The position numbers and the translations under genes were made by a program. From contig DAOSAR010000001.1 in assembly GCA_035360455.1 (NCBI GenBank), positions 3,328 through 67,327 on the forward strand: DNA of 64,000 nucleotides. The letters are read 5' to 3'. Shown here piece after piece: positions 1-64,000 of this stretch. Positions within the stretch are counted from its first letter, which is position 1; each line of letters starts with the position of its first letter. The notes under the pieces are model-generated. The model searched no databases. It worked only from the letters and a program-made list of their open reading frames with translations, and had not been told where the DNA came from. This DNA is from Candidatus Pacearchaeota archaeon. GTDB taxonomy: Bacteria; Patescibacteriota; Minisyncoccia; Minisyncoccales; GCA-002788555.

Positions 1-1297
1 TTCCATAAGCAATGTTTTCTTTAACTGTGCCGGAAAAAAGCATTGCTTTTTGAGAAACGTACCCAATACGCGCTCGCAAGTCTTTTTGTTTCATATCACG
101 CACATCTACATCATCAACTAAAACCTGTCCTTCTGTAACATCATAAAAACGAGGAATTAAGTTCAAAATAGTAGACTTACCGCTTCCAGTGCTGCCAATA
201 AAAGCAGTGGTCTGACTAGGAAGAGCGACAAAAGAGATATTATGCAAAACTGGTTCAGCAGCTCCCGGATATGCAAAAGTAACATTTTTAAACTCAACCT
301 TGCCACCACGCCTAGGAGCCTTAACGGGTTTTATTGGGTCTTTTATTTGCACATCGGTCTCTAATACTTCTTCAATTCTATCAACTGAAACAGAAGCTCT
401 TGGAATAGCAATAAAGATTACAGATATCATTAAAAAAGCGGAAACTGCCTGAATTGAATATTGCATAAATGCTAACATATTTCCAACTTGAAGATTGCCT
501 AGCTCAATTTGGTGAGCGCCTAGCCAGACAATAGCTATCATCATAAAATTCATTATAAGCATCATAGCTGGCTGAAGGAGCATTAGTAAACGATTGACAA
601 AAAGATTAAGCCTCGTAAGATCTTCATTTACTTTGTTAAATTTTTCTTCTTCGTGTTTTTCTTTATTAAAAGCCTTTATTACGCGCAAACCGGTAAGAAT
701 TTCTCTTGTCACCAAGTTTAATTTATCTATTAATTTTTGAAGCCAGGCAAATTTTGGAATTACCATCTTAAAAAGCAAGGTAATTATAGCAATTAAGGCA
801 ACAACGGCAGCTCCCATAATCCAAGTCATTGATGGAGCTAATTGATAAGCTTTTAGTGTAGCAAGTACGCCTATTAAAGGAGCCATAATAGCCAATCGAA
901 AAAGCATTGTAAGCACCATTTGAATTTGCTGAACATCGTTTGTGGTACGAGTGATAAGAGAAGCAGTTGAGAATTTATTAAATTCAACAAGTGAAAAATT
1001 TTCTACCTTGGTAAATACTGCATCTCTTAAATTCTTCGCAAATCCCGCCCCAATCCTCGAAGACAAATAATTTACACCTACCGTAGCTAGTCCTCCGCCA
1101 ATAGCAATTAAGATCATAATCAAACCATTCTGTAAAATTACCTTAGTATTCTTGCCAAGTATTCCTTGGTTAATAATTTTTGCCATAAAATCCGGTAAGG
1201 CAAGTGTTGCTGAGGCTTGAAAATATATAAAAACGGCCATTAAAATAAGTGGCCAAATATACGGAGAAAGATATTTTAGAATTTTTGTTCCTTTCAT
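1..1297 (-). CDS. ABC exporter, fused permease/ATPase (MsbA/MdlB-like); C-terminus runs off the window
   Basis: Not in the ORF track (no stop in window). Own translation from ATG at 1297: MKGTKILKYLSPYIWPLILMAVF..., a TM-rich exporter core, then KVEFKNVTFAYPG...FIGSTGSGKSTILNLI (Walker A)...IGYVSQKAMLFSGTVKENIAYG. Confidence 0.85.
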   Translation of the reverse strand, partial: MKGTKILKYLSPYIWPLILMAVFIYFQASATLALPDFMAKIINQGILGKNTKVILQNGLIMILIAIGGGLATVGVNYLSSRIGAGFAKNLRDAVFTKVENFSLVEFNKFSTASLITRTTNDVQQIQMVLTMLFRLAIMAPLIGVLATLKAYQLAPSMTWIMGAAVVALIAIITLLFKMVIPKFAWLQKLIDKLNLVTREILTGLRVIKAFNKEKHEEEKFNKVNEDLTRLNLFVNRLLMLLQPAMMLIMNFMMIAIVWLGAHQIELGNLQVGNMLAFMQYSIQAVSAFLMISVIFIAIPRASVSVDRIEEVLETDVQIKDPIKPVKAPRRGGKVEFKNVTFAYPGAAEPVLHNISFVALPSQTTAFIGSTGSGKSTILNLIPRFYDVTEGQVLVDDVDVRDMKQKDLRARIGYVSQKAMLFSGTVKENIAYG

Positions 1298-1430
1298 TAT
1301 AATTAAAATAGCCAATAATTATAATGGAAAATCCTTTCTTGGTCAATATATTGGGGCAACAATACACACTTTTTTATGCTTTTTGGCTATCTTTTTTAGA
1401 AAACACGAATTCTTCCCTAGAAAGGGTTCC

Positions 1431-1466
1431 AAAATAAAAAACAGGAGTTTTAAAATTCCTGTTTTG
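1431..1466 (-). terminator. Rho-independent terminator-like hairpin downstream of aspS
   Basis: Minus strand reads AACAGGAattttaaaacTCCTGTT followed by TTTTTATTTT. A near-identical hairpin is at 9931..9960. Confidence 0.5.
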
Positions 1467-1651
1467 GTAGACTCTGCTCAACCAACGTTATTAAGAAGAT
1501 GTTTAACAGGAAAGAGGGGTTAAGAAATGAATTTGAGGCCATCACTATTCTCTAGATAAGCACTATATAAAAGAGATGATTTTCCTTTGTCAAATTTTTG
1601 AAATCTGAGAGAAACCACTTTAATGCTTGTTGGAAAAAATGTTAACATAAA

Positions 1652-3043
1652 TTATTTTTGAATATTTATTTTTAATTCTTTGAGCTGTTCCTTTCCAACT
1701 TCGGATGGAGCATTCATCATAAGATCTCTTCCCTCTCCTGTTTTTGGAAAAGTAATAACTTCACGAATATTGGGTTCGTTTTCAAGAAGCATCATTAAGC
1801 GATCAAATCCCCAAGCAATACCTCCATGAGGAGGAGCACCTGATTCCAATGCTTTAATCATATGTCCAAAATCTTTTTTGATTTTTTCTTTGGTATAACC
1901 CATTATTTCAAATACAGAAATAAGAGCTTCTGGTTTGTGATTTCTTATACTTCCTCCAGCTATCTCATAACCATTAAGCACTAAATCATATTGGGTTGTA
2001 ATAATATCTTCTATGTTTCTCTTGTCCATGAGTAAATTCATATACTCTTTTTTGGGAGCTGAAAAGGGATTATGCGTAAATGTCCACTTATCATTATCAT
2101 CTTTTTCAAAAAATGGAAAGTCAGTGACCCAACAAAAAGCAAGTAAATTCTCATCATTTTTATTTTTTCTTAAATCGGGCTTATCGCTCTTGTGCATTTC
2201 CATTGCCTCTTTAAAAGTAATGCGTGGAAATGGTATTTGCTGGATAACTTTTTGCGGATAGCACTTTTTTATTGTCTCAATAATTAATTCTTCATTTAAT
2301 CGCATCACCTCTTTCTCTTCTACAAAGCTCATTTCCATGTCTAATTGCGTAAATTCCGGCTGTCTGTCGCCTCTTGAATCTTCATCTCTAAAGCATCTAG
2401 CAAATTGAAAATACCTTTCAAACCCTGCGCACATTAAAAGCTGTTTGTATTGCTGAGGAGATTGTGGTAGGGCATAAAATTTCCCCGGCTCTAGTCTTGA
2501 AGGAACAATATAATCACGAGAACCCTCTGGTGTTGATTTTGTTAGACACGGAGTTTCTATTTCTACAAAACCCTTTTTGTTTAAAATTTCTCTCATACAT
2601 AATATCGTTTTGTGCCTATCACGAATATTTTTTTGCATCCTTTCGCGTCGCAAATCAATATAGCGATATTTAAGTCTTGCCTCTTCGTTAATATCTTTTC
2701 CATCGCCAGAAATATCAAAAGGTAGCGATGTAGATGTATTAAGAATAGACAACGATAAGGCCTCTACTTCAAGTTCACCATTTAATTCTGTTTTTTTAAC
2801 CATTTTTTCTGGTCTTAGATTTACTTTTCCTTCGATTTCTACAATCCACTCAGGCCTACATTTATTTGCAAACGAATGGACTTCTTTGTGCTTTGGTAAA
2901 ATTAATATTTGAGCTTTTCCAGTTGCATCTCTTAGAACTAAAAAAATCAATTTCCCATGATCACGCCGCGCATCTACCCAACCGTTTATTTTCACTTCTT
3001 TTCCTATGTGTTTTTTTAGATCTTTTATATATGTTCTTTGCAT
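1652..3043 (-). CDS. aspS: Aspartyl-tRNA synthetase, bacterial-type core but short (463 aa)
   Basis: FYALPQSPQQYKQLLMCAGFERYFQFARCFRDEDSRGDRQPEFTQLDMEMSF (class II motif 2 region), GGSIRNH, GGIAWGFDRLMMLL (motif 3). Confidence 0.92.
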   Translation of the reverse strand: MQRTYIKDLKKHIGKEVKINGWVDARRDHGKLIFLVLRDATGKAQILILPKHKEVHSFANKCRPEWIVEIEGKVNLRPEKMVKKTELNGELEVEALSLSILNTSTSLPFDISGDGKDINEEARLKYRYIDLRRERMQKNIRDRHKTILCMREILNKKGFVEIETPCLTKSTPEGSRDYIVPSRLEPGKFYALPQSPQQYKQLLMCAGFERYFQFARCFRDEDSRGDRQPEFTQLDMEMSFVEEKEVMRLNEELIIETIKKCYPQKVIQQIPFPRITFKEAMEMHKSDKPDLRKNKNDENLLAFCWVTDFPFFEKDDNDKWTFTHNPFSAPKKEYMNLLMDKRNIEDIITTQYDLVLNGYEIAGGSIRNHKPEALISVFEIMGYTKEKIKKDFGHMIKALESGAPPHGGIAWGFDRLMMLLENEPNIREVITFPKTGEGRDLMMNAPSEVGKEQLKELKINIQK

Positions 3044-3270
3044 AGATATAAAAATATTTAATAACGTTTAAAATAAGTCTGTTATCTTTTTATGTATTCT
3101 TATAAAGTTACAATGTCTTGTTTGGCTCTATCCTTCTAAGGTTCTAGGCAAATATTCAAAAATGTTTTAAATTAAGTAACATTGTGAACGGTGTCATAAA
3201 AATAACTCAACAGCAAACTGAGTATATTTATATCCCAGGTTTAAATTTATAACAATAATATTTTATCACA

Positions 3271-3378
3271 TTTTACCCTACCCCTCAACTCACTATATCT
3301 CAGATGGGGGGAATAAGCGAGGTTGGGATCTTTACAGATAGTTCTCCTGCACAAAATTTGAAAAATATAAGAACCTCG
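3271..3378. repeat. Conserved intergenic element, copy 1 (TTTACC-N16-TATATC core plus about 70 nt)
   Basis: TTTACCctacccctcaactcacTATATCtcagatgggg...gcacaaaatttgaaaaatataagaacc aligns with 10073..10183. It lies directly 3' of the stop of ORF 3392..3610. Confidence 0.6.
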
Positions 3379-3391
3379 CTTTTATGTACCT

Positions 3392-3610
3392 TTATAATTC
3401 TTTATAGCTCTTTTCAAAAATATCTTTTTTTTCAACAGGAAGTTCAATTTCAATAGTAGTGCCTCCTATATATTCATTATTTTTTATTTTTACTTTTCCT
3501 CCACACTCTTCTACTACCTTTATATCTTCTTTTAAATCTCGTTTCTTTTTTAAAATAGTAAGTTTGTTTTTAATAAAAACAAATGGTTTCATATAGAATT
3601 TCATATACAA
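3392..3610 (-). pseudogene. Small ORF, possible C-terminal remnant of a histidine-kinase ATPase domain
   Basis: GGKVKIKNNEYIGGTTIEIELPV resembles the G2-box/C-terminal strand of the adjacent kinase (NGKIWAESQGKGKGSTFYVELPV). The N-terminal half has no kinase similarity. Confidence 0.35.
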
Positions 3611-3635
3611 CTTTGTTTTATTAAACTTTTTTTAT

Positions 3636-5291
3636 TTATTTTACGGGTAGCTCAACATAGAAGGTGGAACCCTTACCTTTGCCTTGGGATTCTGCCCAGA
3701 TTTTGCCATTGTGGGCTTTAACAATTTCTGAGGCAAAGTAGAGGCCTATGCCAACTCCGGAAGGGTTGGTGGAAACTGCATCTTTGGATCTTTCGAATAC
3801 TTGAAAGAGTTTTTCTTTTTCTTTTGGGGTCATACCCATGCCTGTATCTTGAACAATAGTTAGAATAGTTCTTGAGTTGTTGTTGTGCTGTACACTTATT
3901 GTAACTCCACCTTCTTTTGTGTATTTTAGAGCATTGTCAACAAGATTTAAGATAACTTCTCTTAGTTTTTGGGAATCAGCTGTTATTTTGGGTAGGGGGT
4001 GTTTGGGTTTGTTGAATTTAAGGTAGAGATTGTATTTTTGGGCTTCGGGCTGGAATTCATTAACTACTTCTTGGATAATATCTTCTAACTGAACGTTGTC
4101 TTGAAAACTAAATTGAAGTTTGCCTGTTTGGAGTTTGTTGAGATCTAAAAGATCATTTACTAAGTTTATTTCTTTTTCGTTTGATCTTTTAACTTCTTCG
4201 ATGAACTCTCTTGCTTTGCCTTGTACTTTGCCGTAGTTACCAGATAGGGCTAGTTCTAAATATCCTTTCATACTGGAGAGAGGGGTTCTGAGTTGATGGG
4301 AAGCAAGGCTGAGGAACATTGTTTTAGTTTCATCTAACCTTTTGTACTCGTTAGCTACTTTTTCTGCTTTTTTTCTTAGGGCTCTTTCTCTGATAGCTAA
4401 CTTTTCAGCTTCTTCTCTTTTTTTCTCTTCTTCGTGAGAGTAGTTTATAAGCTGGTGACCAAGAAAACAGAAAAAAAGAAAGATAGCTAAGCTTGATATT
4501 CTCCAGGTAAGAGTAGGAGCTAAGAATACTTGGATTAGCAATAATATTCCCATTACTCCTACCAAAAGATCAGTTAAAATTACCCTAACTCCAAAAAGTT
4601 GTTTTGCTATTATTGCATAAGCAGTAAAACCTACAAAAAAGATAGAAGAATAGTTACCAAAACGATAATAGATGTCTGAACCAGTAAGAAGAGGAAAAAT
4701 AATGTTAAATACTATGCTAAATAAAGCAAAAATTCCTATCCCCACAAGAAAGTACTGAAGTTGCTTCTTTTCTTGCGCAGAAAGTTTTTTGTACCCTTTT
4801 AAAATTATAAATAAGCAAAAACCCAAAAGGAAAATAATATATGGAAAAAAACAAAAATAATATAATGGCCCGTAAATCAAGTCAAAACTTCCATCTAGGT
4901 GTATAAAAATATTTTTTATTCCAAAAGATGTAAACAAAAATAAAAGGAAAATAAAGAAAGAAATATAAAAAATAATTTTGAAAATATCTTTTTTGAGTAC
5001 AGGAAAAATTTCATAGAAATAAGTTAAAATAAAGAAAAAAATAAAAGTTGCTGAAAGTAAACTACTACTAACAGCTATTTTACTAAAAAGGAGAGAAAGA
5101 GATGGATTTGTCAATGGGAAAAATTCAGAAACATAGGCACTAATAATCCAAAGAATTATTGATAAAGAGAAATAGAAGAAAAATCGATATTTCTGTTTTT
5201 TTGAATTTTTCAAAAAAACCACCAATCCTAAGAAAAAATTTCCTAAAGAGATTATTATTACAAGAATTGTTTCCCAAGTTCCTAATATCAT
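3636..5291 (-). CDS. Sensor histidine kinase with a large polytopic membrane sensor region
   Basis: About 280 aa of TM helices, a coiled coil, H-box SHQLRTPLSSMKGY, N-box LVDNALKYT, G1 DTGMGM, G2 GVGIGL. Confidence 0.88.
   Translation of the reverse strand: MILGTWETILVIIISLGNFFLGLVVFLKNSKKQKYRFFFYFSLSIILWIISAYVSEFFPLTNPSLSLLFSKIAVSSSLLSATFIFFFILTYFYEIFPVLKKDIFKIIFYISFFIFLLFLFTSFGIKNIFIHLDGSFDLIYGPLYYFCFFPYIIFLLGFCLFIILKGYKKLSAQEKKQLQYFLVGIGIFALFSIVFNIIFPLLTGSDIYYRFGNYSSIFFVGFTAYAIIAKQLFGVRVILTDLLVGVMGILLLIQVFLAPTLTWRISSLAIFLFFCFLGHQLINYSHEEEKKREEAEKLAIRERALRKKAEKVANEYKRLDETKTMFLSLASHQLRTPLSSMKGYLELALSGNYGKVQGKAREFIEEVKRSNEKEINLVNDLLDLNKLQTGKLQFSFQDNVQLEDIIQEVVNEFQPEAQKYNLYLKFNKPKHPLPKITADSQKLREVILNLVDNALKYTKEGGVTISVQHNNNSRTILTIVQDTGMGMTPKEKEKLFQVFERSKDAVSTNPSGVGIGLYFASEIVKAHNGKIWAESQGKGKGSTFYVELPVK
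4287..4560. repeat. 274-bp direct repeat, copy A (last TM, linker and H-box start of the kinase)
   Basis: Aligns without indels to 7633..7906, with about 14 mismatches by hand count (roughly 95% identity). Flanking kinase sequence is much more diverged. Confidence 0.9.
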
Positions 5292-5294
5292 ATT

Positions 5295-6782
5295 TTAAAA
5301 TAAATTTTTAGGTTTCACTTTTTTATTTTCTTCTCCAAATGGTCCTTGTCTAAAAGTGAATATTTTAATTAAGGGATCAACAAATTGTGGAGATTTCTGA
5401 TAAGCATCTTTAAAATCAATATCATTTAACAATGTATTTAAAATTACATCGTGATATTTTTTTATAATTTTATTTTGATTTTTAAAAGATATACCTGGTA
5501 AAGTTTCCAAGTACACAACGAAATGAGGATTATTTTCTTTTTCTTCAATGCCTATTTTAAAATTGTTTATAAAATTTTCCCCTAAAGAATCTATTGCTAT
5601 TTTAACTTGTTCAGGATAAATATTGGCACCAAGGCAAATAACCGCTTGGTCTGTTCTCCCCTTTAAAAATACAAAAGGCCATTTTATTGGTTTTTTCGAA
5701 AATCTATTTTCTTTTAACTCTTCGATTTCGATGTTTTTTTCTATTTCATTAAATTTCTTTACTTCTCCTCTGTCTTTAATTCTATATCTTATAATTGGAA
5801 GTTGGCAAAATTCAAAATTTCTAGTAATTATCAATTCATTATTAATTTCTTCTATATATACTAAAAGAGGAATATATTGGAACACTGAAAAATGTTGTTT
5901 AAATTTAGACGAGTTGTTTAAAAATATTTTTTGAAATAGATTTGAAAATGGGGTAGAAATTGCCATTATACCAGTTTCGCTTGCGCTATACATATCAATT
6001 ATTTCAGATATTAAATTAATATGAAGTTTTTCAGATAAAAAATTTTTAAAATTCCAGGTGAGAGGTTCGCCTGCGCAAAGAGGAATTATTTTATAATCCT
6101 CCCAATTTAATTTTCTTTTATCTCCTTCTTGGATAATTAAACGGAAAAAAGAAGGATAAGTAGAAATTATAACAAAATCATAAAATTTTCCCGTTTCTTC
6201 AAGTAAACCTACTATAGTCTCAGGAGAAAGTCCACACAAGGCAACACTTAATTGATACTTTGAATTTTTTCCAATTTCGATAGAAAAAAGAGTGGCCACA
6301 ATACTAGCATACCAAGTTCCAAGAGCAAATGCATTAATATATAAAACCTTTTTTTCAGAAAAATCTAAAAGATATTCAAGATAAATTTTAATCGATGAAG
6401 GATCGAATTCTTTTTGAAAATGAGATTGGAGCAATGGTTTTCCCGTAGTTCCTCCAGAAGTAGAAAAGATAAAAGGGAATGAAGAAGATGGCTTCGATCT
6501 TTCTTGAAGAGAGTATTGATTTGTATAATTTTCTTTGGTAGTAAGGGGTACATACTTTTTAAAATCATCTATTGTTTTAATCTTGGTATGGTCTTGAATT
6601 TCGTGTTTTTTAAGAAAGTCCCTGTAGGCAGGAACTTTCTCAGCAGCTTCATGAAAGGTTTTTAGAGCAAGATTCTCTCCTTGCTTTTCCCAAAAATCTG
6701 GTTTCATTGAAGTCATAAACCAGATTGCTCTTTTTGGATTGGACATTATGAGGTTTTGCATTATATCAGTAAATTTTGCCAT
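5295..6782 (-). CDS. Adenylate-forming enzyme, phenylacetate-CoA ligase / coenzyme F390 synthetase family (ANL superfamily)
   Basis: FSTSGGTTGKP (P-loop-like AMP motif), YSASETG, IRYRIKDRG, LKGRTDQAVICLGANIYPEQV. Same motif order as PaaK. Confidence 0.72.
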   Translation of the reverse strand: MAKFTDIMQNLIMSNPKRAIWFMTSMKPDFWEKQGENLALKTFHEAAEKVPAYRDFLKKHEIQDHTKIKTIDDFKKYVPLTTKENYTNQYSLQERSKPSSSFPFIFSTSGGTTGKPLLQSHFQKEFDPSSIKIYLEYLLDFSEKKVLYINAFALGTWYASIVATLFSIEIGKNSKYQLSVALCGLSPETIVGLLEETGKFYDFVIISTYPSFFRLIIQEGDKRKLNWEDYKIIPLCAGEPLTWNFKNFLSEKLHINLISEIIDMYSASETGIMAISTPFSNLFQKIFLNNSSKFKQHFSVFQYIPLLVYIEEINNELIITRNFEFCQLPIIRYRIKDRGEVKKFNEIEKNIEIEELKENRFSKKPIKWPFVFLKGRTDQAVICLGANIYPEQVKIAIDSLGENFINNFKIGIEEKENNPHFVVYLETLPGISFKNQNKIIKKYHDVILNTLLNDIDFKDAYQKSPQFVDPLIKIFTFRQGPFGEENKKVKPKNLF

Positions 6783-6801
6783 AGATTTATTTATTATTAA
6801 A

Positions 6802-7584
6802 TTATACCTCTTCCCACAAATCTAAAAATATGGGTTGGGGAGCTTTTTTAAGTGGTTGACCTGAAAGCCACTTTACTATTCCATTAACAACTATTGAGGA
6901 AGTAAGATAAGTAGTAGCGCCAAGCTGAGGACCTGATAGTTCAGAAAGATTTTTTTGACCCATTTTTTTGTAAAACTGTAAAAGATCGGCTGGAAAGGTC
7001 GAGAAAGTATTTTGAAGAAGTTTTAAATAAAATCTATTGTCGCGATAAGTTTCTTCGCCTACAATTTCTCTTAATTTTGGAGAATCAGGGGTAAAAACTA
7101 AAACATAACCTCCCCAAGCAATATTTAAAGGGAAAAAAACTGGCTTTCCTGTATCTTGAGAGTAATCATTAACAAAATATAAAATTTCTTCTGGATCAGC
7201 CATATTTACTACTACATCTGATTTATCTATTAGTTCTTTGGCTAATTTTTTGCTTCTTAAAAAAATAGGATAATACTCAACATTAGCTTTTGGATTTATT
7301 TCTTTTATCATTGAAGCAAGGGCCTCAGCTTTGTTTTTTCCTATGTGTTTATATCTAAAAGCTTGACGGTTAAGATTACTAATATCTACCTTGTCTCCAT
7401 CAATTAAGACAAAGTTCATAAAACCGGTTCTGGCAGCTAAAACTCCAATTTGAGCTCCAAGGCCACAACCCAACAGCATAATTTTGCATTTTTTAATTTT
7501 CTCTTGAAGCTTTTTGGGGATAATGAATTTGTGTCTTAAAACTAAATCTTTATAATTTAAGTTTGGTTTAGAATTTTTTGCCAT
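6802..7584 (-). CDS. E1-like adenylyltransferase, ThiF/MoeB/HesA family (260 aa, no CxxC zinc motifs)
   Basis: KIMLLGCGLGAQIGVLAARTG (Rossmann GxGxxG-like), LIDGDKVDISNLNRQ, KNKAEALASMIKEINP. Confidence 0.75.
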   Translation of the reverse strand: MAKNSKPNLNYKDLVLRHKFIIPKKLQEKIKKCKIMLLGCGLGAQIGVLAARTGFMNFVLIDGDKVDISNLNRQAFRYKHIGKNKAEALASMIKEINPKANVEYYPIFLRSKKLAKELIDKSDVVVNMADPEEILYFVNDYSQDTGKPVFFPLNIAWGGYVLVFTPDSPKLREIVGEETYRDNRFYLKLLQNTFSTFPADLLQFYKKMGQKNLSELSGPQLGATTYLTSSIVVNGIVKWLSGQPLKKAPQPIFLDLWEEV

Positions 7585-7611
7585 ATTATTAATTATTATT
7601 TTACGCTCTTT

Positions 7612-8598
7612 TTAATAAGAATTGCAAGAAACTCTGAGTTGATGGGAGGCAAGGTTGAGGAACATTGTTTTAGTTTGGTCTAAACTCTTGTACTCGTTAG
7701 CTACTTTTTCTGCTTTTTTTCTTAGGGCTCTTTCTCTGATCGCTAACTTCTCAGCTTCCTCTCTTTTTTTCTCTTCTTCGTGAGAGTAGCTTATAAGCTG
7801 GTGACCAAGAAAACAGAAAAAAAGAAAGATAGCTAAGCTTGATATTCTCCAGGTAAGAGTGGGAGCTAAAAATACTTGGATTAGCAATAATATTCCCATA
7901 ATTCCTACTAACATTTCTGTCAGAATAACCTTGATGTTAAAGAGATGATATTTGAGAATGGCAAAGGCAATGATTAGAGGGTAAAGAAATATTACAAAGT
8001 TTCCATAAGGATATAGTTCAAATCCATACCATTGAGGAAGATTAAAAAGACCGCCTATAGCAGCTATTCCTAAGGCTAAAATAAAATAACCAATCTGTTT
8101 TTTCTTTTCTCCTGTTAGGTGGAAATAATTTTTAATTAATGTTCCAAAAGTGATAACAACCAAGGTTAATCCCCAAACAATATTTAAATTAGCTACTATT
8201 CCTGCCTGCGGCCAATAAGAATAAAAAGAATAAGTCTTAAGCTTTGAAATAAAGAAGGGTGTGAATATCAAAATTATTATTAAAAAACTTATTGAATACA
8301 ACAAAATTAAACTTTTTTTTCTTCTTCCTTCTAAATTTAAAAGAATTAAACCAAGATGATAAAGAAATACTGATGAAAAAATTGAACCGACCATTAATAA
8401 TCTAAGAAAAAATAGACTTTTTTCTTCATTTTGAACTGCTTGCCAAAATCCATAATTTAACTGCCAAAAAGATAATGCCAAGCTAAACAAAAAGAAAATT
8501 TGATTTTCTTTTTTACTTTTATTCCTGAAATAAACAAAAATACCTAAAATTAAAATTAAAAAACAATTTATAAATCCTGAAAAAGCGAGAATACTCAT
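7612..8598 (-). CDS. Truncated sensor kinase paralog: TM sensor, linker and H-box start only, no catalytic domain
   Basis: A diverged polytopic N-terminus, then about 90 aa near-identical to the 551-aa kinase, ending ...LASHQLRVSCNSY*. Its start overlaps the methyltransferase stop (ATGA). Confidence 0.7.
   Translation of the reverse strand: MSILAFSGFINCFLILILGIFVYFRNKSKKENQIFFLFSLALSFWQLNYGFWQAVQNEEKSLFFLRLLMVGSIFSSVFLYHLGLILLNLEGRRKKSLILLYSISFLIIILIFTPFFISKLKTYSFYSYWPQAGIVANLNIVWGLTLVVITFGTLIKNYFHLTGEKKKQIGYFILALGIAAIGGLFNLPQWYGFELYPYGNFVIFLYPLIIAFAILKYHLFNIKVILTEMLVGIMGILLLIQVFLAPTLTWRISSLAIFLFFCFLGHQLISYSHEEEKKREEAEKLAIRERALRKKAEKVANEYKSLDQTKTMFLNLASHQLRVSCNSY
7633..7906. repeat. 274-bp direct repeat, copy B
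   Basis: See 4287..4560. Homology begins 21 nt after the stop codon side of the truncated ORF (tctgagttgatggga...). Confidence 0.9.
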
Positions 8599-9392
8599 AA
8601 TGGTTTGTTAACTTTGTTTACTAAAACTTGTTTTCCAAAGCTGATTTTCCATTTTGAATTTTGAAAACCAATTTGAATTAATAAATTTTCGTATTCTTCT
8701 TCGCTAAGAAATGTATACTCTTCGACTGGTGTAAAAAATTTTATCATTTTAATTGCAAAATATGGTAAAAAACATTTTTGTTTTATCCATTGACATGGGT
8801 TTAATAGATAAATTGAAGCAAGCAAAGCTCCTGTTAAACGACTAACATCTTTTTTGGGGGTGCTCCATATTAATACTCCACCGGGTTTTAAAATTCTATA
8901 TATCTCTTGAAAGATTACTTTCAGTGCATTTTTGCCTTTTTGTCCTTGGGATTCTATAATATACGTTATAACTTTACTCGATACAATTCCATCAAAATAG
9001 TTATCAGGAAATGGTAGTTTTTGAGAAAGATCAATATGTTGTAGTTTTATAGAAGAGTTGCCTAGTTCTTGGAGTCTTTTTTTAGCAGGTTCTAAATAAA
9101 GATCTCCTGCTATAATTTCTACTTCTCCTTTTGATTTTTCCAAGATTAGTTCTGTAACAGGAAGAGATCCACAACCAAGATCTAACCATTTTTGACCTTT
9201 TTGAGGATTAATAAATTCATTAATTACTTTTAATTCATTTTGATAATGCGGAAGATTTAAGAAAGCATCTCTATATTTGCTTATCATTAATTCTGCATAT
9301 TCTTTCCAAAACTCCCTTTCTTCTTCTTGAATTTTGTTTAAATCCTCTTCTCTTGACACGTTTTTTTTGTTTTGATAAGATTCTTGTGCCAT
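8595..9392 (-). CDS. Class I SAM-dependent methyltransferase
   Basis: WLDLGCGSLPVT (motif I), IIAGDL (post-I), FDGIVSS, LKPGGVLIWSTP. Confidence 0.75.
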   Translation of the reverse strand: MAQESYQNKKNVSREEDLNKIQEEEREFWKEYAELMISKYRDAFLNLPHYQNELKVINEFINPQKGQKWLDLGCGSLPVTELILEKSKGEVEIIAGDLYLEPAKKRLQELGNSSIKLQHIDLSQKLPFPDNYFDGIVSSKVITYIIESQGQKGKNALKVIFQEIYRILKPGGVLIWSTPKKDVSRLTGALLASIYLLNPCQWIKQKCFLPYFAIKMIKFFTPVEEYTFLSEEEYENLLIQIGFQNSKWKISFGKQVLVNKVNKPL

Positions 9393-9403
9393 ATATAAGT
9401 GGT

Positions 9404-9570
9404 AAGACAGCTTTCTTCATTTAAGTCTTTATTGGTTTTTGAATTTATATATATTTATCTATATAAAACAGAACAGAAGTTCTGTTTTATATATTTATTC
9501 CTTACCTTATTTTTTATTAATATTAACTATTAAGCTCAAAAACCTCAACAAAATAAAAGAAAGCTGTCTT
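9404..9570. repeat. MITE-like nested inverted repeat in the operon upstream region
   Basis: Perfect 14-bp terminal inverted repeat AAGACAGCTTTCTT (9404..9417) / AAGAAAGCTGTCTT (9557..9570). It encloses a perfect 12-bp hairpin ATAAAACAGAAC-agaa-GTTCTGTTTTAT (9462..9490). Confidence 0.6.
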
Positions 9571-9835
9571 TTATTTTAATTAGGTTAACCTTTGTGTTTA
9601 TTTTATACTCTTTGAGTGAAGATTGCAAAAAAATATTTAAAACCGACACTTTAAGAATTAAGAAGTTATTAAGTTCAAGAATTTAACGCAACATTATGGT
9701 AGTATACCATAAAGTAATAAGAAGCGTTAAATTCTATAAAAACATATCATCGTCTAAGTTTTATTAAATTAATAAATTTAATAAAGTTCAAATCTCTTTA
9801 TTAAAATGCAGACCGAAAATCAACTTTTCATTAAT

Positions 9836-9906
9836 TTATTTTCTCACTTAGCTTTGAATTAAATTAACCCAATTATGCCAGGCGTCTGTATTTTGTGGTT
9901 TATCAT
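9836..9906 (-). pseudogene. Fragment of a paralog of the 12142..12867 gene (last ~17 codons only)
   Basis: 9836..9883 matches 12142..12189 with 3 mismatches in 48 nt. It translates YDKPQNTDAWHNWVNLIQS* versus ...STNAWHNWINLIQSQVRK*. Upstream homology is lost and stops appear. Confidence 0.6.
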
Positions 9907-9930
9907 AGTTTCTTTAAAAACTTCAAAATG

Positions 9931-9960
9931 AAAAAACAGGATTTTTGAATCCTGTTTTTT
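9931..9960. terminator. Symmetric (bidirectional-looking) terminator hairpin
   Basis: AAAAAACAGGAtttttgaATCCTGTTTTTT, with A-run and T-run on either side. Confidence 0.55.
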
Positions 9961-10072
9961 AGTAACTCCCGCAATGGGACAATTTCAGAATGCTTAAATG
10001 GTCAGATTCAATACAATGTCCTGAGATAATGATAAAACAAATACAAGAACTATTGCAGGTTGTTTAAAATGT

Positions 10073-10183
10073 ATTTACCCCACCTTTCAACTCACTATTT
10101 CTCAGGTGGGGGTGGGAGGTAAAGTTGAGGTTCTTTGAGAAAGTGTATATGGTACTCGTACGCAATTTTTGAAAAATAACAGG
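10073..10183. repeat. Conserved intergenic element, copy 2
   Basis: TTTACCccacctttcaactcacTATTTCtcaggtggggg...cgcaatttttgaaaaataacagg. Contains a perfect 8-bp hairpin CCCCACCT-N18-AGGTGGGG. Confidence 0.6.
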
Positions 10184-10187
10184 AGGG

Positions 10188-10224
10188 TTTACCCTACTCC
10201 TCTACTCACTATATTTTCTAAGGG
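10188..10224. repeat. Conserved intergenic element, copy 3 (core only)
   Basis: TTTACCctactcctctactcacTATATTttctaaggg. It ends 1 nt before the stop codon of ORF 10226..10765. Confidence 0.55.
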
Positions 10225-10225
10225 A

Positions 10226-10765
10226 TCAATATTTTACTTTTTCCCAATCTGTATTTAAAATACAACCCTCTATGCATTCTTCCCTAGTTGAATAACCCTT
10301 AGTTGAAAAATCTATAGTTATAGTTGGAAAATCCTTCCAATATTTCCAATATGACCAAACCCCTTCTCCTTGTTGTGTAATTTCATAAGTGCATCGTTTT
10401 TTACAATCATTAACTTTTGCAACGTGATTAGAAATTATTATACTCCCTGTTACAATAATGGCTATAATAATTAACCAAAACCACCATTTTTTCCAGACTG
10501 GACTTTTCTCAACTTTTTCTCTATGTTGAAACTCCCAAATCCATTTATGAAAGTAATTTATAACTAAAGCTACTATTGCTGAAAAAGAAATTAAAGTAAA
10601 AAACATTCCAAATATTTCCCCTACTGAAGCCTCATCTTCATTTAGGCTTATAATAGTTATAACCGTCATTAAAACACTAATAATAGCAAAAACAGCAAAT
10701 TTAATTAAAAATTCTCTTTTAAAATTAAACTTAATATTAGATTTTTGTATTGGTTCTTTTTCCAT
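10226..10765 (-). CDS. Hypothetical membrane protein with a C-terminal 4-Cys extracytoplasmic domain
   Basis: Three predicted TM helices, including KKWWFWLIIIAIIVTG (the same WWFWL anchor motif as ORF 19797..20339). The tail has C..C...C..C. Confidence 0.5.
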   Translation of the reverse strand: MEKEPIQKSNIKFNFKREFLIKFAVFAIISVLMTVITIISLNEDEASVGEIFGMFFTLISFSAIVALVINYFHKWIWEFQHREKVEKSPVWKKWWFWLIIIAIIVTGSIIISNHVAKVNDCKKRCTYEITQQGEGVWSYWKYWKDFPTITIDFSTKGYSTREECIEGCILNTDWEKVKY

Positions 10766-11000
10766 AATTTTTAATTTTTTATTATAAATAGTGGTATCTT
10801 TTTATATTCTCTTAATTTATTAATAATTTTTTAATTATTTAAATTCTTCATTTTTTGGGTTTATCAAGTTTTTTGATTCTTGTATTGTATTGTATTATTC
10901 TCTTCAAAATAATTTACTATCCATAAAAAGATTTTTTTTATTATATTCTTTGCTTTTTTGAATTTGATCTTGGCTCATTTTTTTTCTTAATTTCTATATT

Positions 11001-11957
11001 TTATTTTAAAAGATTTTTATATTGTTTATTTTTTTGCCTTTTGAGAATTAAACTTGCAATTAAAAAACAAATTCTAGTTGCTCCTAATGCCCAAGAAGAA
11101 ATAGGAATGTTATTTACCATTGCTAATAATGCCGAAGTTAAAGTTGGCTTGGCGGTTTCTTCCTCAGGAAAAAATTGAGATTCATTAGAAATCGTTGTAG
11201 GTTCTTCTGGATTCTCTAAAGTTGGCTCAGTAACCTTTTTTTCGGGCAGAGATTGAAATTCATTAGAAGCTGTTGTTGGCTTTTCTGGATTCTCGGTAGA
11301 ATTTTCTATCTTTTGTTCTGGTTCTGAAATTGATTCTATTTGTTGAGTCTGTGGTTTCGCTTCTGGTTGAGAAACAATTTCGGAAGTTCGTTCTTGGGTT
11401 ACTTCTGGAGTTTGTTTTGTCTGAGGAGTTGGTGAAACAGAGTTTAAAGACGAATTTATTTCTGGTAATGTTGATGGTGAAGGTGTGTTTATATCTGGCG
11501 TGTAAGTATAATTAGTTGGAGGAGTATATGGAATGGATGGATAATCATTTATCCTTTCAACACTAGAAACAAGACAATTTTCATTAGAATCAAAAAGGTA
11601 GATTTCATCACCCATGCTTAAGAATCCCCCATCATCTATATTAATATATTGATTTTTATATTGCCGCATACTGAAGCATCCGATGCCATATTTAACAAGA
11701 TATTTATTGGTTCCATATTCATTTTTGAGTATAACTTCTCTTTTATTATCAACTACTGAATCAACAAAATATTTTTGAAGATTAACTTTTTTAGGAACAT
11801 TACCAACCTTACAAGTGTTTGTTTGGCCAAAGCTATTAATAATAGTATCTCCAAACATTGGTGAGATAAGTGTATCAATATAAATATATTGCCCTTCGAA
11901 AAAATCACTGCTATAGCAGTCATAGTTATAATCAATAATAATATTGTGAAATTCCAT
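11001..11957 (-). CDS. Surface-protein-like ORF: globular N-domain, P/T/E/Q-rich low-complexity repeats, C-terminal TM plus basic tail
   Basis: Internal repeat ENPEKPTTASNEFQSLPEKK / ENPEEPTTISNESQFFPEEE. C-terminus ICFLIASLILKRQKNKQYK. No signal peptide in this frame (see 11932..12105). Confidence 0.55.
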   Translation of the reverse strand: MEFHNIIIDYNYDCYSSDFFEGQYIYIDTLISPMFGDTIINSFGQTNTCKVGNVPKKVNLQKYFVDSVVDNKREVILKNEYGTNKYLVKYGIGCFSMRQYKNQYINIDDGGFLSMGDEIYLFDSNENCLVSSVERINDYPSIPYTPPTNYTYTPDINTPSPSTLPEINSSLNSVSPTPQTKQTPEVTQERTSEIVSQPEAKPQTQQIESISEPEQKIENSTENPEKPTTASNEFQSLPEKKVTEPTLENPEEPTTISNESQFFPEEETAKPTLTSALLAMVNNIPISSWALGATRICFLIASLILKRQKNKQYKNLLK

Positions 11958-12105
11958 CAGTTATTAATAAACTTCGAAAACCGAACTTTTCCTCTACTAA
12001 AAAAGCTTTCAAATTTGAAGCCGAAACAAAATTAGCCATTAGAAATATGGATATTAAAAAAGATAAAATAAATATTCTTTTAAATTTTTGTTTAGTTTTG
12101 TCCAT
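11932..12105 (-). CDS. 57-codon ORF encoding only a signal peptide; probably the frameshifted 5' end of 11001..11957
   Basis: Own translation: MDKTKQKFKRIFILSFLISIFLMANFVSASNLKAFLVEEKFGFRSLLITDGISQYYY*. It overlaps the downstream ORF start by 26 nt in another frame. Confidence 0.45.
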   Translation of the reverse strand: MDKTKQKFKRIFILSFLISIFLMANFVSASNLKAFLVEEKFGFRSLLITDGISQYYY

Positions 12106-12141
12106 TGTGATCGAATTTTTTATTTCTTAAGATTACCGGCT

Positions 12142-12867
12142 TTATTTTCTCACTTGGCTTTGGATTAAATTAATCCAATTATGCCAGGCATTAGTTGATT
12201 CAAGATTATCCCAACCTTCTTGAGTGTTTAAATCTATATTATCTTTTTCGATTGTAGTTTGGAGGTCGTTGTAATATTTAGAGATGGTTTCAAAACTTTG
12301 AACAAAGGTTTGTTCTTCTGGGGTTAAGTTATCTTTATTTACTGGATAGTATCTTTGAACTAATGACCAGGACTGAGCAGTTGTGGCATAAGCAGTACTT
12401 TCAAGTTCTAAAATACTGTTTTGCCAGTGTTCTTTTGAAGTATCTTTATATTGAGTGTTTCTTTCCCATTTATGAGTAAGTTCATGATATAAGATAGGCA
12501 GCCAGATTTCACTTTTAATATTCAAATATGGGTTGATATATAAAATATCACTGACCATATCGTATTGGGCAGGATGATCTTCTGGGTAGGTTTTTGCTTC
12601 GGGAATAAGTTCTGTGATATCTCCTAGAGGAATTTCTCCTTTTTTAAGTTCTTCCAATACATAGTTATGAACTTCCAATAACCCTGATGGAATCTCTGGA
12701 GCATTATCTACCATATTTACCGCTTCATTTAATCTTTCAAGTACAATCTTTTGATTAGTTTTCTTTGAGCCTCCTAAAAGAAAACCTGCAAAGAAAAGGG
12801 CAACAATAATCAAAATGCCAATAATAAGGAAAAGTTTATTCTTTCCCCGTTTTTTGGGGTTTAACAT
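12142..12867 (-). CDS. Membrane-anchored HExxH protein (putative zinc metallopeptidase-like)
   Basis: N-terminal anchor KLFLIIGILIIVALFFAGFLLGG. The motif LPILYHELTHKW (HELTH) is the only catalytic-type signature. Confidence 0.45.
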   Translation of the reverse strand: MLNPKKRGKNKLFLIIGILIIVALFFAGFLLGGSKKTNQKIVLERLNEAVNMVDNAPEIPSGLLEVHNYVLEELKKGEIPLGDITELIPEAKTYPEDHPAQYDMVSDILYINPYLNIKSEIWLPILYHELTHKWERNTQYKDTSKEHWQNSILELESTAYATTAQSWSLVQRYYPVNKDNLTPEEQTFVQSFETISKYYNDLQTTIEKDNIDLNTQEGWDNLESTNAWHNWINLIQSQVRK

Positions 12868-13020
12868 ATTGTCGCAATGGATTTTATTTGAACGGCGTCC
12901 AATAGAAAAGGACTTCCGTTCTTATGACAATTCCTTTCGGAACTGTCTATCGTCTTTTGACGATAACCATTGCGACAAAAAAACAGAACGGAAGTCCGTC
13001 TCTATGTCGCAATGGATTTT
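12868..13020 (-). promoter_or_regulatory. Structured 5' leader with mutually exclusive helices
   Basis: TGTCGCAATGGATTTT at 12870..12885 and 13005..13020, with the inverted copy CCATTGCGACA at 12967..12977. Perfect 13-bp pair 12910..12922 / 12985..12997. Hairpins at 12948..12965 and about 12924..12946. Confidence 0.5.
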
Positions 13021-13110
13021 TATGCCATGTCCTTTTAGGATTTAGGCAATTAATGTTATAAATTTAAATTTTCAAAAAAAATAAAAAACAGAAGATCTCT
13101 TTTCTTTAAG

Positions 13111-13194
13111 TGCCCAGGGAGGGACTCGAACCCTCAAGGACGTATGTCCAACAGATTTTAAGTCTGTCGCGTATACCAGTTCCGCCACCTGGGC
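13111..13194 (-). tRNA. tRNA-Leu (anticodon UAA)
   Basis: GCCCAGG acceptor, anticodon loop CUUAAAA, long variable arm, T-arm GAGGGTTCGAGTCCCTC, discriminator A, no encoded CCA. Confidence 0.9.
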
Positions 13195-13212
13195 ATTTTA
13201 AAATATTCATTT

Positions 13213-13285
13213 AGGCCAGGGCGAGAATTGCACTCGCGCATAGCGATTTTGCAGACCGCCGTGTTAGCTACTTCACCACCTGGCC
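13213..13285 (-). tRNA. tRNA-Cys (anticodon GCA)
   Basis: GGCCAGG acceptor, anticodon loop CUGCAAA, discriminator U. The T-arm GCGAG-TGCAATT-CTCGC has an atypical T-loop. Confidence 0.8.
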
Positions 13286-13302
13286 TAATAAATTATTGTA
13301 GC

Positions 13303-14274
13303 TTATCTCTTTTCTTTTTTCAATTCTTTTTTTATCCTTTCTAAGACCTCAAAAAGATTCCCTTCAATCTTGCAACCAGCTGCATATTTATGACCACCTC
13401 CTCTAAATTTTTGGGCAATCCTAGAAACATCTACTCCATTATAAGAACGAAGAGAGACTTTAATTTTATGTTTTTGCTCTATTAAGGTGAGATAAATTTC
13501 TGCATCGCCAATACTTGCAAGGAAATCAGGAAAAATTGGTGGCTCAGATAAGTTCAATCCTTTTTCTCCTTTAAAATCTGACATCAAAAGATAAGAATAA
13601 ATTAAATTTAAATTTCCATCTTTTTCTGCTCTTTCAAGAAACTTTGCTAAAATTTTTGCTCGACTTAATTCTAAATGCTGATAGGCAGACATTATTTTGA
13701 ATAATTCACCACCAGCTAAAATTAACTCTCCTATGATTTTTTCAACTTTTTGATAGTTTTGGCTACTTCGACAAAAACCGACAGTATCAGTCAAAATTCC
13801 TGTTAAAAGAAGTGTGGCTAAGTTTTTGTTAATTTCTACTTTTTGGAATTTAAAAAATAAATAAATCATCTCAGCAGTTGAAGAAGCCTTGGGACCAATT
13901 AGCTTTATCTTTCCAATTCTATCACCGCTAAGATGGTGATCAAAAGTAATAACTTTTTGATGTAAAAGTTTAATATTTTGAGGAATTTCTAATCTTTCTT
14001 TATCAGCATAATCTAAGGCAAATATCAAATCGAAATTAGGATTCTCTGGCGGTTTTTGTTGAAGTTTTTCAAATCCAGGCAAAAATCTTAAAAATTTCGG
14101 AGGTTGAGGTATAAAGATAAAGGCTTGCTTTTTTTGTTTTTGAAAAAAGTAATTTAAAGCTAAAGCTGAACCAATAGCATCTCCATCGGGCGCTCGATGA
14201 GTCAGAATTAAAATCCTTTTATTTTTTTGAATTTCTTTTTTAACTTGATTAAATTTTGCAGTGCTAATTTCCAC
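13303..14274 (-). CDS. DHH/DHHA1 phosphoesterase (NrnA-like oligoribonuclease / pAp phosphatase)
   Basis: HRAPDGDAIGSALAL, FDHHLSGD, GGGHKYAAG. Confidence 0.8.
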   Translation of the reverse strand: MEISTAKFNQVKKEIQKNKRILILTHRAPDGDAIGSALALNYFFQKQKKQAFIFIPQPPKFLRFLPGFEKLQQKPPENPNFDLIFALDYADKERLEIPQNIKLLHQKVITFDHHLSGDRIGKIKLIGPKASSTAEMIYLFFKFQKVEINKNLATLLLTGILTDTVGFCRSSQNYQKVEKIIGELILAGGELFKIMSAYQHLELSRAKILAKFLERAEKDGNLNLIYSYLLMSDFKGEKGLNLSEPPIFPDFLASIGDAEIYLTLIEQKHKIKVSLRSYNGVDVSRIAQKFRGGGHKYAAGCKIEGNLFEVLERIKKELKKEKR

Positions 14275-14338
14275 AAATTTATTTTTTCCATTAGATATTT
14301 TATAGATATTCTAATGGAATTAGCAAATATTCGCGAAT

Positions 14339-14671
14339 TTATTTGCGTTTATTCGTAAATTGGTTCATTTTATAAAAATTCTTCATTCCTTTATCAATTT
14401 CAAAATGAATCTTGGGCACTGGTTTCATTCTTAATTTTCTATCAATTTGCTTTTGAATATCGTAAATATTTTTTTCCAAAATTGAAAGAACTTTTTGCTC
14501 TTTTTCTTCTGGCATCACACTAATAAAAACTGTTGCTTTAGAACAATCACCAGTGCTATCAACATCAGTAATACTTACGAATGCATTATCAAAATCAATT
14601 TCCTTAATTAAAATTTGGCTGATTTCTTTTTTTAAAAGGCTATTTAATTTTTGCAGACGAAAAGACGACAT
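14339..14671 (-). CDS. rbfA: Ribosome-binding factor A
   Basis: RLQKLNSLLKKEISQIL..., about 110 aa, located directly after infB. Confidence 0.8.
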   Translation of the reverse strand: MSSFRLQKLNSLLKKEISQILIKEIDFDNAFVSITDVDSTGDCSKATVFISVMPEEKEQKVLSILEKNIYDIQKQIDRKLRMKPVPKIHFEIDKGMKNFYKMNQFTNKRK

Positions 14672-14683
14672 AACTTCAGAATT

Positions 14684-16150
14684 TTAGAGAACTTCTACGT
14701 ATTGATAAGAAATTAATATATCTCCCTCTTTTATTTTTGTATTTCCTTCATAAGAAATACCAATTTCTTCTCCAAACTTTCCTTCCCCTATTTTTTTTCT
14801 ATCTTTTTGAATTTCTATAATCTTACCTTTGCCTATTATTTGATTATTTCTTTCTATTTCTACTTCTCCATTTTTAATTATACCGTCGATAACCTCACCC
14901 CCAACAATTTGTTGATATTTTTTACCTTTTTTACTTTGGGTTTTAAAGCAAGCTGAGATCTTCATTTTTCCAGATTGTTCTCTTACTTTTGCTCTTTTTG
15001 CTATTTTCTCTCGCATTAATTTACGAATATTATCAATAAGATCATATACAATTTCAAAACTTAAAATTTTAATATTCTTTTGTTGAGCAATAGTTTTCAC
15101 TTGAGGTGAAATCTTTGCTCTAAAACTTATTATTTGCGCTCCAAGGTCTTCTGCTAATTTTACATCAGAAAAATTTACCTCTCCTACCTCTCCCTTAATA
15201 ATATTTACTTTTTGCCCTTCTTCAGAAAGATTTTTAAGGATTTTTTCAATCACTTCTAACGTTCCTTTAACATCAGTTTTTAAAATTATATTTAAAGTAT
15301 CTTTCACCGGTGCTGATTGAATGGTGAAAAATGGCTTTTTTTCAAGATAAGCTTGAGCCTCTTCAAGAGAATTAAAAGTTTTGAAAGTTTCTCCTAAACT
15401 TGGTACTTCTTCAAGTCCGGTTACAATTACTGGTTCGCCAGGAAAAGCTTTATCTCTCGGCTTCCCCTGAAAACCTTCTAATGTTTTTATTTTGCCAAAA
15501 GTTGAGGAAGAACCAATAATATTTCCTTTTTTAAGTTCGCCAGTCTCTAAAATTAAAGTAGCAGTAGGTCCACGCAAAGAATCTAAATAACTTTCTATTA
15601 CAAATCCTTCGGTTCTAGCGTCTTCTCTTTCGTTTTTTTTCTCTGACATTTCCCATAAAAGATTAATCATTTCTAGAAGTTCATTGATCCCCTGGCCAGT
15701 TTTTGCCGAGGTTTCTACTACCGGTACATCTCCTCCGTATTCTTCAACTAAAACTCCTTCTTTTTGAAGCTGGTTTTTTACTTTTTGGGGATCAGCATTA
15801 GGTTTATCAATTTTATTTAAGCAAACAATTATTGGAATTTTTGCCTTTTTAATTTCTGAAATTGCTTCTCGCGTTTGCGGCTTTACTCCTTCGTCAGCTG
15901 CTACTACTAAAATTGCAATATCAGCTACTTTTGCTCCCCGTGTTCTCATTTCTGAAAAGGCTTCATGGCCTGGAGTATCAATAAAAGTAATTTTTTTGCC
16001 TTTTGTCTCAACTTCATAAGCACCAATATGCTGAGTAATACCACCAGCTTCTTTCTCAGTAATTCTAAATCCCTTCTTGATTGCTTCAAGAAGACTAGAC
16101 TTTCCATGGTCAATATGGCCTAAAACCACAACAACAGGTATTTTAAACAT
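14684..16150 (-). CDS. infB: Translation initiation factor IF-2, minimal form starting at the G domain (488 aa)
   Basis: PVVVVLGHIDHGKSSLL, DTPGHEAF, NKIDK. No N-terminal domains precede the GTPase. Confidence 0.9.
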   Translation of the reverse strand: MFKIPVVVVLGHIDHGKSSLLEAIKKGFRITEKEAGGITQHIGAYEVETKGKKITFIDTPGHEAFSEMRTRGAKVADIAILVVAADEGVKPQTREAISEIKKAKIPIIVCLNKIDKPNADPQKVKNQLQKEGVLVEEYGGDVPVVETSAKTGQGINELLEMINLLWEMSEKKNEREDARTEGFVIESYLDSLRGPTATLILETGELKKGNIIGSSSTFGKIKTLEGFQGKPRDKAFPGEPVIVTGLEEVPSLGETFKTFNSLEEAQAYLEKKPFFTIQSAPVKDTLNIILKTDVKGTLEVIEKILKNLSEEGQKVNIIKGEVGEVNFSDVKLAEDLGAQIISFRAKISPQVKTIAQQKNIKILSFEIVYDLIDNIRKLMREKIAKRAKVREQSGKMKISACFKTQSKKGKKYQQIVGGEVIDGIIKNGEVEIERNNQIIGKGKIIEIQKDRKKIGEGKFGEEIGISYEGNTKIKEGDILISYQYVEVL

Positions 16151-16295
16151 AAAAAATTCAATTTCTAATTTCTAATTTCTAAATAAATTCCAATGACCAA
16201 AATTTAAAATTAAAAATAGTTTTGAATTTTAAACATTAGAATTTAGAATTTGTTTAGAGTTTGGAATTTGGAATTTGGAATTTGGAATTTGGAAT
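16151..16295. repeat. Spacer built from heptamer tandem words arranged as an imperfect palindrome
   Basis: (ATTTCTA)x3 at about 16160..16182 and (TTTGGAA)x4 at about 16262..16290. The two halves are partly reverse-complementary. Confidence 0.8.
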
Positions 16296-16790
16296 TTACG
16301 AGCCTATGGCTCGTTTTATTGCTTCTTCTTCTTCCCTGGAAAGCGGGTATTCCGACTCACCGTTTTTTATTGGCTTTGCATAAACTCTTGTTGCGTCCTT
16401 GGAATGATAAGAAGAAATTATTACTCCGTCATCTTTTTGATCAAGTAGGGCTATTGAAAAACTCTGGTTGCTGCCAATTTCCTTAAATGGATTAAAACGA
16501 ATAAATCCTATTTTTTGAATCGAATGCAAAACAGAGTTGTCTAACTTTTTAAGTCTTTTTAAAATTTCTTGAATTTCTTCTTCTGTTTGACGTTCTTTTT
16601 TAAAAATTTCAGAAATTACTCCCTCTAAATCTTCTGTTCCTTTTCCCTTAAAGAAATAGCTAATCCGCTGTCTTTCTTTCCTCAATCTTAATTCTAAAAA
16701 AAGATCCCAAAGAAAAAAAATTGCTATTGTAGCAATTAAAATAATATCAATATTCTGAGAAATAAAAGCAAACATAAAAGGATTTTTCAA
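16296..16790 (-). CDS. Membrane-anchored protein, DUF4446-like
   Basis: N-terminal TM, coiled coil, IGFIRFNPFKEIGSNQSFSIALLDQKDDGVIISS...RVYAKPI. Confidence 0.5.
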   Translation of the reverse strand: MKNPFMFAFISQNIDIILIATIAIFFLWDLFLELRLRKERQRISYFFKGKGTEDLEGVISEIFKKERQTEEEIQEILKRLKKLDNSVLHSIQKIGFIRFNPFKEIGSNQSFSIALLDQKDDGVIISSYHSKDATRVYAKPIKNGESEYPLSREEEEAIKRAIGS

Positions 16791-16880
16791 TTTTTAATGA
16801 AAATAGAATTTTAAAGACATCTTTTCATTTTATTAAATTTTTTTTCCTTTTGCAAGTAAAAATATAATAAAAAATTTACC

Positions 16881-16918
16881 TTTTAAAAAGCCGCCAACTT
16901 TTTGAAAAGTTAGCGGCG
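16881..16918 (-). terminator. Rho-independent terminator after the RNHCP gene
   Basis: Minus strand: GCCGCTAACTTT-tcaa-AAAGTTGGCGGC followed by TTTTTAAAA. Confidence 0.75.
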
Positions 16919-16930
16919 CTATAAGATTTT

Positions 16931-17272
16931 TTAGAAAATTTTAAAATTCAGTTTTAAAATTTCTTCAAAATTATCATTCGGCGCAACTTTCACTCGAAAT
17001 TTATAGCCACATTTTTGGCAAGAATAATGAATAATATATTTATCTCCCTTTATTTCTAAAGCAATTGGTTTCATTAATCCTCTACATTTTTCTTTTCTAT
17101 CACCAGGATTTATATCTACATGTTTTGACCAAAGACAATTTGGGCAATGATCAGTATAGCCCGTCCCTTTGACAAAGATACCGCATTTTTCACAAGCAAA
17201 ATCTTCAACTTTTTTTTGAAATTTCTTTTCTGGAAATTTTTTATTTTTTATTTTTCCTTCTCTCCTTTCCAT
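16931..17272 (-). CDS. RNHCP-domain zinc-ribbon protein
   Basis: CEKCG...TDHCPNCLWSKHVD...CQKCG. Overlaps the upstream gene by 25 nt. Confidence 0.6.
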   Translation of the reverse strand: MERREGKIKNKKFPEKKFQKKVEDFACEKCGIFVKGTGYTDHCPNCLWSKHVDINPGDRKEKCRGLMKPIALEIKGDKYIIHYSCQKCGYKFRVKVAPNDNFEEILKLNFKIF

Positions 17273-18207
17273 TTTTCTATAAAAGGTTTAATAGTATCTA
17301 AAATCAATTGGTGAATATCCGGTCTTGAAATAACTAAAGGAATAGTATCATTTAAATTGTATTCTCGCCAAGATTTACCTTCTGCGTCAGTTACTTTTAA
17401 CCCACATCCTTCGGCAATAGGAATAACCCCAGCAACATCATAAATTTGAAGCATTGCTTCTTTCTCTTCTCCTTTTTCATCTTTAGTTGACCAATAATGT
17501 CGGAGATCAATATATGCATCAACAGAATTACGAATTAAATTAATAATATCCATGCCTGAGGCACGGCATCCATCATAAACTTTCAATTTTTTATCGTAAA
17601 GAGCTTGTTCTACCTCTCCTTTTTGTAAGCGGTGACTATTAGAATATCCAACTACTAAAATTCTTTTTCGACTGTCTCCTTGGGTCAATACAATAGAAGA
17701 TGGAGAAATGATTCTGTTATTATGAAAAGCTAAAAAATCATTGTCGGAAATATTAATAGCAGAAAATACCTCACCTTGATCAAGTGTGTAAATTGCGCTT
17801 AAAATTAAATCTTTCAAGTTTTCACTAAGACTAAGAGCTGTTGAAACAATAGCTAATGGTTGATATTCAAAAGCAGCGGCTAAACAACGTTTAGCATTTG
17901 TTGTCCCTTCAATTTCATCAATAATCAAAACAAGATTTTGATGTTCTTCTGTTTCAAGTAAAGTTTTAGTAAATGGCCTAAGCTCAAAACGAACTATTCC
18001 TTCTAATTCAGGCAGATAACTATCAATTGCTGCTTGCATTCTTTCGCGGGCAAAATTATCAATAACAGAAGATTCATGTCCTTTGTAATCAAGTGTATCG
18101 AAAATTTTTGCTCCCCGTTGGGTAAGAATATCCTCTCCAGTTTTACGAACAATCTTTTCCAAAGCAAATAAGATATCTCTCTTTTTGCTGAAGCTTAATT
18201 TCCCCAT
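17248..18207 (-). CDS. Inositol-monophosphatase/FBPase-superfamily phosphatase-like protein
   Basis: LIIDEIEGTTNA (compare DPIDGT), YDVAGVIPIAEG (compare WDxAAG). Strong SD AAGGAGGT upstream. Confidence 0.55.
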   Translation of the reverse strand: MGKLSFSKKRDILFALEKIVRKTGEDILTQRGAKIFDTLDYKGHESSVIDNFARERMQAAIDSYLPELEGIVRFELRPFTKTLLETEEHQNLVLIIDEIEGTTNAKRCLAAAFEYQPLAIVSTALSLSENLKDLILSAIYTLDQGEVFSAINISDNDFLAFHNNRIISPSSIVLTQGDSRKRILVVGYSNSHRLQKGEVEQALYDKKLKVYDGCRASGMDIINLIRNSVDAYIDLRHYWSTKDEKGEEKEAMLQIYDVAGVIPIAEGCGLKVTDAEGKSWREYNLNDTIPLVISRPDIHQLILDTIKPFIEKWKGEKEK

Positions 18208-18303
18208 TGTTTTTACCTCCTTTTTTTAATTATTAATGTGCTTTCTCATCCCAATTTTTAATATCAGGATGATTATAAATTATAAAACAATTTTTTTATT
18301 CTG

Positions 18304-18341
18304 TCAAAAAATGAAAAGCCCCTGAGGAAACTCTCAGGGGC
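18304..18341 (-). terminator. Rho-independent terminator after thyX
   Basis: Minus strand: GCCCCTGAG-agtttc-CTCAGGGGC followed by TTTTCATTTTTT. Confidence 0.85.
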
Positions 18342-18350
18342 GAACTAAAA

Positions 18351-18965
18351 TTATCTTTCTTGAATATCATCAAATATGACAGGAATGTGCCGTTTAAACT
18401 CTCTTAAAAGCGGTACAGCAATTTCTCTCATCTGGGGATGAGCTTTTATAGAACAACGAAGTTTTAGAAAATGTCTCCATTCTCGTAAGCTATAAGTAAC
18501 AACTATCTCGGTCTTGAGTGAATTTGGTAAAACTGTTCTTGCTTCTTCCGGCGTCGCTCCAGCTTCAATTAAAGCATTATAGGCATTTTCAGAAGCAATC
18601 ATTGCATCTAACCAGATTTTCAGCTTCTTTGCGTCTTTATTAAAGAAAAATGGTCTAATAACTTTCACTCCCCTTGATCTATAGTTGCAATAGCGAGTGG
18701 ACTCCTGACAATAAGAGCCAATTCTGTGACGTACAATTTCATGGCTTACTCCCCGATCACAAATAATGCGGACTGTGATTTTTTCGTGTTCTAGCACTGA
18801 TTCGTGGCCATTCTTGATAAGCATTGAAACAAATTTTCGAGCTGAATCAGATGTAATTTTGCTTTCAGATTTATAAGATGTTCGGCCGTATCTTTCTATA
18901 TTTTTTAAAATCTTTTCTCCATCAATTGCATCTTCGATAACAAAAGATGGCCTTATTATTTCCAT
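18351..18965 (-). CDS. thyX: FAD-dependent thymidylate synthase
   Basis: ThyX motif RHRIGSYCQESTRY. SD GAGGAGGTG 6 nt upstream of the ATG. Confidence 0.9.
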   Translation of the reverse strand: MEIIRPSFVIEDAIDGEKILKNIERYGRTSYKSESKITSDSARKFVSMLIKNGHESVLEHEKITVRIICDRGVSHEIVRHRIGSYCQESTRYCNYRSRGVKVIRPFFFNKDAKKLKIWLDAMIASENAYNALIEAGATPEEARTVLPNSLKTEIVVTYSLREWRHFLKLRCSIKAHPQMREIAVPLLREFKRHIPVIFDDIQER

Positions 18966-19010
18966 CTTTTACACCTCCTCTCTATTTAATTATTAAAGTA
19001 CAAAAAGCAG

Positions 19011-19094
19011 TGCCGCGGGTGGGAGTCGAACCCACATGACTCTTCAGTCATACGATTTTGAGTCGTACGCGTCTTCCAGTTCCGCCACCGCGGC
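19011..19094 (-). tRNA. tRNA-Leu (anticodon CAA)
   Basis: GCCGCGG acceptor, anticodon loop CUCAAAA, long variable arm, T-arm GTGGGTTCGACTCCCAC, discriminator A. Confidence 0.9.
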
Positions 19095-19097
19095 ATT

Positions 19098-19736
19098 CTA
19101 AAGTAAACTTGCCTCTAACCAACGAATTTTCCCAAATTGATCCTTTCTAAGTGAAAATTTATATTTTTCTTTTCTTAAAATCTTTTTTAATTCTTCTACC
19201 TGAAGAGGATCAAATTCTAAAAAAATTCTTCCTTGTGAATCTAAATACTCTTTTGCTTCTTTTAAGAAAACTTTTATGATTTTTAAGCCGTCTTTTCCCG
19301 CAAATAAAGCAAGATGAGGTTCTTTTTCTAAAACATTTTCGTCAACCTCTTTGATTCTATTTAAAGCTACGTATGGAGGATTGGCAAAAATAAAATTATA
19401 TTTATTTTTTTCAAGCTTTTCGAAAATGTTTGATTTTAAAATACGGTATCTATTTTTTTGAATTTTATTAACCTGAAGATTCGTTTTGATTTCCTCTAAT
19501 GCTTCTTTTGAAATATCAGCAAAGTCAACTATTGTATTTTCAATATTTTTAAGAATAGCTATACCTATGCATCCAGAGCCAGCAAAGATATCAAGAATAT
19601 GCAAATTTTCATTTCCCAATTTTTGATTCTTAATTTCTTTTATCGCTTTTCCTACCCAAAACTCAGTTTCAGGCCTTGGAAAAAATACTTTAGCCGAAAT
19701 ATCGATCTTGCAATTCAAAAAATTTATTTTTGGCAT
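19098..19736 (-). CDS. prmC: Release-factor glutamine N5-methyltransferase (HemK/PrmC-like), short form
   Basis: LDIFAGSGCIGIA (SAM motif I), FANPPY. Confidence 0.75.
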   Translation of the reverse strand: MPKINFLNCKIDISAKVFFPRPETEFWVGKAIKEIKNQKLGNENLHILDIFAGSGCIGIAILKNIENTIVDFADISKEALEEIKTNLQVNKIQKNRYRILKSNIFEKLEKNKYNFIFANPPYVALNRIKEVDENVLEKEPHLALFAGKDGLKIIKVFLKEAKEYLDSQGRIFLEFDPLQVEELKKILRKEKYKFSLRKDQFGKIRWLEASLL

Positions 19737-19796
19737 ACATGTACAATATTAATAGCGATAATATTATTTAAAAGAACAATATTTGAATCACCTAAA

Positions 19797-20339
19797 TTAT
19801 GGTTTTACAATAGTTAGTGTTTTTTCAACCCTTTTTAATGATTCTAATTCTACAGCAGAAGGATCTGGAATTTTTTCGCCTTTTTCACCGTATAAATCAA
19901 TAATTTCTTGAGGTTGTTTGTCAACATCTAACATTGTTTGGAAAGCAGTCCAGATTTTTATATTACCAGATGGCCATTCTTTAACATCAATTGAGAATTC
20001 ATATTTACCATTTTGAACTTCGGCCGTTCCTTCTTTAAAAAAATTGGCAGGCGACAACTCATGAGAAATTTCATAGCTTATCAAGGCTTTATTAGGTAAG
20101 TTAGCAGTTCCAAAAACTTCTAGAATATCATTGTCAATTTTAGCATCAAGGGTTAAATCAATATTCTTAAGTACCTCTTGTTGATTTGTCGAAGAAGTTG
20201 AGCTGTTTTCGTCTTGGTTTATTGAAGAAATAGGTTCGTTTCCACTTCCTAAAACAATAACAATTATTAAAATTATTGCAAAAATTAATATTAACCAAAA
20301 CCACCATCTCTTCCATATTTGTTTTTCTTGATTTTCCAT
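19797..20339 (-). CDS. Hypothetical membrane-anchored extracytoplasmic protein
   Basis: N-terminal anchor WKRWWFWLILIFAIILIIV, a Ser/Asn-rich linker, then about 110 aa of a beta-rich-looking domain. Confidence 0.45.
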   Translation of the reverse strand: MENQEKQIWKRWWFWLILIFAIILIIVIVLGSGNEPISSINQDENSSTSSTNQQEVLKNIDLTLDAKIDNDILEVFGTANLPNKALISYEISHELSPANFFKEGTAEVQNGKYEFSIDVKEWPSGNIKIWTAFQTMLDVDKQPQEIIDLYGEKGEKIPDPSAVELESLKRVEKTLTIVKP

Positions 20340-20350
20340 ATTTTTATATT

Positions 20351-20419
20351 TGCGGGGTCAGGATTCGGACCTGAATTAATGGCTCCAAAGGCCACTGTCC
20401 TACCATTAGACGACCCCGC
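20351..20419 (-). tRNA. tRNA-Gln (anticodon UUG)
   Basis: GCGGGGT acceptor, anticodon loop CUUUGGA, T-arm CAGGTCCGAATCCTG, discriminator A. Confidence 0.85.
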
Positions 20420-20499
20420 AATTTTTACAAAATTATAATATCATTATCGTTAATAAATTTCAAATAATTTTTTATCTTCAACTAATATTATTTTGAATT

Positions 20500-21831
20500 T
20501 TATCTTTTCTTTTTAAAAGAGAACTTAGCAGTCAAAACCTTATCAGTATTAAAAATTTTTAAAAGAAAGAAAACAATAATTCCTAACAATATTATAAGAT
20601 ATAAAACTCCCAAAAGAGCTGTTTGATATTCGCCAAAAAGCAATGTTCTTGAAGCTAAAATTGGATGCGAAAAAGGAATAATGCACAAAATTATTTTCAT
20701 TATTATTGGCATTTCTCCAAAATCCTGAAACATTAAAAGGAAAAAAGGAACCATTGCCAAAATAGCAATCGGTGCTATCATGCTTTGAGCGCTTTTTGTG
20801 TCTTCTGAAAAAACTCCAAGGAACATTGAAAGAGCAAGTGCTACTAAAATAGAGCAGAATATAGATATTCCTAAGATTAAATATTCCAATGGTCCCATTT
20901 TTAATCCTAAGTCAGTCAAGGTTAAAGTTGTAGTAGCTTCTTCCGAGGGAATCATTGAATTAAAATAATAATTAAAACCAAACATATAAACTGCTGCCAT
21001 TAAAAACCCGACTACTGCTGCTCCAGCCATCTTTCCCATAATAATTGTTTCTCTTTTTATCGGCATTGTAAGAAGCGTTTCAAGAGTTTTATTTTCTTTT
21101 TCAGTTGCCATTGAGGTAATCATTATCGTGCCACAATAAATAATTATTATCATTAAGATCATTGGCACAAAAGCAGCTTGAGAAGAAATTAAACCGATAA
21201 CCATTTCTGGACTGCCTTCTTGAATTTTGTCTTTGATAACTATCGAATTTTTAACTTCGATTGGATTTAAAATATTTTTGATGTTTACGTTAGGCAAGGT
21301 TTTTTGAAAATACGCCTCGCTTAAGGATTTATTTAGAGCTTGTATGATTGTTTCAATTTGACCAGCTGAAGTTGCCGCAACCAAGCTGAAATCTTTAAAA
21401 ATAGAAAAAACTTCTAATTTGGTTTTTTCGCCTTTTTGAAGATTCGTTTCAAATCCTTGAGGAATAAAAATTAAAGTTGATAAATTCTTTGCCTTAGCAA
21501 TTTCAATCGCTTTTTCTCTCTCTTGTGTCTCGGTAATTTCAGTTATCTTTATTTTTGAAGGTAGGTTTTTGTCTTCATTGATATTTTCAGTTGTGTTTGC
21601 TTGACTTGCGGGAAGCCCTGTTAAAATTGTTTTTATTTCGTTTGAAGTTGGGGTTTGATCAAGATCAAGCAAAGCTATTGACACTTCTTTTGTTGCTTCT
21701 TTGTCTATTTGACTGCCAATCATCTGGCCAAGAAAGATAAAAATTAAAATAGTAAAGGCCAATGAAAAAATTAACTGCTTATTAAGAGTTTCTCTTATTT
21801 CTTTTTTAAAAATCACAAAAAAATTAGACAT
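20500..21831 (-). CDS. ABC-2 type transporter permease
   Basis: Start moved to MSNFFVIFKKEIRETL (ATG 21831, ATGTCTAA overlap with the ATPase stop). N-terminal TM, large loop, and a C-terminal cluster of 5 TM helices. Confidence 0.75.
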   Translation of the reverse strand: MSNFFVIFKKEIRETLNKQLIFSLAFTILIFIFLGQMIGSQIDKEATKEVSIALLDLDQTPTSNEIKTILTGLPASQANTTENINEDKNLPSKIKITEITETQEREKAIEIAKAKNLSTLIFIPQGFETNLQKGEKTKLEVFSIFKDFSLVAATSAGQIETIIQALNKSLSEAYFQKTLPNVNIKNILNPIEVKNSIVIKDKIQEGSPEMVIGLISSQAAFVPMILMIIIIYCGTIMITSMATEKENKTLETLLTMPIKRETIIMGKMAGAAVVGFLMAAVYMFGFNYYFNSMIPSEEATTTLTLTDLGLKMGPLEYLILGISIFCSILVALALSMFLGVFSEDTKSAQSMIAPIAILAMVPFFLLMFQDFGEMPIIMKIILCIIPFSHPILASRTLLFGEYQTALLGVLYLIILLGIIVFFLLKIFNTDKVLTAKFSFKKKR

Positions 21832-22555
21832 AATGATTGGTTGCTTTTTCGAAGACTTCTTCCATATTTTGAACTTGATATTTTTCCTCAAGATCTTTTG
21901 CTTTACCGCTTTCCACAATTTTACCTTTATCAATTAAAGCAATCCTATCGCAGAGATATTCAACTTCAAGCATATTATGAGAAGAAATTAAAAAAGTAAT
22001 TCCTTTCTCTCTAAATTTTTTAATAATGTTTCGAATTTTAATTGAATTTAGAACATCCAAGCCAGAAGTAGGTTCATCTAAAATTGTTAGCTTTGCTTCG
22101 GGCATTAAAGCTCTTGCAAGTAAAAGTTTTCTTATCATACCTTTACTATAAGTAGAAGCTTTTTCTTTAATTTTTTCGCCAAGATCAGCAATCTCTTCAG
22201 CTTTTTTCACTAATAAATCTCGCTCTTCTTGGTTTTTACTATAAAAGGAGGCAATAAAATTTAAATAATCCTGACCTGATAAATTTTTATAAGCACCAGC
22301 TTCTTCCGGCAAATAACTAATTATCGACCTTATTTTTTGCCGATTTTTTAATAAGTCATTTCCAAAAACAGAAATATTGCCAGAATCAAAACTTAAAAGA
22401 GTTGCAATAATTTTTAATGTAGTGCTTTTGCCGGCAGCATTTGGACCAATTAAGCCAAAAATTTCTCCTTTTTCAACTTCAAAAGAGACACCATCTAAGG
22501 CTTTAAAATCACCATAATATTTCACTAAATTTTTAACTTCCAGAGCTAATAACAT
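21824..22555 (-). CDS. ABC transporter ATP-binding protein
   Basis: Start moved to MLLALEVKNLVKYYG (22555). GPNAAGKSTT (Walker A), YSKGMIRKL (signature), LTILDEPTSGLD (Walker B). Confidence 0.85.
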   Translation of the reverse strand: MLLALEVKNLVKYYGDFKALDGVSFEVEKGEIFGLIGPNAAGKSTTLKIIATLLSFDSGNISVFGNDLLKNRQKIRSIISYLPEEAGAYKNLSGQDYLNFIASFYSKNQEERDLLVKKAEEIADLGEKIKEKASTYSKGMIRKLLLARALMPEAKLTILDEPTSGLDVLNSIKIRNIIKKFREKGITFLISSHNMLEVEYLCDRIALIDKGKIVESGKAKDLEEKYQVQNMEEVFEKATNHYV

Positions 22556-22643
22556 AAATGCGGATTTGCGCGGATAATACGCGAATTTACACAGAATGAT
22601 CAGAAATAATAAGGATAGAATGATAAGGATACCTATTATTTTA

Positions 22644-23402
22644 TTACACCACAAAGATTTCTTCTTCTAAAACGCAAGAAAGATAATATTTTGAAAGGTC
22701 TTTAAGTTCTTTTTCCTGCTGGGAATTAATTTTTAATCTCTTTAAAATTGTTTTATCTTTTAAAATAATCAATCTTAAAATCTTAATTGCATCTTGAGAG
22801 ATTGGTAAAGAAATAATTTTGTTTTCTCTGTCTGAAAATTTTTCTTTTGTTTGGAAACATTTATTACATATTACCCCACCTTCTTTTGCAGAAAAATAAA
22901 ATTTCCCTTGTGAAATTCGCTCTTGACATAAAACGCAATGATAAAGCTCTGGTTCAAATCCAAGCAAAGAAAGCAAATTCCATTCAAAATAGCGAACTAT
23001 TAACCCTAGGTTGTAGGTTGTAAGTTGTAAATTGTAAGTTGTTTCCAAAAGTAATTGCCAAATTTTCTCATCTCTTTCCTCTTCTTTTACAAATTTATTA
23101 GTAAGATCACATAAATATAAAGCAAAACGATATCTTTTAATCTCTTTTTTTATTGTTTTAAATCTATTTTTTAAAATTGCATCAGTAGCAATAAAAAAAT
23201 TTTTCCCCTGAACAAATTCAAGCGAAATATAATTGAGATCTTGAAGAGCTCCCCGAAGTTTTGCTTTAATTTTTCTTATTCCCTTTCCTAATACTTCTAT
23301 CTTGCCAAAATTTTCGGTATAAAGAGTAAACAGCTGATCTGCTTCGCCAATATCTTTTTTTAAAAGAACGATTGCTTTTGTTTTAAGTGTTTGATATTCC
23401 AT
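22644..23402 (-). CDS. recO: DNA repair protein RecO
   Basis: N-terminal OB-fold-like KAIVLLKKDIGEADQLFTLYTENFGKI, zinc motif CVLCQ...CNKC. Confidence 0.8.
   Translation of the reverse strand: MEYQTLKTKAIVLLKKDIGEADQLFTLYTENFGKIEVLGKGIRKIKAKLRGALQDLNYISLEFVQGKNFFIATDAILKNRFKTIKKEIKRYRFALYLCDLTNKFVKEEERDEKIWQLLLETTYNLQLTTYNLGLIVRYFEWNLLSLLGFEPELYHCVLCQERISQGKFYFSAKEGGVICNKCFQTKEKFSDRENKIISLPISQDAIKILRLIILKDKTILKRLKINSQQEKELKDLSKYYLSCVLEEEIFVV
23008..23042. repeat. Heptamer tandem repeat inside recO
   Basis: aggttgt aggttgt aagttgt aaattgt aagttgt (5 x 7 bp), encoding TTYNLQLTTYNLG. The same heptamer appears as ACAACTT x3 in the spacer at 54103..54123. Confidence 0.85.
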
Positions 23403-23520
23403 TTGAAATTATATCAACGAATTACGAATCTAATACGAATTTACGAATGTAAGTTAAGGGTATTTAAGGACATTCACAGTTTGCAGCATTCGCATAAAAT
23501 TCGTAGATTCGCATCGTATA

Positions 23521-25983
23521 TTATTTTATTAACTTGACTTCAAAAGTAATTGGATCAACCTCTATTTCATTTCCCTCTTTTATTTCGCCTGCTAAAATTG
23601 CTTTAGCAATGTTGTTTTCTATTTTATTTTGAATTACTCTTCTCATTTCTCTTGCCCCAAATTGAGGATTAAATCCGAGCTCAACAATTTTTTGAATAAG
23701 GTCTTTACTTGGAAGAAATTTAATATTTTTTTCAAAAAGCCCTTTCTTCAAATCTTCAAGCATTACTTCAGCGACTTTTTCTAAGTTTTCTTTTGAAAGA
23801 GGCTTATAAATAATAACAGCATCGAATCGGTTTAAAAATTCTGGTTTAAATATTCCTTCTTTTAAAAGTTCATCTATAAATTCTTCTTTATATTCTTCTA
23901 AATTTTTCCCCTCTTTTACCGCTTCCCAAATTAATTCAGCTCCAGCATTAGAAGTAGCGATAATAATCGTATTTTTAAAATCAACACTTCTTCCTGCTCC
24001 ATCTGTTAAATTGCCTTCATCAAAAACTTGTAAAAATAAATTTAAAATATTTGGATGAGCTTTTTCAATTTCATCTAATAAAATAAGAGAAAAAGGATCC
24101 TCTCTTACTTTAGTAGTAAAATAACCAGGTTCGGTTGGCGTTCCAATTAAGCGATCTATAGAATCTAATGTTTGATATTCAGACATATCAAGTCTAATCA
24201 TCTTTTTTTCAGAACCAAAATAAACTTTTGCCAAGCATTTTGCTGTCTCAGTTTTGCCAACACCAGTTGGTCCTAAAAAAAGAAAATTGCCTATTGTCTT
24301 TTTGCGCTCTTGAATATCAGCTCTTGCCCGTCTTAAAGCATTAGCAACTTCTGAAACCGCTTCTTCTTGATCAATTAATCTTTGATGAATGAGGTCTTCA
24401 AGATTAAGTAATACTTCTTTTTCTTTTTGAGCTACTTTTTCTACTGGAATTTCAGTTTTTTCAGAAATTAAAGCTTCAACCACATCTGGAGTTATTTCTT
24501 GAGTTCCTTTTACTCTTAAAGCATAAATCACCACCTCCTCAAGAAGGTCAACTGCTTTTTTAGGAAAGGGAACAGTTTGAATATAACGATCTGAAAGATC
24601 AATAATTTCTTTAATTGACTGAAAAGGGAAAAAAACTTTCGCCTCCTCTTCAATTTTTAAAACTTCATCTTCAAGAATTAGCAAAGTTTCTTTTTTAGTC
24701 GGTGACTTTATTTCAATTTTCTCAAATTGACTTTGAATTTCAGGGACTTGTTGAACTATCTTATGAAAACCTTCATAAGTGGTAGTTCCAATTAATCTAA
24801 AGCTTGGAAAAGAAATATATTGACTTAAAACAAAAGAAATATCAACATTATCGGCAGACTCAACATTAACTTCGCGATTAATAAAATTATGAATATCTTT
24901 TATTACTAAAATCACATTTCCTGCCGCAACTGCCTCTTCAAATATTAATTTTAAAATACCATTAATATCTCCTCCTCTCTTACCTGTTGAAATTAAAAGA
25001 GGCATATCGATTTCAAGAACTCTTTGATAGTTTAAAGAAGGAAAACTCTCACCTTGATTAATTTTTCGAACAAAATTTTTTATTATTTCTGTTCTGCCAA
25101 CTCCTACATCTCCAACGAGAAGTGCGCAATTTCTTTCAGTTTTTATTAAAGCATTCTCTAATCTTTCAATTTCTTTTTTATGTAAAAAGGTTTCTGACAA
25201 AAGATTATTTCTCTCTCTCCTTGTCAAATCAGTTGAAAAATCATCTAAATTTATAGTATATCCTGCTGTCCAATCTTCGAAAAGAGCACCTTTCCTTAGT
25301 AAATTTTCTTTTTCCCAAAATCTTTTTTTTCGTTCTTCTTCAGACAAAATTCTTTTTTGCCATAAACATACTTCTTTTACATCATCCTTTGACAAGTGTC
25401 GACTTTCTAAAAATTCCCTCAAAAGTGGTTCTGTTTCTATTAAAGCAGGCAAAAGATCAAAAATAGTAATTTTTCTCCAAGTTTTTCTAAGAATTAGACT
25501 TAAGGTTTCCTCTACCTCTCTTAAATCCTTTCTTGTGCCTATAATTTTTTCTTTAAGCTCATTCTTAATTTTTTCTTGATCTAAAAGAAGACGCTTTGGA
25601 ATAAAACCAAGCTTGTCTGAAGACAAAAGATATAAAAGCAAAAGCAAAGTGAAATCACCTTCGTTTAAAAGAGCGAAATCAACAGCTTTTGCTGCTTCAA
25701 AATCTAAAAACTCAGCAAGATTTTCTGGGTTTTTAATTTCCGGATTTTTTAATTTCTGATTAAAAAAACAACGATAAAGAAAAAATATTCCCCAAAAGAA
25801 AAATGAAAAGTAGAGAAGATTTAATGGTAACTTAAAATTAAAAGGAATCGGAGAATAAATATTTATTAACGAGAAAAGAAATAAAAGAAAAAAAACTACC
25901 TCAAAAAACCTTACCAGCTTTAAGGAGAAAATCTTTGATAATTTTACTGCTTTAAAAATGGGAGCTGTTTGGGGATCGAACAT
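23521..25983 (-). CDS. Membrane-anchored Clp/Hsp100-family AAA+ protein with a degenerate first ATPase module
   Basis: Two N-terminal TM segments. NBD1 has GDVGVGRT (Lys to Arg) and VILVIKDIH instead of hhhhDE. NBD2 is intact: [23 protein letters not shown]. Confidence 0.8.
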   Translation of the reverse strand: MFDPQTAPIFKAVKLSKIFSLKLVRFFEVVFFLLFLFSLINIYSPIPFNFKLPLNLLYFSFFFWGIFFLYRCFFNQKLKNPEIKNPENLAEFLDFEAAKAVDFALLNEGDFTLLLLLYLLSSDKLGFIPKRLLLDQEKIKNELKEKIIGTRKDLREVEETLSLILRKTWRKITIFDLLPALIETEPLLREFLESRHLSKDDVKEVCLWQKRILSEEERKKRFWEKENLLRKGALFEDWTAGYTINLDDFSTDLTRRERNNLLSETFLHKKEIERLENALIKTERNCALLVGDVGVGRTEIIKNFVRKINQGESFPSLNYQRVLEIDMPLLISTGKRGGDINGILKLIFEEAVAAGNVILVIKDIHNFINREVNVESADNVDISFVLSQYISFPSFRLIGTTTYEGFHKIVQQVPEIQSQFEKIEIKSPTKKETLLILEDEVLKIEEEAKVFFPFQSIKEIIDLSDRYIQTVPFPKKAVDLLEEVVIYALRVKGTQEITPDVVEALISEKTEIPVEKVAQKEKEVLLNLEDLIHQRLIDQEEAVSEVANALRRARADIQERKKTIGNFLFLGPTGVGKTETAKCLAKVYFGSEKKMIRLDMSEYQTLDSIDRLIGTPTEPGYFTTKVREDPFSLILLDEIEKAHPNILNLFLQVFDEGNLTDGAGRSVDFKNTIIIATSNAGAELIWEAVKEGKNLEEYKEEFIDELLKEGIFKPEFLNRFDAVIIYKPLSKENLEKVAEVMLEDLKKGLFEKNIKFLPSKDLIQKIVELGFNPQFGAREMRRVIQNKIENNIAKAILAGEIKEGNEIEVDPITFEVKLIK

Positions 25984-25991
25984 ACTAAATT

Positions 25992-26363
25992 CTAAATTAC
26001 CATTATTCCTTTTATGAAGGAAAATATCAAAAGGAAAGGAAACGCAATCCAGAGAACAAAACTAACAATTCCTCCAATTCCCACAATAATTTCAATTAAA
26101 GTTCCAATTAAAAGAACAATTAACCTTAAAAACATTCCAATAAAACGAGAAAAAGTGTTGAAAATAAAATTTCCAAACCACTCTCCAAGATTAATTCCTT
26201 TGCTCGAAGAAACAAAATAAGATCTTTTCCAGGGCGCGAAAAATGTTCTCAAAAGCAAGGGCATTGAAAGGAATCTTTGAAAAAACCAAAGATAATTTGT
26301 CCAAATTCGATAAATCTTTTTGGGGATTTCAGTAAAATACCAAGAGAAAAAAGTTGTTTCCAT
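25992..26363 (-). CDS. Small polytopic membrane protein
   Basis: 123 aa with 3 hydrophobic helices. Its stop is 8 nt before the Clp-like gene start. Confidence 0.45.
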   Translation of the reverse strand: METTFFSWYFTEIPKKIYRIWTNYLWFFQRFLSMPLLLRTFFAPWKRSYFVSSSKGINLGEWFGNFIFNTFSRFIGMFLRLIVLLIGTLIEIIVGIGGIVSFVLWIAFPFLLIFSFIKGIMVI

Positions 26364-26419
26364 AAATCTTTTTATCTATTAATTATTTTAACAAATTTAT
26401 TATTTTGCCACAAACTTTC

Positions 26420-27433
26420 TTACTTTTCTTTTGTTGCTAATTGTCCACAAGCACTTTTAATATCCCGTCCAAAACGATAACGTTCGGTAACTGAAATTCC
26501 TTCTTTTTCTAAAATCTCTCTAAATTTCTTAATCCTTTTTGATGAAGATGACTGAAAGATACCCGTTGGATTATAGGAAATCAAATTTAAAAAATAAAGT
26601 GGCTTTTTTAGCAATTTTGCTAAATTTTTTGCACATTTATCTGAATCGTTAATTCCTTTGATCATTATATATTCAAACATTACTCTTCTTTTTGTCTTTA
26701 AAATATAATTATCCACTGCCTTTAAAACTTTTTGAATGGGATATCTTTTATTTATTGGCATCAGCTCTGAACGAAGTTTATTTTCTGGCGCATGTAAAGA
26801 TATGGCTAAATTTACCTGGAGATTTTCCTCAGCTAATTTTTCAATTCCTTCGGTAATTCCTACAGTCGAAATAGAAATCTTTCTTGCGCCTATATTTAAA
26901 CCTTCTTTATCATTTAAAATTCTAATTGCTTTAATTACATTTTTATAATTTAAGAAAGGCTCTCCCATGCCCATAAATACAACATTGGTAACTTTTCTTC
27001 CACTTTTTTTTAAATAACGAGCGAAAAATAAAACTTGTTCCACTATTTCATAACTTTCAAGATTTCTTTTAAACCCCATTTTGCCAGTGGCACAAAATAC
27101 GCAGCCCAACGGACAACCAACCTCCGAAGAAACACAAACAGTATTTCTTTTGTCTTTGTGACGCATCAAAACTGTTTCAATCTTCAAACCATCTTTTAAA
27201 GTAACTAACGCTTTTATTGTATTGCTATTCTTTGAAATAAAGGTTTGAGTCTTTATTGTTAAAGAATATCTTTCATTTAAAATTTTTCTTAAAGACAAGG
27301 GCAAATTTTTTGCTTCAGACCAATCTTCAATCAAATTGCAAAAAACTGCTTCTTTTATCTGTTTTAAGCGAAAAGAAGGTTCATTTTTTAAAATTTTTTT
27401 TATAAGTTGGCTATTCATAAAAATTTTATTCAA
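26420..27433 (-). CDS. rlmN: 23S rRNA/tRNA adenine-C2 methyltransferase, radical SAM
   Basis: CPLGCVFCATG (CxxxCxxC), GMGEPFLNY, final Cys in SACGQL. Confidence 0.85.
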   Translation of the reverse strand: MNKIFMNSQLIKKILKNEPSFRLKQIKEAVFCNLIEDWSEAKNLPLSLRKILNERYSLTIKTQTFISKNSNTIKALVTLKDGLKIETVLMRHKDKRNTVCVSSEVGCPLGCVFCATGKMGFKRNLESYEIVEQVLFFARYLKKSGRKVTNVVFMGMGEPFLNYKNVIKAIRILNDKEGLNIGARKISISTVGITEGIEKLAEENLQVNLAISLHAPENKLRSELMPINKRYPIQKVLKAVDNYILKTKRRVMFEYIMIKGINDSDKCAKNLAKLLKKPLYFLNLISYNPTGIFQSSSSKRIKKFREILEKEGISVTERYRFGRDIKSACGQLATKEK

Positions 27434-27493
27434 ACTTAAAGAAAAATGGCAACTTTAAAAAATTGCCATTAAATTCGTTAAATTAAATATTCT

Positions 27494-28942
27494 TTATTTA
27501 AGAAGAGAACTTAAAATTTCTCTTGCTTTTGCAGGATTAACACGCCCTTTTGTTTCTTTCATTACTTGTCCAATTAAAAACTGAAGAGCATTTTCTTTAC
27601 CTTTTTTATAGTCTTCAACTGGTTTTGGATTTTCTTGAATGATTTTTTTGGCAATTTCTTCTATTACTACTTCATCGCTCACCTGTTTTAATTTTTTATC
27701 TTCAATAACATAAGTAGGATCAGCACCGGTTTTAAACATTTCCAAAAGTACATCTTTGCCAACCCTTGAGGAAATCTCTTTGTTCCATAAAATTGTAATA
27801 AGTTCGGCAAAGTTTTCAGGAGTAATTTTTAAATTTTTTATTGAAACATTGTTTTCTTTCATTAATCCCAAAAGATCAGTTTCTAAATAATTTGTGGCAA
27901 TTTTTATTAAAGAAGGAATCTGATCTTGAGTAATTTTTTTAGTTTTGGCCCAATCTTTTAACTCTGATGCCACCTCTTCAAAATAATCAGCTAAATCTTT
28001 ATTCTGGATTAAAATTTCTATCTCCTTTAATCCAATTTTGTATTCTTCTTGAAATCTTTCTCTTTTTTGCTGAGGTAGTTCAGGAATTGATTCTTCAATA
28101 TTTGAAAGGTTTAACGGCGGTAAGTCTGGTTCTGGAAAATAGCGATAATCATTAGCTTCTTCTTTAATTCTCTGAGAAAAAGTTTTTCCCTTTATGCTAT
28201 CCCATCCTCGGGTTTCTTGAATAATTTTCTCACCTTTATCTAAAATTTCTGATTGCCTTTTTATTTCATACTCGCTTGCTTTTTCTACTGCCTGAAAAGA
28301 ATTTAAATTTTTTATCTCAACCTTGGTTCCCAATTTTCCTTCTTTACCTAAAGAAATATTAACTTCTACCCGCATCTGTCCTTTTTCCATATCAGCGTCG
28401 GAAATGCCTAAATATCTTAAAATTAATTGAAGCTCTTCGGCAAATTGACGAGCTTCCTTTGCTGATTGAATATCAGGTTCTGTCACCAATTCCATTAAAG
28501 GTACGCCTGCTCGATTAAAGTCAATTAAAGAATAATCTTCATTTTGGGAATGCAAAAGTCTTCCAGTATCTTCTTCTAGATGAATTCTTGTTATCCGAAT
28601 TTTTCGATTTGTATTTGGAATTTTTAAGTATCCTCCCGAACATAACGGAACAGCGTATTGCGATATTTGATATCCTTTTGGCAAATCTGGATAAAAATAA
28701 TTTTTCCGCTCAAAATAAGTTTCTGCGGCAATTTTAGAATTTAATGCTAAGCCGGCTTTTATAACCATTTCTAATGCTTTTTTATTTATCACTGGCAAAG
28801 TTCCTGGATGACCCATGCAAATTGGACAAATATTTAAATTTGGCTTAGTTTCATCAGGATCATTTTCACAAGAGCAAAACATTTTTGTCTTAGTTTTTAG
28901 CTCACAATGAATCTCAAGACCAATAATGGGTGAATAATTCAT
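27494..28942 (-). CDS. gatB: Asp/Glu-tRNA amidotransferase subunit B
   Basis: IGLEIHCEL, YFPEPDLPP, C-terminal YqeY-like tail. Confidence 0.9.
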   Translation of the reverse strand: MNYSPIIGLEIHCELKTKTKMFCSCENDPDETKPNLNICPICMGHPGTLPVINKKALEMVIKAGLALNSKIAAETYFERKNYFYPDLPKGYQISQYAVPLCSGGYLKIPNTNRKIRITRIHLEEDTGRLLHSQNEDYSLIDFNRAGVPLMELVTEPDIQSAKEARQFAEELQLILRYLGISDADMEKGQMRVEVNISLGKEGKLGTKVEIKNLNSFQAVEKASEYEIKRQSEILDKGEKIIQETRGWDSIKGKTFSQRIKEEANDYRYFPEPDLPPLNLSNIEESIPELPQQKRERFQEEYKIGLKEIEILIQNKDLADYFEEVASELKDWAKTKKITQDQIPSLIKIATNYLETDLLGLMKENNVSIKNLKITPENFAELITILWNKEISSRVGKDVLLEMFKTGADPTYVIEDKKLKQVSDEVVIEEIAKKIIQENPKPVEDYKKGKENALQFLIGQVMKETKGRVNPAKAREILSSLLK

Positions 28943-28945
28943 AAA

Positions 28946-29548
28946 TTATTTAGAAGTTAGAATTTTTTTAATTTCATTAGATATTTCATTAATGGGTTTT
29001 TCGCCATCAATGAGATAAATATTTTTGAATTGCTGAGCTAATTTTTGATAATTTTGCCAAACTTTTTTAAGTTTTGTTTCTTTTTCAAATAAAGTTCGTG
29101 AAGAACGTTCTTTTTTTATTCTTTTAATGCAAATTTCTGGAGAAACTTTTAGAAGAAAAGTAATATCAGGCAAAATAAAATTTTTATTAAGATTTAATAG
29201 CCAATCGAAATCTACGTCTAAAGCGCCGTAAGCAAGGGTTGAAAGAAAATAACGGTCACAAATAATGATTGTTCCTTTTTTAAGTAAAGGAATAATTTCT
29301 TTTTCTAGATGGTAAGCTCGATCAGCGGTAAATAAAAGTTGCAAACATTTATTGCTAATTTTTGAATGGCCGGAGACATAACTCTTTATTAATTTTCCTA
29401 TCGCAAAATTAGTAGGCTCGGCAGTAAGATGAACTTTTTGTTTTTCTTTTTTAAAATGCTTTGCTAATAAAGCTACTTGAGTAGTTTTTCCAGAACCGTC
29501 TAAACCTTCAAAAACAATGAACTTTCCGGAATAAGGATTTTTTAACAT
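28946..29548 (-). CDS. tmk: Thymidylate kinase
   Basis: FIVFEGLDGSGKTTQ, DRYFLSTLAYG. Confidence 0.88.
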   Translation of the reverse strand: MLKNPYSGKFIVFEGLDGSGKTTQVALLAKHFKKEKQKVHLTAEPTNFAIGKLIKSYVSGHSKISNKCLQLLFTADRAYHLEKEIIPLLKKGTIIICDRYFLSTLAYGALDVDFDWLLNLNKNFILPDITFLLKVSPEICIKRIKKERSSRTLFEKETKLKKVWQNYQKLAQQFKNIYLIDGEKPINEISNEIKKILTSK

Positions 29549-29557
29549 TAATTTAAA

Positions 29558-30109
29558 TTAAATTTTTGGAAGCGTAAGTTTTGTTTGCTTTTGATATTTG
29601 CCTTTTTTATCAGCATAAGAAACTTGGCAAACTTGACTTCCTTTTAAAAAGAGAACTTGACAAATTCCTTCTTTTGCATAAATTTTTGCCGGCAAAGGAG
29701 TAGTATTGGAAATTTCAACAGTAACGTAACCTTCCCATTCTGCTTCTAAAGGCGTTACATTAACTACAATTCCGCAACGAGCATAAGTTGATTTCCCAAG
29801 ACAAATCCCTATCAGATCTCGCGGAATGCGAAAATATTCTAAACTTCTAGCTAAAACAAAGGAGTTCGGGGGAATTACGCATTCTTTTCCTCGGTAATTG
29901 ACAAAAGATTTTGAATCAAAATTTTTGGGATCAACAATTGCATTATTAACATTGGTAAAAATCTTAAACTCATCGGTAATTCTAAAATCATATCCATAAG
30001 AAGATAATCCAAAAGATACTACTCCTTTTCTTACTTGAGAGGTCCTAAAAGGCTTAATCATTTGATATTTTTTTACGTATTCTTTAATCTCTTTATCAGA
30101 TAAAACCAT
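29558..30109 (-). CDS. dcd: dCTP deaminase
   Basis: 183 aa, SSYGYDFRI, beta-barrel dUTPase-like family signature region GICQVLF. Confidence 0.8.
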
Positions 30110-30115
30110 AAAAAT

Positions 30116-31714
30116 TTATTGATACTTAATTTCAATAAAAATCCTATCTTCTCTTTGAGGAATTTTATTAACCCAAAATGGCCAAAGTACTGCTTCTCCG
30201 TCCATTATTTTGCCTTTCATATTTTCTTTTATATATTTTTGAAAACCGTTTTCGTCTAATCCTGCTACTTCTTTTTTGATTTGATCAGCTGTTATTTTCC
30301 AAGCGATTTTTTCTTTCCCGCTAAAAGCGAGATCAATTACACCTTCGTTAATATTATTATTTAAAATTTCATAATTTATTTCTTGACTTGAAACTACTTC
30401 TTCAAACTCAACTCCATCTTTAACTTTAGAAGAGATAATATTAGCGACGATTTCTTGCACATCGTCTTCGTTAAAGCTCAAAACTTTTGCGGTTACTGTT
30501 GCTTTTCCTTTAAAAGTTTCTCCAATATCTCCTGCTTTTTTATCAAAAGTAATTTCTCCTTTTTCAACTACAATTAAATCCTTTAACACTTGCTGAAGGC
30601 TTGGTGAAACTTCTTTCAAAATTTCATTTTTTAATTCCTCTCCTGTATTATCTATTAATGTTTTCATTTCTGCTTTCGCCTTATCTAAATCTTCTTGACT
30701 AACTACTTTTGTTTGGCCAACAAAGCCACCATTCATAGGTTCAGTTGATTTTGCATAAATTAATTTATAAAGATCCGTTCCTTCTCCTAGGCCAGGTATT
30801 GTAAAATTAGTTGGTCCAATATTATATTCTTCTCCTGCTTCTTCAGCAATTACTTCTACTTCAACTTTCGAAGGATTATTTTTACTACCAGCGGGAATAT
30901 TTATCCAATCTTCACTTCTAAAAACTTTTCCATCCTCGGATTTAAAACGAGTATTTGGAACAAATCGATGAGGAGATGAATCTTCATTATAAATAATAAT
31001 TTTCCCTTTGGCTTTTGCGTTTTTATCCTCCGTCTTTGTTGCTAAAAAACTTTTTTCTATATCTTGTTTTTTTTCTATCAACTCTCCTGGGATAATTTTT
31101 TCTTTTAAATTAAATTGAGCATTATTTTTAATAGTAAACTCGCCGGAAAATTCTATTTCTTCGCTAGCTGGCACAAGAGTAATATTTGCCCGCGGAAGAT
31201 AATTTAATGAATAAAATATTCCTCCTCCTATTGCAAAAAAAAGTAAAGTATATAAAACAGGTTTAAGCCAACTTCTTTTTCTTGGAGAAGCTTTTTTTTC
31301 TGAAGTATTTTCCGCTTGAGGTACATTTAATGGAGTTCCAACTTCTATTTTTTTAATTGTCTTATTTTTTTCTTCTAGAGGGGGTTGGCTTTTTGGTAAA
31401 ATATCACTTACTTTTGGCCTAAATGATAATTCGCTTTCAGCAGAAAAACCGTCGCCAATTAACGATTCTTCAATCTCTATCCCACAATCTTCAGCTAATT
31501 TTTTATATTTTGGATCAGTAGAAAAAATAGCAAGTCTTTTATTTAAACTTTGAGCTTCTTTCTTTAAAATTGTCAGATTTTCAATATTTTTTAGGTTTTT
31601 ATTCTCTTCAGGCAAAACTAAAATAACTTTTTCTCTTTGAGCTTTTCTTATTTCCTCTCTAACCTTATTTAAATCATCTGGTGGATCAATATAAAGAATT
31701 TGAGAGTAGGGCAT
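30116..31714 (-). CDS. Hypothetical single-pass membrane protein with a large extracytoplasmic domain
   Basis: Cytoplasmic about 150 aa, TM WLKPVLYTLLFFAIGGGIFY, then about 360 aa outside. No motif I recognise. Confidence 0.4.
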   Translation of the reverse strand: MPYSQILYIDPPDDLNKVREEIRKAQREKVILVLPEENKNLKNIENLTILKKEAQSLNKRLAIFSTDPKYKKLAEDCGIEIEESLIGDGFSAESELSFRPKVSDILPKSQPPLEEKNKTIKKIEVGTPLNVPQAENTSEKKASPRKRSWLKPVLYTLLFFAIGGGIFYSLNYLPRANITLVPASEEIEFSGEFTIKNNAQFNLKEKIIPGELIEKKQDIEKSFLATKTEDKNAKAKGKIIIYNEDSSPHRFVPNTRFKSEDGKVFRSEDWINIPAGSKNNPSKVEVEVIAEEAGEEYNIGPTNFTIPGLGEGTDLYKLIYAKSTEPMNGGFVGQTKVVSQEDLDKAKAEMKTLIDNTGEELKNEILKEVSPSLQQVLKDLIVVEKGEITFDKKAGDIGETFKGKATVTAKVLSFNEDDVQEIVANIISSKVKDGVEFEEVVSSQEINYEILNNNINEGVIDLAFSGKEKIAWKITADQIKKEVAGLDENGFQKYIKENMKGKIMDGEAVLWPFWVNKIPQREDRIFIEIKYQ

Positions 31715-31747
31715 AAATAATATTATTATGATATTTTATCAAATTTT

Positions 31748-32305
31748 TTAATTAACTTCAAAGGAAACTTGCATTTTAAATTTAGCAAAAGTTTCATTAA
31801 TAATTTTGTAAAAACTTATTGGAAGATAAATATTTTCTATTGAAATAGAAACAATTTTACCCAAGAGACCAAAAGGATTTATTGCTTTTTTTTGATCAAT
31901 AAGAACTTCCTTAATTTTCGCGCTAACTAAAATAAAAGAATTTTGTGAATTATTAAATTTTTGATATTTAAAGAATGTCTCCTTTTGACATTCCTCTATC
32001 ATTTTTTTAAATTCTACTTCGCTAATTGGCTTAAAAGGATATTTCCGCAAAAATTCCATTTTGGTAATAATCTTTTTACCAATACCTTCTTTAACCCCAA
32101 CAATTGCAGAGTTAAAATTGATTCTTCTTCTTTTTTCCATTTCTAAAATTAAATCAGTTAATTTTATCTTTAAATCTTCTATTGAATTTTTATCATAAAG
32201 CATTTCTTTTGAATCTAAAATCTTAAAGTTATTTCCTTCTTCTTCTACTGAAAAAGCTTTTATTAAGCCAGGAGAAAAACTTACTGCAAGAAAAGGTGTT
32301 AGCAT
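31748..32305 (-). CDS. Hypothetical protein (weak FtsA/PilM-like N-terminus)
   Basis: FLAVSFSPGLIKAFSVEE loosely resembles the actin-fold phosphate-1 strand. Not diagnostic. Confidence 0.3.
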   Translation of the reverse strand: MLTPFLAVSFSPGLIKAFSVEEEGNNFKILDSKEMLYDKNSIEDLKIKLTDLILEMEKRRRINFNSAIVGVKEGIGKKIITKMEFLRKYPFKPISEVEFKKMIEECQKETFFKYQKFNNSQNSFILVSAKIKEVLIDQKKAINPFGLLGKIVSISIENIYLPISFYKIINETFAKFKMQVSFEVN

Positions 32306-32314
32306 ATTTAAAAT

Positions 32315-32920
32315 TTAATAATAAATTGTTTTTAATATTAATTTTGGTGTAATAAAAATTTCTATCATCGCTGCAAGAAAAAGAAACGGTAGTAAAATTT
32401 TTACAAAAAATTTTAATGAAGTTGATATTTCTTTTTTAATTTCTATCTTTTTTTTAAAAAAAATTTTTTCGATTGCAAGCTTTCCAATTTTTATTCCAGA
32501 TGCCCCTGCTAAAACTATTATTGGAATTTCGATCACTCCATGGGGTAAAATTCCAGAGAGAAAAGTTGAAAGCGATAAGTTGCCCTTTGAAAGAAAAGCG
32601 AGAATTCCCAATATTTCACCATTAGAAAAAAGAGAAAGTAAGGGGAAAATTCCAAACAATAATCCAGATAAAATTACTACAAGCGCTGCAAAAGCATTAT
32701 TTAAAAAAATATAAATAAATTGCCAGAAAGAATTCAACTTAGAAATAGGTTCAACAAATTTTTCTAATTCTTCTATAATTCCCTTGCTTGTATTTAAATC
32801 TACTGAAGAAATTATCCAACCCATGAATATTCCTAAAAGAAAAATTAAAAAACACAATAAACCCTCAAAACGCAAAGAATATAAGTAATCTTTAATTTCT
32901 TGATTTTTTAAAAATGCCAT
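32315..32920 (-). CDS. SpoIIM/DUF95-family membrane protein
   Basis: NNAFAALVVILSGLLFGIFPL, LPHGVIEIPIIVLAGASG. Confidence 0.6.
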   Translation of the reverse strand: MAFLKNQEIKDYLYSLRFEGLLCFLIFLLGIFMGWIISSVDLNTSKGIIEELEKFVEPISKLNSFWQFIYIFLNNAFAALVVILSGLLFGIFPLLSLFSNGEILGILAFLSKGNLSLSTFLSGILPHGVIEIPIIVLAGASGIKIGKLAIEKIFFKKKIEIKKEISTSLKFFVKILLPFLFLAAMIEIFITPKLILKTIYY

Positions 32921-32990
32921 ATTAAAAGATAGCTTATTTTTTAAAAAAAATAAAGGTCGAGGAATAAACCTCGACCTTAAAATTATAAAA

Positions 32991-33173
32991 TTATCTCCAA
33001 AATTTCTTTTCTAAAAAACAGCCATTTATTCCTTGAACACGATGATTACGTCGATTTACCATTAATAGAGCCTTTGCTCCGCAATTAGGACATTTTATTT
33101 CATATGGTCCCTTTCCTTCCACTTTTTTAGGAAGTTCTACTTCAGCTCCACAATTTGTGCATCGTTTCTTCAT
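32991..33173 (-). CDS. Small zinc-ribbon protein
   Basis: CTNCG...CPNCG. Strong SD AAGGAGG 8 nt upstream. Confidence 0.5.
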   Translation of the reverse strand: MKKRCTNCGAEVELPKKVEGKGPYEIKCPNCGAKALLMVNRRNHRVQGINGCFLEKKFWR

Positions 33174-33376
33174 GCTTTTTCCTCCTTTCGCTTTATTTTT
33201 TTTAAAGGACTGAGAGTAAAATCACCTCCTTTTAAAATTAAAAATTGGCGAAATTCTTAAATAAAAAATTAACCAATATTTATCTGGTTAATAATTTTTT
33301 CGGTAAAAATAAAACATTAAAATCTTTAATAAAGTAATTTTATCAAACTTATAAATTGTTGTCAAAATAATTAATT

Positions 33377-36061
33377 TTAAATTTCACTCTCTACCCTTTC
33401 TTCGGGTTTTTCTGTCATTGAGTTTGTTTTTAAGGGAGAAATGATAATTCTCCCGTCTTTTTCATCAATTTTCACTCTGTCTTCTGATTTAATCTTTCCC
33501 TCAATAATCATTTGAGCTAGAGGATTTAAAACTAAATTTTGAATAGTTCTTTTAAGAGGCCTTGCGCCGAAATTTGGATCAAAACCAACCTTTGCAAGAT
33601 ATCTTTTCGCTTTTGGAGTAACAGTAATTTTAATTCTTCTTTCAAGTAATCTTTGTTGAATTTTTTTCATTTGAAGGTCAACTATTTCTTCAATTTCTTT
33701 TTGAGACAAAAAGTCAAAAATAATAATTTCATCTATTCTGTTTAAAAATTCCGGCTTAAAATATTCTCTTAATTTTTCTTCTATTTTTGCCCTTAATTCT
33801 TCTTTAGATCTCTTTTGCTCTTTAGTTTTCTTTTTCTCTTGGCTATTTCCAAAGCCTAATTCTTTTGATTTTGCAATTTCTTCGCTTCCAATATTTGAAG
33901 TCATTATTAAAATGGTATTTTTGAAATTAACCAATCTTCCTTTGGCATCAGTAAGCCTTCCTTCGTCAAACACTTGAAGTAAAATATTAAATACATCCGG
34001 ATGAGCTTTTTCAATTTCATCAAACAAAACTACGCTGTAGGGACGATGACGAATTTTTTCTGTTAATTGTCCGCCTTCTTCATATCCAACATATCCAGGA
34101 GGAGAACCAATTAATTTTGAAACTGTATGGCGTTCCATATATTCTGACATATCTAATCTAATCAAGGCATTTTCATCATCAAACAAAAACTCAGCTAGGG
34201 CTCGAGCAAGCTCTGTCTTACCAACACCAGTAGGCCCAAGGAATAAAAATACTCCCATCGGGCGATTTTCTTCCGAAACTCCAGCTCGAGAACGACGAAT
34301 CGCGTTAGAAACTGCCTTAACTGCTTCTTCTTGGTCAATAATACGCTTATGAAGTTCTTCTTCCATTCTTGCTAATTTTTGGGCTTCACTCTCAAGCATT
34401 CGCGAAACTGGAATTCCTGTCCAACGAGAAACAATTTGAGCAATATCTTCTTCGGTTACTTCCTCTTTTAAAATTCTCTGCCCGCTCTCTTGAAATTTCT
34501 TTAATTCTTTTTCGGCCTTTTTTAGCTCTTTTTCGTCTTGAGGAATTCTGCCATAACGAATCTCAGCAACCTTTTGAAGATTACCTTCTCTCTCAGCATT
34601 TTCAGCTTCTCCTCTTAGTTGTTCTAGTTCTTTCTTTAAAAATTTTATTCGATCAATTAATTCTTTCTCTTTTTTCCATTGAATTTCAATTTTATCTTTT
34701 TGTTCCTGCAATTCAGCTAAGGATCTTTCTATCTCTTTTAACCTTTCTTTTGGCTGAGAATCTTTTTCTTTTTTAAGAGCTTCTTTCTCGATTTGTAATT
34801 TCATTATTTCTCTTTTTATTTTATCTAATTCTACTGGCTCTGATTCAACTTCAAGACGTAAGGCCGAAGCAGCTTCATCTATTAAATCAACAGCCTTGTC
34901 AGGTAAAAATCGATCGCCAATATAACGATGAGAAAGCTTGGCAGCGGCAACTAAGGCCGAATCTTTAATTTTTACTCCATGATGAAGCTCATATTTTTCT
35001 TTAATGCCTCGTAAAATAGCTATAGTATCTTCAACTGAAGGTTCAGCAACATAAACTGGCTGAAACCTCCGTGCAAGGGCTGGATCTTTCTCAATGTATT
35101 TTTGGTATTCTTTTAGAGTGGTTGCGCCAATTGCTCTCAGCTCTCCTCGGGCTAGAGCAGGTTTTAAAAGATTTGAAGCATCAATAGCTCCTTCTGCTGC
35201 ACCAGCGCCTACTAAGGTATGAAGTTCATCAATAAATAAAATATACTTGCCTTGGCTTCGATTAATTTCTTTAAGAAGCGCTTTTAATCGATCCTCAAAT
35301 TCTCCACGATATTTTGTACCTGCTACCATTGCTCCAAGGTCAAGAGCAATAATTTCTTTGTCTTTTAAACTTTCCGGTACATCTCCAGAAACAATTCTTT
35401 GAGCTAAACCTTCAACAATAGCTGTTTTTCCAACTCCTGCTTCTCCAATTAAAACTGGGTTATTTTTTGTTCGACGAGAAATTACTTGAATAACTCTTCT
35501 AATTTCTTCTTCTCTTCCAATTACAGGATCAAGTTTTTTCTGGCGTGCTTCTTCTGTTAAATTTCGAGTGTATTTTTTAATTACTTGATATTTTGATTCG
35601 GGAGTTTGGTCTGTAATTCTTTCACCTCCTCTAACCTCACTTAAAATCTTTAAAACTTGATTATAATCAATGTCTGAAACTACTTCTCTTGCCCTGTTTT
35701 GAGTAGCAATAATTGCTAAAAATAAATGCTCAACTGAAATAAATTCATCTCCCATATTTTGAGCTTCTCTTCTTGCTTGATCTAAAACCCGAGCAAAATC
35801 TTGTGTTAAATAAGCCTGACCAAAAGTAACCTGGCCGAAAACTCGAGACAGAGAAGCTAACATTTGATTAGTTTTCTCTTTTATGCTTGCAGGGTTTTTA
35901 CCTATCTTTCTTAAAAGTAAATTAACCACGCTCTCTTCGTCCTCTAGAAGAGCATAAAGCAAGTGCAAAGCATCGATTTGCTGATGTTGCCTTTCAGCGG
36001 CAATTTCTTGAGCTTTTTGCAAAGCTTCTTGAGCTTTAATTGTAAATTTATCACCATCCAT
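33377..36061 (-). CDS. clpB: Chaperone disaggregase ClpB
   Basis: [23 protein letters not shown], long M-domain coiled coil, [26 protein letters not shown]. Confidence 0.93.
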
Positions 36062-36148
36062 AAAATTATAATAATTTGAATACTAATATTCGGAACGAGC
36101 GCTTTTGGATATCCCGAGCCGTAAAGCAAAGATTGCGCTTTTCGAATA

Positions 36149-37312
36149 CTATTGTTCACCTAATTGTGCCTCCAACTCCATTTCTTTTCCATTTCTTAAT
36201 ATTTTTAATTTAATCTTATCACCAACATTGTGAGAAAGAATTATTTTAGATAAAGTGTTTTTGGTTGTAATTTTTTGACCATCTATTTCTAAAATAATGT
36301 CATTTTCTTTTAACCCAGCCTTGTCTGCTGCACTTCCTGGGGTTACTGCTACATCTCCTATTCCACTTCCTCTCACCACCCAAGCGCCATAATCTACTGG
36401 CAAGTTATATTGTTTTTGTATATTCTCGTCAATTAAAACATGTCTTACGCCAAGAAAAGGATAAGTAATTTTCCCTGTAGCTTTTACGCTTTCTATTGCT
36501 TTTTTCGCTTGATTAATAGGAATAGCAAAACCAATATTTTCAGCACCTGAAGCCACAGCTGTATTAATACCAATAATTTCACCGGATAAATTTAAAAGTG
36601 GTCCTCCAGAGTTTCCTGAGTTAATCGCTGCATCAGTTTGGATTAATTGGTCTAATGTTTCTGCAATTCCTCCACCACTAGCTGTAATGCTTCTTGAAAG
36701 CCCAGAAACAACCCCCACAGAAACACTGTTTTGAAATTCTCCTAAAGCATTGCCAATGGCAATTACTGTCTGGCCAATTTTAAGATTATCAGAATCACCT
36801 AATGGTAAGGGAGTAAAAGATTCGCCTGACTTTGGATCAATTTTCAAAACTGCTAAATCCTGCGAAGAAGCTCTTGCTAAAACTTTAGCTGGATATTGTT
36901 CATTATTAGATAAAATTACTGTATAGTTAATATTTTCGTATTGAACAACATGTTTATTTGTCAAAATTAAACCATCAGAAGAAATAATAAAGCCCGTACC
37001 GCCACTCTTAATTTGTTGAGAAAAGAAGGGAATTCCTGGTATTGCTATTTCTCCTTCAGCTATAATTGACACTACACTAGGTAAAGCATCATTAACTACC
37101 TTTATTACCTGTTCTTCTTGACTGCTTGTAACTTCTTTTTCAATAATCTTAGGCGATGTTTCATCTGTTGTTTGAGTGGGAGATGTAGTATTTATTGAAT
37201 TTCCAAAAACTTTCATTACTTGGGGATAATAATTTATCGCCAAAACACCTCCGGCAAAACCGACTATTAAAGAAATAATGACTGATATAACAATAATATA
37301 TTGAGGTTTCAT
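36149..37312 (-). CDS. HtrA/DegP-family serine protease with a PDZ domain
   Basis: Start moved to MKPQYIIVISVII (ATG 37312) because the track's first 51 codons translate the repeat element. TNKHVV (His), DLAVLKI (Asp), GNSGGPLLN (Ser). Confidence 0.85.
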   Translation of the reverse strand: MKPQYIIVISVIISLIVGFAGGVLAINYYPQVMKVFGNSINTTSPTQTTDETSPKIIEKEVTSSQEEQVIKVVNDALPSVVSIIAEGEIAIPGIPFFSQQIKSGGTGFIISSDGLILTNKHVVQYENINYTVILSNNEQYPAKVLARASSQDLAVLKIDPKSGESFTPLPLGDSDNLKIGQTVIAIGNALGEFQNSVSVGVVSGLSRSITASGGGIAETLDQLIQTDAAINSGNSGGPLLNLSGEIIGINTAVASGAENIGFAIPINQAKKAIESVKATGKITYPFLGVRHVLIDENIQKQYNLPVDYGAWVVRGSGIGDVAVTPGSAADKAGLKENDIILEIDGQKITTKNTLSKIILSHNVGDKIKLKILRNGKEMELEAQLGEQ

Positions 37313-37693
37313 AAATTTATAAGGTGTGTGCACCAAAATGTTTTGGGGTATGGGTTCCTCCCATGTTTTGGTTCCAGGAAATAATCCTCCAAATTTGCTT
37401 TGCAAATTTGGAGACCACGTGGTCTCCAAAAATTGTTTTACAATTTTTGGAGTATTACGACGCAAGAAACCAGAATTTTACGAAAGTAAAATTACTGGTG
37501 TCTTGAGGGATGCTCCAAGAATACTTCGTATTCTTTTCGCCGAATTTACTTCGTAAATTCGAGCTCGAAACCAAAACTGCTTTTCTCTTATGAGGCATTT
37601 ATGCCGAATGTTTTGGTTCCAGAAAGATAGGAGCGTAGCGACGTAAGAAAACAGCTTGGCTGTTGTCTTACAGGAGGTCTGGAACCAAAACTG
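37313..37693. repeat. Composite hairpin-module element, locus 1 (about 2.5 units)
   Basis: GTTTTGGTTCCAG at 37365..37377 and 37610..37622. The reverse complement is at 37679..37691 and 37567..37577 (the latter 11 bp with one mismatch). 37497..37692 aligns with 43105..43310. Confidence 0.85.
37387..37452. promoter_or_regulatory. Three interlocked palindromes (candidate operator or RNA switch)
   Basis: CTCCAAATTTGC-ttt-GCAAATTTGGAG; TTGGAGACCACGTGGTCTCCAA (perfect 22-bp palindrome, 37408..37429); CTCCAAAAATTGT-ttt-ACAATTTTTGGAG. Confidence 0.5.
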
Positions 37694-37783
37694 CGGTGGG
37701 TGTAGGATTTGAACCTACGAGGGACGGTTTAGGTCCCACGGGTTAGCAACCCGTTGCTTTAAGCCAACCTCAGCCAACCCACC
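37694..37783 (-). tRNA. tRNA-Ser (anticodon GCU)
   Basis: GGTGGGT acceptor, anticodon stem-loop ACGGG-TTGCTAA-CCCGT, long variable arm, T-arm GTAGGTTCAAATCCTAC, discriminator G. Confidence 0.9.
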
Positions 37784-37905
37784 AAACCACTGTAAAATAG
37801 TGGAATTTTTAAACCTTAATTTTAAATTTTCAAATTTTAATCTTACAAATTTAGAAATTAAAAATTTAAAATTAGAAATTCCAATTTTTGTTTTACAAAA
37901 ATTGG

Positions 37906-39000
37906 CTATATTCCTTCTTCTCTCAACTTTTCTATAAGCTCTTTTTGTTTTTTTGTTAATTTTGTCGGTGTTTTAACATTAATTTTCACGTACATATCTC
38001 CTTTTCCTCTGCTATTTAAATGAGGAATACCCATTCCTTTTAACTTTAATAATTTTCCAGCTTGTGTTCCCGCAGGAATTTTAAGTTCTATCTTACCACC
38101 TAATGTTGGAATGTCAACTTTATCTCCAAGAGCTGCTTGAGAAAAATTAACATCTAGATTGTAGTATATATCATCTCCTCTTCTTTGAAAATAAGGATGA
38201 TCTTTTACACGAATTTTCACTAAAAGATCGCCTGGTTTTTCTCCCCTAGTCCCTGCGTCTCCTTTCCCTTCGATTCTGATAACTTCATTATTTTGCACTC
38301 CTGCTGGAATAAAAAAAGAAATTCTTTCAAAATCTTTTATTCTACCTTCTCCACCGCACCTTCCGCACTTTATCTCTGGAATTTTTCCTGTACCGTTACA
38401 TTGAGGACAAATTCCAGTTCTTGTAAAACTGCCAAAAAAAGTTTGGTGAACTTGGTGAACCTGACCCTCCCCTCGACACGAAGGACATATTTCCATTTTT
38501 GCTCCTGGTTCAACACCTGTTCCTCCACACTTAGGACAGACCACAAGTTTATGAAGCGTGATTTCTTTTTGAACACCAGAAAAAACTTCTTCCAAGGTTA
38601 ATTCAAGCTCAATTGCAATATCTTTTCCCTTTGTTTCTCTCTGTCGCGAAAAGCCAAAAGGAGAACCACCAAAAAATTCCTCAAAAATATCTTCAAAGTC
38701 TCCGAAATCACCAAATCCTCCAAAGTCTCCAAAATCAAATCCTCTACCAAAAGGACTACCTTCAGCTCCAGCACCAAAAGGCGTTCCCTCAAAATCAAAA
38801 CCACTTTTCCTCGCTGCATCATATTTTGCTCTTTTTTCTTTGTTGCCTAAAATTTGATAAGCTTCGTTTATTTCTTTAAACTTTTCTGCTGAACCTCCTT
38901 TATCGGGATGATACTGATGAGCTAATCGATAAAAAGCCTTCTTAATTTCTTCCTCTGAAGCATTTTCAGAAACGCCTAAAATTTTATAATAGTCTTTCAT
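37906..39000 (-). CDS. dnaJ: Co-chaperone DnaJ
   Basis: J domain YHPDKGG, G/F-rich linker, four CxxCxGxG repeats (CPKCGGTG, CPSCRGEG, CPQCNGTG, CGRCGGEG). Confidence 0.93.
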   Translation of the reverse strand: MKDYYKILGVSENASEEEIKKAFYRLAHQYHPDKGGSAEKFKEINEAYQILGNKEKRAKYDAARKSGFDFEGTPFGAGAEGSPFGRGFDFGDFGGFGDFGDFEDIFEEFFGGSPFGFSRQRETKGKDIAIELELTLEEVFSGVQKEITLHKLVVCPKCGGTGVEPGAKMEICPSCRGEGQVHQVHQTFFGSFTRTGICPQCNGTGKIPEIKCGRCGGEGRIKDFERISFFIPAGVQNNEVIRIEGKGDAGTRGEKPGDLLVKIRVKDHPYFQRRGDDIYYNLDVNFSQAALGDKVDIPTLGGKIELKIPAGTQAGKLLKLKGMGIPHLNSRGKGDMYVKINVKTPTKLTKKQKELIEKLREEGI

Positions 39001-39084
39001 AGATATTACATTTTAAATAATAAATTTATTACAAAATTTGCGAAGGGTAACTAATGGCTTTGTGGTCCTTCTTGGCTTTGACTA

Positions 39085-40902
39085 TTATTTCTCGTTTCCT
39101 CCCTTACCATACATTTGAGCACCAACTTTCTGAATGGTTTGAGACAAATCCTGTGTTTTCTGTTTAATCTCTTCTAAATTATCTCCATTCATTACCTTGC
39201 GAAGTTCTTCGATTTTTGCTTCTGCTTCTTTTTTAAGATCTTCAGAAATTTTTGTTCCTGCCTCTTTTAAAGTTTTTTCACTTGTATAAATAAGATTTTC
39301 TGCAATGTTTTTTGCTTCGATTAATTCTTTCTTTCTTCTATCTTCTTCGGCATACATTTCTGCCTCCTTTCTTAATCTTTCTACTTCATCTTTTGAAAGA
39401 CCAGATTGGGCTTCGATTCGAATTGATTGACTCTTACCTGTAGCTTTATCTTTTGCTGAAACGCTCAAAATTCCATTGGCATCAATATCAAAAGTAACTT
39501 CAATCTGAGGCACGCCACGTGGAGCAGGAGGAATACCGTCCAAAATAAATCTCCCTAAACTTTTACAATCCTGTGCCATTGGCCTTTCTCCTTGCAAAAC
39601 ATGAATTTCTACTGAAGTTTGATTATCAGCAGCAGTTGAAAAAATTTGGGTTTTGGAAGTAGGAATAGTTGTATTTTTGGGAATTAAAATTGTATTCACT
39701 CCTCCTAATGTTTCAATACCTAGTGATAATGGAGTCACATCCAAAAGCAAAACTTCTTTCATTTCTCCTTGTAAGATTCCTCCTTGAACCGCCGCTCCAA
39801 TTGCTACTACCTCGTCTGGATTAATTTCTTTGTTTGGTTCTTTGCCAAATAATTTTTTAACTTCTTCTTGAATTTTTGGCATTCTTGTTTGTCCCCCAAC
39901 TAAAACTACCTCATCAATGTCACTAATTTCAAAGCCTGCTTCTTTTACTGTTTGTTTCACAAGCTCAAGGGATTTCTCAATATAATCAGAAACCAATTCT
40001 TCTAATTTTGAACGAGTAATTGTATAAGAAAGATGTTTTGGACCAGAGGCATCAGAAGTAATAAAAGGTAAATTAATCTCTGCTTGCATTGTTGTTGAAA
40101 GTTCTCTTTTTGCTTTTTCAGCTGCTTCTTTTATTCGCTGGAGAGCTAAAGGGTCTTTTGAAAGATCGATTCCTTCATCTCTTTTGAAGTTTTCAACAAT
40201 ATAATCCATAATTCGCTGATCAAAATCATCTCCGCCAAGATGAGTGTCACCTCCTGTTGCTTTTACTTCAATAGTGTCAGAAGTAACATTTAATACTGAA
40301 ACATCAAAAGTACCTCCTCCAAAATCATAAACCACAATTTGCTGATCTTTTTTCTTTTGAAGACCATAGGCTAAGGCTGCGGCCGTTGGTTCATTTATGA
40401 CTCTTCGTACATTAAACCCGGCAATCTCTCCAGCATCTTTTGTAGCTTTCCTTTGGCTATCATCAAAATAAGCTGGACAGGTAATAATAGCATCAGTAAT
40501 TTTCTCACCCAATTTTGCTTCGGCATCTGCTTTCAATTTTTGCAGAAACATTGCTGAAATTTCTTGGGGCTTATACCATTTATCACCCATTTTAACTTCT
40601 ACTCCTCCGTCTGAAGATTCTCGAATTTCATAAGATAAAAGTTTTTTATCTCGTTGAACTTCGGGATCAGAAAATCGGCGACCAATAAGTCGTTTAACAG
40701 AATAAATAGTATTTTTAGGGTTGGTAATGGCTTGCCTGCGAGCTAAAGTTCCAATTAACCTTTCACCGTTTTTTGAAATAGCAATAACGGAGGGAGTTGT
40801 TCTCTCTCCTTCTGCGTTTTCAATAATCTTTGGCTCACCAGCCTCTACAACAGCCATTGCCGAAAAAGTTGTACCTAAATCAATACCTAGAATTTTTGCC
40901 AT
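39085..40902 (-). CDS. dnaK: Chaperone DnaK (Hsp70)
   Basis: Start moved to [18 protein letters not shown] (40902). [20 protein letters not shown]. Confidence 0.95.
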
Positions 40903-41098
40903 ATGTGTTAAAAATATCAGCAAGGCACTAAATTTTGTTCTACTTTATGTAATATGTAAAATAATTTTGATTGTAGAAAAACAAGAATTATAGTGTCTCG
41001 CTTACATAAATTAAATCTTGTAAATTTTTAAAGATAATAATGCTTTAATGCTCCCTTGCTTCTTTAGGTCAAAAAGCAAGGAAGCAGACAAAGCACTA

Positions 41099-41515
41099 TT
41101 ATTTTACCTTGACCTGGACTTTTTTAGCTTTCTTCACTTCGCTCTTTGGTAAAGTAATCTTTAACATTCCATTCTTTGATTCAGCTGTTGCTTTCTCTGC
41201 TTTTACCTCGGTTGGTAAAGTAACTGCTCTTTCAAATGCTCCTTTCCTAATTTCTTTCATCCAATAATTTTTCTTTTTCTCTTCTTTTTCCTCTTCAATT
41301 TTTCCCTTAACGTTCAAAATATTGTCTTCAACTGAAATTTCTACATCAGTTGGCTTAACACCAGCTAACGGCATTTCTACATAAACACTATTTTCATCTT
41401 CTGAAACATCTACTGCTGGAAACCCTCCTCGACGGAGAGGAATCACTGGAAAAAAATCTTCATCTTCAAAAAACTTTTCCAGGTCTTGGAATGGTTCCCA
41501 TGGAATAATTGCCAT
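41099..41515 (-). CDS. Small heat-shock protein (Hsp20/alpha-crystallin)
   Basis: Start taken at the ATG (MAIIPWEPF); the track start is TTG. Alpha-crystallin core AVDVSEDENSVYVEMPLAGV...GMLKITLPK. Confidence 0.85.
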   Translation of the reverse strand: MAIIPWEPFQDLEKFFEDEDFFPVIPLRRGGFPAVDVSEDENSVYVEMPLAGVKPTDVEISVEDNILNVKGKIEEEKEEKKKNYWMKEIRKGAFERAVTLPTEVKAEKATAESKNGMLKITLPKSEVKKAKKVQVKVK

Positions 41516-41639
41516 AGTTTTTTCTATCAACGAATATACGAATTTATTACGAATTTACAAACAAATATTCTATTTTATTATAGAACTAAATTAATTTGTA
41601 AATCCGAGAATGATTCGTAATTCGTTGATATTTTAATAA

Positions 41640-42200
41640 TTAGCTTTCTCGACCTTTGCCCACTTTTACCTTAGCAGGCCTTAAAACTTTCTTATTTAAT
41701 AAATAACCTTTTTGTGAAACTTCTATAACCTTTCCTTCCTCTCCTTCTATCACTTCTACTGCTTCGCAAAGTTCTGGGTTAAAATCTTCATCTATTTCAA
41801 TTTCTTCTACTCCTTCTTTTCTTAAAATACCTTCAATTTGTTTTTTTATTCCCAAAACTCCTTTTGCCCATGAATTTTCTTTCATTTCCTCTGGTAAGTT
41901 CTTTTCTGCTCTTTCTATACTATCTAGAACTGAAAGAAACTCAAGTAAAATTTTCTTTTTAAAAAATTCTATTTTTTCTTCCAATTTTTTTTCTTCATCT
42001 CTTTTATAGTTAAGGAAATCTGCTCTTTCTCTTTGCCAGCCTGCTAAATATTCTTCTTTTTCCTTCTGACAAATTTTTAATTTTTCCTTCAATTTTTCAA
42101 TTTTTTTTTCAAGATCTAAGTTTTTTTCTTCACCTTCCTCAATATATTCAACTTCGTCAGTAGTTTTCTTTTCTTTTTTATTTTTGTTTTCTTCTTCCAT
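41640..42200 (-). CDS. grpE: Nucleotide exchange factor GrpE
   Basis: Acidic/coiled-coil N-terminus, LAGWQRERADFLNYKRD, C-terminal beta domain. Confidence 0.88.
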   Translation of the reverse strand: MEEENKNKKEKKTTDEVEYIEEGEEKNLDLEKKIEKLKEKLKICQKEKEEYLAGWQRERADFLNYKRDEEKKLEEKIEFFKKKILLEFLSVLDSIERAEKNLPEEMKENSWAKGVLGIKKQIEGILRKEGVEEIEIDEDFNPELCEAVEVIEGEEGKVIEVSQKGYLLNKKVLRPAKVKVGKGRES

Positions 42201-42263
42201 AAATCACTACGACTTTACGAATTGCCATAAATATTTGCAATCCGCATCATCAAAATTATTATT

Positions 42264-42941
42264 CTAAATTTCTTCTAAAATTTCTTTAACTTTTCTTACC
42301 AAAGCAATATTCTTTTGATAGTCCATTCTTATTGGTCCTAAAATTCCTACTACTCCATCCTCTAGTCCTCCCAAAATCAAACTTAAGCTTTCTTCTCTGC
42401 TAAATGGATTTTCTCTGCCAATATAAATTTTTATATCATTACCAATATCTTCTTTTTCGATTTTATCATATAATTCCTCAAATGCTTCTACTATTTCTAA
42501 AATTTCTTCTGGTTGATAAAATTCTGGCTGAGATAAAAGATAAGAAAGTCCTTGCCAGAAAAAATTTCTTTCCCAAAATACTATACTTAAATTTTTCGAA
42601 ACTAGCGCCATCAATTTTCCTAATTCCCTTATAATTCCTTCTCTGTCACGTTGATTTGTAAAAACTTCTTCAATTCTCTTTTCTACTTCGGAAGACAACC
42701 GTGGTTGGCAAAACTTTTTAATGAAAAATCGATAAGCCTTTTCGGTTGGAATTCTACCAGCTGAACAGTACGGTTGCCATAAATATCCTTTTTCTGTTAA
42801 CTCTACCATATCCCATCTAATCGTTGCTGGGCTTACATTTAAATTATAATTTTCCGCCAGCATCTGAGAGCTCACCGGTTCAGCAGTTTTTATATATTCT
42901 TTAACCACGCATTTTAAAATTTTTTCTTGTCTTTTTTCCAT
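42264..42941 (-). CDS. hrcA: Heat-inducible repressor HrcA, short form (225 aa)
   Basis: N-terminal winged helix RQEKILKCVVKEYIKTAEPVSSQMLAE...VSPATIRWDMVELTEKGYL. A CIRCE-like operator lies 50 nt upstream. Confidence 0.8.
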   Translation of the reverse strand: MEKRQEKILKCVVKEYIKTAEPVSSQMLAENYNLNVSPATIRWDMVELTEKGYLWQPYCSAGRIPTEKAYRFFIKKFCQPRLSSEVEKRIEEVFTNQRDREGIIRELGKLMALVSKNLSIVFWERNFFWQGLSYLLSQPEFYQPEEILEIVEAFEELYDKIEKEDIGNDIKIYIGRENPFSREESLSLILGGLEDGVVGILGPIRMDYQKNIALVRKVKEILEEI

Positions 42942-42973
42942 ATTACAAATCTCTCCATTAAATTTCTTTCTAT

Positions 42974-43001
42974 ATTATAATCAAAAAAAATTAGCAGTCA
43001 A
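42974..43001 (-). promoter_or_regulatory. Sigma-70-type promoter of the hrcA operon
   Basis: Minus strand: TTGACT (43001..42996), 16-nt spacer, TATAAT (42979..42974). The -35 hexamer lies inside the CIRCE right arm. Confidence 0.7.
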
Positions 43002-43017
43002 GAGGTCTAACTGCTAA
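42991..43017 (-). promoter_or_regulatory. CIRCE-like HrcA operator (variant)
   Basis: Minus strand: TTAGCAGTT-agacctctt-GACTGCTAA, versus consensus TTAGCACTC-N9-GAGTGCTAA. Same 9-N9-9 geometry. Confidence 0.8.
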
Positions 43018-43104
43018 ATAATTTTATAATTAAAATAAATAAAACTGCGAAAAAAACTTCTCGTAGTTTCTGCGCTTTTTTTAAAAAACCGAAACGGCTT
43101 GCCC

Positions 43105-43310
43105 GTGTCTTTAAGGGATGCTCAAAGAAAGCAAAGCTTTCTTTTCGCCGAATTCACAAAGTGAATTCGAGCTCGAAACCAAAACTGATTGAAGGTATGG
43201 AATTCTTTCCATGTTTTGGTTCCAGGAAGATAGGAACGTAGTGACGTAAGAAACCAAAATTTTATGAAATAAAATTGTTGGTGTCTTAAGGGAGGTCTGG
43301 AACCAAAACT
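43105..43310. repeat. Composite hairpin-module element, locus 2
   Basis: CTGGAACCAAAAC at 43297..43309 overlaps the secY stop. Its partner GTTTTGGTTCCAG is at 43213..43225, with a third arm at 43175..43185. Collinear with 37497..37692. Confidence 0.85.
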
Positions 43311-44583
43311 ATTCGTACTCTCTCATTTCAAGCTGACTTTGAATCTGTTTTGAAGTCTCAAGAACAACCGAAACAATAATTAAAAGAGATGTTCCTCCAA
43401 TAGCAAAACTGAAAGAAGTAATGCCAGTAATGCCTTGAATTATTGATGGCATTACTGCAATTAATCCTAAAAAAACAGCTCCAACTAATAAAACTCTGTT
43501 TAAAATAGTGCGTAAAAAATCAGCGGTTTGTTTTCCAGGTCGAAGACCAGGGACAAATCCTCCCATTTTTTGAAGATTTTCAGCAATATTTTCAGGGTCA
43601 AAAGTAACAGCTGTATAGAAATAAGTAAAAAGGACAACTAAAATAAAATAGCAAATGCCATAAATCCAAGAATTTTTAAAAATATTATTAAGAAAATTAG
43701 CAAGAGTAGAAAGCCAATTAACGGAAGAGTCAGCAAAAACAGAACCAAACATACCAGGAAGCATCATAATTGAAAGAGCAAATATAATTGGAATTACTCC
43801 AGCGGGATTAATCATCATTGGAAGATAGGTCTGAACACCTCCATACATTTTATTTCCGCGAACGCGCTTAGCATAAGAAACAGGAACATTGCGACGAGCC
43901 TGGGTAACTATTACCACGCCAATAGTAATTAAGATTGCGGCGATAAAAAACAAAACATAAGAAGGGAGCTGAGAAGGATCCCAGGTTAAAATAATTTGCC
44001 TTATTGAGGAAGGAACACCAGAAATTATACCAGCAAAAATTAAAAGAGAAATTCCATTACCAATGCCTTTCTCAGTAATTAATTCCCCAATCCACATCAA
44101 AAAAACAGAACCAGCCGTTACAGTAATAATGGAAACAATAAGGTTAAGTCCGGTCACTTCTCCAAAAACACCTTGCTTTTGAAGAAGGCGAAGCATAGCA
44201 AATGATTGAATAGCAGCTAAAGGAACGGTTAAAATTCTTGCATATTGATTAAATTTTCTTCTACCCTGTTCTCCTGATTCTTGATACATTTCTTTTAAAT
44301 TTGGAAAAATCAAAGTTAGAAGCTGCATAATAATTGTACCTGTAATATAAGGACCTAATCCAAGCATTACAATTGAAAGATTCTCTAAAGCACCACCAGT
44401 AAAAACATTCATTAAACCAAAAAATTGATTAGTCTGAAAAAATTCTATTAGCTTCGATCTATCAATTCCAGGAATAGGAATATTAGCAGCTATTCGAAAA
44501 ACTACCATCATTGCTACAACAAAAAGAATTTTATTCCGAAGATCCCGGCTTTTAAAAATAGCAGTAAATTTACTAAAATCCAT
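43309..44583 (-). CDS. secY: Preprotein translocase subunit SecY
   Basis: 424 aa, 10 TM, GLGPYITGTIIMQLL, GISLLIFAGI. Confidence 0.93.
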   Translation of the reverse strand: MDFSKFTAIFKSRDLRNKILFVVAMMVVFRIAANIPIPGIDRSKLIEFFQTNQFFGLMNVFTGGALENLSIVMLGLGPYITGTIIMQLLTLIFPNLKEMYQESGEQGRRKFNQYARILTVPLAAIQSFAMLRLLQKQGVFGEVTGLNLIVSIITVTAGSVFLMWIGELITEKGIGNGISLLIFAGIISGVPSSIRQIILTWDPSQLPSYVLFFIAAILITIGVVIVTQARRNVPVSYAKRVRGNKMYGGVQTYLPMMINPAGVIPIIFALSIMMLPGMFGSVFADSSVNWLSTLANFLNNIFKNSWIYGICYFILVVLFTYFYTAVTFDPENIAENLQKMGGFVPGLRPGKQTADFLRTILNRVLLVGAVFLGLIAVMPSIIQGITGITSFSFAIGGTSLLIIVSVVLETSKQIQSQLEMREYE

Positions 44584-44592
44584 ATTTACAAT

Positions 44593-44772
44593 TTATCCCC
44601 TCTTTTTGGGAATTTTTTTAATAAAATCTCGAATCTCTGGTCTAATTTTAGCACCAGCTCTCGAAGTTTGTCCTTTTATTCCTTTGCCACTATAAGTTCC
44701 TCTTTTCCCTCCCCGACCAATGCGTTTTTTATCCTTGGGCTTATGAGTAGGTTGAATTTGATGAAGTTGCAT
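44593..44772 (-). CDS. rplO: Ribosomal protein L15, N-terminal extension only (59 aa)
   Basis: Below the track cutoff. Own translation: MQLHQIQPTHKPKDKKRIGRGGKRGTYSGKGIKGQTSRAGAKIRPEIRDFIKKIPKKRG*. Matches L15 up to the RRLPKRGF region and then stops 9 nt before secY. Confidence 0.75.
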   Translation of the reverse strand: MQLHQIQPTHKPKDKKRIGRGGKRGTYSGKGIKGQTSRAGAKIRPEIRDFIKKIPKKRG

Positions 44773-44781
44773 ATTTTAAAT

Positions 44782-45222
44782 TTAAACTTGTAAGCTTTGA
44801 AGAGCTTTTATAGTTGCTCTTGCAATATTAATTTTATTATTAGTTTTTGAAAGTAATTTACCGGTAATATTAGGTATCCCTGCTAATTCGCAAATTGATC
44901 TCATTGCTCCTCCGGCAATGATTCCTCTGCCTTTTTTTTGAGGACGAAGTAAAACTTTTGCTGATTTATATTTTTTTTCAACTTCAAAAGGAATAGTTTC
45001 ATTTTTAATTGGAACCTCAATTAAATTTTTCTTTGCTTGGCGAGTTGCCTTTTCAATAGCTTCACTTACATCTTTACCCTTTGCTACTCCAACTCCTATT
45101 TTTCCATTTCGATTTCCAACTATTATTGTTGCTCTAAAACGAAGCCTTTTTCCTCCGGCTGTAACTCGAGTAACTCTTGCAAGATCTAAAAGTTGTGATT
45201 CAAATTCATCTTTTTTTTGCAT
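44782..45222 (-). CDS. rpsE: Ribosomal protein S5
   Basis: RVTRVTAGGKRLRFRATIIVGNRNGKIGVGVAKGKDV. Operon position. Confidence 0.92.
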   Translation of the reverse strand: MQKKDEFESQLLDLARVTRVTAGGKRLRFRATIIVGNRNGKIGVGVAKGKDVSEAIEKATRQAKKNLIEVPIKNETIPFEVEKKYKSAKVLLRPQKKGRGIIAGGAMRSICELAGIPNITGKLLSKTNNKINIARATIKALQSLQV

Positions 45223-45258
45223 AAATTTATATCAAATTAGTTGTAAGTTATTATAAAA

Positions 45259-45615
45259 TTAGAACTCTAATCCTCCTTCTCGTGCTCCATCAGCAAGCGC
45301 TTTAACTTTTCCATGATATTGATATCCTCCTCTATCAAAAACTACTTTTTTAATACCTTTTTCTTTTGCTTTCTCTGCGATCAATTTTCCTACTTCAAAA
45401 GCTACTTTAGTCTTAGTAGTTTTTCTCTCGTTTTTTGTTTTTAATCCTAAGTCATTTGCTGCTGCTAAGGTTTCTCCTTTCTCATCATCAATTATTTGAC
45501 AATAAATATGAGAATTTGAATGAAAAACTGAAAGGCGAGGACAAGAACTAGTTCCCTTAACCTTGCTTCTAATACGCTTATGACGTCTAATTTTTTTTTC
45601 TTTTTTTGGCAACAT
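45259..45615 (-). CDS. rplR: Ribosomal protein L18
   Basis: [35 protein letters not shown]...[26 protein letters not shown]. Confidence 0.93.
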
Positions 45616-45626
45616 ATTTTTATATT

Positions 45627-46175
45627 TTATTTTTCAACAGCAGCTGCTTTTTTACCTGCTTTTTTCCTTATCACTTCGTTAATATAACGAATACCTTTGC
45701 CCTTGTATGGTTCTGGAGGTTTAACTCCTCTAATTTTTGCAGCAATATTTCCTACTTTTTCTTTATCAATGCCACTAATTTTTATTATATTTTTTTCAAT
45801 AGAAAGTTTTATTCCTTCAGGAGGAGAAATTTCAACTAAATGAGAAAATCCCACCTTTAAAACTAACTTTTCACCTTTTATCTCGCCCCTCCATCCTACT
45901 CCCTCAATCTTTAATTCTTCTTCAAACCCTTTATTTACTCCTTCTATAGCATTTTTTATACATCTTTGCCATGTGCCCCACAAAGCTTTCTTTTTTTTAT
46001 CTCTACTCCCTTTAAACTTAACTGAGATTTGATTTCCTTCTTTTTCAATAGAAATTTCTGGGGGAAAAGTTTTTATTAGTTTCCCTTTCGGTCCCTCAAT
46101 TGAAATTTCATTTCCTTTTATTTCAATATTCACTCCTTCTGGAATTTGAATTGGTTGTTTGCCGATTTTAGACAT
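45627..46175 (-). CDS. rplF: Ribosomal protein L6
   Basis: Start moved to [15 protein letters not shown] (46175). The 22 codons upstream in the track are spacer read-through. Confidence 0.9.
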
Positions 46176-46286
46176 AAATATAATCTCAAATCTTAAAAAA
46201 ATTCCAAGCACCAAAATCAAATAGTTTAGAATTTTGGTCATTAGAATTTAGGATTTCATTGGAATTTGGATGTTGAAAATTGGTCA

Positions 46287-46859
46287 TTAAAATTCTTCCT
46301 TTTCCCACAACATCATTATTGCTCCATTATATTCGAAAATTTCACAATTTTCAAAAATTTCATCTAATATTTTTTTGATTTCTTCTTTGCGAAAAGGCTT
46401 ACCTAATTCAAGAATGTTTGAAATATTTAATTTTGAATTATCTCCTTCTTTTTTTAATGGTTCTCTTAAAAAGAAATATTGAAAATTATTTTTAATTCTT
46501 TTTAAAACTTCTTTTGGATTTTTTAAATGGTGTAGAACTCCCCACATTACTGCAAGTTCTCCATTTGGCATTTCTTCTTCTAAATTCATAACTTTTGCAT
46601 TAATACCCCTCTTTCTTGCTTTTTTTATTAAACTTTCTTCTATATCGCAAGCAAAAACCTTTTTTGGTTGAAAAATTTCTGTAAGCAAAATTGTCACCTT
46701 TCCATCTCCACACCCCAAATCATACATTTCTCGTTTTCTAAAATCTTCTGGCAAAATTTTTTTTAAAAAGGTTAATTGATCTTTGATATGAGAACCAATA
46801 ATAATATTATTACCAAAAGGGGTATAAAGAAATTTTTCAAGATTGTTCATAAATTTCAA
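46287..46859 (-). CDS. Class I SAM-dependent methyltransferase inserted between rpsH and rplF
   Basis: MYDLGCGDGKVT (motif I), FACDIEE (post-I), AVMWGVLHHL (motif II). Confidence 0.7.
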   Translation of the reverse strand: MKFMNNLEKFLYTPFGNNIIIGSHIKDQLTFLKKILPEDFRKREMYDLGCGDGKVTILLTEIFQPKKVFACDIEESLIKKARKRGINAKVMNLEEEMPNGELAVMWGVLHHLKNPKEVLKRIKNNFQYFFLREPLKKEGDNSKLNISNILELGKPFRKEEIKKILDEIFENCEIFEYNGAIMMLWEKEEF

Positions 46860-46991
46860 TCTACGATGTAGCTTACGTCACCTTTTTCAAATCTACGAAT
46901 TTATCCAAATACCACGAATATATTCGAATGTGCGTTTTTGGATAAAGTAAGGCCTGAGTTTATCGAAGAACGAGCTCAGGCTTTTCAAATA
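46860..46991. repeat. Spacer with ACGAAT words and a GC-richer hairpin module
   Basis: ctacgatgtagCTTACGTCACc (shares CTTACGTCAC with 43237..43246), tacgaattt, cgaatatattcgaat, hairpin GCCTGAG-N16-CTCAGGC. Confidence 0.6.
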
Positions 46992-47387
46992 CTACCATAT
47001 CTCACACAATGCTTCTCCTCCTACATTTAATTTTTTGGCTTCCTTCGATGTTAAAAGTCCTTTTGGAGTAGAAACAATTAATATTCCGTAACTATTTTTG
47101 GGGAAATAAAGTTCTTTACTTTTAAAGTAAAGCCTTCTTCCTGGCTTTGAAATTTTTTTTACATCATGAACTTTTGATTCGCCATTCTCATATTTCAGCC
47201 TAATCACAATTCTTTTTTGAGGACTGTCAAGGGAAGCTGTTCTTTTTTTTACTGTTTCAATAAAACCTTCTTTTGCTAAAATTTTTGCTAATTGATAATT
47301 AATTTCTGAATAAGGAAAACTAACTGTTTTTTTATGAGCAGCTCCAGCATTTTTGATTTTTATTAACATTTCTGAAATTGGATCCAT
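46992..47387 (-). CDS. rpsH: Ribosomal protein S8
   Basis: DPISEMLIKIKNAGAAHKKTV...GGEALCEIW. Confidence 0.93.
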   Translation of the reverse strand: MDPISEMLIKIKNAGAAHKKTVSFPYSEINYQLAKILAKEGFIETVKKRTASLDSPQKRIVIRLKYENGESKVHDVKKISKPGRRLYFKSKELYFPKNSYGILIVSTPKGLLTSKEAKKLNVGGEALCEIW

Positions 47388-47579
47388 AGTGATAATACAA
47401 AGTTAGTCGCTCACCCTCTTCCAGAACTTTGTTCTGGCGCTCGGCTTTACCTCGCTTCGGGCTCGCTCTTAAGAAACCCTCGGTTTCTTACGTCGCTTCG
47501 CTCCTATTTTCCTATGTGGGGAAACCGGAGGGTTTCCCCAGTCCCTTTCCGATAGGGGACGCTTTTCTTACTTTCTTCT
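47388..47579. repeat. GC-richer hairpin-module spacer between S14 and S8 (related to the composite element, opposite orientation)
   Basis: CCAGAAC-ttt-GTTCTGG; AAGAAACC-ctc-GGTTTCTT followed by ACGTCGCTTCGCTCCTATTTTCCT (compare TTTCTTACGTCGCTACGCTCCTATCTTTCT on the other strand at 37630..37650); GGGGAAACC-ggag-GGTTTCCCC. Confidence 0.75.
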
Positions 47580-47765
47580 TTACCAAGATGATTTTTTTAC
47601 TCCTGGCAACAACCCTTTGTTAGCTAACTCACGAAAACAAATTCGGCAAAGACCAAAATCTCGCATATAACCTCTTCTTCTACCACAACGCCAACATCGT
47701 CTTACTTTCCGTGTTGAAAATTTTGGTTTTTTTTGACTTTTAATAACTTGACATTTTTTGGCCAT
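47580..47765 (-). CDS. rpsN: Ribosomal protein S14, zinc-binding type Z (61 aa)
   Basis: [23 protein letters not shown]. Confidence 0.93.
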
Positions 47766-47831
47766 AATATTTTTTGAAAAAGAAACTCTAAACTCAAAAC
47801 CTTAAACCCTAAAAATTTTTCAACTTTAAAC

Positions 47832-48419
47832 TTATTTAGAATTTAGAGTTTTAAATTTAGGATTTTCCACTTTTAGTGGAAACCCTAAGAGTTTATACAA
47901 TTCTATTGCTTCTTCTCTGCTTTTTGCATCTGTAACTATTGTTATTTCTAAGCCAAAAATTATTTTAGCTTTTTCTGGTTTTATCTCTGGAAAAACTATA
48001 TGCTCTTTTATTCCTATTGTCAAATTACCTCCCTTGTCAATGCAATCTTGAGAAATTCCTTGAAAATCACGTGAGCGAGGAAGAGCAAAATTTAATAATC
48101 TTTCTAAAAAATCATACATTCGCTTCCTTCTTAGGGTTACTTTTAGTCCCACTGACGAACCTTTTCTAATTTTAAATCCAGAAATTGCTTTTTTTGCTTT
48201 GGTAATAATTGGCTTTTGACCACAAATTAAGGCAAGGTCAGAAGATATGCTTTCCAAAAGATTTTCTCTTTTTGAAGGGTCAACGCTTTCCAAAACTTTC
48301 CCAACACCAACATTCACTACCACTTTTGTAATTTTTGGCACAGCCATAACGCTTTTATAACCAAATTTTTCTTTCATTTCGGGAATAACTTCTTTTTTAT
48401 ATTTTTCTTGTAATTGCAT
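47832..48419 (-). CDS. rplE: Ribosomal protein L5
   Basis: Start taken at MQLQEKYKKEVIPEMKEKFGY. The C-terminal 12 aa (VENPKFKTLNSK) are encoded by spacer-type TTTAGA(A/G)TT words. Confidence 0.9.
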   Translation of the reverse strand: MQLQEKYKKEVIPEMKEKFGYKSVMAVPKITKVVVNVGVGKVLESVDPSKRENLLESISSDLALICGQKPIITKAKKAISGFKIRKGSSVGLKVTLRRKRMYDFLERLLNFALPRSRDFQGISQDCIDKGGNLTIGIKEHIVFPEIKPEKAKIIFGLEITIVTDAKSREEAIELYKLLGFPLKVENPKFKTLNSK

Positions 48420-48485
48420 AACCATCAACGAATTACTAATCTCTTACTAATGTACGAACATACGAATTCGTAATTCGTAAATTAT

Positions 48486-48791
48486 TTAAATTTCTTGTCC
48501 GCATTTTTTGCAAATTCTATATTTTTTTTCTCTTGTGATTTTATATCCTACCCTTGTTGCTTTTCCACATTTTGGACAAATCAATTTAACGTTGGAAATA
48601 TTAATGGGAGCAGGAATTTCAACAACCTGACCTTTTTCTCCTTCTTTTTTGGGCCGAACATGTTTTTTATGAAGGTTAATTCCTTCAATAATAACCTTGC
48701 CTTCTTTGGGAAGAGCTTTTGCAATTTTCCCTTTTCTTCCTCGGTCTTTTCCAGTGGTTACTAATACTTGATCACCTTTTTTAATTTTCAT
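48486..48791 (-). CDS. rplX: Ribosomal protein L24 with a C-terminal 4-Cys zinc ribbon
   Basis: MKIKKGDQVLVTTGKDRGRKGKI (KOW)...CPKCGKATRVGYKITREKKYRICKKCG. Confidence 0.92.
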   Translation of the reverse strand: MKIKKGDQVLVTTGKDRGRKGKIAKALPKEGKVIIEGINLHKKHVRPKKEGEKGQVVEIPAPINISNVKLICPKCGKATRVGYKITREKKYRICKKCGQEI

Positions 48792-48849
48792 GTATTTTAT
48801 AAACGTAGATTTATGCGGATAAATCCGCGCTAATCAATGCTTATAATGG

Positions 48850-49221
48850 TTATACTATATTTTTTGACATTGTCACGATTCTACTAAATCCTTTATCTTT
48901 TAAACAACGAGGAATAGGACCTAAGATTCTTGTTCCTTTTGGATTTTTAGTTTTCCCATCAAGAATAACTGCTGCATTGTCGTCAAATCGTAAATAAATT
49001 CCACTTTTTAATCTAAAAGGTTTTTTTTGACGAACAACAACTGCTCTTACAATATCTTTCTTTTTTACTGTTCGTCGTGGTTCAGCTTCTTGTACTGAAG
49101 CAACAATAATATCACCAATCTGAGCATACCGTCTTTTTGAACCTCCTAAAACTTTAAAACAACGGATTGTTTTTGCTCCAGTATTATCAGCAACTTTTAA
49201 AATGGTACGAGGTTGAATCAT
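48850..49221 (-). CDS. rplN: Ribosomal protein L14
   Basis: Start moved to MIQPRTILKVADNTGAK (49221). The 31 upstream codons in the track are spacer. Confidence 0.93.
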   Translation of the reverse strand: MIQPRTILKVADNTGAKTIRCFKVLGGSKRRYAQIGDIIVASVQEAEPRRTVKKKDIVRAVVVRQKKPFRLKSGIYLRFDDNAAVILDGKTKNPKGTRILGPIPRCLKDKGFSRIVTMSKNIV

Positions 49222-49321
49222 ATTCGCTTCGTTTAAAATCGAATTGCAAATATCAAAAAGAAAAATTAAAAAATTCTTTTTGCATTTTACATTTTCATTT
49301 GCTGAGTTTTTCACTTTAGGT

Positions 49322-49536
49322 GAAAGAACGAAGCGTGAAATGAAACTATTGTTTCATTGAACTGCTTTTTGATGGGCGAAGAGAACTTTGTTCTCTTCTT
49401 GACCTTCGCTTTCGCGTTGCAAAAGTTCGGTAGGCGAAGAGAGCTTTGTTCTCTTCTTCCATCGAGGCTTTAGCTAAGATGTGAAAAGAATGAAATTCTT
49501 TGACCGCTTCGTCTCGCTTCGCTCGACTCAGCTTTT
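49322..49536. repeat. GC-richer hairpin-module spacer between S17 and L14
   Basis: GAAGAGAAC-ttt-GTTCTCTTC (49378..49398), GAAGAGAGC-ttt-GTTCTCTTC (49436..49456). The 30-mer at 49507..49536 is the reverse complement of 58900..58929. Confidence 0.85.
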
Positions 49537-49779
49537 TATTTTTGAATTAACTTTTTCTACTACTTTCCATTTTTTCTCTTTTGAAATTGGTCTTGTCTCT
49601 TCAATAGTAACTTTATCACCTATTTTCAAATTATTATTTTCATTATGGGCTTTATATCTTTTATGGGTTTTATATCGCTTTTTATATTTTTTTTGATATG
49701 CCCACTGCTCAACCTCTACTACAACTGTCTTTTGCATTTTATTTGAAACTACAATTCCTTGTAATTGTTTTTTTGACAT
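49528..49779 (-). CDS. rpsQ: Ribosomal protein S17
   Basis: [21 protein letters not shown]...[19 protein letters not shown]. Confidence 0.92.
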
Positions 49780-49818
49780 ATAAGTTTAAATATTAAATCA
49801 CAAATTCCAAATTCCAGA

Positions 49819-50022
49819 TTATTTGTTATTTGGTGCTTGGTGCTTGGGATTTAATACTGTAAGTATCCTTGCAATATCTTTCTTAATTTCTCTTATTTCT
49901 CTAATATTTTTAACTTTCTTTTGAGAAAGATCAAATCTAAGTTGAATCATTTTTTTTCTTTTTTCTTCAAGAAGTTTTTCTAATTCTGCCTTTGATAAAT
50001 TTTTCAATTCTGACATTTTCAT
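49819..50022 (-). CDS. rpmC: Ribosomal protein L29
   Basis: LKNLSKAELEKLLEEKRKKMIQLRF. The C-terminal tail NPKHQAPNNK is encoded by (TTGGTGC)x2. Confidence 0.9.
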   Translation of the reverse strand: MKMSELKNLSKAELEKLLEEKRKKMIQLRFDLSQKKVKNIREIREIKKDIARILTVLNPKHQAPNNK

Positions 50023-50056
50023 ATTTTATTTATATTTATTTAGAAATTAGAAATTT

Positions 50057-50464
50057 TTATTCTGTTTCTACTATTTTGGTTTTGATCGGTAATTTTCGGC
50101 CAGCTTCTTTAAGAGCTTCCACTGCTACTTCTTTTGGGACTCCATCTATTTCAAAAATTATTCTACCAGGTTTTATTGGAAAAACATAGTGATCAACCGC
50201 TCCTTTGCCACCACCCATTCCAACTTCGTTACCTTTAAAGGTTACTGGCTTTTGTGGAAAAATTCTTATCCAAATTTTTCCTTTCCCTTTAAATTCACGT
50301 AAAAGAACTCTTCTTGCGGCTTCAATCTGATTAGCTTTAATCCAACGACTCTCCATTGCTTTTAAACCAAATGTTCCAAAAGCAATTTCAGTTGCTCTTC
50401 TTTCGACTCCTTTAGTACGACCCTTCATCATTTTTCTATATTTTACGCGTTTTGGTTGAAGCAT
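50057..50464 (-). CDS. rplP: Ribosomal protein L16
   Basis: MLQPKRVKYRKMMKGR... Confidence 0.95.
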   Translation of the reverse strand: MLQPKRVKYRKMMKGRTKGVERRATEIAFGTFGLKAMESRWIKANQIEAARRVLLREFKGKGKIWIRIFPQKPVTFKGNEVGMGGGKGAVDHYVFPIKPGRIIFEIDGVPKEVAVEALKEAGRKLPIKTKIVETE

Positions 50465-50532
50465 ATTAGAAATTAAGCGTTAATTGTTCAGCGTTCAAAT
50501 TTAATAAATTTTAACGCTTCACAGACAAAACA

Positions 50533-51162
50533 CTATATTTTTTCTCCTTTATATAACCAAACTTTTATTCCCACAACTCCATAAGTACAATAAGCTCTTG
50601 TTTCTGCATAATCTACATTTGCCCTTATGGTTTGAAGAGGTAATTTACCTTTTTTGAAAGTTTCAGATCGCGCAATCTCTACTCCATCCAATCTTCCTTT
50701 TATTTTTATTTTTATTCCTTCTATTTCTTTTTTTTGCAAAACTCTTTCCATGGATCTTTTGATAGCTCGACGGAAAGGAACTCTTCTTTCGATATCAGCA
50801 GCAATCTGATCAGCAACAATAGTTGCGCTCATTAATGGTTCTTTTACTTCTTCAATATCAATTTTTATTTCTTTTCCTTTTATTATTTCAGCAATTTTCT
50901 TTGAAAGATTTTCAGCGCCTTGACCTCCTTTTCCAATCAAAAAACCTGGCTTTGCTGTTCTTATAGTAATATTTATTTTATTTGCCAATCTTGATATTTT
51001 GACTTTTTCTATTACTCCTCTCTCAAATTCTTTTGCCAAAAAATTTCTAATTTTAATATCTTCTTTTAGATTTTTTTGATATTTTTCATCAGAAAGCCAA
51101 GAAGCATCCCAATCTTCGGTTGAGCCAATTCTAAAAATTTTTGGATGAACTTTATGAGCCAT
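50533..51162 (-). CDS. rpsC: Ribosomal protein S3
   Basis: MAHKVHPKIFRIG..., KH domain GFLIGKGGQGAENL. Confidence 0.95.
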   Translation of the reverse strand: MAHKVHPKIFRIGSTEDWDASWLSDEKYQKNLKEDIKIRNFLAKEFERGVIEKVKISRLANKINITIRTAKPGFLIGKGGQGAENLSKKIAEIIKGKEIKIDIEEVKEPLMSATIVADQIAADIERRVPFRRAIKRSMERVLQKKEIEGIKIKIKGRLDGVEIARSETFKKGKLPLQTIRANVDYAETRAYCTYGVVGIKVWLYKGEKI

Positions 51163-51195
51163 AAAACTTTTTTTTCTTAAAAGAAACTCTAATTT

Positions 51196-51615
51196 CTAAA
51201 CCTTTAAATTTTCAACTTTTTGAGATTTTTTAATTTGTTGTTTAGAGTTTAGATTTTTGGATTTAGAATTTTCTTCTTTTATGTCCAAAACAAGATTTAT
51301 GTGGCTTGTCTTTTTTTGAATCTCATGAGCCGTGCCTCTTGAAACAGGTATCCATCTTTTTAATTTTGGGCCCTCATCAACATTTATTTCTTTAATATAA
51401 AGTTTTTGAATTTGTTCTTCTGTTAAGTTAAAATTTTTTTTAGCATTCGCCACTCCTGAATTTAAAAGCTTTAAAAGCGGTTCAGCTGCTCTTTTTTCTG
51501 TAAATTTAAGAATTGACTGAGCTTTGTTTACTTCCATTCCTCGAATTAAATCAGCTACTAATCTTACTTTTCGAGGAGCTATTCTTAAATAATTTAATGA
51601 TGCTTTTATTTCCAT
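51196..51615 (-). CDS. rplV: Ribosomal protein L22 with a ~27-aa Lys-rich C-terminal extension
   Basis: LRIAPRKVRLVADLIRGM. The tail ...EENSKSKNLNSKQQIKKSQKVENLKV is encoded by TTTAGAGTTTAGATTT-type words. Confidence 0.9.
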   Translation of the reverse strand: MEIKASLNYLRIAPRKVRLVADLIRGMEVNKAQSILKFTEKRAAEPLLKLLNSGVANAKKNFNLTEEQIQKLYIKEINVDEGPKLKRWIPVSRGTAHEIQKKTSHINLVLDIKEENSKSKNLNSKQQIKKSQKVENLKV

Positions 51616-51707
51616 AATTTCTATACAAATTATAAATCCTTTGCTAGGTATACAAAAACATATATAAACATAGTTCGTAAATTCGACATCGATTCGTAAT
51701 TCATTGA

Positions 51708-51992
51708 TTATTTTGTTTCTTCTTTTCTCTCAAGCTCTCTTTCCATTTTACCACCATGTCTTTGAAATTTTGTGGTTGGTGAAAATTCACCAAGCCGATG
51801 ACCAACCATTTCTTCTCTAATTTTAACAGAAATAAATTCTTTGCCATTATGGACAAGAAATTCCATTCCAATCATTTCTGGAGTAATCATTGCTGACCTT
51901 GCCCATGTTTTAATGGGTTGACCTTTTGATTCTTTCATTTTCTTTTCTAACTTTGGATCTCTATAAATACCTTTTTTTAAACTTCTTGCCAT
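51708..51992 (-). CDS. rpsS: Ribosomal protein S19
   Basis: MARSLKKGIYRDPKL...VHNGKEFISVKIREEMVGHRLGEFSPT. Confidence 0.95.
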   Translation of the reverse strand: MARSLKKGIYRDPKLEKKMKESKGQPIKTWARSAMITPEMIGMEFLVHNGKEFISVKIREEMVGHRLGEFSPTTKFQRHGGKMERELERKEETK

Positions 51993-52063
51993 ATCATTAT
52001 TTACGAATTACGAATCTTTATGAATATACGAATTCGCATAGATTCGTAAAGTAAATTCGTTGA

Positions 52064-52885
52064 TTACTTTCTACGTTTTACTATATATCTATTTGAAAAT
52101 TTATGCTTTTTTCTTGTTTTTTTACCAAGAGCTGGCTTGCCCCATGGAGTTTTTGGATGTTTTAAACCAATAGTTGTTCGTCCTTCTCCTCCACCGTGTG
52201 GATGATCTGGAGGATTCATTGCTGTTCCTCTCACGGTAGGTCTTATACCTCTATGCCTTGTCTTTCCAGCTTTTCCCAAAACCTCAGTTCTTTTATTAAT
52301 ATTAGAAACCTGTCCTATGGTAGCAAAACATTCTTCAGAAATCAAGCGAACTTCTTTTGAAGGCAAAGAAATGCTTACATATCCTCCTTCTCGAGATAAA
52401 ATTTGGGCTTTACTTCCAGCACTTCTTACTATCTTTCCACCTTGGCCTGGTATTAATTCTATATTAAATATTGATGATCCAGGAATAATATTTTTCAATT
52501 TTAAACGATTACCTGTTTTTAAAGGAGCGTTTTCTTGACATACCACCTTATCTCCAACTTTTATGCCTTCTGGAGCTATCTGATATCTTTTTTCTCCGTC
52601 TTGATATAAAAGAAGCATTAAAAAGGCTGAACGGTTTGGATCATATTCAATCGCTTTAACTGTAGCAGGAATATTAATCTTATCTTCGCCAAAATCTACT
52701 ATTCGATATTTTTGTTTTTCTCCACCTCCTTTATGACGAATAGTAATTCTACCACTACTAGTTCTACCCGCATGCTTTTTCAAAGGTAAAATTAAACCTT
52801 TTTCAGGCTCTTTTTTGGTTAAAACTGAATAATCTTCGACAATCATTCCTCTTTGTCCCGGTGTTGTTGGTTTCTTTTGTTTCAT
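52064..52885 (-). CDS. rplB: Ribosomal protein L2
   Basis: Start moved to [14 protein letters not shown] (52885). [30 protein letters not shown]. Confidence 0.95.
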
Positions 52886-52928
52886 AATCCTAATTTTACA
52901 ACAAGTTATTAAGCTATTAGTTATTAAA

Positions 52929-53369
52929 TTACCGTGGTGTTGTTTCAATCTTTTCTCCTTCTTCTAAAGAAATAATCGCTTTTTTGTAGCCAGGCTTCCA
53001 TCCTTCTTGTCTTCCTACTCTTTTTCTTTTTTTACGAACATTTACAATATTTACTTTTTTAACTTTGACCTTATAAATATCTTCAATAGCTTTCTGAATT
53101 TCAACTTTATTTGCTTCTGGAAAAACTTTAAAAATATATTTATTTTGATTAGCTAAGTTTGTTCCTTTCTCGGAAATAATTGGTTCTTTCAAAATTCGAT
53201 AAGCAATTTTACTCTTGCCAATACTTTTTTTAAGTTGAACTCCTTTTTGAGGTTTAATTTTTGGCTCATTTTTCTTTTTCTTTTCTTTAACTACTTCTTT
53301 TTCAAGCTCCTTTTTTTGAGGAGTTGGTTTTGTTTTTTCTTTTTTCCTTTGAAATGGTAGAGTTATCAT
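52929..53369 (-). CDS. rplW: Ribosomal protein L23 with a ~50-aa K/E-rich N-terminal extension
   Basis: The core [48 protein letters not shown] is preceded by [41 protein letters not shown]. Confidence 0.85.
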
Positions 53370-53407
53370 AAGTTACTAATTTGTGCGAAAAAATTAGCGA
53401 ATGTTCG

Positions 53408-54088
53408 CTAACGATTCGTGCATATTTGCGAGACTGCTTCGTGCTCCATTATTATATATTTATTCTGAAGTAAAAGATAAGGATTTAATGAATTTACTGA
53501 AATTACTTTAACATTTTCAAGGTTTCGAAAAGATTTTTTTATTTGCTCATTTGCTTTTGATAAAACTATTAATGTCTTTTTTTTATTAATTTCTGGTGCA
53601 ATTTTTTCAAGGTTTTTTATAATTTCTGCTGCTAAACTTGTTTTAAGTTTTTCCATTTCTATTTTATCTAAAAAAATAATTTCATTATCTTTTATCTTTT
53701 GAGAAAGAACCATGTATAAAGCTTTTTTCTTGGCTTCTTTTGAAAGTTTTGTTTGATAATTTTTTTCTGGCTTAGGACCAAAAGTTACTCCTCCTCCTCT
53801 CCATAATGGTGAACGAATTGATCCATGCCTTGCTCTACCCGTTCCCTTTTGTCTCCATGGCTTTCTTCCGCCCCCACTTACTTCGCTTCTATCCTTTGTT
53901 TTTGCAATTGGTTTACGCCTTAAATTTTGATAATACAAAACTGTCTGATAAATGTGGTCAGAATTTAATGCTCGCTGAGGCTTAGCCTCATCTCGCGCCG
54001 CTTTGCTCGGCTTTCGATTAAATACATCTTCCGAAAGATCAATCTCTCCTACTTTTTCTCCTTTTTGATTATATAAAGCAGATTGCAT
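53408..54088 (-). CDS. rplD: Ribosomal protein L4 with a ~20-aa insertion
   Basis: GGGRKPWRQKGTGRARHGSIRSPLWRGGGVTFGPKP. The insertion KPSKAARDEAKPQRALNS is encoded by a GC-richer island at 53970..54016. Confidence 0.92.
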   Translation of the reverse strand: MQSALYNQKGEKVGEIDLSEDVFNRKPSKAARDEAKPQRALNSDHIYQTVLYYQNLRRKPIAKTKDRSEVSGGGRKPWRQKGTGRARHGSIRSPLWRGGGVTFGPKPEKNYQTKLSKEAKKKALYMVLSQKIKDNEIIFLDKIEMEKLKTSLAAEIIKNLEKIAPEINKKKTLIVLSKANEQIKKSFRNLENVKVISVNSLNPYLLLQNKYIIMEHEAVSQICTNR

Positions 54089-54141
54089 AATTTCTTAACT
54101 TTACAACTTACAACTTACAACTTTATAATTAAAACTTTTTG

Positions 54142-54804
54142 TTATTTATTATTAGCTATTAGTTGAACTATTGTTCCTTTCTTTCCTGGTATTGCTCCCT
54201 TTATTCCTAATAAATTTTTTTCTTTATCAACTTTCACAATCTCTAAATTTTGAATCGTAACTCTTTTTCCTCCCATTCTTCCGGCCATTTTTTTCCCTTT
54301 AAATACTCTTTCTGGGTCAGTTGCGCCAATTGACCCTGGCTTCCGAAGCATATGCTTTGTACCATGAGTTTTTGGCGCTCCAGCAAATCCCCACCTTTTT
54401 ACCGGTCCTTGAAAACCTTTTGCCTTTGAAATTCCTGAAACTTTCACTTTATCTCCTTCTTCAAAAATATCTACATTAATTTTATCGCCAATCTTTATTG
54501 AAAATTGGAAATTGGAGTTCAAGGAGGCTTCATCTTTTTTCACGCCGTGTCCTGCTTCGCCGGACTCGGTAATTGGAAACTCTTTTATATATTTATATTC
54601 TTTACCCTTTTCAGATTTCTTTATTTTTTTTGTCTTTTTTTCAAAACCAATTTGAACTGCTTCATAACCATCTTTCTCTTTATTTTTTACTTGTAAAACA
54701 ACACATGGTCCGGCTTCAATCCAGGTTAATGGTATTACTTTTCCTTTCTCATCAAATATTTGCGACATTCCTATTTTTTTTCCAAGAATAAATTTCTGTG
54801 CCAT
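54142..54804 (-). CDS. rplC: Ribosomal protein L3
   Basis: ILGKKIGMSQIFDEKGKVIPLTWIEAGPC...GFQGPVKRWGF. Confidence 0.95.
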   Translation of the reverse strand: MAQKFILGKKIGMSQIFDEKGKVIPLTWIEAGPCVVLQVKNKEKDGYEAVQIGFEKKTKKIKKSEKGKEYKYIKEFPITESGEAGHGVKKDEASLNSNFQFSIKIGDKINVDIFEEGDKVKVSGISKAKGFQGPVKRWGFAGAPKTHGTKHMLRKPGSIGATDPERVFKGKKMAGRMGGKRVTIQNLEIVKVDKEKNLLGIKGAIPGKKGTIVQLIANNK

Positions 54805-54810
54805 AATAAC

Positions 54811-54844
54811 TACAAAATAAAAATGTCGGGATAACCCGACATTT
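54811..54844 (-). terminator. Terminator/attenuator-like hairpin between rpsJ and rplC
   Basis: Minus strand: AAATGTCGGG-ttat-CCCGACATTT followed by TTATTTTGT. It ends 7 nt before the rplC ATG. Confidence 0.5.
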
Positions 54845-54957
54845 CCAGGTTATTTCCCCATCTTTTCTATTAAATAAAAAAAATTGATTTAAAAAGAAAA
54901 TTCATGATAAATAAGAAATTCGTAAATTCGTAATGAATTTGTAATTCGTTGATCATT

Positions 54958-55320
54958 CTACATTTTAATTTCTACATCTACTCCTGCTGGCAAATTAAGA
55001 TTTTGAAGAGTATCAATAATTCGACGATTAGGATTTAAAATATCAATAATTCTTTTATGAATTCTTATTTCAAACTGTTCTCGAGCATCCTTATGGACAA
55101 ACGTTGAACGATTTACTGTATATTTTTTAATTTCTGTTGGTAAAGGAATTGGTCCAACCACTTCTGCTCCTTGCCTTAAAACACTTTCTACAATTTGTCT
55201 TGCAGAGCTATCAACTAATCGATGATCATAAGCTTTTATTTTAATTCTAAGGGCAGGAAGAGATGATTTGTTTTCTTTCTCATTTTTTGTTGTCGATGTA
55301 CTCTCAATTTTAGCAGACAT
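54958..55320 (-). CDS. rpsJ: Ribosomal protein S10 (about 20-aa N-terminal extension if the ATG at 55320 is used)
   Basis: [23 protein letters not shown]... Confidence 0.92.
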
Positions 55321-55364
55321 TGCATTTGCGGTTTTGTAACCGCTTAATAAATTTTTATTTAAAT

Positions 55365-56564
55365 CTATTTGATAATCTTTGTAATCGTTCCAGCTCCTAC
55401 TGTCTTACCACCTTCCCTAATAGCAAATCTTTGTTTTTCTTCCATTGCAACAGGGGTAATCAATTTTACAGTTAAGCTCACCGTATCTCCGGGCATAACC
55501 ATTTCAGTCCCCTGGGGTAAGGTTACTTCACCAGTGACATCAGCTGTTCGAATGTAAAATTGAGGTTTATAACCAGTAAAGAATGGTGTATGACGTCCTC
55601 CTTCTTCCTTTGATAAGATATAAACTTGACATTCAAAATCGGTATGAGGAGTTACAGTACCCGGTTTTGCTAATACCTGACCTCGCAAAACATCTTCTTT
55701 TTTAAGACCCCTCAAAAGAACTCCTATATTATCGCCTGCTTGAGCTTGATCAAGAGTTTTATTAAACATTTCAATACCAGTAACAATAGTTTTTTTAGTG
55801 GGTTTAATACCGATTAATTCTACTTCGTCATTGAGATGAAGAATTCCTCTTTCTACTCTGCCGGTAGCAACTGTTCCACGACCTTCAATAGTAAAAACAT
55901 CTTCGACTGCCATTAAAAATGGCTGATCTAAAGGACGAACCGGTTCAGGAATATATTCATCAAGGGCTTTTATTAACTCAAAAATTGGTTTACAAGCTTC
56001 GTCATCTTTTGATGTAGCTTGTAATGCCTTAAGAGCAGAACCACGAATAACAGGAACATTTTTCCCATCGAATTCATACTTTGTTAAAAGTTCTCGAACT
56101 TCTTCCTCTACAAGATCAACTAATTCAGGATCATCTACTTGATCAATTTTATTCAAAAATACAACAATAGCCGGAACTCCTACCTGACGCGCAAGTAAAA
56201 TATGCTCTCTTGTCTGAGGCATTGGACCATCCGGAGCAGAAACTACCAAGATTGCACCATCCATTTGAGCAGCACCTGTAATCATATTTTTAATATAGTC
56301 AGCGTGTCCTGGGCAGTCAATATGGGCATAATGCCTTTTTTCGCTCTCATATTCAAGATGAGAAATATTAATAGTTAATCCTCTCTGTTTTTCTTCTGGA
56401 GCAGCATCGATTTGATCAACGCTCTTTTCACTGACTTTGTAACCAGCTAAATGCAATACATGTAAGATAGCTGCTGTTAAGGTAGTTTTACCATGATCAA
56501 CATGACCTATAGTTCCCACATTTAAGTGAGGTTTTGTACGTTCAAATTTTTGTTTTTCAGCCAT
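55365..56564 (-). CDS. tuf: Elongation factor Tu
   Basis: [27 protein letters not shown]. Confidence 0.97.
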
Positions 56565-56755
56565 AAAAATATAATCCGAATCTACGAATTATATTCGAAT
56601 GCTCCGAATATTCGGATTTGCCCATTCTTTTATTTAAGGCTATCTGGTACTATTTTATGTGCCATTCGAATGTTATTCGTAGATTAGAATGTTATATTAC
56701 TATAATTATTTATTTTACTAATCTTTTAAAAGAAGTCAAGAGTTTTTATAAAATT

Positions 56756-58885
56756 TTATTTTCTTTTTCCTTCAATAATCTCCTCTGCAATGTTTTGAGG
56801 AACTTTATCGTAGTGATCAAATTCCATTGTGAATGTTCCACGTCCTTGAGTTAAAGAACGTAAAGTAGTAGCATAGCCAAACATCTCAGACAAAGGAACT
56901 TTTGCCTCAATTGCCTTAATTTGACCAACAGTTTTTTGTTCTTCAATCCTTGCTCGACGAGCAGAAAGATCGCCAATAACATCGCCCAAAAATTCATCAG
57001 GGCAACGAACTTCAACCTTCATAATAGGTTCAAGTAAAACTGGCTTGGCTTTTTTTACTGCTTCTGATAAGGCAATTGATCCTGCAATTTTAAAAGCAAA
57101 ATCAGAGGAATCAACTTCATGGAAAGTTCCATCATAAAGTGTTACTTTTAGATCAGTTAATGGATATCCAGCAATAACTCCTTTATCACGAGCCTCAACA
57201 ACTCCTTTTTGAACAGCAGGAATAAACTCCCGAGGAATAGCTCCACCTTTAATAGCATCAACAAATTCATAACCTTCTCCTCTTTCTTTCGGCTCAACTC
57301 TTAAGAATACATGGCCATATTGACCACGACCACCGGATTGACGAATATATTTCCCTTCAGCTTCGGCAGGAACAGTAATAGTTTCTTTGTAAGCAACTTG
57401 AGGACGTCCAGAGGTAATATTTACTCCAAATTCTCTTTGCAATCTATCAAGAATTATTTCAAGGTGAAGTTCCCCCATGCCAGAAATAATAGTTTGTTGA
57501 GTTTCTTCATCGGTTTTTACTTTAAAGGTTGGATCTTCGCGAGTAAGTTTTTGAAGAGCAATGGAAAGTTTTTCTTGATCTTCTTTTGTTTTTGCCTCAA
57601 CGGCAATAGAAATGACTGGTTCTGGAAAGGTAATTTTTTCAAGCAAAATTGGGAAATTTTCATCACACAGGGTATCGCCAGTTTTGGTTGATTTGAGACC
57701 TAATGTAGCCGCAATACCACCAGCAAAAACCTCTTCGATTTCAATTCTTTCATTAGCGTGCATTTTTAAAAGTCGACCGATGCGCTCTTTTTGATTAGCA
57801 ACAGAATTTAAAACATAAGTACCTTTTTTAAGAGTGCCAGAATAAACCCTAAAATAAGAAAGCTCTCCGACATAAGGATCAGTAGCTACTTTAAAAACAA
57901 GAGCTGAAAAAGGAGCATCATCTTTTGGTTCTCTGTTTTCTTTTTTGCCAGTCTTTGAATTTTCTCCTTCGACCGGAGGAAGATCAACAGGGCTTGGAAG
58001 ATAATCAACAATAGCATCAAGAAGAAGTTGAACACCTTTGTTTTTTAGAGCAGAACCGCAAAGAACTGGAATAAGCTTAAAAGAAATAACTGATTTTCGC
58101 AATACTCTTTTAAGATCTTCAAGAGAAGGAATTGTGCCTTGGAGATATTGTTCCGTTAATTTATCATCCTGCTCAACTATTTTTTCAATCGCTTTTTCAC
58201 GAGCTTCTTCCGCTTCTTTTAACATTTCTGAGGGTATCTCGGTCTCTTTTACGGTTTGACCATGATCTCCTTCGAAAAAATAGGCCTTAAAAGTTAAAAG
58301 GTCAATCACTCCTTGAAAATTTTCCTCTCTTCCAATAGGTAATTGAAGAACAACAACATTTGGAGTGAGTTTTTGTCTGATACTCTCAACATCTTTTTGA
58401 AAATCAGCTCCAGTACGATCTAATTTATTCACAAAGCAAATGCGAGGAACATGAAATCTATCAGCTTGATGCCAAACAGTTTCAGATTGAGGTTCAACGC
58501 CAGCAACGCCATCAAAAATAACAACTGCACCATCAAGTACCCGAAGGGATCGTTGAACTTCGGCAGTAAAATCAATGTGGCCGGGAGTGTCAATAATATT
58601 AATTTGATACTCTTTTTGTTTACGTTCTTCTTTCTCCATTTCTCCCTCGGCTTTTTTAAAATAAGTTGGCAACCAATAGCAAGTAGTGGCAGCAGCAGTA
58701 ATAGTAATACCCCTTTCACGTTCTTGAACCATCCAATCCATTATTGCCTGACCTTCGTGAATCTCACCAATTTTATGAGAAATTCCTGTATAAAAAAGTA
58801 CCCGCTCTGAAACGGTAGTTTTTCCGGCATCGATATGAGCGATAAAACCAATATTACGATATCTTTCAATAGGATACTGACGCAT
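56756..58885 (-). CDS. fusA: Elongation factor G
   Basis: [28 protein letters not shown], 709 aa. Confidence 0.97.
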
Positions 58886-59055
58886 ATAAATTAAAAATCA
58901 AAAGCTGAGTCGAGCGAAGCGAGACGAAGTGGAAGAAGAGAATGAAATTCTCTTCGCCCACCGAGTTTTCGCAACAGCGAAACGAGGCGAGAGACGAGAA
59001 CGAAGTTCTCGGCGATCATAAAAACTCAAAAAATTTTTGAGCTTAGAAGTTAAAT
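58886..59055. repeat. GC-richer hairpin-module spacer between S7 and EF-G
   Basis: The 30-mer AAAAGCTGAGTCGAGCGAAGCGAGACGAAG (58900..58929) is the inverse of 49507..49536. Hairpins GAAGAGAAT-gaa-ATTCTCTTC (58935..58955) and GAGAAC-gaa-GTTCTC (58996..59010). Confidence 0.85.
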
Positions 59056-59499
59056 TTATCTTGCAAGATGAGCAAAAGCTTTGTTTGCCTCAGCCATTCT
59101 TTCAACATTTATCTTTTTTCTAATTGCCGCTCCTTCATTTTTTGAAGCTAAAATTAATTCTTCGGCTAATTTTTCTTCCATTGACTTTCCTTTCTTTGAT
59201 CTTGCTGTTTCTAAAATCCATCTCATTGCTAATGTTTCTTGTCTTTCCCCTTTTACTTCCGTTGGTACTTGATAAGTTGCTCCCCCTACTCTTTTTGGTT
59301 TTGTTTCCATCCGAGGAGAAGCATTCTTTAAAGCCTTGCTAAAAACTTCTAATGGATTCTTTTTGGTTTGTTCTTGAATAATAGAAAAAGCATTATAAAC
59401 AATTTTTTGAGCTAATGTTTTCTTTCCTCGACGCATTGTCTGGTTAATAAATTTTTGAACCACTAAATTATTGTATTTTGGATCAGGATTAATTGACAT
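59056..59499 (-). CDS. rpsG: Ribosomal protein S7
   Basis: PDPKYNNLVVQKFINQTMRRGKKTLAQKIVY... Confidence 0.93.
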   Translation of the reverse strand: MSINPDPKYNNLVVQKFINQTMRRGKKTLAQKIVYNAFSIIQEQTKKNPLEVFSKALKNASPRMETKPKRVGGATYQVPTEVKGERQETLAMRWILETARSKKGKSMEEKLAEELILASKNEGAAIRKKINVERMAEANKAFAHLAR

Positions 59500-59549
59500 A
59501 ACTTAAAAACTTATAACTCATAATTTATAATAATGTTTAAAATTATTAG

Positions 59550-59960
59550 TTATTTTCCTTTTTTCGTACCATATTTTGATCTTTGCTTTTTTCTATTTTT
59601 TACTCCTTCAGTGTCTAAAGTACCTCTTACAATATGATAACGAACGCCTGGCAAATCTTTTACTCTTCCTCCACGAATTAAAACAATAGAGTGCTCTTGA
59701 AGATTATGTCCTTCTCCAGGAATATAAGCAGTTACTTCCATTCCGTTTTGCAACCGAACACGAGCTACTTTTCTTAAGGCAGAATTTGGTTTTTTAGGAG
59801 TGGTTGTAAAAACTTTTACGCAAACACCTCTTTTAAAAGGAGATGGATAAAAAACTGGTTTATTTTTAATTGGATTAAAGCCAAATGAAAGAGCTGGGAC
59901 TTTAGTTTTGGTCTTTTTTTCTTTTCTTGGTTTTTTTAATAATTGATGAAAAGTAGGCAT
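59550..59960 (-). CDS. rpsL: Ribosomal protein S12
   Basis: [12 protein letters not shown]...[16 protein letters not shown]...[17 protein letters not shown]. Confidence 0.96.
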
Positions 59961-59984
59961 AAAATTAATTCAAAAATAAAAAAA

Positions 59985-60055
59985 AGCGGGTAACGGGAAT
60001 TGAACCCGTGACCTATCCTTGGGAAGGATATGTTTTACCTCTAAACTATACCCGC
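59985..60055 (-). tRNA. tRNA-Gly (anticodon CCC)
   Basis: GCGGGTA acceptor, anticodon stem-loop TATCC-TTCCCAA-GGATA, T-arm ACGGGTTCAATTCCCGT, discriminator U. Confidence 0.88.
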
Positions 60056-60071
60056 AAAAAATAAACGGGTA

Positions 60072-60473
60072 TTATTTTTTATTTTCTTCTTTTTTGGTAA
60101 ATATACTTTGAAATTTTTCCCACAAGGTTTTTTCATCTACCTTGTTTTCTTCTGAGGATTTTTCTCCTTCTGGCAAGATATAAATTACTTTTTCTCCTGG
60201 TTCAACTAAATTTAATCTTTCTTTAATTATTCTTTTAAGATATTCTTCATTCTGAGTTTCTTCTTTCTCTTTTTCTAATTTTTCTTTTTTGCTCTCTTCT
60301 GCTTGTATTTTTTTTTCAACATCGCTTAAGGCAGTTTTTGCCTGGCTCCAAATAAGATATTTTTCAAAAGTTGCTTTACCTACCCAGGCTAATATTATTA
60401 CTAATAAAAACAAAAAAAAATTAGAAGAAAAAACTCTTAAAAAACTTTTTTTTTGTTTTTTCCTTTTTGGCAT
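60072..60473 (-). CDS. Septum-formation-initiator-like protein (FtsB/DivIC family)
   Basis: N-terminal TM, coiled coil, YLKRIIKERLNLVEPGEKVIYI. Confidence 0.55.
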   Translation of the reverse strand: MPKRKKQKKSFLRVFSSNFFLFLLVIILAWVGKATFEKYLIWSQAKTALSDVEKKIQAEESKKEKLEKEKEETQNEEYLKRIIKERLNLVEPGEKVIYILPEGEKSSEENKVDEKTLWEKFQSIFTKKEENKK

Positions 60474-60633
60474 TGCTTTTAATTATACAAATTTTTTTCT
60501 TTTCTGCAAGTAGTTATCTGTTTTAGGTAGAAATAAAAAAGGCGTTTTTGGCCTTTTTAAAAATGAGATTCGAATCCCGATTTTTCACGCCTTTATAGAA
60601 TAATGTCTTATTCACTCATAATTCTTTCTCTTT

Positions 60634-60702
60634 TGCGGGGCCTGGATTCGAACCAAGATTAAATGCTCCAGAGGCATCTGTCCTACCATTAGACGACCCC
60701 GC
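60634..60702 (-). tRNA. tRNA-Gln (anticodon CUG)
   Basis: GCGGGGT acceptor, identical to the UUG isoacceptor through the D-arm. Anticodon loop CUCUGGA, T-arm TTGGTTCGAATCCAG. Confidence 0.85.
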
Positions 60703-60727
60703 AAGTTGCGTTTTTGGGGGTATTATT

Positions 60728-61750
60728 TTAAATTTGCTGTCCTATATAATCCGCCATTTGAGCTAAACGGCAAGAATAAGCCCATTCATTATCGTACCAA
60801 GCTACTATTTTTACTAAATTATCTTTTGCCATCGTTAAATTAGCATCTACAACAGCTGAAAAAGAATTTCCTTTGTAGTCCATTGAAACTAATTCAGCAT
60901 CTTCTATTCCCAAAATTCCATCTAATTTTTTTTCTTTTGAAGCTTTTTTAAAAATGTAATTAATTTCTTCAACGGTAGTATTTTTTTCAACTTCGCAAAT
61001 TAAATCAAGAGTGGAAACTGTAGGAGTAGGAACTCTTAAAGCGATGCCGTCTAATTTTCCTTCAAGCTCGGGCATTACTTTTCCAATGGCTTTAGCAGCA
61101 CCAGTTGTAGTAGGAATAATCGAAAGAGCTGCAGCTCGTGCTCGGCGAAGATCTTTATGAGGAAGATCCAAAAGTCGTTGATCATTAGTATAAGAATGGA
61201 CTGTAGTCATAAACCCTTTTTTTATCTTAAAATTTTGATCTAAAACTTTTGCTATTGGCGCTAAACAATTAGTTGTGCAAGAGCCCATGTCAATAATTTT
61301 GTCTCTTTTTGGATTAAATTTTTCTTCATTTACCCCTAAAACATAACTTGAAATTTTATCTGGATCTTTGGAAGGAGCAGAAATTATTACCATTTTTGCT
61401 CCAGCGTCAAGATGCTTTTTTGCCCCTTCAAAATCAGTAAAATAGCCAGTGCATTCCAAAACAATATCAACTCCTAATTCTTTCCAGGGAAGCAAAGAAG
61501 GATCTTTTTCGGCAAAAACTTTTATTTTTTTCCCTTCTAACGTTCCATCTATTAAAAGAGAATCTTCGGTGTGTTTAACAACTTTATTATAAATTCCATA
61601 AGAAGAATCATACTTTAAAAGATAAGCTAAGGTCTTTGTATCGGCCAAATCATTAATCGCTACCATGTCTAAATTAGGATGCTTTTCTAAAATCCTTTTA
61701 AAAGTAGGACGTCCAATTCGACCAAAACCGTTAATAGCAACTTTAACCAT
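60728..61750 (-). CDS. gap: Type I glyceraldehyde-3-phosphate dehydrogenase
   Basis: VKVAINGFGRIGR, SCTTNCLAP, WYDNEWAYS. Confidence 0.95.
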   Translation of the reverse strand: MVKVAINGFGRIGRPTFKRILEKHPNLDMVAINDLADTKTLAYLLKYDSSYGIYNKVVKHTEDSLLIDGTLEGKKIKVFAEKDPSLLPWKELGVDIVLECTGYFTDFEGAKKHLDAGAKMVIISAPSKDPDKISSYVLGVNEEKFNPKRDKIIDMGSCTTNCLAPIAKVLDQNFKIKKGFMTTVHSYTNDQRLLDLPHKDLRRARAAALSIIPTTTGAAKAIGKVMPELEGKLDGIALRVPTPTVSTLDLICEVEKNTTVEEINYIFKKASKEKKLDGILGIEDAELVSMDYKGNSFSAVVDANLTMAKDNLVKIVAWYDNEWAYSCRLAQMADYIGQQI

Positions 61751-61797
61751 ATATTACGAATAGATACAAATTTATTTGCGAATTATATTCGTGTAAA

Positions 61798-62034
61798 TTA
61801 GCGAATATTGAGCAATTTTGAAATTTTCTCTTTATCAAAACCTATTATAATTTCTCCATCAATTTCAACTACCGGCACATTGAACTGGTTAGTTTTTTGG
61901 ATTAATTCTTCTCTCGTCTTTTCATCCACAGAAACATCAATTTCTTCAAATTTAATATTATGTTCTTTTAAGAAATTTTTCAAGGCAATACAATAAGGAC
62001 ATGTAGGAGTCGTGTAAAGATAGACTTTTGGCAT
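61798..62034 (-). CDS. Glutaredoxin/NrdH-like redoxin
   Basis: 78 aa, YTTPTCPYCIALKNFL, VPVVEIDGEIIIGF. Confidence 0.8.
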   Translation of the reverse strand: MPKVYLYTTPTCPYCIALKNFLKEHNIKFEEIDVSVDEKTREELIQKTNQFNVPVVEIDGEIIIGFDKEKISKLLNIR

Positions 62035-62052
62035 AAAAATAAAACGTAGAAT

Positions 62053-62547
62053 TTATTTAAAAATATTGCATTGGCTTAACTTGTCCAATGTTTGTAAATC
62101 CATAAAGCCAGTTACATAAAATTCTGTTCCATTTTTTGATTCTTCAAAGCAATAATCTTTGCAATAAATATCTTTTGATTTTTTAGCGCACTCTTCGCAG
62201 GATAAAAGCTGATTTTCAATTCCTATTTCTTTTGGGAAAACCCAAGTAGGTGTTGTATTAATTCCTTTTTCTTTACAGGCTATAAATGAATTTGTTTCAT
62301 TATTACATTCTGTATAATTAATTTTTGAAAAAAATTCACCAAAAAGTTCTTTCTCTTTCGTAGTATAAGGACAATTTAATGATCCGTATAGTTTAATATT
62401 TTTCAATAAAAGGCAATCAGCTAAATTTTCTTTCTTTTGCGCTTGTTGAATATTTAAGGTAGCTTTCCCTCCAAAATAAAAAATAGTTCCTCCCGCTGTC
62501 ACAACTAAAAATACTACAATTAAATAATGAATTTCTTTTTTTGTCAT
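62053..62547 (-). CDS. Membrane-anchored thioredoxin-fold protein resembling the VKOR-associated Trx-like domain, active site CPYT
   Basis: IKLYGSLNCPYTTKEKELFGEFFSKINYTECN...CKEKGINTTPTWVF parallels YGAxWCPHCxxQKxLFG...YxEC...C...GIxxYPTW. Confidence 0.5.
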   Translation of the reverse strand: MTKKEIHYLIVVFLVVTAGGTIFYFGGKATLNIQQAQKKENLADCLLLKNIKLYGSLNCPYTTKEKELFGEFFSKINYTECNNETNSFIACKEKGINTTPTWVFPKEIGIENQLLSCEECAKKSKDIYCKDYCFEESKNGTEFYVTGFMDLQTLDKLSQCNIFK

Positions 62548-62550
62548 AGA

Positions 62551-63438
62551 TTATAATTTTATAATTTCTCCAATAGAATCGATAACATCGCTCGCCAAAA
62601 TCCCTGACCCAAATTTTTCTTTGGCTTTCTCTCCCGCTTTACCATTTAAATAAGCCGCAGCGCTTGCTGCTAATAATGGGTCTATCTCTTGGGATAAAAA
62701 ACAACCACAAATTCCAGCTAAAGTATCGCCAGTGCCTCCAACAGTCATCTCGGGACAACCGGTTTTATTGAAAAAAACTTCTTTGCCATTAGAAATAACA
62801 TCAACATTACCCTTTAAGAGAACTGTGACATTTTCTTTTTGAGCAAAATTTTTTACTGCTTCACCTTTTTCTTCCAAAGTTAAATTTGACACATCAATTC
62901 CAGAAAGAATTAAAAACTCATAAGAATGAGGGGTTAAAATAAATTTTTTATTTTGAAAAATATTTTCTGGCGGAATTGGATTATAGCGGCGAGACACGGC
63001 ATAAAGAGCATCGGCGTCAATAACAGCCGGAACATCAATTTTAGTCAAATACTCATTTACCATTTTCTGTGTGTCTTCATCACGGCCCAATCCCCCTCCA
63101 ATTATTACCGCTGATTTTCCATTGCTGACTCTTTTTGCACTCTCAGTAAGGGAAAAAAGAGTTGGAAGGTGCTCTCTTCTTAAATCGTGGGTTTTTAATG
63201 GATAACTTATAAAATTTGGTGAAAAAGAAGCAATAATATTAGCGGCTCTTTCTGGAGCAACAATTAAAGTCAAATCTACTCCAGCTCGCATTGCTGCCAT
63301 TGCTGCTAGAGCTGGCGATCCAGTATAAAGTTGAGAACCCCCAATAATTAAAAGATAGCCATAATCATATTTTTTAGCATTTTGAGGTCGCGGTTGGTAA
63401 ACTTTTTTTAAAATAGAATTATAAATATATGAGGGCAT
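62551..63438 (-). CDS. nnrD: ADP-dependent NAD(P)H-hydrate dehydratase (YjeF C-terminal family)
   Basis: YGYLLIIGGSQLYTGSPALAAMAAMRAG, GGTGDTLAGI. Confidence 0.8.
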   Translation of the reverse strand: MPSYIYNSILKKVYQPRPQNAKKYDYGYLLIIGGSQLYTGSPALAAMAAMRAGVDLTLIVAPERAANIIASFSPNFISYPLKTHDLRREHLPTLFSLTESAKRVSNGKSAVIIGGGLGRDEDTQKMVNEYLTKIDVPAVIDADALYAVSRRYNPIPPENIFQNKKFILTPHSYEFLILSGIDVSNLTLEEKGEAVKNFAQKENVTVLLKGNVDVISNGKEVFFNKTGCPEMTVGGTGDTLAGICGCFLSQEIDPLLAASAAAYLNGKAGEKAKEKFGSGILASDVIDSIGEIIKL

Positions 63439-63514
63439 AAAGATATTTATTAATTATAAAAATCAATACAATTCGCAATTTTAGGAAATATAGCAACGTT
63501 AGTAAATGTTCTTC

Positions 63515-64000
63515 TTAAATTTTTAGAGTTGCATCATTTTTTTCTATTTTATCACAAACTTCTTTAAAATCGCAATATTCGCATTCCCAAGGAAAACCAC
63601 CTTCGCCTTTCTCTGCTGCTTCTCTTTTTTCTTTAAGTTCTGAAGGGATTGGAGGAACAATATCGTTATCAATTTGATATTTTAAATTTTCAAAATCGCT
63701 AATAATTTTTTTGCAAAGAACGGGATCATATGTTAATTCAAACTCTTTCAAGGCTTGGGTGTTTTTATTTTCGTAAAGAAGAATTCCTTGGGGAATTTTA
63801 AAGTAATGCATATAAAGCTGAACTTGATATTGATGGGGCAGTTCTGGCTCCTCTAATTTTTGAAATTTAAAATCGCTGGAGCTTTTAATATCAACTACGT
63901 ATAACTTGCCGTCAACAGAAATAATAGCATCAGCACGACCATGAAAAAGTTCTTTTGAAGGAATATCAATTTCTGAAGCAACAACTCTAATCTCTGGAAT
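63515..64000 (-). CDS. PD-(D/E)XK nuclease, Cas4/RecB-like with a C-terminal Cys cluster; N-terminus outside the window
   Basis: The frame stays open to the window edge: ...HGRADAIISVDGKLYVVDIKSS...QYQVQLYMHY...PWECEYCDFKEVC. Confidence 0.6.
   Translation of the reverse strand: MPEIRVVASEIDIPSKELFHGRADAIISVDGKLYVVDIKSSSDFKFQKLEEPELPHQYQVQLYMHYFKIPQGILLYENKNTQALKEFELTYDPVLCKKIISDFENLKYQIDNDIVPPIPSELKEKREAAEKGEGGFPWECEYCDFKEVCDKIEKNDATLKI

Follow-up and report, generated by a model that had tools for sequence, protein, structure and literature searches.

Within the 64-kb window, meaning the whole stretch of DNA analysed here, a block of six ORFs occupies positions 3392-9392, all on the minus strand (Table 1). 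The stop of the methyltransferase gene overlaps the start of the gene for a kinase-less 7TM protein by 4 nt (ATGA), and the genes from there on, in the order truncated kinase, E1-like, PaaK-like, full kinase and 72-aa ORF, are separated by 27, 19, 3 and 25 nt. The ORF coordinates and translations, when checked, agreed exactly with a preliminary description of the six co-oriented ORFs, their overlap and their gaps, and the domains and motifs that it quoted for the two enzymes are present in the translations. Two pairs of direct repeats are superimposed on these genes. The 71-nt pair encloses the whole block and has no third copy in the window, and a 39-nt degenerate pattern derived from both copies (N at five variable positions) has two sites in the 64 kb and gave 0 matches over 100 shuffles. 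The 300-nt pair has one copy in each kinase gene, and between its copies lie the E1-like gene, the ligase gene and the second 7TM region. There is no transporter gene among the six, and none of the ORFs in the 64-kb window has a receiver domain, which bears out the earlier statement that a response regulator is missing from it; relatives carry response regulators after the kinase.

Table 1. Genes and repeats of the six-gene block, with the basis of each assignment
Feature	Positions	Strand	Basis
Methyltransferase, class I SAM-dependent, 265 aa	8595..9392	-	Methyltransf_11, E 3.8e-13 (Pfam)
Kinase-less 7TM protein ('truncated kinase'), 328 aa	7612..8598	-	Pfam: HisKA_7TM only
AclA-like E1/ThiF-family adenylyltransferase, 260 aa	6802..7584	-	Pfam ThiF, E 1.9e-35
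PaaK-family (ANL superfamily) adenylate-forming ligase, 495 aa	5295..6782	-	PDB profile and AF2 fold match
Full sensor histidine kinase, 551 aa	3636..5291	-	Pfam HisKA_7TM, HisKA and HATPase_c
72-aa ORF	3392..3610	-	Translation; no Pfam match
300-nt direct repeat, upstream copy; codes TM7, linker, H-box	7633..7932	.	92% identity to 4287-4586
300-nt direct repeat, downstream copy, within full kinase gene	4287..4586	.	92% identity to 7633-7932
71-nt direct repeat, one copy	3272..3342	.	72% over 71 nt vs 10074-10144
71-nt direct repeat, second copy; 680 nt upstream of methyltransferase start	10074..10144	.	72% over 71 nt

The E1-like protein carries the DISNLNRQ motif and keeps all of the ATP-binding and adenylation residues; invariant in the alignment of its clade are G39/G41/G43, D62, D64, N70-Q74, N84-A86, D130 and P219/Q220/G222. 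Its translation contains no CxxC motif and the Zn site is absent, and, based on the translation and the clade alignment, it also lacks a catalytic cysteine and an N-terminal peptide-clamp domain. Among solved structures, the nearest relative is AclA from Tenacibaculum discolor (PDB 9EGB, 9EGC and 9EGD, released on 2025-08-13), a ThiF-type protein solved 'in complex with substrate'. The E1 profile matches 9EGB over its full length (E 2e-45), the AF2 model (pLDDT 90.5) finds it by Foldseek with a TM of 0.81-0.85, and a C-terminal PQLG/PQLS motif is common to both, although identity is only 29%. In four Flavobacteriaceae genomes, the neighbours of AclA are a regulator of the LuxR type and a gene that resembles FeeM (hhalign probability 96.5%, E 8.5e-10). 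The AclA locus resembles the arrangement described below in that the enzyme has a FeeM-like neighbour and an adjacent regulator of its own, but its regulator is a cytosolic LuxR/GerE protein where the window has a 7TM kinase, and its partner enzyme is FeeM-like where that of the window is PaaK-like. More distant parallels are the E1-like enzymes TcdA/CsdL (the tRNA t6A dehydratase), MccB and PaaA, in which adenylation of a carboxylate drives intramolecular cyclisation. These share the Rossmann adenylation core with the window protein and serve as mechanistic precedents: an E1 can use the carboxylate of an N-acylated amino acid with no thioester or sulfur relay involved; however, their sequence match is limited to the N-terminal half, and the window protein has neither their tRNA or peptide substrate context nor a peptide-clamp domain.

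Canonical E1 chemistry, i.e. modification of a protein or peptide C terminus by ubiquitin-like conjugation or by an MccB/PaaA-type RiPP route, with the kinase or a small precursor as the possible target, is a very unlikely function of the locus. PaaA and MccB are among the Foldseek neighbours of the E1-like model, and one close relative (L024) has a YcaO gene, a nitroreductase gene and a 50-aa ORF upstream, but that YcaO context is confined to the one locus. A search of positions 1-14000 gave no credible small ORF ending in GG or N, in agreement with the earlier report that no ThiS/MoaD/ubiquitin-like GG-ended or MccA-like ORF is present, and no small ORF is conserved across the related loci save for membrane genes of ~90 aa of the semiSWEET type. 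The enzyme also lacks the clamp, an E2 or JAB partner, the cysteine and the Zn site, and the 'modified peptide' product that had been considered has no support, there being neither a precursor ORF nor a peptide-clamp domain. An anti-phage defence system akin to CBASS Cap2 or to other E1-E2 systems is extremely improbable. PADLOC E1-E2 models match the Rossmann half of the protein (best 74.5 bits) and NCBIfam 6A-MBL cap2_3 gives 60 bits, yet these matches are confined to the generic adenylation domain, the ligase has no PADLOC match, no E2, JAB, CD-NTase or effector accompanies the genes, and the neighbourhoods are made up of housekeeping genes.

The 495-aa protein contains the motifs STSGGTTGKP, YSASETG, IRYRIKDRG and GRTDQAVICLGANIYP, with the P-loop, E239, D337, G375-R376 and the C-terminal K490 conserved. 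In Pfam it matches AMP-binding below threshold only and has no GH3 match; a profile of its homologues matches PaaK structures in the PDB (4R1L, E 2e-30). Its AF2 model (pLDDT 92.4) is closest in Foldseek to PaaK1/BT_0428 (TM 0.68-0.80), followed by the PaaK-family enzymes ClxA, AjiA1 and NatL2 and then by GH3. Fold and ANL motifs are thus as in PaaK, NatL2, AjiA1 and ClxA, but identity to the family is 16-17%, the protein is ~60 residues longer than PaaK, and no paa operon is present. CoA thioesters are the usual product of PaaK-family enzymes; the structural neighbours ClxA, NatL2 and AjiA1 are ligases that work independently of CoA.

For the E1 clade, a non-redundant set of 87 related loci was compared; they belong to Paceibacteria, Saccharibacteria, Minisyncoccales, Dehalococcoidia/Chloroflexota and one gammaproteobacterial MAG. 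At the 67 whose downstream sequence extends for 700 nt or more, the gene after E1 is PaaK-like in 24 cases, GH3-like in 21, FeeM-like in eight and a 7TM kinase in six; upstream sequence is available for five of the last six, and in all five E1 is immediately preceded by a FeeM-like gene. A HisKA_7TM ORF is found downstream in 41 of the 46 loci that have 3 kb or more of downstream sequence, sometimes with the kinase core swapped from HisKA to HisKA_3 and the 7TM domain retained, and five loci (L010, L026, L039, L045 and L105) have no nearby 7TM gene. Natural fusions tie the parts together, joining E1 to a FeeM/LuxI-like domain (P0362, P0390, P0391 and P0402, with Autoind_synth at 38.6 bits in P0391), to a receiver (P0201, P0205, P0206 and P0348) or to three TM segments (P0167 and P0173). 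A module conserved across several bacterial phyla therefore consists of the E1-like enzyme, a HisKA_7TM kinase and an amide-forming enzyme whose type is interchangeable. Its invariant core enzyme is the E1-like protein, and the PaaK-like ligase fills the variable position, which in Chloroflexota is held by GH3-like genes lying between E1 and the 7TM kinase. GH3-like proteins are distantly homologous to the window ligase (hhalign 95%, E 4e-8), which is itself PaaK-like and not GH3. The census upholds the E1-like and PaaK-like genes as a real conserved pair; 'two adenylases' is less of a hallmark than had been supposed, as the PaaK-like enzyme gives way elsewhere to a ligase of the GH3-like type or to a FeeM/LuxI-like acyltransferase, which does not adenylate.

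The census also refutes the notion of ordinary housekeeping genes adjacent by chance. The source annotations, 'ThiF family adenylyltransferase' and 'phenylacetate-CoA ligase', would fit thiamine or molybdopterin enzymes of the ThiF/MoeB type next to a phenylacetate-CoA ligase and the debris of a kinase pseudogene, but this has a negligible probability. The E1-like protein scores far under the NCBIfam equivalog cut-offs (102 bits against 159 and 88 against 275 for ThiF, 75 against 449 for MoeB, 40 against 304 for TcdA), as does the ligase for PaaK (45 against 700); no ThiS, MoaD or paa gene is present, the linkage is kept across phyla, and FeeM-like fusions exist. Neither enzyme is an ordinary ThiF/MoeB or PaaK, as the preliminary description had suspected.

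The two kinase genes had been described as flanking context, but the downstream one is the conserved third partner. Its product is the presumed receptor and kinase of the module, with a 7TM region orthologous to those of kinases that follow E1 and ligase elsewhere (299 bits to L001, 212 to L024). The 328-aa protein comprises a divergent HisKA_7TM region, a linker and an H-box, and ends six codons past SHQLR; its 7TM part gives only 20-28 bits against module kinases. The ORF is intact in all four of the other assemblies where it is present, L012 (351 aa), L089 (327 aa) and L050 share its architecture, and L020, L022, L098 and L100 have 7TM-only proteins. Rather than just debris, the supposed truncated kinase is a recurrent extra of the module, other phyla included, and it may serve the kinase as a partner or as a decoy, or else act as a recombination substrate. 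The view of the locus as a split sensor-kinase locus holds as regards the split, but the 300-nt repeat that joins the two genes had gone unrecorded. The repeat copies differ by 13 synonymous and 10 non-synonymous nucleotides, and in one assembly (L116) the alleles at 7741-7921 are those of the downstream copy, which indicates that the repeat is undergoing gene conversion in the population. Analogous repeats occur in L012 (112 nt at 95%) and L089 (80 nt at 98%). The 72-aa ORF, identical across all assemblies compared, reads as a C-terminal remnant of HATPase_c (...GGKVKIKNNEYIGGTTIEIELPV) and was probably left behind when a kinase gene was rearranged earlier. The methyltransferase has a homologue at only one other locus of the 87 (L030, 30% identity); it is a lineage-specific accessory outside the conserved module, and the proposed conservation of a methyltransferase-E1-ligase trio did not hold.

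The linkage of the genes, their fusions, the assignments to folds and families and the gene conversion are direct results. The best overall reading, at about even probability, is a synthase-receptor module for a small molecule derived from an N-acyl amino acid, with the chemistry suggested by family analogy. All three enzyme families at the variable position (PaaK, GH3 and FeeM) include amide-forming members, and amide formation by the window ligase is assumed by analogy with them. The N-acyl amino acid synthases, to which FeeM belongs, are relatives of the autoinducer synthases (PMC4897644). In LuxI/LuxR, LuxM/LuxN and the PEP-CTERM-linked NAS with its PrsK kinase, as in the module, an acyl-amide synthase lies beside a presumed receptor; the module differs in its obligatory E1-like second enzyme, its HisKA_7TM receptor and its interchangeable ATP-dependent ligases, and similarity to PrsK is negligible (26 bits against a cut-off of 300). 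The genetic linkage of NAS to PEP-CTERM is reported in PMC4897644, citing Craig 2011.

Co-location is equally compatible with a kinase that regulates the pathway and one that senses its product, and a kinase-controlled membrane aminolipid pathway is a possible, if doubtful, alternative. The amide-forming enzyme would make an N-acyl amino acid lipid comparable to lyso-ornithine lipid, the E1 would activate the head-group carboxylate for extension or cyclisation, and the 7TM kinase would read the membrane state and regulate the pathway. In keeping with this, OlsB, a FeeM-related acyltransferase, makes the same product, N-acyl ornithine, as does OlsH. The latter, a GH3-like enzyme, makes it for ornithine lipids (PMC12493201). 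The membrane-anchored E1 variants point the same way, and the receiver fusions imply kinase control of enzyme activity. However, the match of a GH3-like protein (L005) to the OlsH model is weak (19 bits against a cut-off of 620), the FeeM-like members also match the autoinducer synthase family, the neighbourhoods lack a recurring O-acyltransferase or other lipid-assembly gene, and the AclA parallel, a cytosolic LuxR-type regulator beside RiPP/NRPS clusters, is more typical of signalling.

Transporters recur beside E1, with a semiSWEET-type (MtN3_slv) 3TM gene immediately upstream at seven loci and an MFS transporter beside the module in L005, L007 and L010. These small-molecule transporters count in favour of the signal reading. 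They would also suit import of an external compound that both enzymes activate for assimilation or detoxification and that the kinase senses, and Patescibacteria do rely on scavenged metabolites. Such an uptake function is unlikely, though, as FeeM/LuxI-like and GH3-like proteins are biosynthetic conjugating enzymes, catabolic genes do not recur, and the fusion partners are synthase-type domains.

For the synthase-receptor module, the PaaK-family enzyme would adenylate a carboxylic acid (fatty or aryl) and couple it to an amino acid, or to a derivative of one, through the amine, the same net reaction as that of the GH3-like and FeeM/LuxI-like enzymes in other lineages. The E1-like enzyme would adenylate the carboxylate that is free on the amino-acid part, either ahead of acylation or once it has taken place, and this carboxylate would then cyclise or be captured by a nucleophile, as with TcdA, MccB and PaaA. 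An amide-linked small conjugate as a possible signal, raised in the preliminary description, is favoured by the wider evidence, with its chemistry drawn from analogy. A further decoration of the product, confined to this lineage, may come from the methyltransferase. Because the product is taken as the ligand of the adjacent 7TM kinase, the genes would together form a synthase-receptor pair.

The locus comprises six minus-strand open reading frames (ORFs), encoding a class I SAM methyltransferase, a kinase-less 7TM protein, a ThiF-family E1-like protein, a PaaK-like ligase, a complete 7TM kinase and a short apparent HATPase remnant, and ORF calling returned them with the coordinates and spacing of the preliminary description. 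All of the motif strings quoted there are found in the translations, which also bear out the lack of CxxC in the 260-aa E1-like protein. Its further statements, that a response regulator and GG-ended or MccA-like ORFs are missing, hold as well: no cognate response regulator and no receiver domain occur in all 64 kb of the window, and no plausible mini-ORF ending in GG or Asn lies in 1-14000. A promoter and terminator scan of 3000-10300 stayed at background level and is uninformative on operon structure. Across the window, the minus strand holds 58 of the 60 ORFs of at least 120 aa and all seven tRNAs, and both plus-strand ORFs of that size are nested in longer minus-strand ORFs. The source, a MAG of low GC content, carries the deposited name 'Candidatus Pacearchaeota archaeon'. 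Based on homologue searches, the closest relatives of the block genes are found in Paceibacteria and other Patescibacteria; since the module genes have bacterial homologues, this label may be wrong.

Features of the six-gene block and the sequence around it, in window coordinates
Feature	Coordinates	Strand	Basis
Class I SAM methyltransferase	9392-8595	-	Pfam/NCBIfam
328-aa protein, HisKA_7TM as sole domain	8598-7612	-	Pfam/NCBIfam
ThiF-family E1-like protein	7584-6802	-	Pfam ThiF, E 1.9e-35
495-aa protein, AMP-binding and PaaK scores sub-threshold	6782-5295	-	Pfam/NCBIfam
Complete kinase, HisKA_7TM + HisKA + HATPase_c, 551 aa	5291-3636	-	HisKA E 4.8e-14, HATPase_c E 2.3e-24
72-aa ORF, no family match, reads as HATPase_c tail	3610-3392	-	Sequence reading
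300-nt direct repeat	7633-7932 and 4287-4586		92% identity
71-nt direct repeat	3272-3342 and 10074-10144		72% identity
70-nt direct repeat	9835-9904 and 12141-12210		81% identity
318-aa ORF	11001-11957		No Pfam match
Two tandem 78-nt units inside the 318-aa ORF	11139-11294		73% identity
LOOT RNA	12926-13048	-	Rfam, 63.8 bits, above gathering score

With the E1-like protein as bait, 16 genome and 80 metagenome loci were fetched (the genome scan using a 15-sequence alignment), and their ORFs were classified with profiles built for this purpose. Homologues of E1 and ligase repeatedly share a contig, and the order E1, ligase, 7TM kinase is found in relatives amid unrelated genomic surroundings, the module lying between dnaE and thrS in one locus (L001) and adjoining ATP synthase genes in another (L003). 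Among the 67 non-redundant loci in which 700 nt or more are available downstream of E1, the next gene encodes a PaaK-like ligase in 24, a GH3-like ligase matching Pfam GH3, GH3_M and GH3_C in 21, a protein of about 215 aa matching FeeM (N-acyl amino acid synthase) and Acetyltransf_5 in eight, and the 7TM kinase itself in six. In five of the last six, namely those with upstream sequence, a FeeM/LuxI-like gene is located immediately upstream of E1 and 7TM-only genes lie farther upstream. Where 3 kb or more of downstream sequence is available, 41 of 46 loci have a HisKA_7TM ORF, and the 7TM domain is kept where the kinase core is HisKA_3 instead of HisKA as well as where GAF domains are inserted. 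The preliminary description had proposed a trio of methyltransferase, E1 and ligase; conservation of this trio is not borne out, as a homologue of the window's methyltransferase (30% identity) recurs in L030 alone among the other loci. What is conserved is therefore a unit of E1, a 7TM kinase and an amide-forming enzyme of variable type. Response regulators are present at the related loci L005, L006, L022 and L098 and are fused to E1 in others, and a semiSWEET-type (MtN3_slv) 3TM gene sits directly upstream of E1 in seven loci. In L024 (6127-9965), whose E1 is 86% identical, genes for YcaO, an ABC ATPase and a nitroreductase and a 50-aa ORF lie directly upstream of E1 and look like an azoline-type RiPP cluster, and a Ppx-GppA gene is placed between E1 and ligase. 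Two further loci, L012 (10600-16717) and L089 (6900-14723), each hold E1 in duplicate along with a mixture of FeeM-like, PaaK-like, kinase-less 7TM and full kinase genes, and look like partly duplicated or nested modules.

The E1-like protein keeps all of the adenylation residues, including the GxGxxG loop. In an alignment of 49 homologues, GCGLG, DGD…NLNRQ, NKA and D130, which correspond to a Rossmann ATP site including Arg finger and catalytic Asp, are invariant within the clade; a PQLG motif is specific to it, and there is no conserved cysteine beyond the glycine loop. The only PDB entries that match it over the full length are 9EGB/9EGC/9EGD (profile E 2e-45, residues 8-243); 9EGB has the title 'AclA from Tenacibaculum discolor in complex with substrate'. 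The AF2 model (pLDDT 90.5) superimposes on 9EGB with a TM score of 0.81-0.85 and a Foldseek E of 9e-22, and the likeness extends, in both sequence and fold, into the C-terminal helical half. The next structural neighbours are PaaA, ThiF, MoeB, MccB and eukaryotic E1s, for which the sequence match is confined to the Rossmann half. A sulfur-carrier enzyme of the ThiF/MoeB type was rejected: the NCBIfam scores are 102 and 88 for ThiF (cut-offs 159 and 275) and 75 for MoeB (cut-off 449), the Zn-binding CxxC pairs are absent, and no gene for a ThiS/MoaD-type GG-ended carrier is present in 1-14000 or recurs at related loci. A RiPP enzyme of the MccB/PaaA type was likewise set aside, since the 260-aa protein begins at the Rossmann domain, without the N-terminal peptide-clamp; no precursor-peptide ORF was found in 1-14000. 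As for CBASS Cap2 and E1-E2 defence, PADLOC matches are confined to the E1 core; E2, JAB, CD-NTase and effector genes, whether fused or adjacent, are lacking, and there is no other defence match. Readings as peptide or protein modification, defence or housekeeping are thus poorly supported.

The 495-aa protein belongs to the PaaK family of ANL enzymes, as judged by its profile match to the PaaK structure 4R1L (E 2e-30), its AF2 fold (pLDDT 92.4; TM 0.68-0.80 to PaaK1 and BT_0428) and its conserved P-loop, hinge and C-terminal lysine, K490. Next after PaaK1 and BT_0428 among its structural neighbours come ClxA, AjiA1 and NatL2; GH3 structures do not appear before rank 37. It is not a PaaK equivalog, scoring 45.5 vs 700 and 41.7 vs 646 bits (NCBIfam), and a paa catabolic context was not found, the neighbours being the E1-like protein and the kinases. 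Membership in GH3 was also rejected, as Pfam GH3 gives no match; the relationship to the GH3-like genes of the Chloroflexota loci is a distant one only. Nor does the window hold an enzyme of the autoinducer synthase family, as in quorum sensing of the LuxI/LuxR or LuxM/LuxN type; the PaaK-like ligase occurs instead, and Autoind_synth/FeeM matches appear only in relatives (L022 and the protein P0391).

Gene fusions tie E1 to the same partners. An exhaustive profile search for E1 gave 297 representative clusters at E ≤ 1e-30, and among the best 150 of these a FeeM, Acetyltransf_5 or Autoind_synth domain is fused to E1 in four to six proteins (P0362, P0390, P0391, P0402 and P0438; Autoind_synth 38.6 bits in P0391), which is Rosetta-stone evidence that E1 and an N-acyl-amino-acid/LuxI-type acyltransferase belong to one pathway. 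Receiver domains are fused to E1 in P0201, P0205, P0206 and P0348, whose operons hold GH3, a 7TM-GAF kinase, an OmpR-type regulator and an MFS transporter. Some E1 proteins carry an N-terminal 3TM extension; that of P0173 was considered as semiSWEET-type (MtN3_slv) and rejected, having no detectable similarity to the L006 gene. Other proteins of the clade (P0377, P0380, P0387, P0392, P0404, P0412 and P0431) bear an unassigned C-terminal domain of about 400 aa, which has no Pfam match and no similarity to the FeeM profile, and in P0457 E1 is joined to a class I/II aminotransferase domain.

The AclA family comprises 1337 proteins at E ≤ 1e-20, its named members belonging to the Flavobacteriia. 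In Zobellia, Polaribacter and two Tenacibaculum-type genomes, AclA is accompanied by a GerE/LuxR-type regulator of 252 aa in convergent orientation and by a divergently oriented protein of 201-227 aa that is homologous to the FeeM-like enzymes of the module (hhalign 96.5%, E 8.5e-10). The triad of E1-like protein, N-acyl amino acid synthase-like protein and dedicated regulator is thus found again, here combined with a receptor of another type. In Riemerella, the gene beside the regulator of the AclA homologue was considered as FeeM-like and is an ABC fragment. In the Flavobacteriaceae loci L108-L111, what follows the AclA, LuxR-type and FeeM-like genes is a TonB-dependent receptor-like gene, an ORF of about 60 aa and a radical SAM gene, or alternatively PPTase and NRPS genes or two ORFs of about 50 aa and a C39-ABC exporter; these look like regulated secondary-metabolite clusters. 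Because its substrate complex has been solved, AclA, the closest relative of the E1-like protein, has presumably already been characterized by others. A search of open-access text found no published description of the module or of AclA, and synthase-receptor gene pairs as such are a familiar concept.

Beyond the observed linkage, fusions and folds, we infer the substrates and the product as well as its role as a ligand. NatL2 and AjiA1, PaaK-family enzymes among the structural neighbours of the ligase, catalyse CoA-independent ligation. An N-acyl amino acid has one free carboxylate, and cysteine-less E1-like enzymes adenylate such carboxylates, leading to cyclization; their substrates include the N-carbamoyl-threonine of t6A for TcdA, a C-terminal Asn for MccB and Glu for PaaA. 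Given these precedents, and because the chemistry that appears common to the three alternating enzyme types is the joining of an acyl group to an amino-acid amine, we propose that ligase and E1 would jointly build a carboxyl-modified, probably cyclized, molecule of the N-acyl-amino-acid type, with the steps in either order, and that the adjacent 7TM kinase would be the receptor of that product; the chances for and against this proposal seem to us evenly balanced. Of the alternates, enzymes of the FeeM type synthesize N-acyl amino acids and are structurally homologous to autoinducer synthases (PMC4897644), and OlsH, a bacterial GH3 enzyme, carries out the ATP-dependent synthesis of N-acyl ornithine (PMC12493201). 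The main rival to a signal and its receptor, an aminolipid pathway under a membrane-sensing kinase, is improbable.

The two 7TM genes of the block share the 300-nt direct repeat, which codes for TM7, the linker and the H-box and ends exactly at SHQLR; apart from it, their 7TM regions have diverged strongly (20-28 bits). It is the downstream 7TM that is orthologous to the module kinases of relatives, and the upstream 328-aa protein has the start of the H-box only and no ATPase domain. Truncated forms that stop just past the H-box also occur in L012 (351 aa) and L089 (327 aa), each with a 95-98% identical repeat in its own full kinase; L050 and L040 have similar upstream ORFs, and L020, L022, L098 and L100 hold one to four tandem 7TM-only genes. 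Membership of PrsK, the PEP-CTERM kinase, was rejected (26 bits vs 300). Four further assemblies contain the block, all of them with an intact 328-aa ORF, and no assembly lacking the block was found, all long contigs with identical aaRS keeping the same arrangement. The differences between these independent assemblies of one population are patchy, and E1, ligase, aaRS and the second 7TM region show none. Relative to L112, L113 and L116, the differences fall at 9257-9352 in the methyltransferase N-terminus (with a 3-nt indel), at 7870-7975 on the repeat edges and, in one assembly, at 3795-4116 in the kinase catalytic domain. Two contigs start inside the kinase gene, which together with these patches suggests strain-level recombination there. 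In L116, eight of the 12 differences of the upstream copy from the window within the repeat (7741-7924) correspond to the allele of the downstream copy, which shows that the two repeats are still undergoing gene conversion with each other. The synonymous to non-synonymous ratio in the repeat, 13:10, is only weakly informative. The kinase-less protein may function as a partner or decoy of the kinase, serve as a recombination substrate or be a by-product that is maintained.

The 71-nt direct repeat, with only two copies in the 64-kb window, both matching a 39-nt degenerate core pattern, brackets the six-gene block and its 680-nt upstream spacer; it could be an old insertion mark or a repeated regulatory element. 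Together with the 72-aa HATPase remnant, these bracketing copies point to a history of rearrangement. The 70-nt repeat is the 3' end of the ORF at 12142-12867 duplicated within the long stretch of non-coding DNA upstream of the methyltransferase, and the LOOT RNA adjoins tRNA-Leu and tRNA-Cys.

The points of interest are the breadth of the module over several phyla, including the CPR, the three-way enzyme displacement, the obligatory E1 partner and the concerted evolution of the kinase-less paralogue. The occupation of one position by three unrelated or distantly related amide-forming enzymes represents a clear instance of non-orthologous displacement and constrains the likely product. The gene-converted paralogue is a curiosity of sensor-kinase evolution in its own right, and one that was observed directly. 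In its broadest and quite tentative form, the hypothesis is of a hitherto unrecognized, multi-phylum family of small-molecule signalling in which an AclA-like E1 and an interchangeable PaaK-like, GH3-like or LuxI/FeeM-like enzyme would make a carboxyl-activated or cyclized N-acyl amino acid autoinducer that is read by a HisKA_7TM kinase. This would be the first candidate chemistry for cell-cell or host-symbiont signalling in the CPR/Patescibacteria, and the kinase-less 7TM genes, via gene conversion of linker and H-box with the active kinase, would form a reservoir for modulating or swapping receptor specificity. If this is true, a gene pair that is everywhere annotated as 'ThiF family' and 'phenylacetate-CoA ligase' would mark a compact synthase-receptor module common to Patescibacteria, Chloroflexota and some Proteobacteria, with a parallel in the AclA, LuxR-type and FeeM-like genes of the Flavobacteriaceae. 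E1-like chemistry would then extend to small acyl-amino-acid metabolites, and two soluble enzymes and one kinase would offer a tractable handle on sensing and signalling in ultra-small symbiotic bacteria.

Follow-up and report, generated by a model that had tools for sequence, protein, structure and literature searches.

Direct repeats of a linker and His-box segment around a ThiF-ligase unit suggest a recombination scar in a mosaic 7TM sensor kinase family

Two nearly identical pieces of a sensor histidine kinase gene bracket a ThiF-like gene and a ligase gene on contig DAOSAR010000001.1 of an uncultured, Paceibacteria-like genome assigned to Patescibacteriota, which raises the question of how the arrangement arose and whether it could serve to exchange one sensor for another. 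The initial annotation had proposed a recent duplication or gene conversion, with recombination between the repeats deleting the intervening genes and thereby switching sensors. We analyzed a stretch of 64,000 nucleotides (the window), in which the genes of the locus lie on the minus strand. Its features, in the order of transcription, are as follows.

9393..9601, minus strand: leader, the conserved 5' part of the methyltransferase-kinase module (alignment)
8595..9392, minus strand: SAM-dependent methyltransferase, 265 aa, first gene of the module (Pfam Methyltransf_11/25/23)
7612..8598, minus strand: truncated sensor-B ORF, 328 aa (ORF and Pfam HisKA_7TM)
7633..7908, minus strand: R1, upstream repeat copy (repeat search and alignment)
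7585..7632, minus strand: non-homologous junction "tail" (abrupt loss of identity at 7633)
6802..7584, minus strand: ThiF/E1-like adenylyltransferase, 260 aa (Pfam ThiF, 1.9e-35)
5295..6782, minus strand: distant PaaK-like adenylate-forming ligase, 495 aa (weak PaaK-model scores and a PDB match)
3636..5291, minus strand: full-length kinase HK-A, 551 aa (Pfam HisKA_7TM, HisKA, HATPase_c), consisting of sensor A (4563-5291), R2 (4287-4562) and the catalytic core (3636-4286)
4287..4562, minus strand: R2, downstream repeat copy (repeat search and alignment)
3617..3635, minus strand: shared 3' end of the module (alignment)
3392..3610, minus strand: 72-aa ORF, possible degenerate kinase C-terminal remnant (weak protein match)

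The repeat search detected a single direct-repeat family (4287-4586 and 7633-7932; 92% identity over 300 nt, offset 3346). Its high-identity core (4287-4562 and 7633-7908) is a gap-free alignment of 276 nt with exactly 14 mismatches (94.9%), its longest stretch of identity being 70 nt; the earlier hand count of about 14 was thus accurate, although the repeat ends 2 nt beyond the positions 4560 and 7906 given then. Read in the sense of the genes, the 3' edge is sharp, identity falling at 4287/7633 from >90% to ∼30% within one 30-nt window, while on the 5' side it declines gradually (55-70% over ∼80 nt), as ordinary similarity between paralogues. The segment, R, encodes two hydrophobic segments (by hydropathy), a coiled coil and the His box through H-Q-L-R, its last part being the first DHp helix. 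The earlier description of the coiled coil and of half an H-box therefore stands, but two hydrophobic segments are included rather than only the last transmembrane helix. Both copies are in direct orientation and share reading register and frame, as had been noted, and outside R the sensor proteins are indeed only distantly similar (30-32% identity). Depending on the strain, 7-14 sites distinguish R1 from R2, compared with 18-25 sites between either of them and the equivalent segment of paralogous kinases from other modules. The two copies are thus each other's closest relatives, and these counts, together with strain-specific R1/R2 mosaics, bear out the proposed recent duplication or conversion.

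The two genes that carry the repeat are of very different completeness. HK-A matches HisKA (4.8e-14), HATPase_c (2.3e-24) and HisKA_7TM (1.1e-8), all over cut-off, and by these Pfam domains is a class I sensor histidine kinase with a 7TM sensor. Its identity to an intact sensor-B kinase described below is 30% for the sensor but reaches 93% for R and 88% for the core; to the sensor-A orthologues of other species, the corresponding values are 49-59%, 48-61% and 45-66%. Judged by these identities, HK-A is evidently a chimera that joins sensor A to a transmitter half typical of the sensor-B family. The 328-aa ORF comprises a HisKA_7TM domain, its only Pfam match (2.5e-16), two further hydrophobic segments, the coiled coil and the His box to HQLR, and then ends with VSCNSY and a stop codon (C terminus ASHQLRVSCNSY), without the second DHp helix or the ATPase domain. 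The stop codon lies six codons past HQLR and nine past the His, not six past the His as first reported. Given this early stop and the lack of HisKA and HATPase_c matches, we rejected its assignment as a class I sensor histidine kinase; the ORF is predicted to encode a kinase fragment or a sensor-only protein rather than a kinase.

The genes between the repeats were classified with similar caution. The ThiF-like protein, which consists of the adenylation domain only, belongs to the Pfam ThiF family (122.6 bits against a cut-off of 28.1), but every NCBIfam match fell under its cut-off and we therefore assign no specific function. The ligase scored 15.9 bits against the AMP-binding model (cut-off 29.9) and 42-46 bits (1e-11 to 1e-12) against PaaK models with cut-offs of 646-700, and matched the phenylacetate-CoA ligase in PDB entry 4r1l (1.8e-6) over 90 residues only. 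Membership of the PaaK equivalogs was rejected on these scores, and the protein is a distant PaaK relative within the ANL superfamily.

Both gene groups have counterparts elsewhere. The methyltransferase is linked to a sensor-B-type kinase in L003, L015, L016, L019-21 and L037, and the two genes form a conserved pair of their own, separate from the ThiF-ligase operon; in the window, the methyltransferase stop and the start of the sensor-B ORF overlap by 4 nt. The leader is 93-97% identical to those of L020, L034, L036, L021 and L016, with flanks diverging beyond 9601, and homology to the other modules (S, C and D types) begins sharply at about the same position. At the opposite end, homology to the S- and C-type kinases extends 19 nt beyond the HK-A stop codon and ends at 3617. 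Two hairpins were seen in the leader region (9541-9586 and 9460-9493). The ThiF-like, ligase and sensor-A-type kinase genes adjoin in six other loci of Patescibacteria, in the order ThiF-ligase-kinase in five of them (in L024 the kinase lies beside ThiF on the opposite strand) and with a single-domain response regulator 3' of the kinase in three; in none of the six was a methyltransferase or sensor B found upstream.

The junction between the two groups is the 48-nt tail, in which six codons and the stop give way to the ThiF-like gene's leader. The tail contains a promoter-like motif match, TTGCAA-N18-TAAAAT (7627..7598), is not significantly similar to the 3' end of any kinase and aligns to a junction leader in L039 with a score of 27, which 18 of 1,000 shuffles matched. 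Beyond the module, the 72-aa ORF (containing GGKVKIKNNEYIGGTTIEIELP) had been considered a third kinase remnant, a claim that comes down to a weak match to a kinase C terminus (37% over 35 aa, E = 0.25); the Pfam search of this ORF gave no match, and it is kept in every contig bearing this AspRS gene. Within 10 kb on each side we observed thyX, an inositol phosphatase, IF-2, RbfA, NrnA, hypothetical proteins, AspRS and ABC transporters, and found no recombinase or transposase in that range.

A repeat and a truncation of this kind could in principle result from an assembly that mis-joined two kinase genes, and many contigs of this population do break or switch haplotype within R and the core. 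Nevertheless, the repeat and the gene order recur at 99.3-100% identity in at least six independent assemblies, and both diverged copies are arranged alike in contigs reaching 172-188 kb, whether these come from SPAdes, MEGAHIT or NCBI MAGs. The same junctions, with up to 14 diverged sites, were found in contigs 83-188 kb long that stem from different assemblers and samples, including three NCBI MAGs, and since R1 and R2 are not identical they are not collapsed copies. Chance and the assembly collapse considered in the initial annotation are thus excluded, and an artefact of any such type is exceedingly improbable.

An uninterrupted counterpart also exists. On four contigs of 8-19 kb (L019, L020, L021 and L037), the methyltransferase precedes an intact 546-aa gene of sensor B, R and core, and the ThiF-ligase-sensor-A block is absent. 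With direct repeats in register and a one-repeat gene that lacks the insert, the locus fits a repeat-flanked insertion/deletion polymorphism. The exact in-frame fusion of the alternative sensor to the core at 3636-4286, predicted from the repeats, occurs in addition as a 538-aa protein (P0121) on a single 1.9-kb contig, L002. Its core shows 0 differences from that of the window over 651 positions, the crossover lies within a 53-nt identical stretch, and the flanks equal those of the window for 40 nt; the contig mixes three haplotypes and could be an assembly chimera. None of the samples examined contained both the intact and the interrupted gene, and no outgroup with an empty site and identical flanks on both sides was found.

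The distribution of sequence variants points to exchange with the intact copy. Among nine contigs, the 3,070-nt insert and the outer flanks contained no SNPs, and all 139 variable sites fell into the methyltransferase-sensor B-R1 segment or into R2 and the core. At nearly all of these sites, which form contiguous tracts, the base is that of the intact copy; this indicates gene conversion, and R1 of L006 bears R2-type bases. R and the core have a GC3 of 0.30-0.36, compared with 0.17-0.21 for the neighboring genes, in keeping with frequent conversion of this segment. R and the core are 93% and 88% identical within the species and only 55-63% across species, and the same pattern was observed in a second species (P0224 versus P0164: sensor 41%, R 75%, core 80%).

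We favor, with a probability of roughly 60%, the insertion of a ThiF-ligase-sensor-A unit into a methyltransferase-linked sensor-B kinase gene, with R duplicated on both sides and maintained by conversion. R1 and R2 would be copies of a segment from a 7TM sensor histidine kinase family whose members recombine. The unit, consisting of a promoter, the ThiF-like E1, the PaaK-like ligase and sensor A, would usually belong to another, conserved operon that has a kinase core and a response regulator of its own. Landing inside the sensor B-R-core gene, it would have created a single operon in which sensor B is severed from its catalytic half just past the His box and the resident transmitter half has passed to sensor A. 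Mutual gene conversion would keep the R copies alike, and conversion from an intact sensor-B kinase copy would patch the flanks. Crossing over of R1 with R2 by a RecA-type mechanism would excise 3,346 bp and restore the intact sensor-B kinase; conversely, a circle with one R integrating into such a gene would yield the present structure. Insertion seems more probable than deletion, but the intact gene is flanked by different genes, sigma-70 or MurL, and may therefore represent a paralogous locus instead of the ancestral allele; it may come from another strain or be a further locus of one and the same genome.

Campbell-type integration and homology-facilitated illegitimate recombination are known integration modes, and either may have acted here. 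As in such events, one joint is homologous and one non-homologous, and the homologous segment is duplicated around the insert; in contrast to them, the insert in the window carries no vector or mobile-element functions. Since the homologous arm is internal to the kinase gene, the insert re-uses the 3' half of the host gene in frame.

The locus could also have started from tandem paralogues, a full methyltransferase and sensor-B kinase upstream of a full ThiF-ligase-sensor-A kinase. Conversion would then have overwritten the downstream linker and core, and the redundant upstream core would have been deleted from the His box to the gene end, leaving R1. That R1 and R2 are sister copies agrees with this history, and the concerted evolution of A-type and B-type transmitter halves in the second species makes conversion of the whole R-core tract plausible. 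Yet this history requires at least two extra events, no upstream methyltransferase-kinase module is seen in the six related loci, and the tail is not significantly similar to kinase 3' ends. Moreover, an arbitrary deletion does not predict that the H-x-L-R break and the promoter-like leader recur in L003 and L039. We consider this origin unlikely.

The insertion reading must also account for the state of the truncated gene. The 328-aa ORF is intact in all cassette-bearing assemblies, including three further sequence variants, and its dN/dS relative to the intact gene is 0.15, equal to that of the methyltransferase and the core. This value gives no apparent sign of relaxed selection, which would be unexpected for a plain scar unless it is young or refreshed by conversion. 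The truncated protein might instead be a working sensor-only subunit that pairs with HK-A and modulates it or adds a second signal, with the likeness of R1 and R2 kept by selection for pairing and not by conversion alone. Its coiled coil and first DHp helix are almost identical to those of HK-A, it is translationally coupled to the methyltransferase and shares the operon with HK-A, and these bacteria do possess a family of 7TM coiled-coil proteins that lack a kinase part (P0128, P0134, P0140, P0340 and P0442). On the other hand, one DHp helix cannot complete a four-helix bundle, conversion from the intact copy can account for the low dN/dS, and the R1-specific changes are grouped beside the His box, three of six being non-synonymous. 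The upstream module of L039, with its methyltransferase in three fragments and a higher dN/dS, is decaying. A functional subunit therefore appears rather improbable.

Truncated sensors cut at the same H-x-L-R codon were found in two other lineages (L003 and L039/L041), each followed, as in the window, by a promoter-like leader and a further unit. This recurrence, which a single accidental event would leave unexplained, speaks against the favored reading. The linker and His box are repeated in the downstream kinase in the window and in L039/L041, the repeats of L039/L041 being 153 nt long with 83-100% identity. The contig end of L003 falls within the next methyltransferase gene, so that no downstream kinase is visible there. 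The window locus holds one partial cassette, with comparable stacks in L003 and L039/L041, and at least four variable units (A, B, C and D) share the leader and/or R-core.

Such stacks might constitute a recombination-driven system in which promoter-to-His-box units (methyltransferase and sensor, or E1, ligase and sensor) are placed upstream of one transmitter core and excised, re-inserted or exchanged by crossovers in R, so that a cell line could change the sensor driving the kinase and hold the truncated one as a reserve copy. Besides the similar architecture of the three lineages, this idea is consistent with the full-length forms of the truncated sensors in each of them (P0121/P0159, P0161 and P0163), with the joining of the same sensor to unrelated cores (sensor 86%, core 38%) and with purifying selection on the truncated copies (dN/dS 0.14-0.28 for the window versus L003 and L039, 0.41 for L003 versus L039). 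However, the full-length partners are not simple products of R crossovers, the linker of P0163 being different and shorter; broken and chimeric contigs at R blur the evidence; and with direct repeats a switch would be a one-way loss unless the circle were recaptured. The sensor switching coupled to cassette loss that had been proposed was not borne out: there is no dedicated recombinase within 10 kb, the repeats are direct rather than inverted, and all nine cassette-bearing contigs show one arrangement. Nothing shows a working switch at this locus, and we regard such a system as very unlikely.

Silent-cassette systems, such as Neisseria pilE/pilS and phase-variable hsdS loci with truncated hsdS' copies, likewise combine partial copies with one complete expressed gene that shares their conserved segments and can receive their variable part. 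A programmed rearrangement of the shufflon, invertible hsdS or pilE/pilS type is not supported by the missing recombinase and the direct repeats of the present locus. In the window, by contrast, the repeats are direct and lack a site-specific recombinase, the partial copy opens the operon and can be translated, and the variable part is a signal-sensing domain instead of a surface antigen or specificity subunit; the locus is at most a candidate for switching within the population. Concerted evolution by ectopic gene conversion is familiar from tuf and rRNA genes, and the mosaic tracts, the raised GC3 and a transmitter half closer between paralogues of one species than between orthologues of different species are features in common. 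Here, however, homogenization is confined to the gene's 3' half and the 5' leader, while the sensor half diverges and one copy is truncated.

Domain shuffling and lineage-specific expansion have reportedly shaped two-component sensor kinases. The family described here similarly gains new pairings of sensor and transmitter through recombination near the linker and expands by paralogues within a lineage; what differs is that an intermediate has been caught, with a duplicated 276-bp linker and His-box segment and a truncated donor gene, along with conversion tracts at the nucleotide level among near-clonal genomes and an uninterrupted counterpart. Present-day switching would probably be occasional rather than programmed, and we read the locus as a recombination scar in a mosaic kinase family that swaps sensors onto a common catalytic half.

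Five genes on the minus strand of the window form one operon, since the gaps in the series from methyltransferase to kinase are -4, 27, 19 and 3 nt.

Genes of the locus, listed in the gene sense
8595-9392, minus strand: methyltransferase
7612-8598, minus strand: 328-aa ORF with a HisKA_7TM domain, whose C-terminus ASHQLRVSCNSY is followed by the stop codon
6802-7584, minus strand: ThiF-like E1
5295-6782, minus strand: distant PaaK-like ligase
3636-5291, minus strand: complete 551-aa 7TM histidine kinase (HK-A)
3392-3610, minus strand: 72-aa ORF, followed by AspRS

A repeat search found a single long direct repeat in the window (4287-4586 and 7633-7932). The high-identity part is 276 nt long and gap-free, contains 14 mismatches and has identical runs of up to 70 nt; it comprises an upstream copy, R1 (7633-7908), and a downstream copy, R2 (4287-4562). 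The initial annotation had described this repeat correctly apart from its ends, which were 2 nt off, and had placed the stop of the truncated ORF 6 codons after the His, the actual distance being 9 codons. Two hydrophobic segments are encoded in the repeat segment, R, together with a charged coiled coil and, as far as H-Q-L-R, the first DHp helix; in HK-A, R lies between sensor A (4563-5291) and the catalytic, or transmitter, half (3636-4286; the core). Its boundary at 4287/7633, which is 3' in the gene sense, is abrupt, while the 5' boundary grades into ordinary paralogue similarity. The 328-aa ORF holds sensor B, the 7TM sensor of a methyltransferase-linked kinase, cut after the His box; a non-homologous tail (7585-7632) adds six codons and a stop and then serves as leader of the ThiF-like gene. 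No further copies of R or core were found within the window. The 72-aa ORF, proposed earlier as a possible third kinase remnant, is only weakly kinase-like (E = 0.25).

Several features lie on the methyltransferase side of the locus. The gap from 9393 to 10225 (833 nt) is unusually long for so compact a genome and contains one copy of a 49-nt direct repeat (9835-9883 and 12141-12189; 94% identity) that is kept in all related contigs, the other copy lying at the 3' end of a 241-aa ORF. Between them, a 318-aa ORF without a Pfam match (11001-11957) has a long, low-complexity, Pro/Thr/Glu-rich C-terminal half and a terminal hydrophobic segment, and could encode a surface protein. An Rfam search of positions 1-13000 for structured RNA gave no matches.

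The ligase protein was found unchanged on 15 contigs. Six loci among those shown have the order methyltransferase, 328-aa ORF, ThiF, ligase, kinase at 99.3 to 100% identity to the window: L004 (ERZ27257413), L005 (the window's own contig, NODE_33 of ENA metagenome ERZ795046; 165 kb, 32% G+C), L006 (GCA_964650335.1), L007 (GCA_029553185.1), L009 (ERZ27257437) and L010 (JGI 3300009711). These loci derive from differing samples and assemblers, the arrangement is identical on all cassette-bearing contigs, and R1 and R2 are both present and diverged in every case, ruling out the assembly collapse against which the initial annotation had advised a check. Some caution is nevertheless in order, as the R/core repeats are places where this population's contigs break and mis-join, and contigs from several samples end, or overlap by exactly k = 141, within the core. 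We rate an artefact as extremely unlikely. Bacterial-type two-component kinases, sigma-70 and RbfA indicate that the window organism is a bacterium; its MAGs are labelled 'Candidatus Pacearchaeota archaeon' at NCBI, and the same proteins occur in other bins labelled 'Candidatus Paceibacterota bacterium'.

The locus joins two units that occur separately elsewhere. In a genome scan built on an 8-sequence ligase alignment, six further Patescibacteria loci had the ligase beside ThiF and a 7TM kinase of the sensor-A type; five of them (L022, L023, L025, L026 and L038) have the order ThiF, ligase, kinase, and in L024 the kinase adjoins ThiF on the opposite strand. A single-domain response regulator follows the kinase in three of the six, and a methyltransferase or sensor B lies upstream in none. 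This cluster of E1-like, ligase and 7TM-kinase genes (window 5295-7584; L022-L026, L038) is conserved in diverse Patescibacteria, and is uncharacterised. The L038 cluster has an extra Ppx-GppA gene. With the regulator of a related operon as tblastn query, no response regulator was found in the 64-kb window. We also considered a small ubiquitin-like ORF upstream of ThiF that the junction might have destroyed; none is conserved in the related operons. Nor did the cassette appear to be a phage or mobile element: the ligase had no relatives in IMG/VR, and PADLOC matches reflected only generic E1 homology. The methyltransferase forms a pair of its own with a sensor-B-type kinase, and this pair is widespread (L003, L015/L040, L016, L019-21, L037).

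HK-A itself is a chimera of the sensor-A and methyltransferase-kinase types. Its identity to the intact sensor-B kinase is 30% for the sensor, 93% for R and 88% for the core, versus 49-59%, 48-61% and 45-66%, respectively, with sensor-A orthologues of other species. The transmitter half used by the ThiF-ligase-sensor-A block therefore belongs to the methyltransferase-kinase family. Concerted evolution of the transmitter half between A and B types is seen in a second species too, where P0224 and P0164 share 41% of sensor, 75% of R and 80% of core residues. Near-identical sensors are also found on unrelated cores (P0159 versus P0161; sensor 86%, core 38%).

An uninterrupted sensor-B gene exists as well. 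The 90% cluster of the 328-aa ORF includes the full-length proteins P0159 and P0160 (546 aa), encoded on 8-19 kb contigs L019 (GCA_029553115.1), L020 (JGI 3300025631) and L021 (ERZ27257400), in which the methyltransferase is followed directly by sensor B, R and core, without ThiF, ligase or sensor A. The 14.5-kb contig L037 has the same arrangement with a frameshifted core. The intact copies match the window at 94% identity over methyltransferase and sensor B and at 88% over the core, and their flanking genes differ on both sides. In addition, the in-frame fusion of sensor B to the window's core predicted in the initial annotation was found, as P0121 (538 aa) on the 1.9-kb contig L002 (JGI 3300019243). 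In this contig a single R links sensor B to the window's core (0/651 differences) and 40 nt of the window's downstream sequence, with the crossover in a 53-nt identical stretch (R alignment columns 228 to 282). Three haplotypes are mixed in it, so it may be an assembly chimera. None of the samples listed contained the intact and the interrupted gene together. AspRS and the neighbouring ABC transporter each show one sequence variant within their respective 90% clusters, and for sigma-70 there are two, one of them on a single 1.2-kb contig, which suggests one near-clonal species. We slightly favour the intact and interrupted genes being alternative strain states rather than two loci of one genome.

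We consider it probable (about 0.6) that a ThiF-ligase-sensor-A fragment entered a methyltransferase-linked kinase gene, duplicating R, and that conversion kept the copies alike. A fragment of the conserved operon, comprising promoter, ThiF, ligase and sensor A, would have been joined homologously within R and non-homologously just past the His box, by Campbell-type integration of a circle bearing an R-like segment or by homology-facilitated illegitimate recombination. Such an entry would have stranded sensor B and placed sensor A on the resident transmitter, and later conversion would have held R1, R2 and other family members alike. A crossover between R1 and R2 would remove 3,346 bp and restore the sensor-B kinase. 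The direction and mechanism of these events, and their present-day frequency, are what we infer. We would not call the locus a programmed switch, since no recombinase lies within 10 kb on either side, the repeats are in direct orientation and the arrangement is common to every cassette-bearing contig.

Exchange between the copies is apparent from strain variation. Across nine cassette-bearing contigs there were no SNPs in the 3,070 nt between the repeats or in the outer flanks, and all 139 variable sites fell within methyltransferase-sensor B-R1 or R2-core. Almost all variant alleles are those of the intact ('S-type') copy, in contiguous strain-specific tracts: 9336-9257 and 7975-7870 in the window; 8529-8482, 8206-8164 and 4116-3795 in L006; and from 4041 onward in L008. 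These tracts are directly observed, as are the anatomy of the locus, the chimeric kinase and its intact counterpart. R2-type bases occupy four sites of R1 in L006, and R1-type bases occur at the 3' end of R2 in L004 and L008. The number of sites separating R1 from R2 is 14, 11 or 7 according to strain, compared to 18-25 separating them from R of other modules. Given this mosaic and the lower divergence, R1 and R2 are sister copies still exchanging sequence. GC3 is 0.30-0.36 in R and core (3636-4562, 7633-7908), compared to 0.25 in AspRS and 0.17-0.21 in the methyltransferase, ThiF, ligase and sensor sequences that adjoin them, as would fit frequent, GC-biased conversion. Conversion also figures in an alternative that we consider unlikely, in which complete genes stood in tandem and conversion and deletion of the upstream core followed. 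We rejected the idea that the tail (7585-7632) is left over from a deleted kinase 3' end: in local alignment with the 3' ends of the W, S and C cores it did no better than shuffles (score attained by 112-302 of 500).

The truncated sensor B is not visibly decaying. Between the window's truncated copy and the intact copy, dN/dS is 0.15 in the sensor-B region, 0.14 in the methyltransferase and 0.15 in the core, and the 328-aa ORF is retained in all variants. Among truncated sensors, the values are 0.14 (window versus L003), 0.28 (window versus L039) and 0.41 (L003 versus L039). This lack of decay fits a functional protein, a recent truncation or refreshing by conversion from intact copies. That the ORF is a functional sensor-only partner protein, which is compatible with the other readings, seems distinctly unlikely. 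Stacked modules can decay, since the upstream methyltransferase of L039 is in three pieces.

Truncated sensor-B-type ORFs stacked before another unit also occur in two other lineages. In L003, a 317-aa ORF with the C-terminus AAHDLRNSSSSFIEI and a stop precedes a leader of the module type, after which another methyltransferase gene starts. In L039/L041, a 310-aa ORF is followed by His-box coding sequence as far as H-D-L-R and by a leader, after which come a methyltransferase and a multi-TM sensor, each of a different kind, and a kinase repeating linker and His box; this direct repeat (153 nt, 83-100% identity) has the same end codon. A promoter-like leader follows H-x-L-R in all three lineages, with motifs TTGCAA-N18-TAAAAT in the window (7627-7598) and TTCTTGC..TAAAAT in L039, and the score of the tail-L039 leader alignment was attained by 18 of 1000 shuffles. 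The tail showed no similarity to the leader of the module's own methyltransferase. The common break point could have been inherited with the cassette or could reflect a mechanistic or selective bias. Full-length forms of the L003- and L039-type sensors (P0161, P0163) exist and are not simple repeat-by-repeat products. A census of ~1.8 billion representative proteins for sensors ending at the His box yielded one likely further case (P0437), the candidates being mostly contig-end partials or members of a different, sensor-only family. A family of natural sensor-only relatives (~335-350 aa; P0128, P0134, P0140, P0340, P0391, P0426, P0442, P0454) has the same 7TM domain and a C-terminal coiled coil with G-R-E-[LV]-R-M-x-E-L-K, without kinase domains.

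A further reading takes the R segments as the arms of a recombination-based exchange of sensor-kinase cassettes. Promoter-to-His-box units (methyltransferase and sensor, or E1, ligase and sensor) would then be stacked before one transmitter core and exchanged, excised or captured via crossovers in R, with truncated upstream sensors kept functional as a reserve or as co-sensors that would use the identical coiled coil to pair with the full kinase. We regard this as very unlikely. The locus resembles silent-cassette systems in layout only.

R is common to at least four variable units, as is the core where the contig reaches it.

Variable units and flanks of the modules
Unit A: ThiF, ligase, sensor A
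Unit B: methyltransferase, sensor B
Unit C: P0129/L034-36
Unit D: L016
L037: MurL side, B, then tRNA/LytR side
L034: MurL side, C, then sigma-70
L020: 229-aa gene, B, then sigma-70
L035: C, then tRNA/LytR

A conserved leader of ~270 nt is common to B, C and D, and inter-module homology extends from a sharp start at window position 9601 as far as 3617. Just inside the left homology boundary, the leader holds two strong hairpins, one with 23-nt arms and no loop (9541-9586) and one with a 15-bp stem (9460-9493). The module is flanked by AspRS in the window, versus MurL, the 229-aa gene, sigma-70 or tRNA/LytR in other contigs. Real inter-locus recombination, or genome rearrangement via the modules, may account for some of these joins, and assembly mis-joins for others. 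The C-type kinase (L034 10001-11657, L035, L036) and the L037 B-type kinase (10001-11639) carry the same frameshift, which separates the ATPase domain from its final 72-74 residues. Contigs of four samples have it, which makes it either a shared, conversion-spread pseudogenising mutation or a recoding site.

The process is ordinary in kind, combining segmental duplication, ectopic gene conversion and domain shuffling of two-component kinases. In the literature searched on HisKA_7TM and kinase gene conversion, the domain figured in two census papers only, and nothing described this arrangement. Against that literature, four aspects appear new: an intermediate caught in the act, a foreign E1/ligase/sensor operon taking over a resident transmitter, the H-x-L-R break point in three lineages, and a Patescibacteria family with a homogenised transmitter and divergent sensors. 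Sensor/transmitter shuffling in two-component kinases is usually deduced from old, finished products. In this locus and its relatives it is visible at nucleotide resolution in near-clonal genomes, which preserve the duplicated linker and His box, the sensor without its catalytic half, the foreign operon on the resident transmitter, the uninterrupted counterpart and the strain-specific conversion tracts. If units were indeed exchanged as cassettes, minimal-genome bacteria would have a means to re-wire the input of one signalling pathway. Stacked truncated sensors, if used, would be a new route to diversify signal input; if unused, they would make a clear, ordinary case of mosaic gene-family evolution.

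Follow-up and report, generated by a model that had tools for sequence, protein, structure and literature searches.

An extended LOOT RNA as a candidate conformational switch in the leader of a HExxH-protein gene

Introduction

In switches of the add adenine riboswitch type, the 3′ strand of the closing helix alternately pairs with the start region. The c-di-GMP-I (GEMM-I) riboswitch has an aptamer braced by a tetraloop–receptor contact, is followed by heterogeneous genes and often works through a terminator platform. At the level of DNA, the leader of C. difficile cwpV is invertible, and one of its orientations forms a terminator.

LOOT (RF03000) is one of many orphan structured RNAs. The family stems from the motif set of Weinberg et al. 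2017 (PMC5737381) and entered Rfam via ZWD (PMC7779021), and its Rfam type is 'Gene; sRNA'. In the main text of the discovery paper (PMC5737381), 'Loot' occurs only as an author name in the reference list. Two Rfam papers also cover the family (PMC7779021, PMC11701678); neither assigns a function to it, and none was found in the searchable literature. A remark on CaCoFold (PMC7657543) credits LOOT with about 43 bp in six helices and with 28 cross-covariations, which is unusually many.

Here, we describe a LOOT RNA found in a stretch of 64,000 nt (the window; all positions are counted from its first letter) upstream of a gene for a membrane protein with a HExxH motif, and compare it with its relatives. 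From this comparison, leader switching emerges as a role for the RNA family that is concrete and can be tested. At a probability of roughly 0.55, we take 13060..12868 (minus strand) to be the 5′ leader of the operon that encodes the HExxH protein, with a LOOT core acting as a conformational switch with two outputs.

Materials and methods

Relatives were collected with a P1 sequence pattern from a one-genome-per-species set, metagenomes and viral contigs. The collection comprises at least 134 unique LOOT cores, at least 127 of them passing strict criteria, and all counts given below are among the matches listed. The sample is biased by the P1 pattern, and some loci are close relatives of each other. 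Matches in viral contigs were mostly due to chance, but one or more of them, L253 included, are genuine variants of LOOT. Among the matches listed, the hosts are mostly Patescibacteria/CPR (Levy-, Gottesman-, Curtiss-, Roizman-, Doudna-, Staskawicz- and Saccharibacteria, and Paceibacterota).

For RNAalifold and the pair counts, 123 sequences were aligned with plain MAFFT, and the alignment was fitted to no structure. A mismatched-locus control for the long-range helix b:b′ was set aside, being weakened by consensus sequences shared between loci; alignment covariation was used instead.

Results

A full-length LOOT RNA precedes the HExxH gene

A whole-window Rfam scan matched 13048..12926 on the minus strand to LOOT over the full length of the model (positions 1–121 of 121). 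The match scored 63.8 bits, well above the gathering score of 46.4, and its E-value in the window was 1e-9. This was the only non-tRNA match above the curated threshold in the 64 kb, and no further LOOT copy was found there, even with E up to 0.5. An earlier reading of the same DNA, made from its letters alone (the sequence-only reading), had described the repeats and helices of this leader and had stated that it did not recognise the motif, which we now identify as LOOT. Its a:a′ helix is the outer stem of P2, its segment b lies in apical P2, and its two small hairpins are P3 and P4. All of its elements are present on the minus strand, at positions that are right to within 1 nt. The repeats are real, but the extent of about 150 nt given for the leader is too short, as the structured element starts 28 nt farther upstream, at 13048, with P1. 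One element, b2 (12900..12890), had been missed, and the U-run described after b is present in the window but shows no conservation, not even in L263, the leader of the closest orthologue. The leader and its gene consist of the following parts.

13049..13060, minus strand: 5′ flank motif TATAACATTAAT, immediately before P1; across the family, this motif reads ACAAYYHAW (typically TTAACAATTTAAT)
13048..13016, minus strand: P1 plus linker, UGCCUAAAU...ACAUGGCA-UAAAAAU, from the sequence
13048..13023, minus strand: P1 hairpin, UGCC-UAAA-UCCU AAA AGGA-CAU-GGCA, from the Rfam alignment (model positions 1–33)
13022..13016, minus strand: A-rich single-stranded linker UAAAAAU, its last 5 nt inside the 16-nt direct repeat
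13020..13005 and 12885..12870, minus strand: exact 16-nt direct repeat AAAATCCATTGCGACA, spacing 135
13015..13005, minus strand: a, the 5′ arm of P2, CCATTGCGACA (RNA CCAUUGCGACA), from the sequence and the Rfam alignment
13004..12979, minus strand: apical P2, the inner hairpin AGAGACGGA / UCUGUUUUU plus b, from fold and alignment
12997..12985, minus strand: b, GGACTTCCGTTCT (RNA GGACUUCCGUUCU), the 5′ arm of the long-range helix, inside apical P2
12977..12967, minus strand: a′, TGTCGCAATGG, the 3′ arm of P2 together with the preceding U at 12978 (U-UGUCGCAAUGG), complementary to a and a2
12965..12948, minus strand: P3 hairpin, UAUCGUC-AAAA-GACGAUA, from the Rfam alignment
12947..12926, minus strand: P4 hairpin, GACAGTTCC-GAAA-GGAATTGTC (RNA GACAGUUCC-GAAA-GGAAUUGUC), where the Rfam model ends
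12922..12910, minus strand: b′, AGAACGGAAGTCC (RNA AGAACGGAAGUCC), the 3′ arm of the long-range helix, followed by TTTTCTATT
12909..12901, minus strand: U-rich tract UUUUCUAUU, directly 3′ of b′
12900..12890, minus strand: b2, GGACGCCGTTC (RNA GGACGCCGUUC), an imperfect partial second copy of b, from the MFE structure
12885..12870, minus strand: second exact copy of the 16-mer, AAAAUCCAUUGCGACA, in the ribosome-binding region, containing a2
12880..12870, minus strand: a2, separated by 2 nt from the ATG at 12867
12867..12142, minus strand: the ORF that would be regulated, coding for a protein of 241 aa that has a membrane helix at its N-terminus and a HELTH motif

The element in the window shares with the family the conserved internal loop of P1 (CCUAAA/CAUGG; family pattern CCUAAa / CAUGG), the AAAA linker that follows it, a long P2 and P3 and P4 hairpins of the GNRA type. 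The linker AAAA is invariant in LOOT (columns A28–A30). The outer stem a:a′ of P2 is perfect over 11 bp, the P3 stem is also perfect and the P4 loop is GAAA, whereas the P3 loop is AAAA in the window, unlike in the family, at least 90% of which has GAAA there. The Rfam model stops at P4 and leaves b′, the U-tract, b2 and a2 outside; judged by the sequence comparisons below, it is truncated on its 3′ side.

In the 64 kb, the 16-mer has two exact copies only, plus the inverted a′. Exact matches to the 13-mer b occur once in direct and once in inverted orientation, and as many were found in none of 100 shuffles. The minimum free energy of the 171-nt RNA was −67.9 kcal/mol, compared with −33.8 ± 3.7 kcal/mol for shuffled sequences (z = −9.2, 0 of 200).

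The internal loop of P1, CCUAAAU / ACAUGG in the window, resembles the 11-nt GAAA-tetraloop receptor (PMC2615604). At the same place, P1 of the orthologous leader L263 has the canonical receptor CCUAAG/UAUGG. The A–C found in the window instead of G–U is the isosteric replacement. By analogy, we infer that the receptor-like loop could dock a GAAA loop, giving a compact sensing domain with a brace like that of riboswitch aptamers.

Two conserved helices compete for segment b

In every listed locus, apical P2 is complementary to the segment right after P4, with a median longest helix of 14 bp. In the window, this helix (b:b′) comprises 13 perfect bp followed by UUUUCUAUU, and it can be extended to 21 bp (13005..12985 with 12922..12902) with one G–U pair and one C–U mismatch. 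RNAalifold predicted b:b′ unprompted from the 123-sequence alignment. Its 12 core pairs are 94% paired and all show compensatory double changes, and pairing falls to 43–59% when the partner columns are slid. The b sequences themselves are diverse (82 distinct ones among the listed loci). At each of two b:b′ positions, 93 of the 123 sequences have a U–G pair; since a conserved U–G would be C–A on the other DNA strand, b:b′ is a helix of the transcribed RNA. The 9 nt that follow b′ have a mean T fraction of 0.72, against a background of 0.32, with at least six T in 114 of 127 listed loci.

The inner hairpin of P2, which shares nucleotides with b:b′, is likewise paired in the family (76%), with covariation. 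Column 79 of the alignment covaries both with column 90, its partner in the inner hairpin, and with column 183, its partner in b′. From the alignment, these are two conserved, mutually exclusive helices, which is the signature of a switch, and together they look like a terminator/antiterminator pair. The competing helices are kept in the 123 aligned relatives, and the view of the sequence-only reading that b:b′ plus U-tract is terminator-like and incompatible with another helix is supported by the covariation of both b:b′ and the inner hairpin. P3 (helix 5 of the family) has eight pairs, all of them covarying and 95% paired.

The strand b′ has a further candidate partner. An equivalent of b2 was found 5–15 nt after b′ in 36 of 127 listed loci (at least 28%) at p<0.05, where about six are expected, and its sequence tracks that of b′ (CUGGUGG with CCACCA, CUAGCGG with CCGCUA). 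In the MFE fold of the window, b2 and b′ form a local hairpin (6 + 4 bp) with the U-tract in its loop.

The competing folds are balanced in energy. Over the 127 listed loci, the median energy difference between the two nested folds was −2.5 kcal/mol, with an sd of 3.5. For the window at a length of 148 nt, with the polymerase on the U-tract, we calculated −59.1 kcal/mol for the P2 fold and −58.0 kcal/mol for the fold with extended b:b′; with only the 13-bp b:b′, P2 is favoured by 6.4 kcal/mol. The best fold of the full leader (−74.3 kcal/mol) has P1–P4 formed, b′ in the b′:b2 hairpin and the start region free. A consensus terminator scan does not call b:b′ plus U-tract, the 'loop' of which is about 75 nt of structured RNA; stem and U-tract are conserved. 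The same scan flags GACGG-ACUU-CCGUU with its U-run as terminator-like, a stem that is not conserved in L263.

LOOT lies at the head of a transcription unit

The nearest downstream ORF is co-oriented with LOOT in 115 of 117 listed loci, at a median distance of 36 nt from b′, a gap too short for a promoter between b′ and the ORF. The window conforms to this arrangement, as the ATG of the HExxH gene lies 42 nt after b′. The nearest upstream gene, by comparison, is divergent in 76 of 105 listed loci (72%; median gap 134 nt; Fisher p = 2e-32). In 55 of 127 listed loci, the motif ACAAYYHAW was found 9–17 nt upstream of P1, with a TATAAT-like box 7–9 nt farther upstream. Where the upstream gene is co-directional, the order is stop codon, TATAAT box, 7–9 nt, TTAACAATTTAAT and P1. 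The flank motif of the window at 13049..13060 is probably the transcript start; pairing of this motif with the downstream region or the start region was seen in 4 of 80 loci at p<0.05, which is chance level. The co-oriented ORF, the divergent upstream gene and the TATAAT box with the motif before P1 together indicate that LOOT heads a transcription unit and is a cis-acting leader.

For this reason, the Rfam type is a poor fit, and LOOT is probably mistyped as an sRNA. That type would correspond to a free-standing, trans-acting sRNA with b:b′ and the U-tract as a constitutive terminator, possibly a 3′ pseudoknot; the gene would be expressed by read-through, a2 would be the target of an a′ seed and a its intramolecular mask. 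A strong GC-rich helix with a T-tract in about 90% of listed loci and the diversity of the downstream genes agree with such an RNA, as does the compact, tertiary-looking fold with its receptor-like loop and GNRA loops, which suits a stable RNA. We nevertheless consider this reading unlikely. The 115 of 117 co-oriented ORFs at a median of 36 nt and the 72% divergent upstream neighbours do not match the position of an independent sRNA gene, and the inner P2 hairpin covaries, although a constitutive terminator would need no competitor. In addition, b2 and a2 show conservation although the sRNA would already have ended before them, and the sole complementarity found to a′ is in cis, beside the ORF.

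The genes downstream of LOOT are varied. Their proteins form 87 clusters among 115 in the listed loci and are enriched in cargo types, namely Mrr and other restriction endonucleases, DNA methylases, GmrSD, SNase, Ltp-type lipoproteins, zinc-ribbon proteins and membrane proteins. The HExxH protein of the window had no significant match in Pfam, PADLOC or NCBIfam. Its homologues often adjoin restriction-modification or nuclease genes, and LOOT lies upstream of them in one of 11 contigs examined (L263). On six contigs, the homologue has no leader; three of these lie right behind restriction-modification or nuclease genes and three abut an unidentified upstream ORF. Homologues at L260, L265 and L266 follow a different structured leader. 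The attenuator or riboswitch suggested by the sequence-only reading finds partial agreement: the mutually exclusive, conserved helices and their balanced energies speak for it, whereas the downstream genes do not form a coherent set and point to no candidate ligand.

LOOT in the window begins 61 nt after a tRNA-Leu gene. Adjacency to a tRNA was considered as a family trait and rejected, as it occurs in only 2 of 110 listed loci. No repeat of the tRNA-Leu 3′ end that would mark an integrated island was found.

A copy of the P2 5′ arm abuts the start codon

The segment a′ of the window has two possible partners, pairing over 11 bp with a and over 12 bp with a2. In 13 of 134 listed loci (∼10%), the P2 5′ arm recurs as an exact copy, 9 nt or longer, 16–36 nt after b′. 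The copies often include the AAAA linker, and their sequences are unrelated between loci. In nearly all cases the copy ends 0–3 nt before an ATG or GTG, the exceptions being L130 and the longest copy in L051; with one mismatch allowed, L200 joins this group, with a copy ending before GTG. Within the 80 nt after b′, complementarity to a′ exceeded the 95th percentile of mismatched-locus controls in 13 of 125 listed loci. In an unbiased search of segments against the tail, 19 loci exceeded this percentile, 13 of them owing to a′, and no LOOT segment other than a′ was enriched in complementarity to these 80 nt. Internal differences between a and a2 were seen only in L200 and L210; they are A-to-G changes that keep the pairing with a′. 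Among homologues of a cargo methyltransferase, L027 carries one a/a′/a2 triple and L132 and L141 carry another, a hint that P2 and a2 evolve together.

The closest orthologous leader, L263, comes from a different assembly, scores 58.8 bits against LOOT and precedes a protein that is 77% identical. Its a, a′ and a2 are identical to those of the window at 33 of 33 positions, compared with 76.5% identity for the whole leader and 75.5% for the coding sequence; the second copy of the 16-mer is 100% conserved, and compensatory changes are present in P1 and P3. The sequence-only reading had proposed that a′ pairs either with a or with the start-proximal copy. The recurrence of this copy in about 13 independent loci is in line with that proposal, as is the near-equality of the two states in the window: forcing a′:a2 in the full leader gives −73.1 kcal/mol, at a cost of 1.2 relative to the best fold (−74.3 kcal/mol).

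Serine recombinases are frequent neighbours of LOOT

Large serine recombinases are the largest family among the upstream neighbours of LOOT. One lies within a few kb of 47 of 127 listed loci (37%), upstream in 42 of them; in nine cases the recombinase gene stops about 41 nt short of P1, and many of the genes in divergent orientation are within 60–350 nt. An HTH_17 excisionase-like gene lies 12–64 nt from P1 in 17 of 127 listed loci (13%). In the window, neither a recombinase nor an HTH_17 gene was found among the Pfam-scanned downstream ORFs of at least 90 aa at 1652..11957 or among the genes called up to ∼3 kb upstream. The earlier remark that no recombinase is present thus holds for the stretch examined, yet the relatives often have one nearby. 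As they accompany only 37% and 13% of relatives, a nearby recombinase or HTH_17 gene is not a defining feature of LOOT.

These neighbours raise the question of whether LOOT serves its mobile element, as a cofactor, as a regulator of recombinase or excisionase, or as an end marker, with the a/a2 repeat as a by-product of joining. The cargo-like downstream genes (restriction-modification, Mrr, GmrSD, Ltp, nucleases) would fit, as would the 5 linker nt in the 16-nt repeat, which are not needed for pairing with a′, and the LOOT of L171, which is broken inside P4 and joined to unrelated DNA. Serine recombinases, however, leave a shared core of only 2 bp, whereas the direct repeats here measure 9–18 bp. 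P1 is found throughout although the repeat does not include it, and the repeat can therefore be no target-site duplication of the whole element. Moreover, a2 nearly always abuts the start codon, and the window has no recombinase in the stretch examined. We regard such a role as quite improbable; it is also compatible with a leader function and does not replace it.

The repeats could also act as DNA, as the sequence-only reading had suggested in proposing an invertible element. Inversion via a′/a2 or a/a′, or a 135-bp deletion via the direct 16-mers, would then toggle the gene. The exact 12-bp inverted and 16-bp direct repeats would permit this, recombinases are common near relatives, and, by sequence logic, flipping a′..a2 would swap b′ and its T-tract for the complement of b2 and an A-tract, removing the terminator. 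Nonetheless, several observations make a DNA switch very improbable. The U–G pairs (93 of 123 at each of two columns) are conserved on the transcribed strand only, and the GNRA loops, like the covariation seen in every helix, are marks of an RNA. None of ∼140 listed LOOT loci has a flipped P3–P4–b′ segment, and at least four public contigs encoding the identical HExxH protein have identical leaders. Finally, a2 is present in only 10% of the family, and the window lacks a recombinase in the stretch examined.

Discussion

The LOOT RNA of the window belongs to a known family and is itself not novel; the evidence for a terminator/antiterminator pair and for a start-site decoy goes beyond the database model. 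From its conserved pairings, the 150-nt element most likely turns the downstream gene on and off as an RNA switch. In the ON fold, P2 would be complete, with a:a′ formed and the inner hairpin sequestering b, while b′ would be taken up by the local b′:b2 hairpin and the start region (a2 and AUG) would be single-stranded. In the OFF fold, b would leave the inner hairpin and pair with b′, and b:b′ with the U-tract would terminate transcription intrinsically. Whenever the polymerase reads through nonetheless, a′ would have become available and could pair with a2, burying −14 to −3 of the start site. A metabolite, a protein or a state of the mobile element or the host could serve as the trigger. 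Actual termination, occlusion of the start site and the coupling of the two outputs are what we infer from this model.

Several points weigh against the switch. As a terminator, b:b′ is atypical, its arms being ∼75 nt apart and enclosing P3, P4 and a′. If the outer stem of P2 persisted, b:b′ would form a pseudoknot of at least 13 bp within a loop of ∼26 nt (∼20 in the consensus), which is sterically awkward. In the OFF fold, a′:a2 crosses b:b′ as well, so that coupling of the outputs would need a pseudoknot with long loops. Since 90% of listed loci lack a2, occlusion of the start site would be an add-on and not the core function of LOOT. The 87 clusters among 115 downstream proteins are unlike a classical metabolite riboswitch, and Rfam classes LOOT as an sRNA gene.

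More broadly, it is conceivable, if short of an even chance, that LOOT is a widespread cis-acting switch of mobile elements of Patescibacteria (CPR), gating cargo such as restriction-modification systems, nucleases and surface proteins by means of a terminator that keeps its 5′ arm concealed within the P2 loop. In a subclass that would include the window, the P2 5′ arm would serve as an exact decoy for the start region of the gene itself, with a′ toggling between this decoy and the start site. The signal sensed would be new, as no known riboswitch class matches.

The comparison also suggests a biological setting for LOOT, which would act on the cargo of serine-recombinase elements in Patescibacteria, a group that is little studied and largely uncultured. 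If its role as a leader switch is confirmed, LOOT would be a native regulatory part for organisms without tools for genetic control, for which inducible systems are needed (PMC11665869), and it would point to an unknown regulatory signal.

With respect to described systems, the closest match is LOOT itself (RF03000); where Rfam lists the family under sRNA genes, we find its members placed in the genome like 5′ leaders. With cwpV-type switches, the leader shares inverted repeats between promoter and ORF, a state-dependent terminator and the recombinases near LOOT relatives; in contrast to them, LOOT has been seen in one orientation, has RNA-specific G–U pairs and, in the window, has no recombinase in the stretch examined. 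The likeness to c-di-GMP-I (GEMM-I) riboswitches is one of lifestyle only (a braced aptamer, varied genes and a terminator platform), without similarity in sequence or secondary structure and without an Rfam match. Terminator/antiterminator and add-type switches are closer in their workings: as in LOOT, helices exclude each other through common nucleotides, a U-tract follows a GC-rich helix, and one strand (here a′) has two partners, one within the structured domain and one in the ribosome-binding region. They also share a folded domain, in LOOT with a probable tetraloop–receptor contact. The differences are that the genes downstream of LOOT share no pathway and that the 5′ arm of its terminator sits in a hairpin loop ∼75 nt upstream of the 3′ arm. 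Unlike in add-type switches, moreover, the partner in the start region is not the Shine–Dalgarno sequence but an exact 11–18-nt duplicate of the P2 arm.

Recombinase genes and integrative elements

Genes for large serine recombinases (Resolvase + Recombinase + Zn_ribbon_recom) were present in 47 of the 127 loci of the strict LOOT (Rfam RF03000) set, mostly just upstream of the RNA, and HTH_17 excisionase-like genes in 17/127 (examples for the recombinase / HTH_17 observation: L102, L106, L109, L166, L057 and others; L064, L200, L121 and others). LOOT is thus a marker for a family of patescibacterial integrative elements. The source MAG of P0001, a protein 100% identical to the product of the HExxH gene in the window (12142-12867), is labelled 'Candidatus Pacearchaeota archaeon' by NCBI, which is probably a taxonomic misassignment, since bacterial IF-2, RbfA and a DHH phosphoesterase are encoded beside the HExxH gene in the window.

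At L171 (Ga0137358_10050874), from position 30, LOOT remains intact to the end of the 5′ half of P4, where unrelated GC-rich sequence takes over; the break is either a recombination junction within LOOT or an assembly chimera. L253 / L220 (IMGVR_UViG_3300010346_002174) is a divergent LOOT that includes b' and a U-tract, on a contig classed as viral.

Surroundings of the HExxH gene

The following repeats were found around the HExxH gene of the window:

9835-9904 and 12141-12210: 70-nt direct repeat, 81% identical
11139-11294: two tandem 78-nt repeats, 73% identical, inside a 318-aa Pro/Thr/Glu-rich ORF

The 70-nt repeat is the duplicated 3′ end of the HExxH gene, and its copies flank a 2.3-kb block with ORFs of 57, 318 and 179 aa. 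Beyond the repeat point, the sister contig L257 carries other genes than the window, and the repeat may be the scar of a cassette exchange. Given its tandem repeats, the 318-aa product is a repetitive surface-type protein. In three contigs with homologues of the HExxH protein (L259, L261 and L262), the HExxH gene lies directly after, or overlaps the end of, an SNase, N6_N4 methylase/Mrr or Eco57I-type gene, which suggests that this membrane metalloprotease-like protein, itself uncharacterised, works together with restriction or nuclease systems.

Additional elements in and near LOOT

In 55/127 loci, we observed a conserved ACAAYYHAW motif (typically TTAACAATTTAAT) between a TATAAT-like box and P1, at a distance of 9-17 nt from the latter:

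13049-13060: window copy of the ACAAYYHAW-type motif

The LOOT RNA probably starts with this motif, which falls outside the Rfam LOOT model; possibly, the motif is instead a protein-binding site. The consensus scan further called a mini terminator within P2 (GACGG-ACUU-CCGUU, then a U-run; 13000-12987 plus 12984-12978). As its U-run is not present in L263, the closest orthologous leader, the call is probably incidental. Downstream of tRNA-Leu, at 13093-13083, there is a further 11-nt copy of TTCTGTTTTTT.

A second type of leader before HExxH homologues

Orthologues of the window HExxH gene in L260 (leader at 1285-1515), L265 and L266 are preceded by a different structured leader, with a fold z-score of -6.6 and no Rfam match at E up to 0.1. 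Its segments run x UGUCUGCCCA, x' UGGGCAGACA and x2 UGUCUGC, with x2 placed 2 nt ahead of the AUG; GGGCAGUCAACCU, located in a hairpin loop, has its complement downstream in AGGUUAGCUGCCC, after which a U-rich tract follows. The logic is that of the window LOOT leader, with x, x' and a start-proximal x2, and with complementarity of a loop to a downstream segment combined with a U-rich tract. This leader may be an undescribed RNA motif of convergent design.
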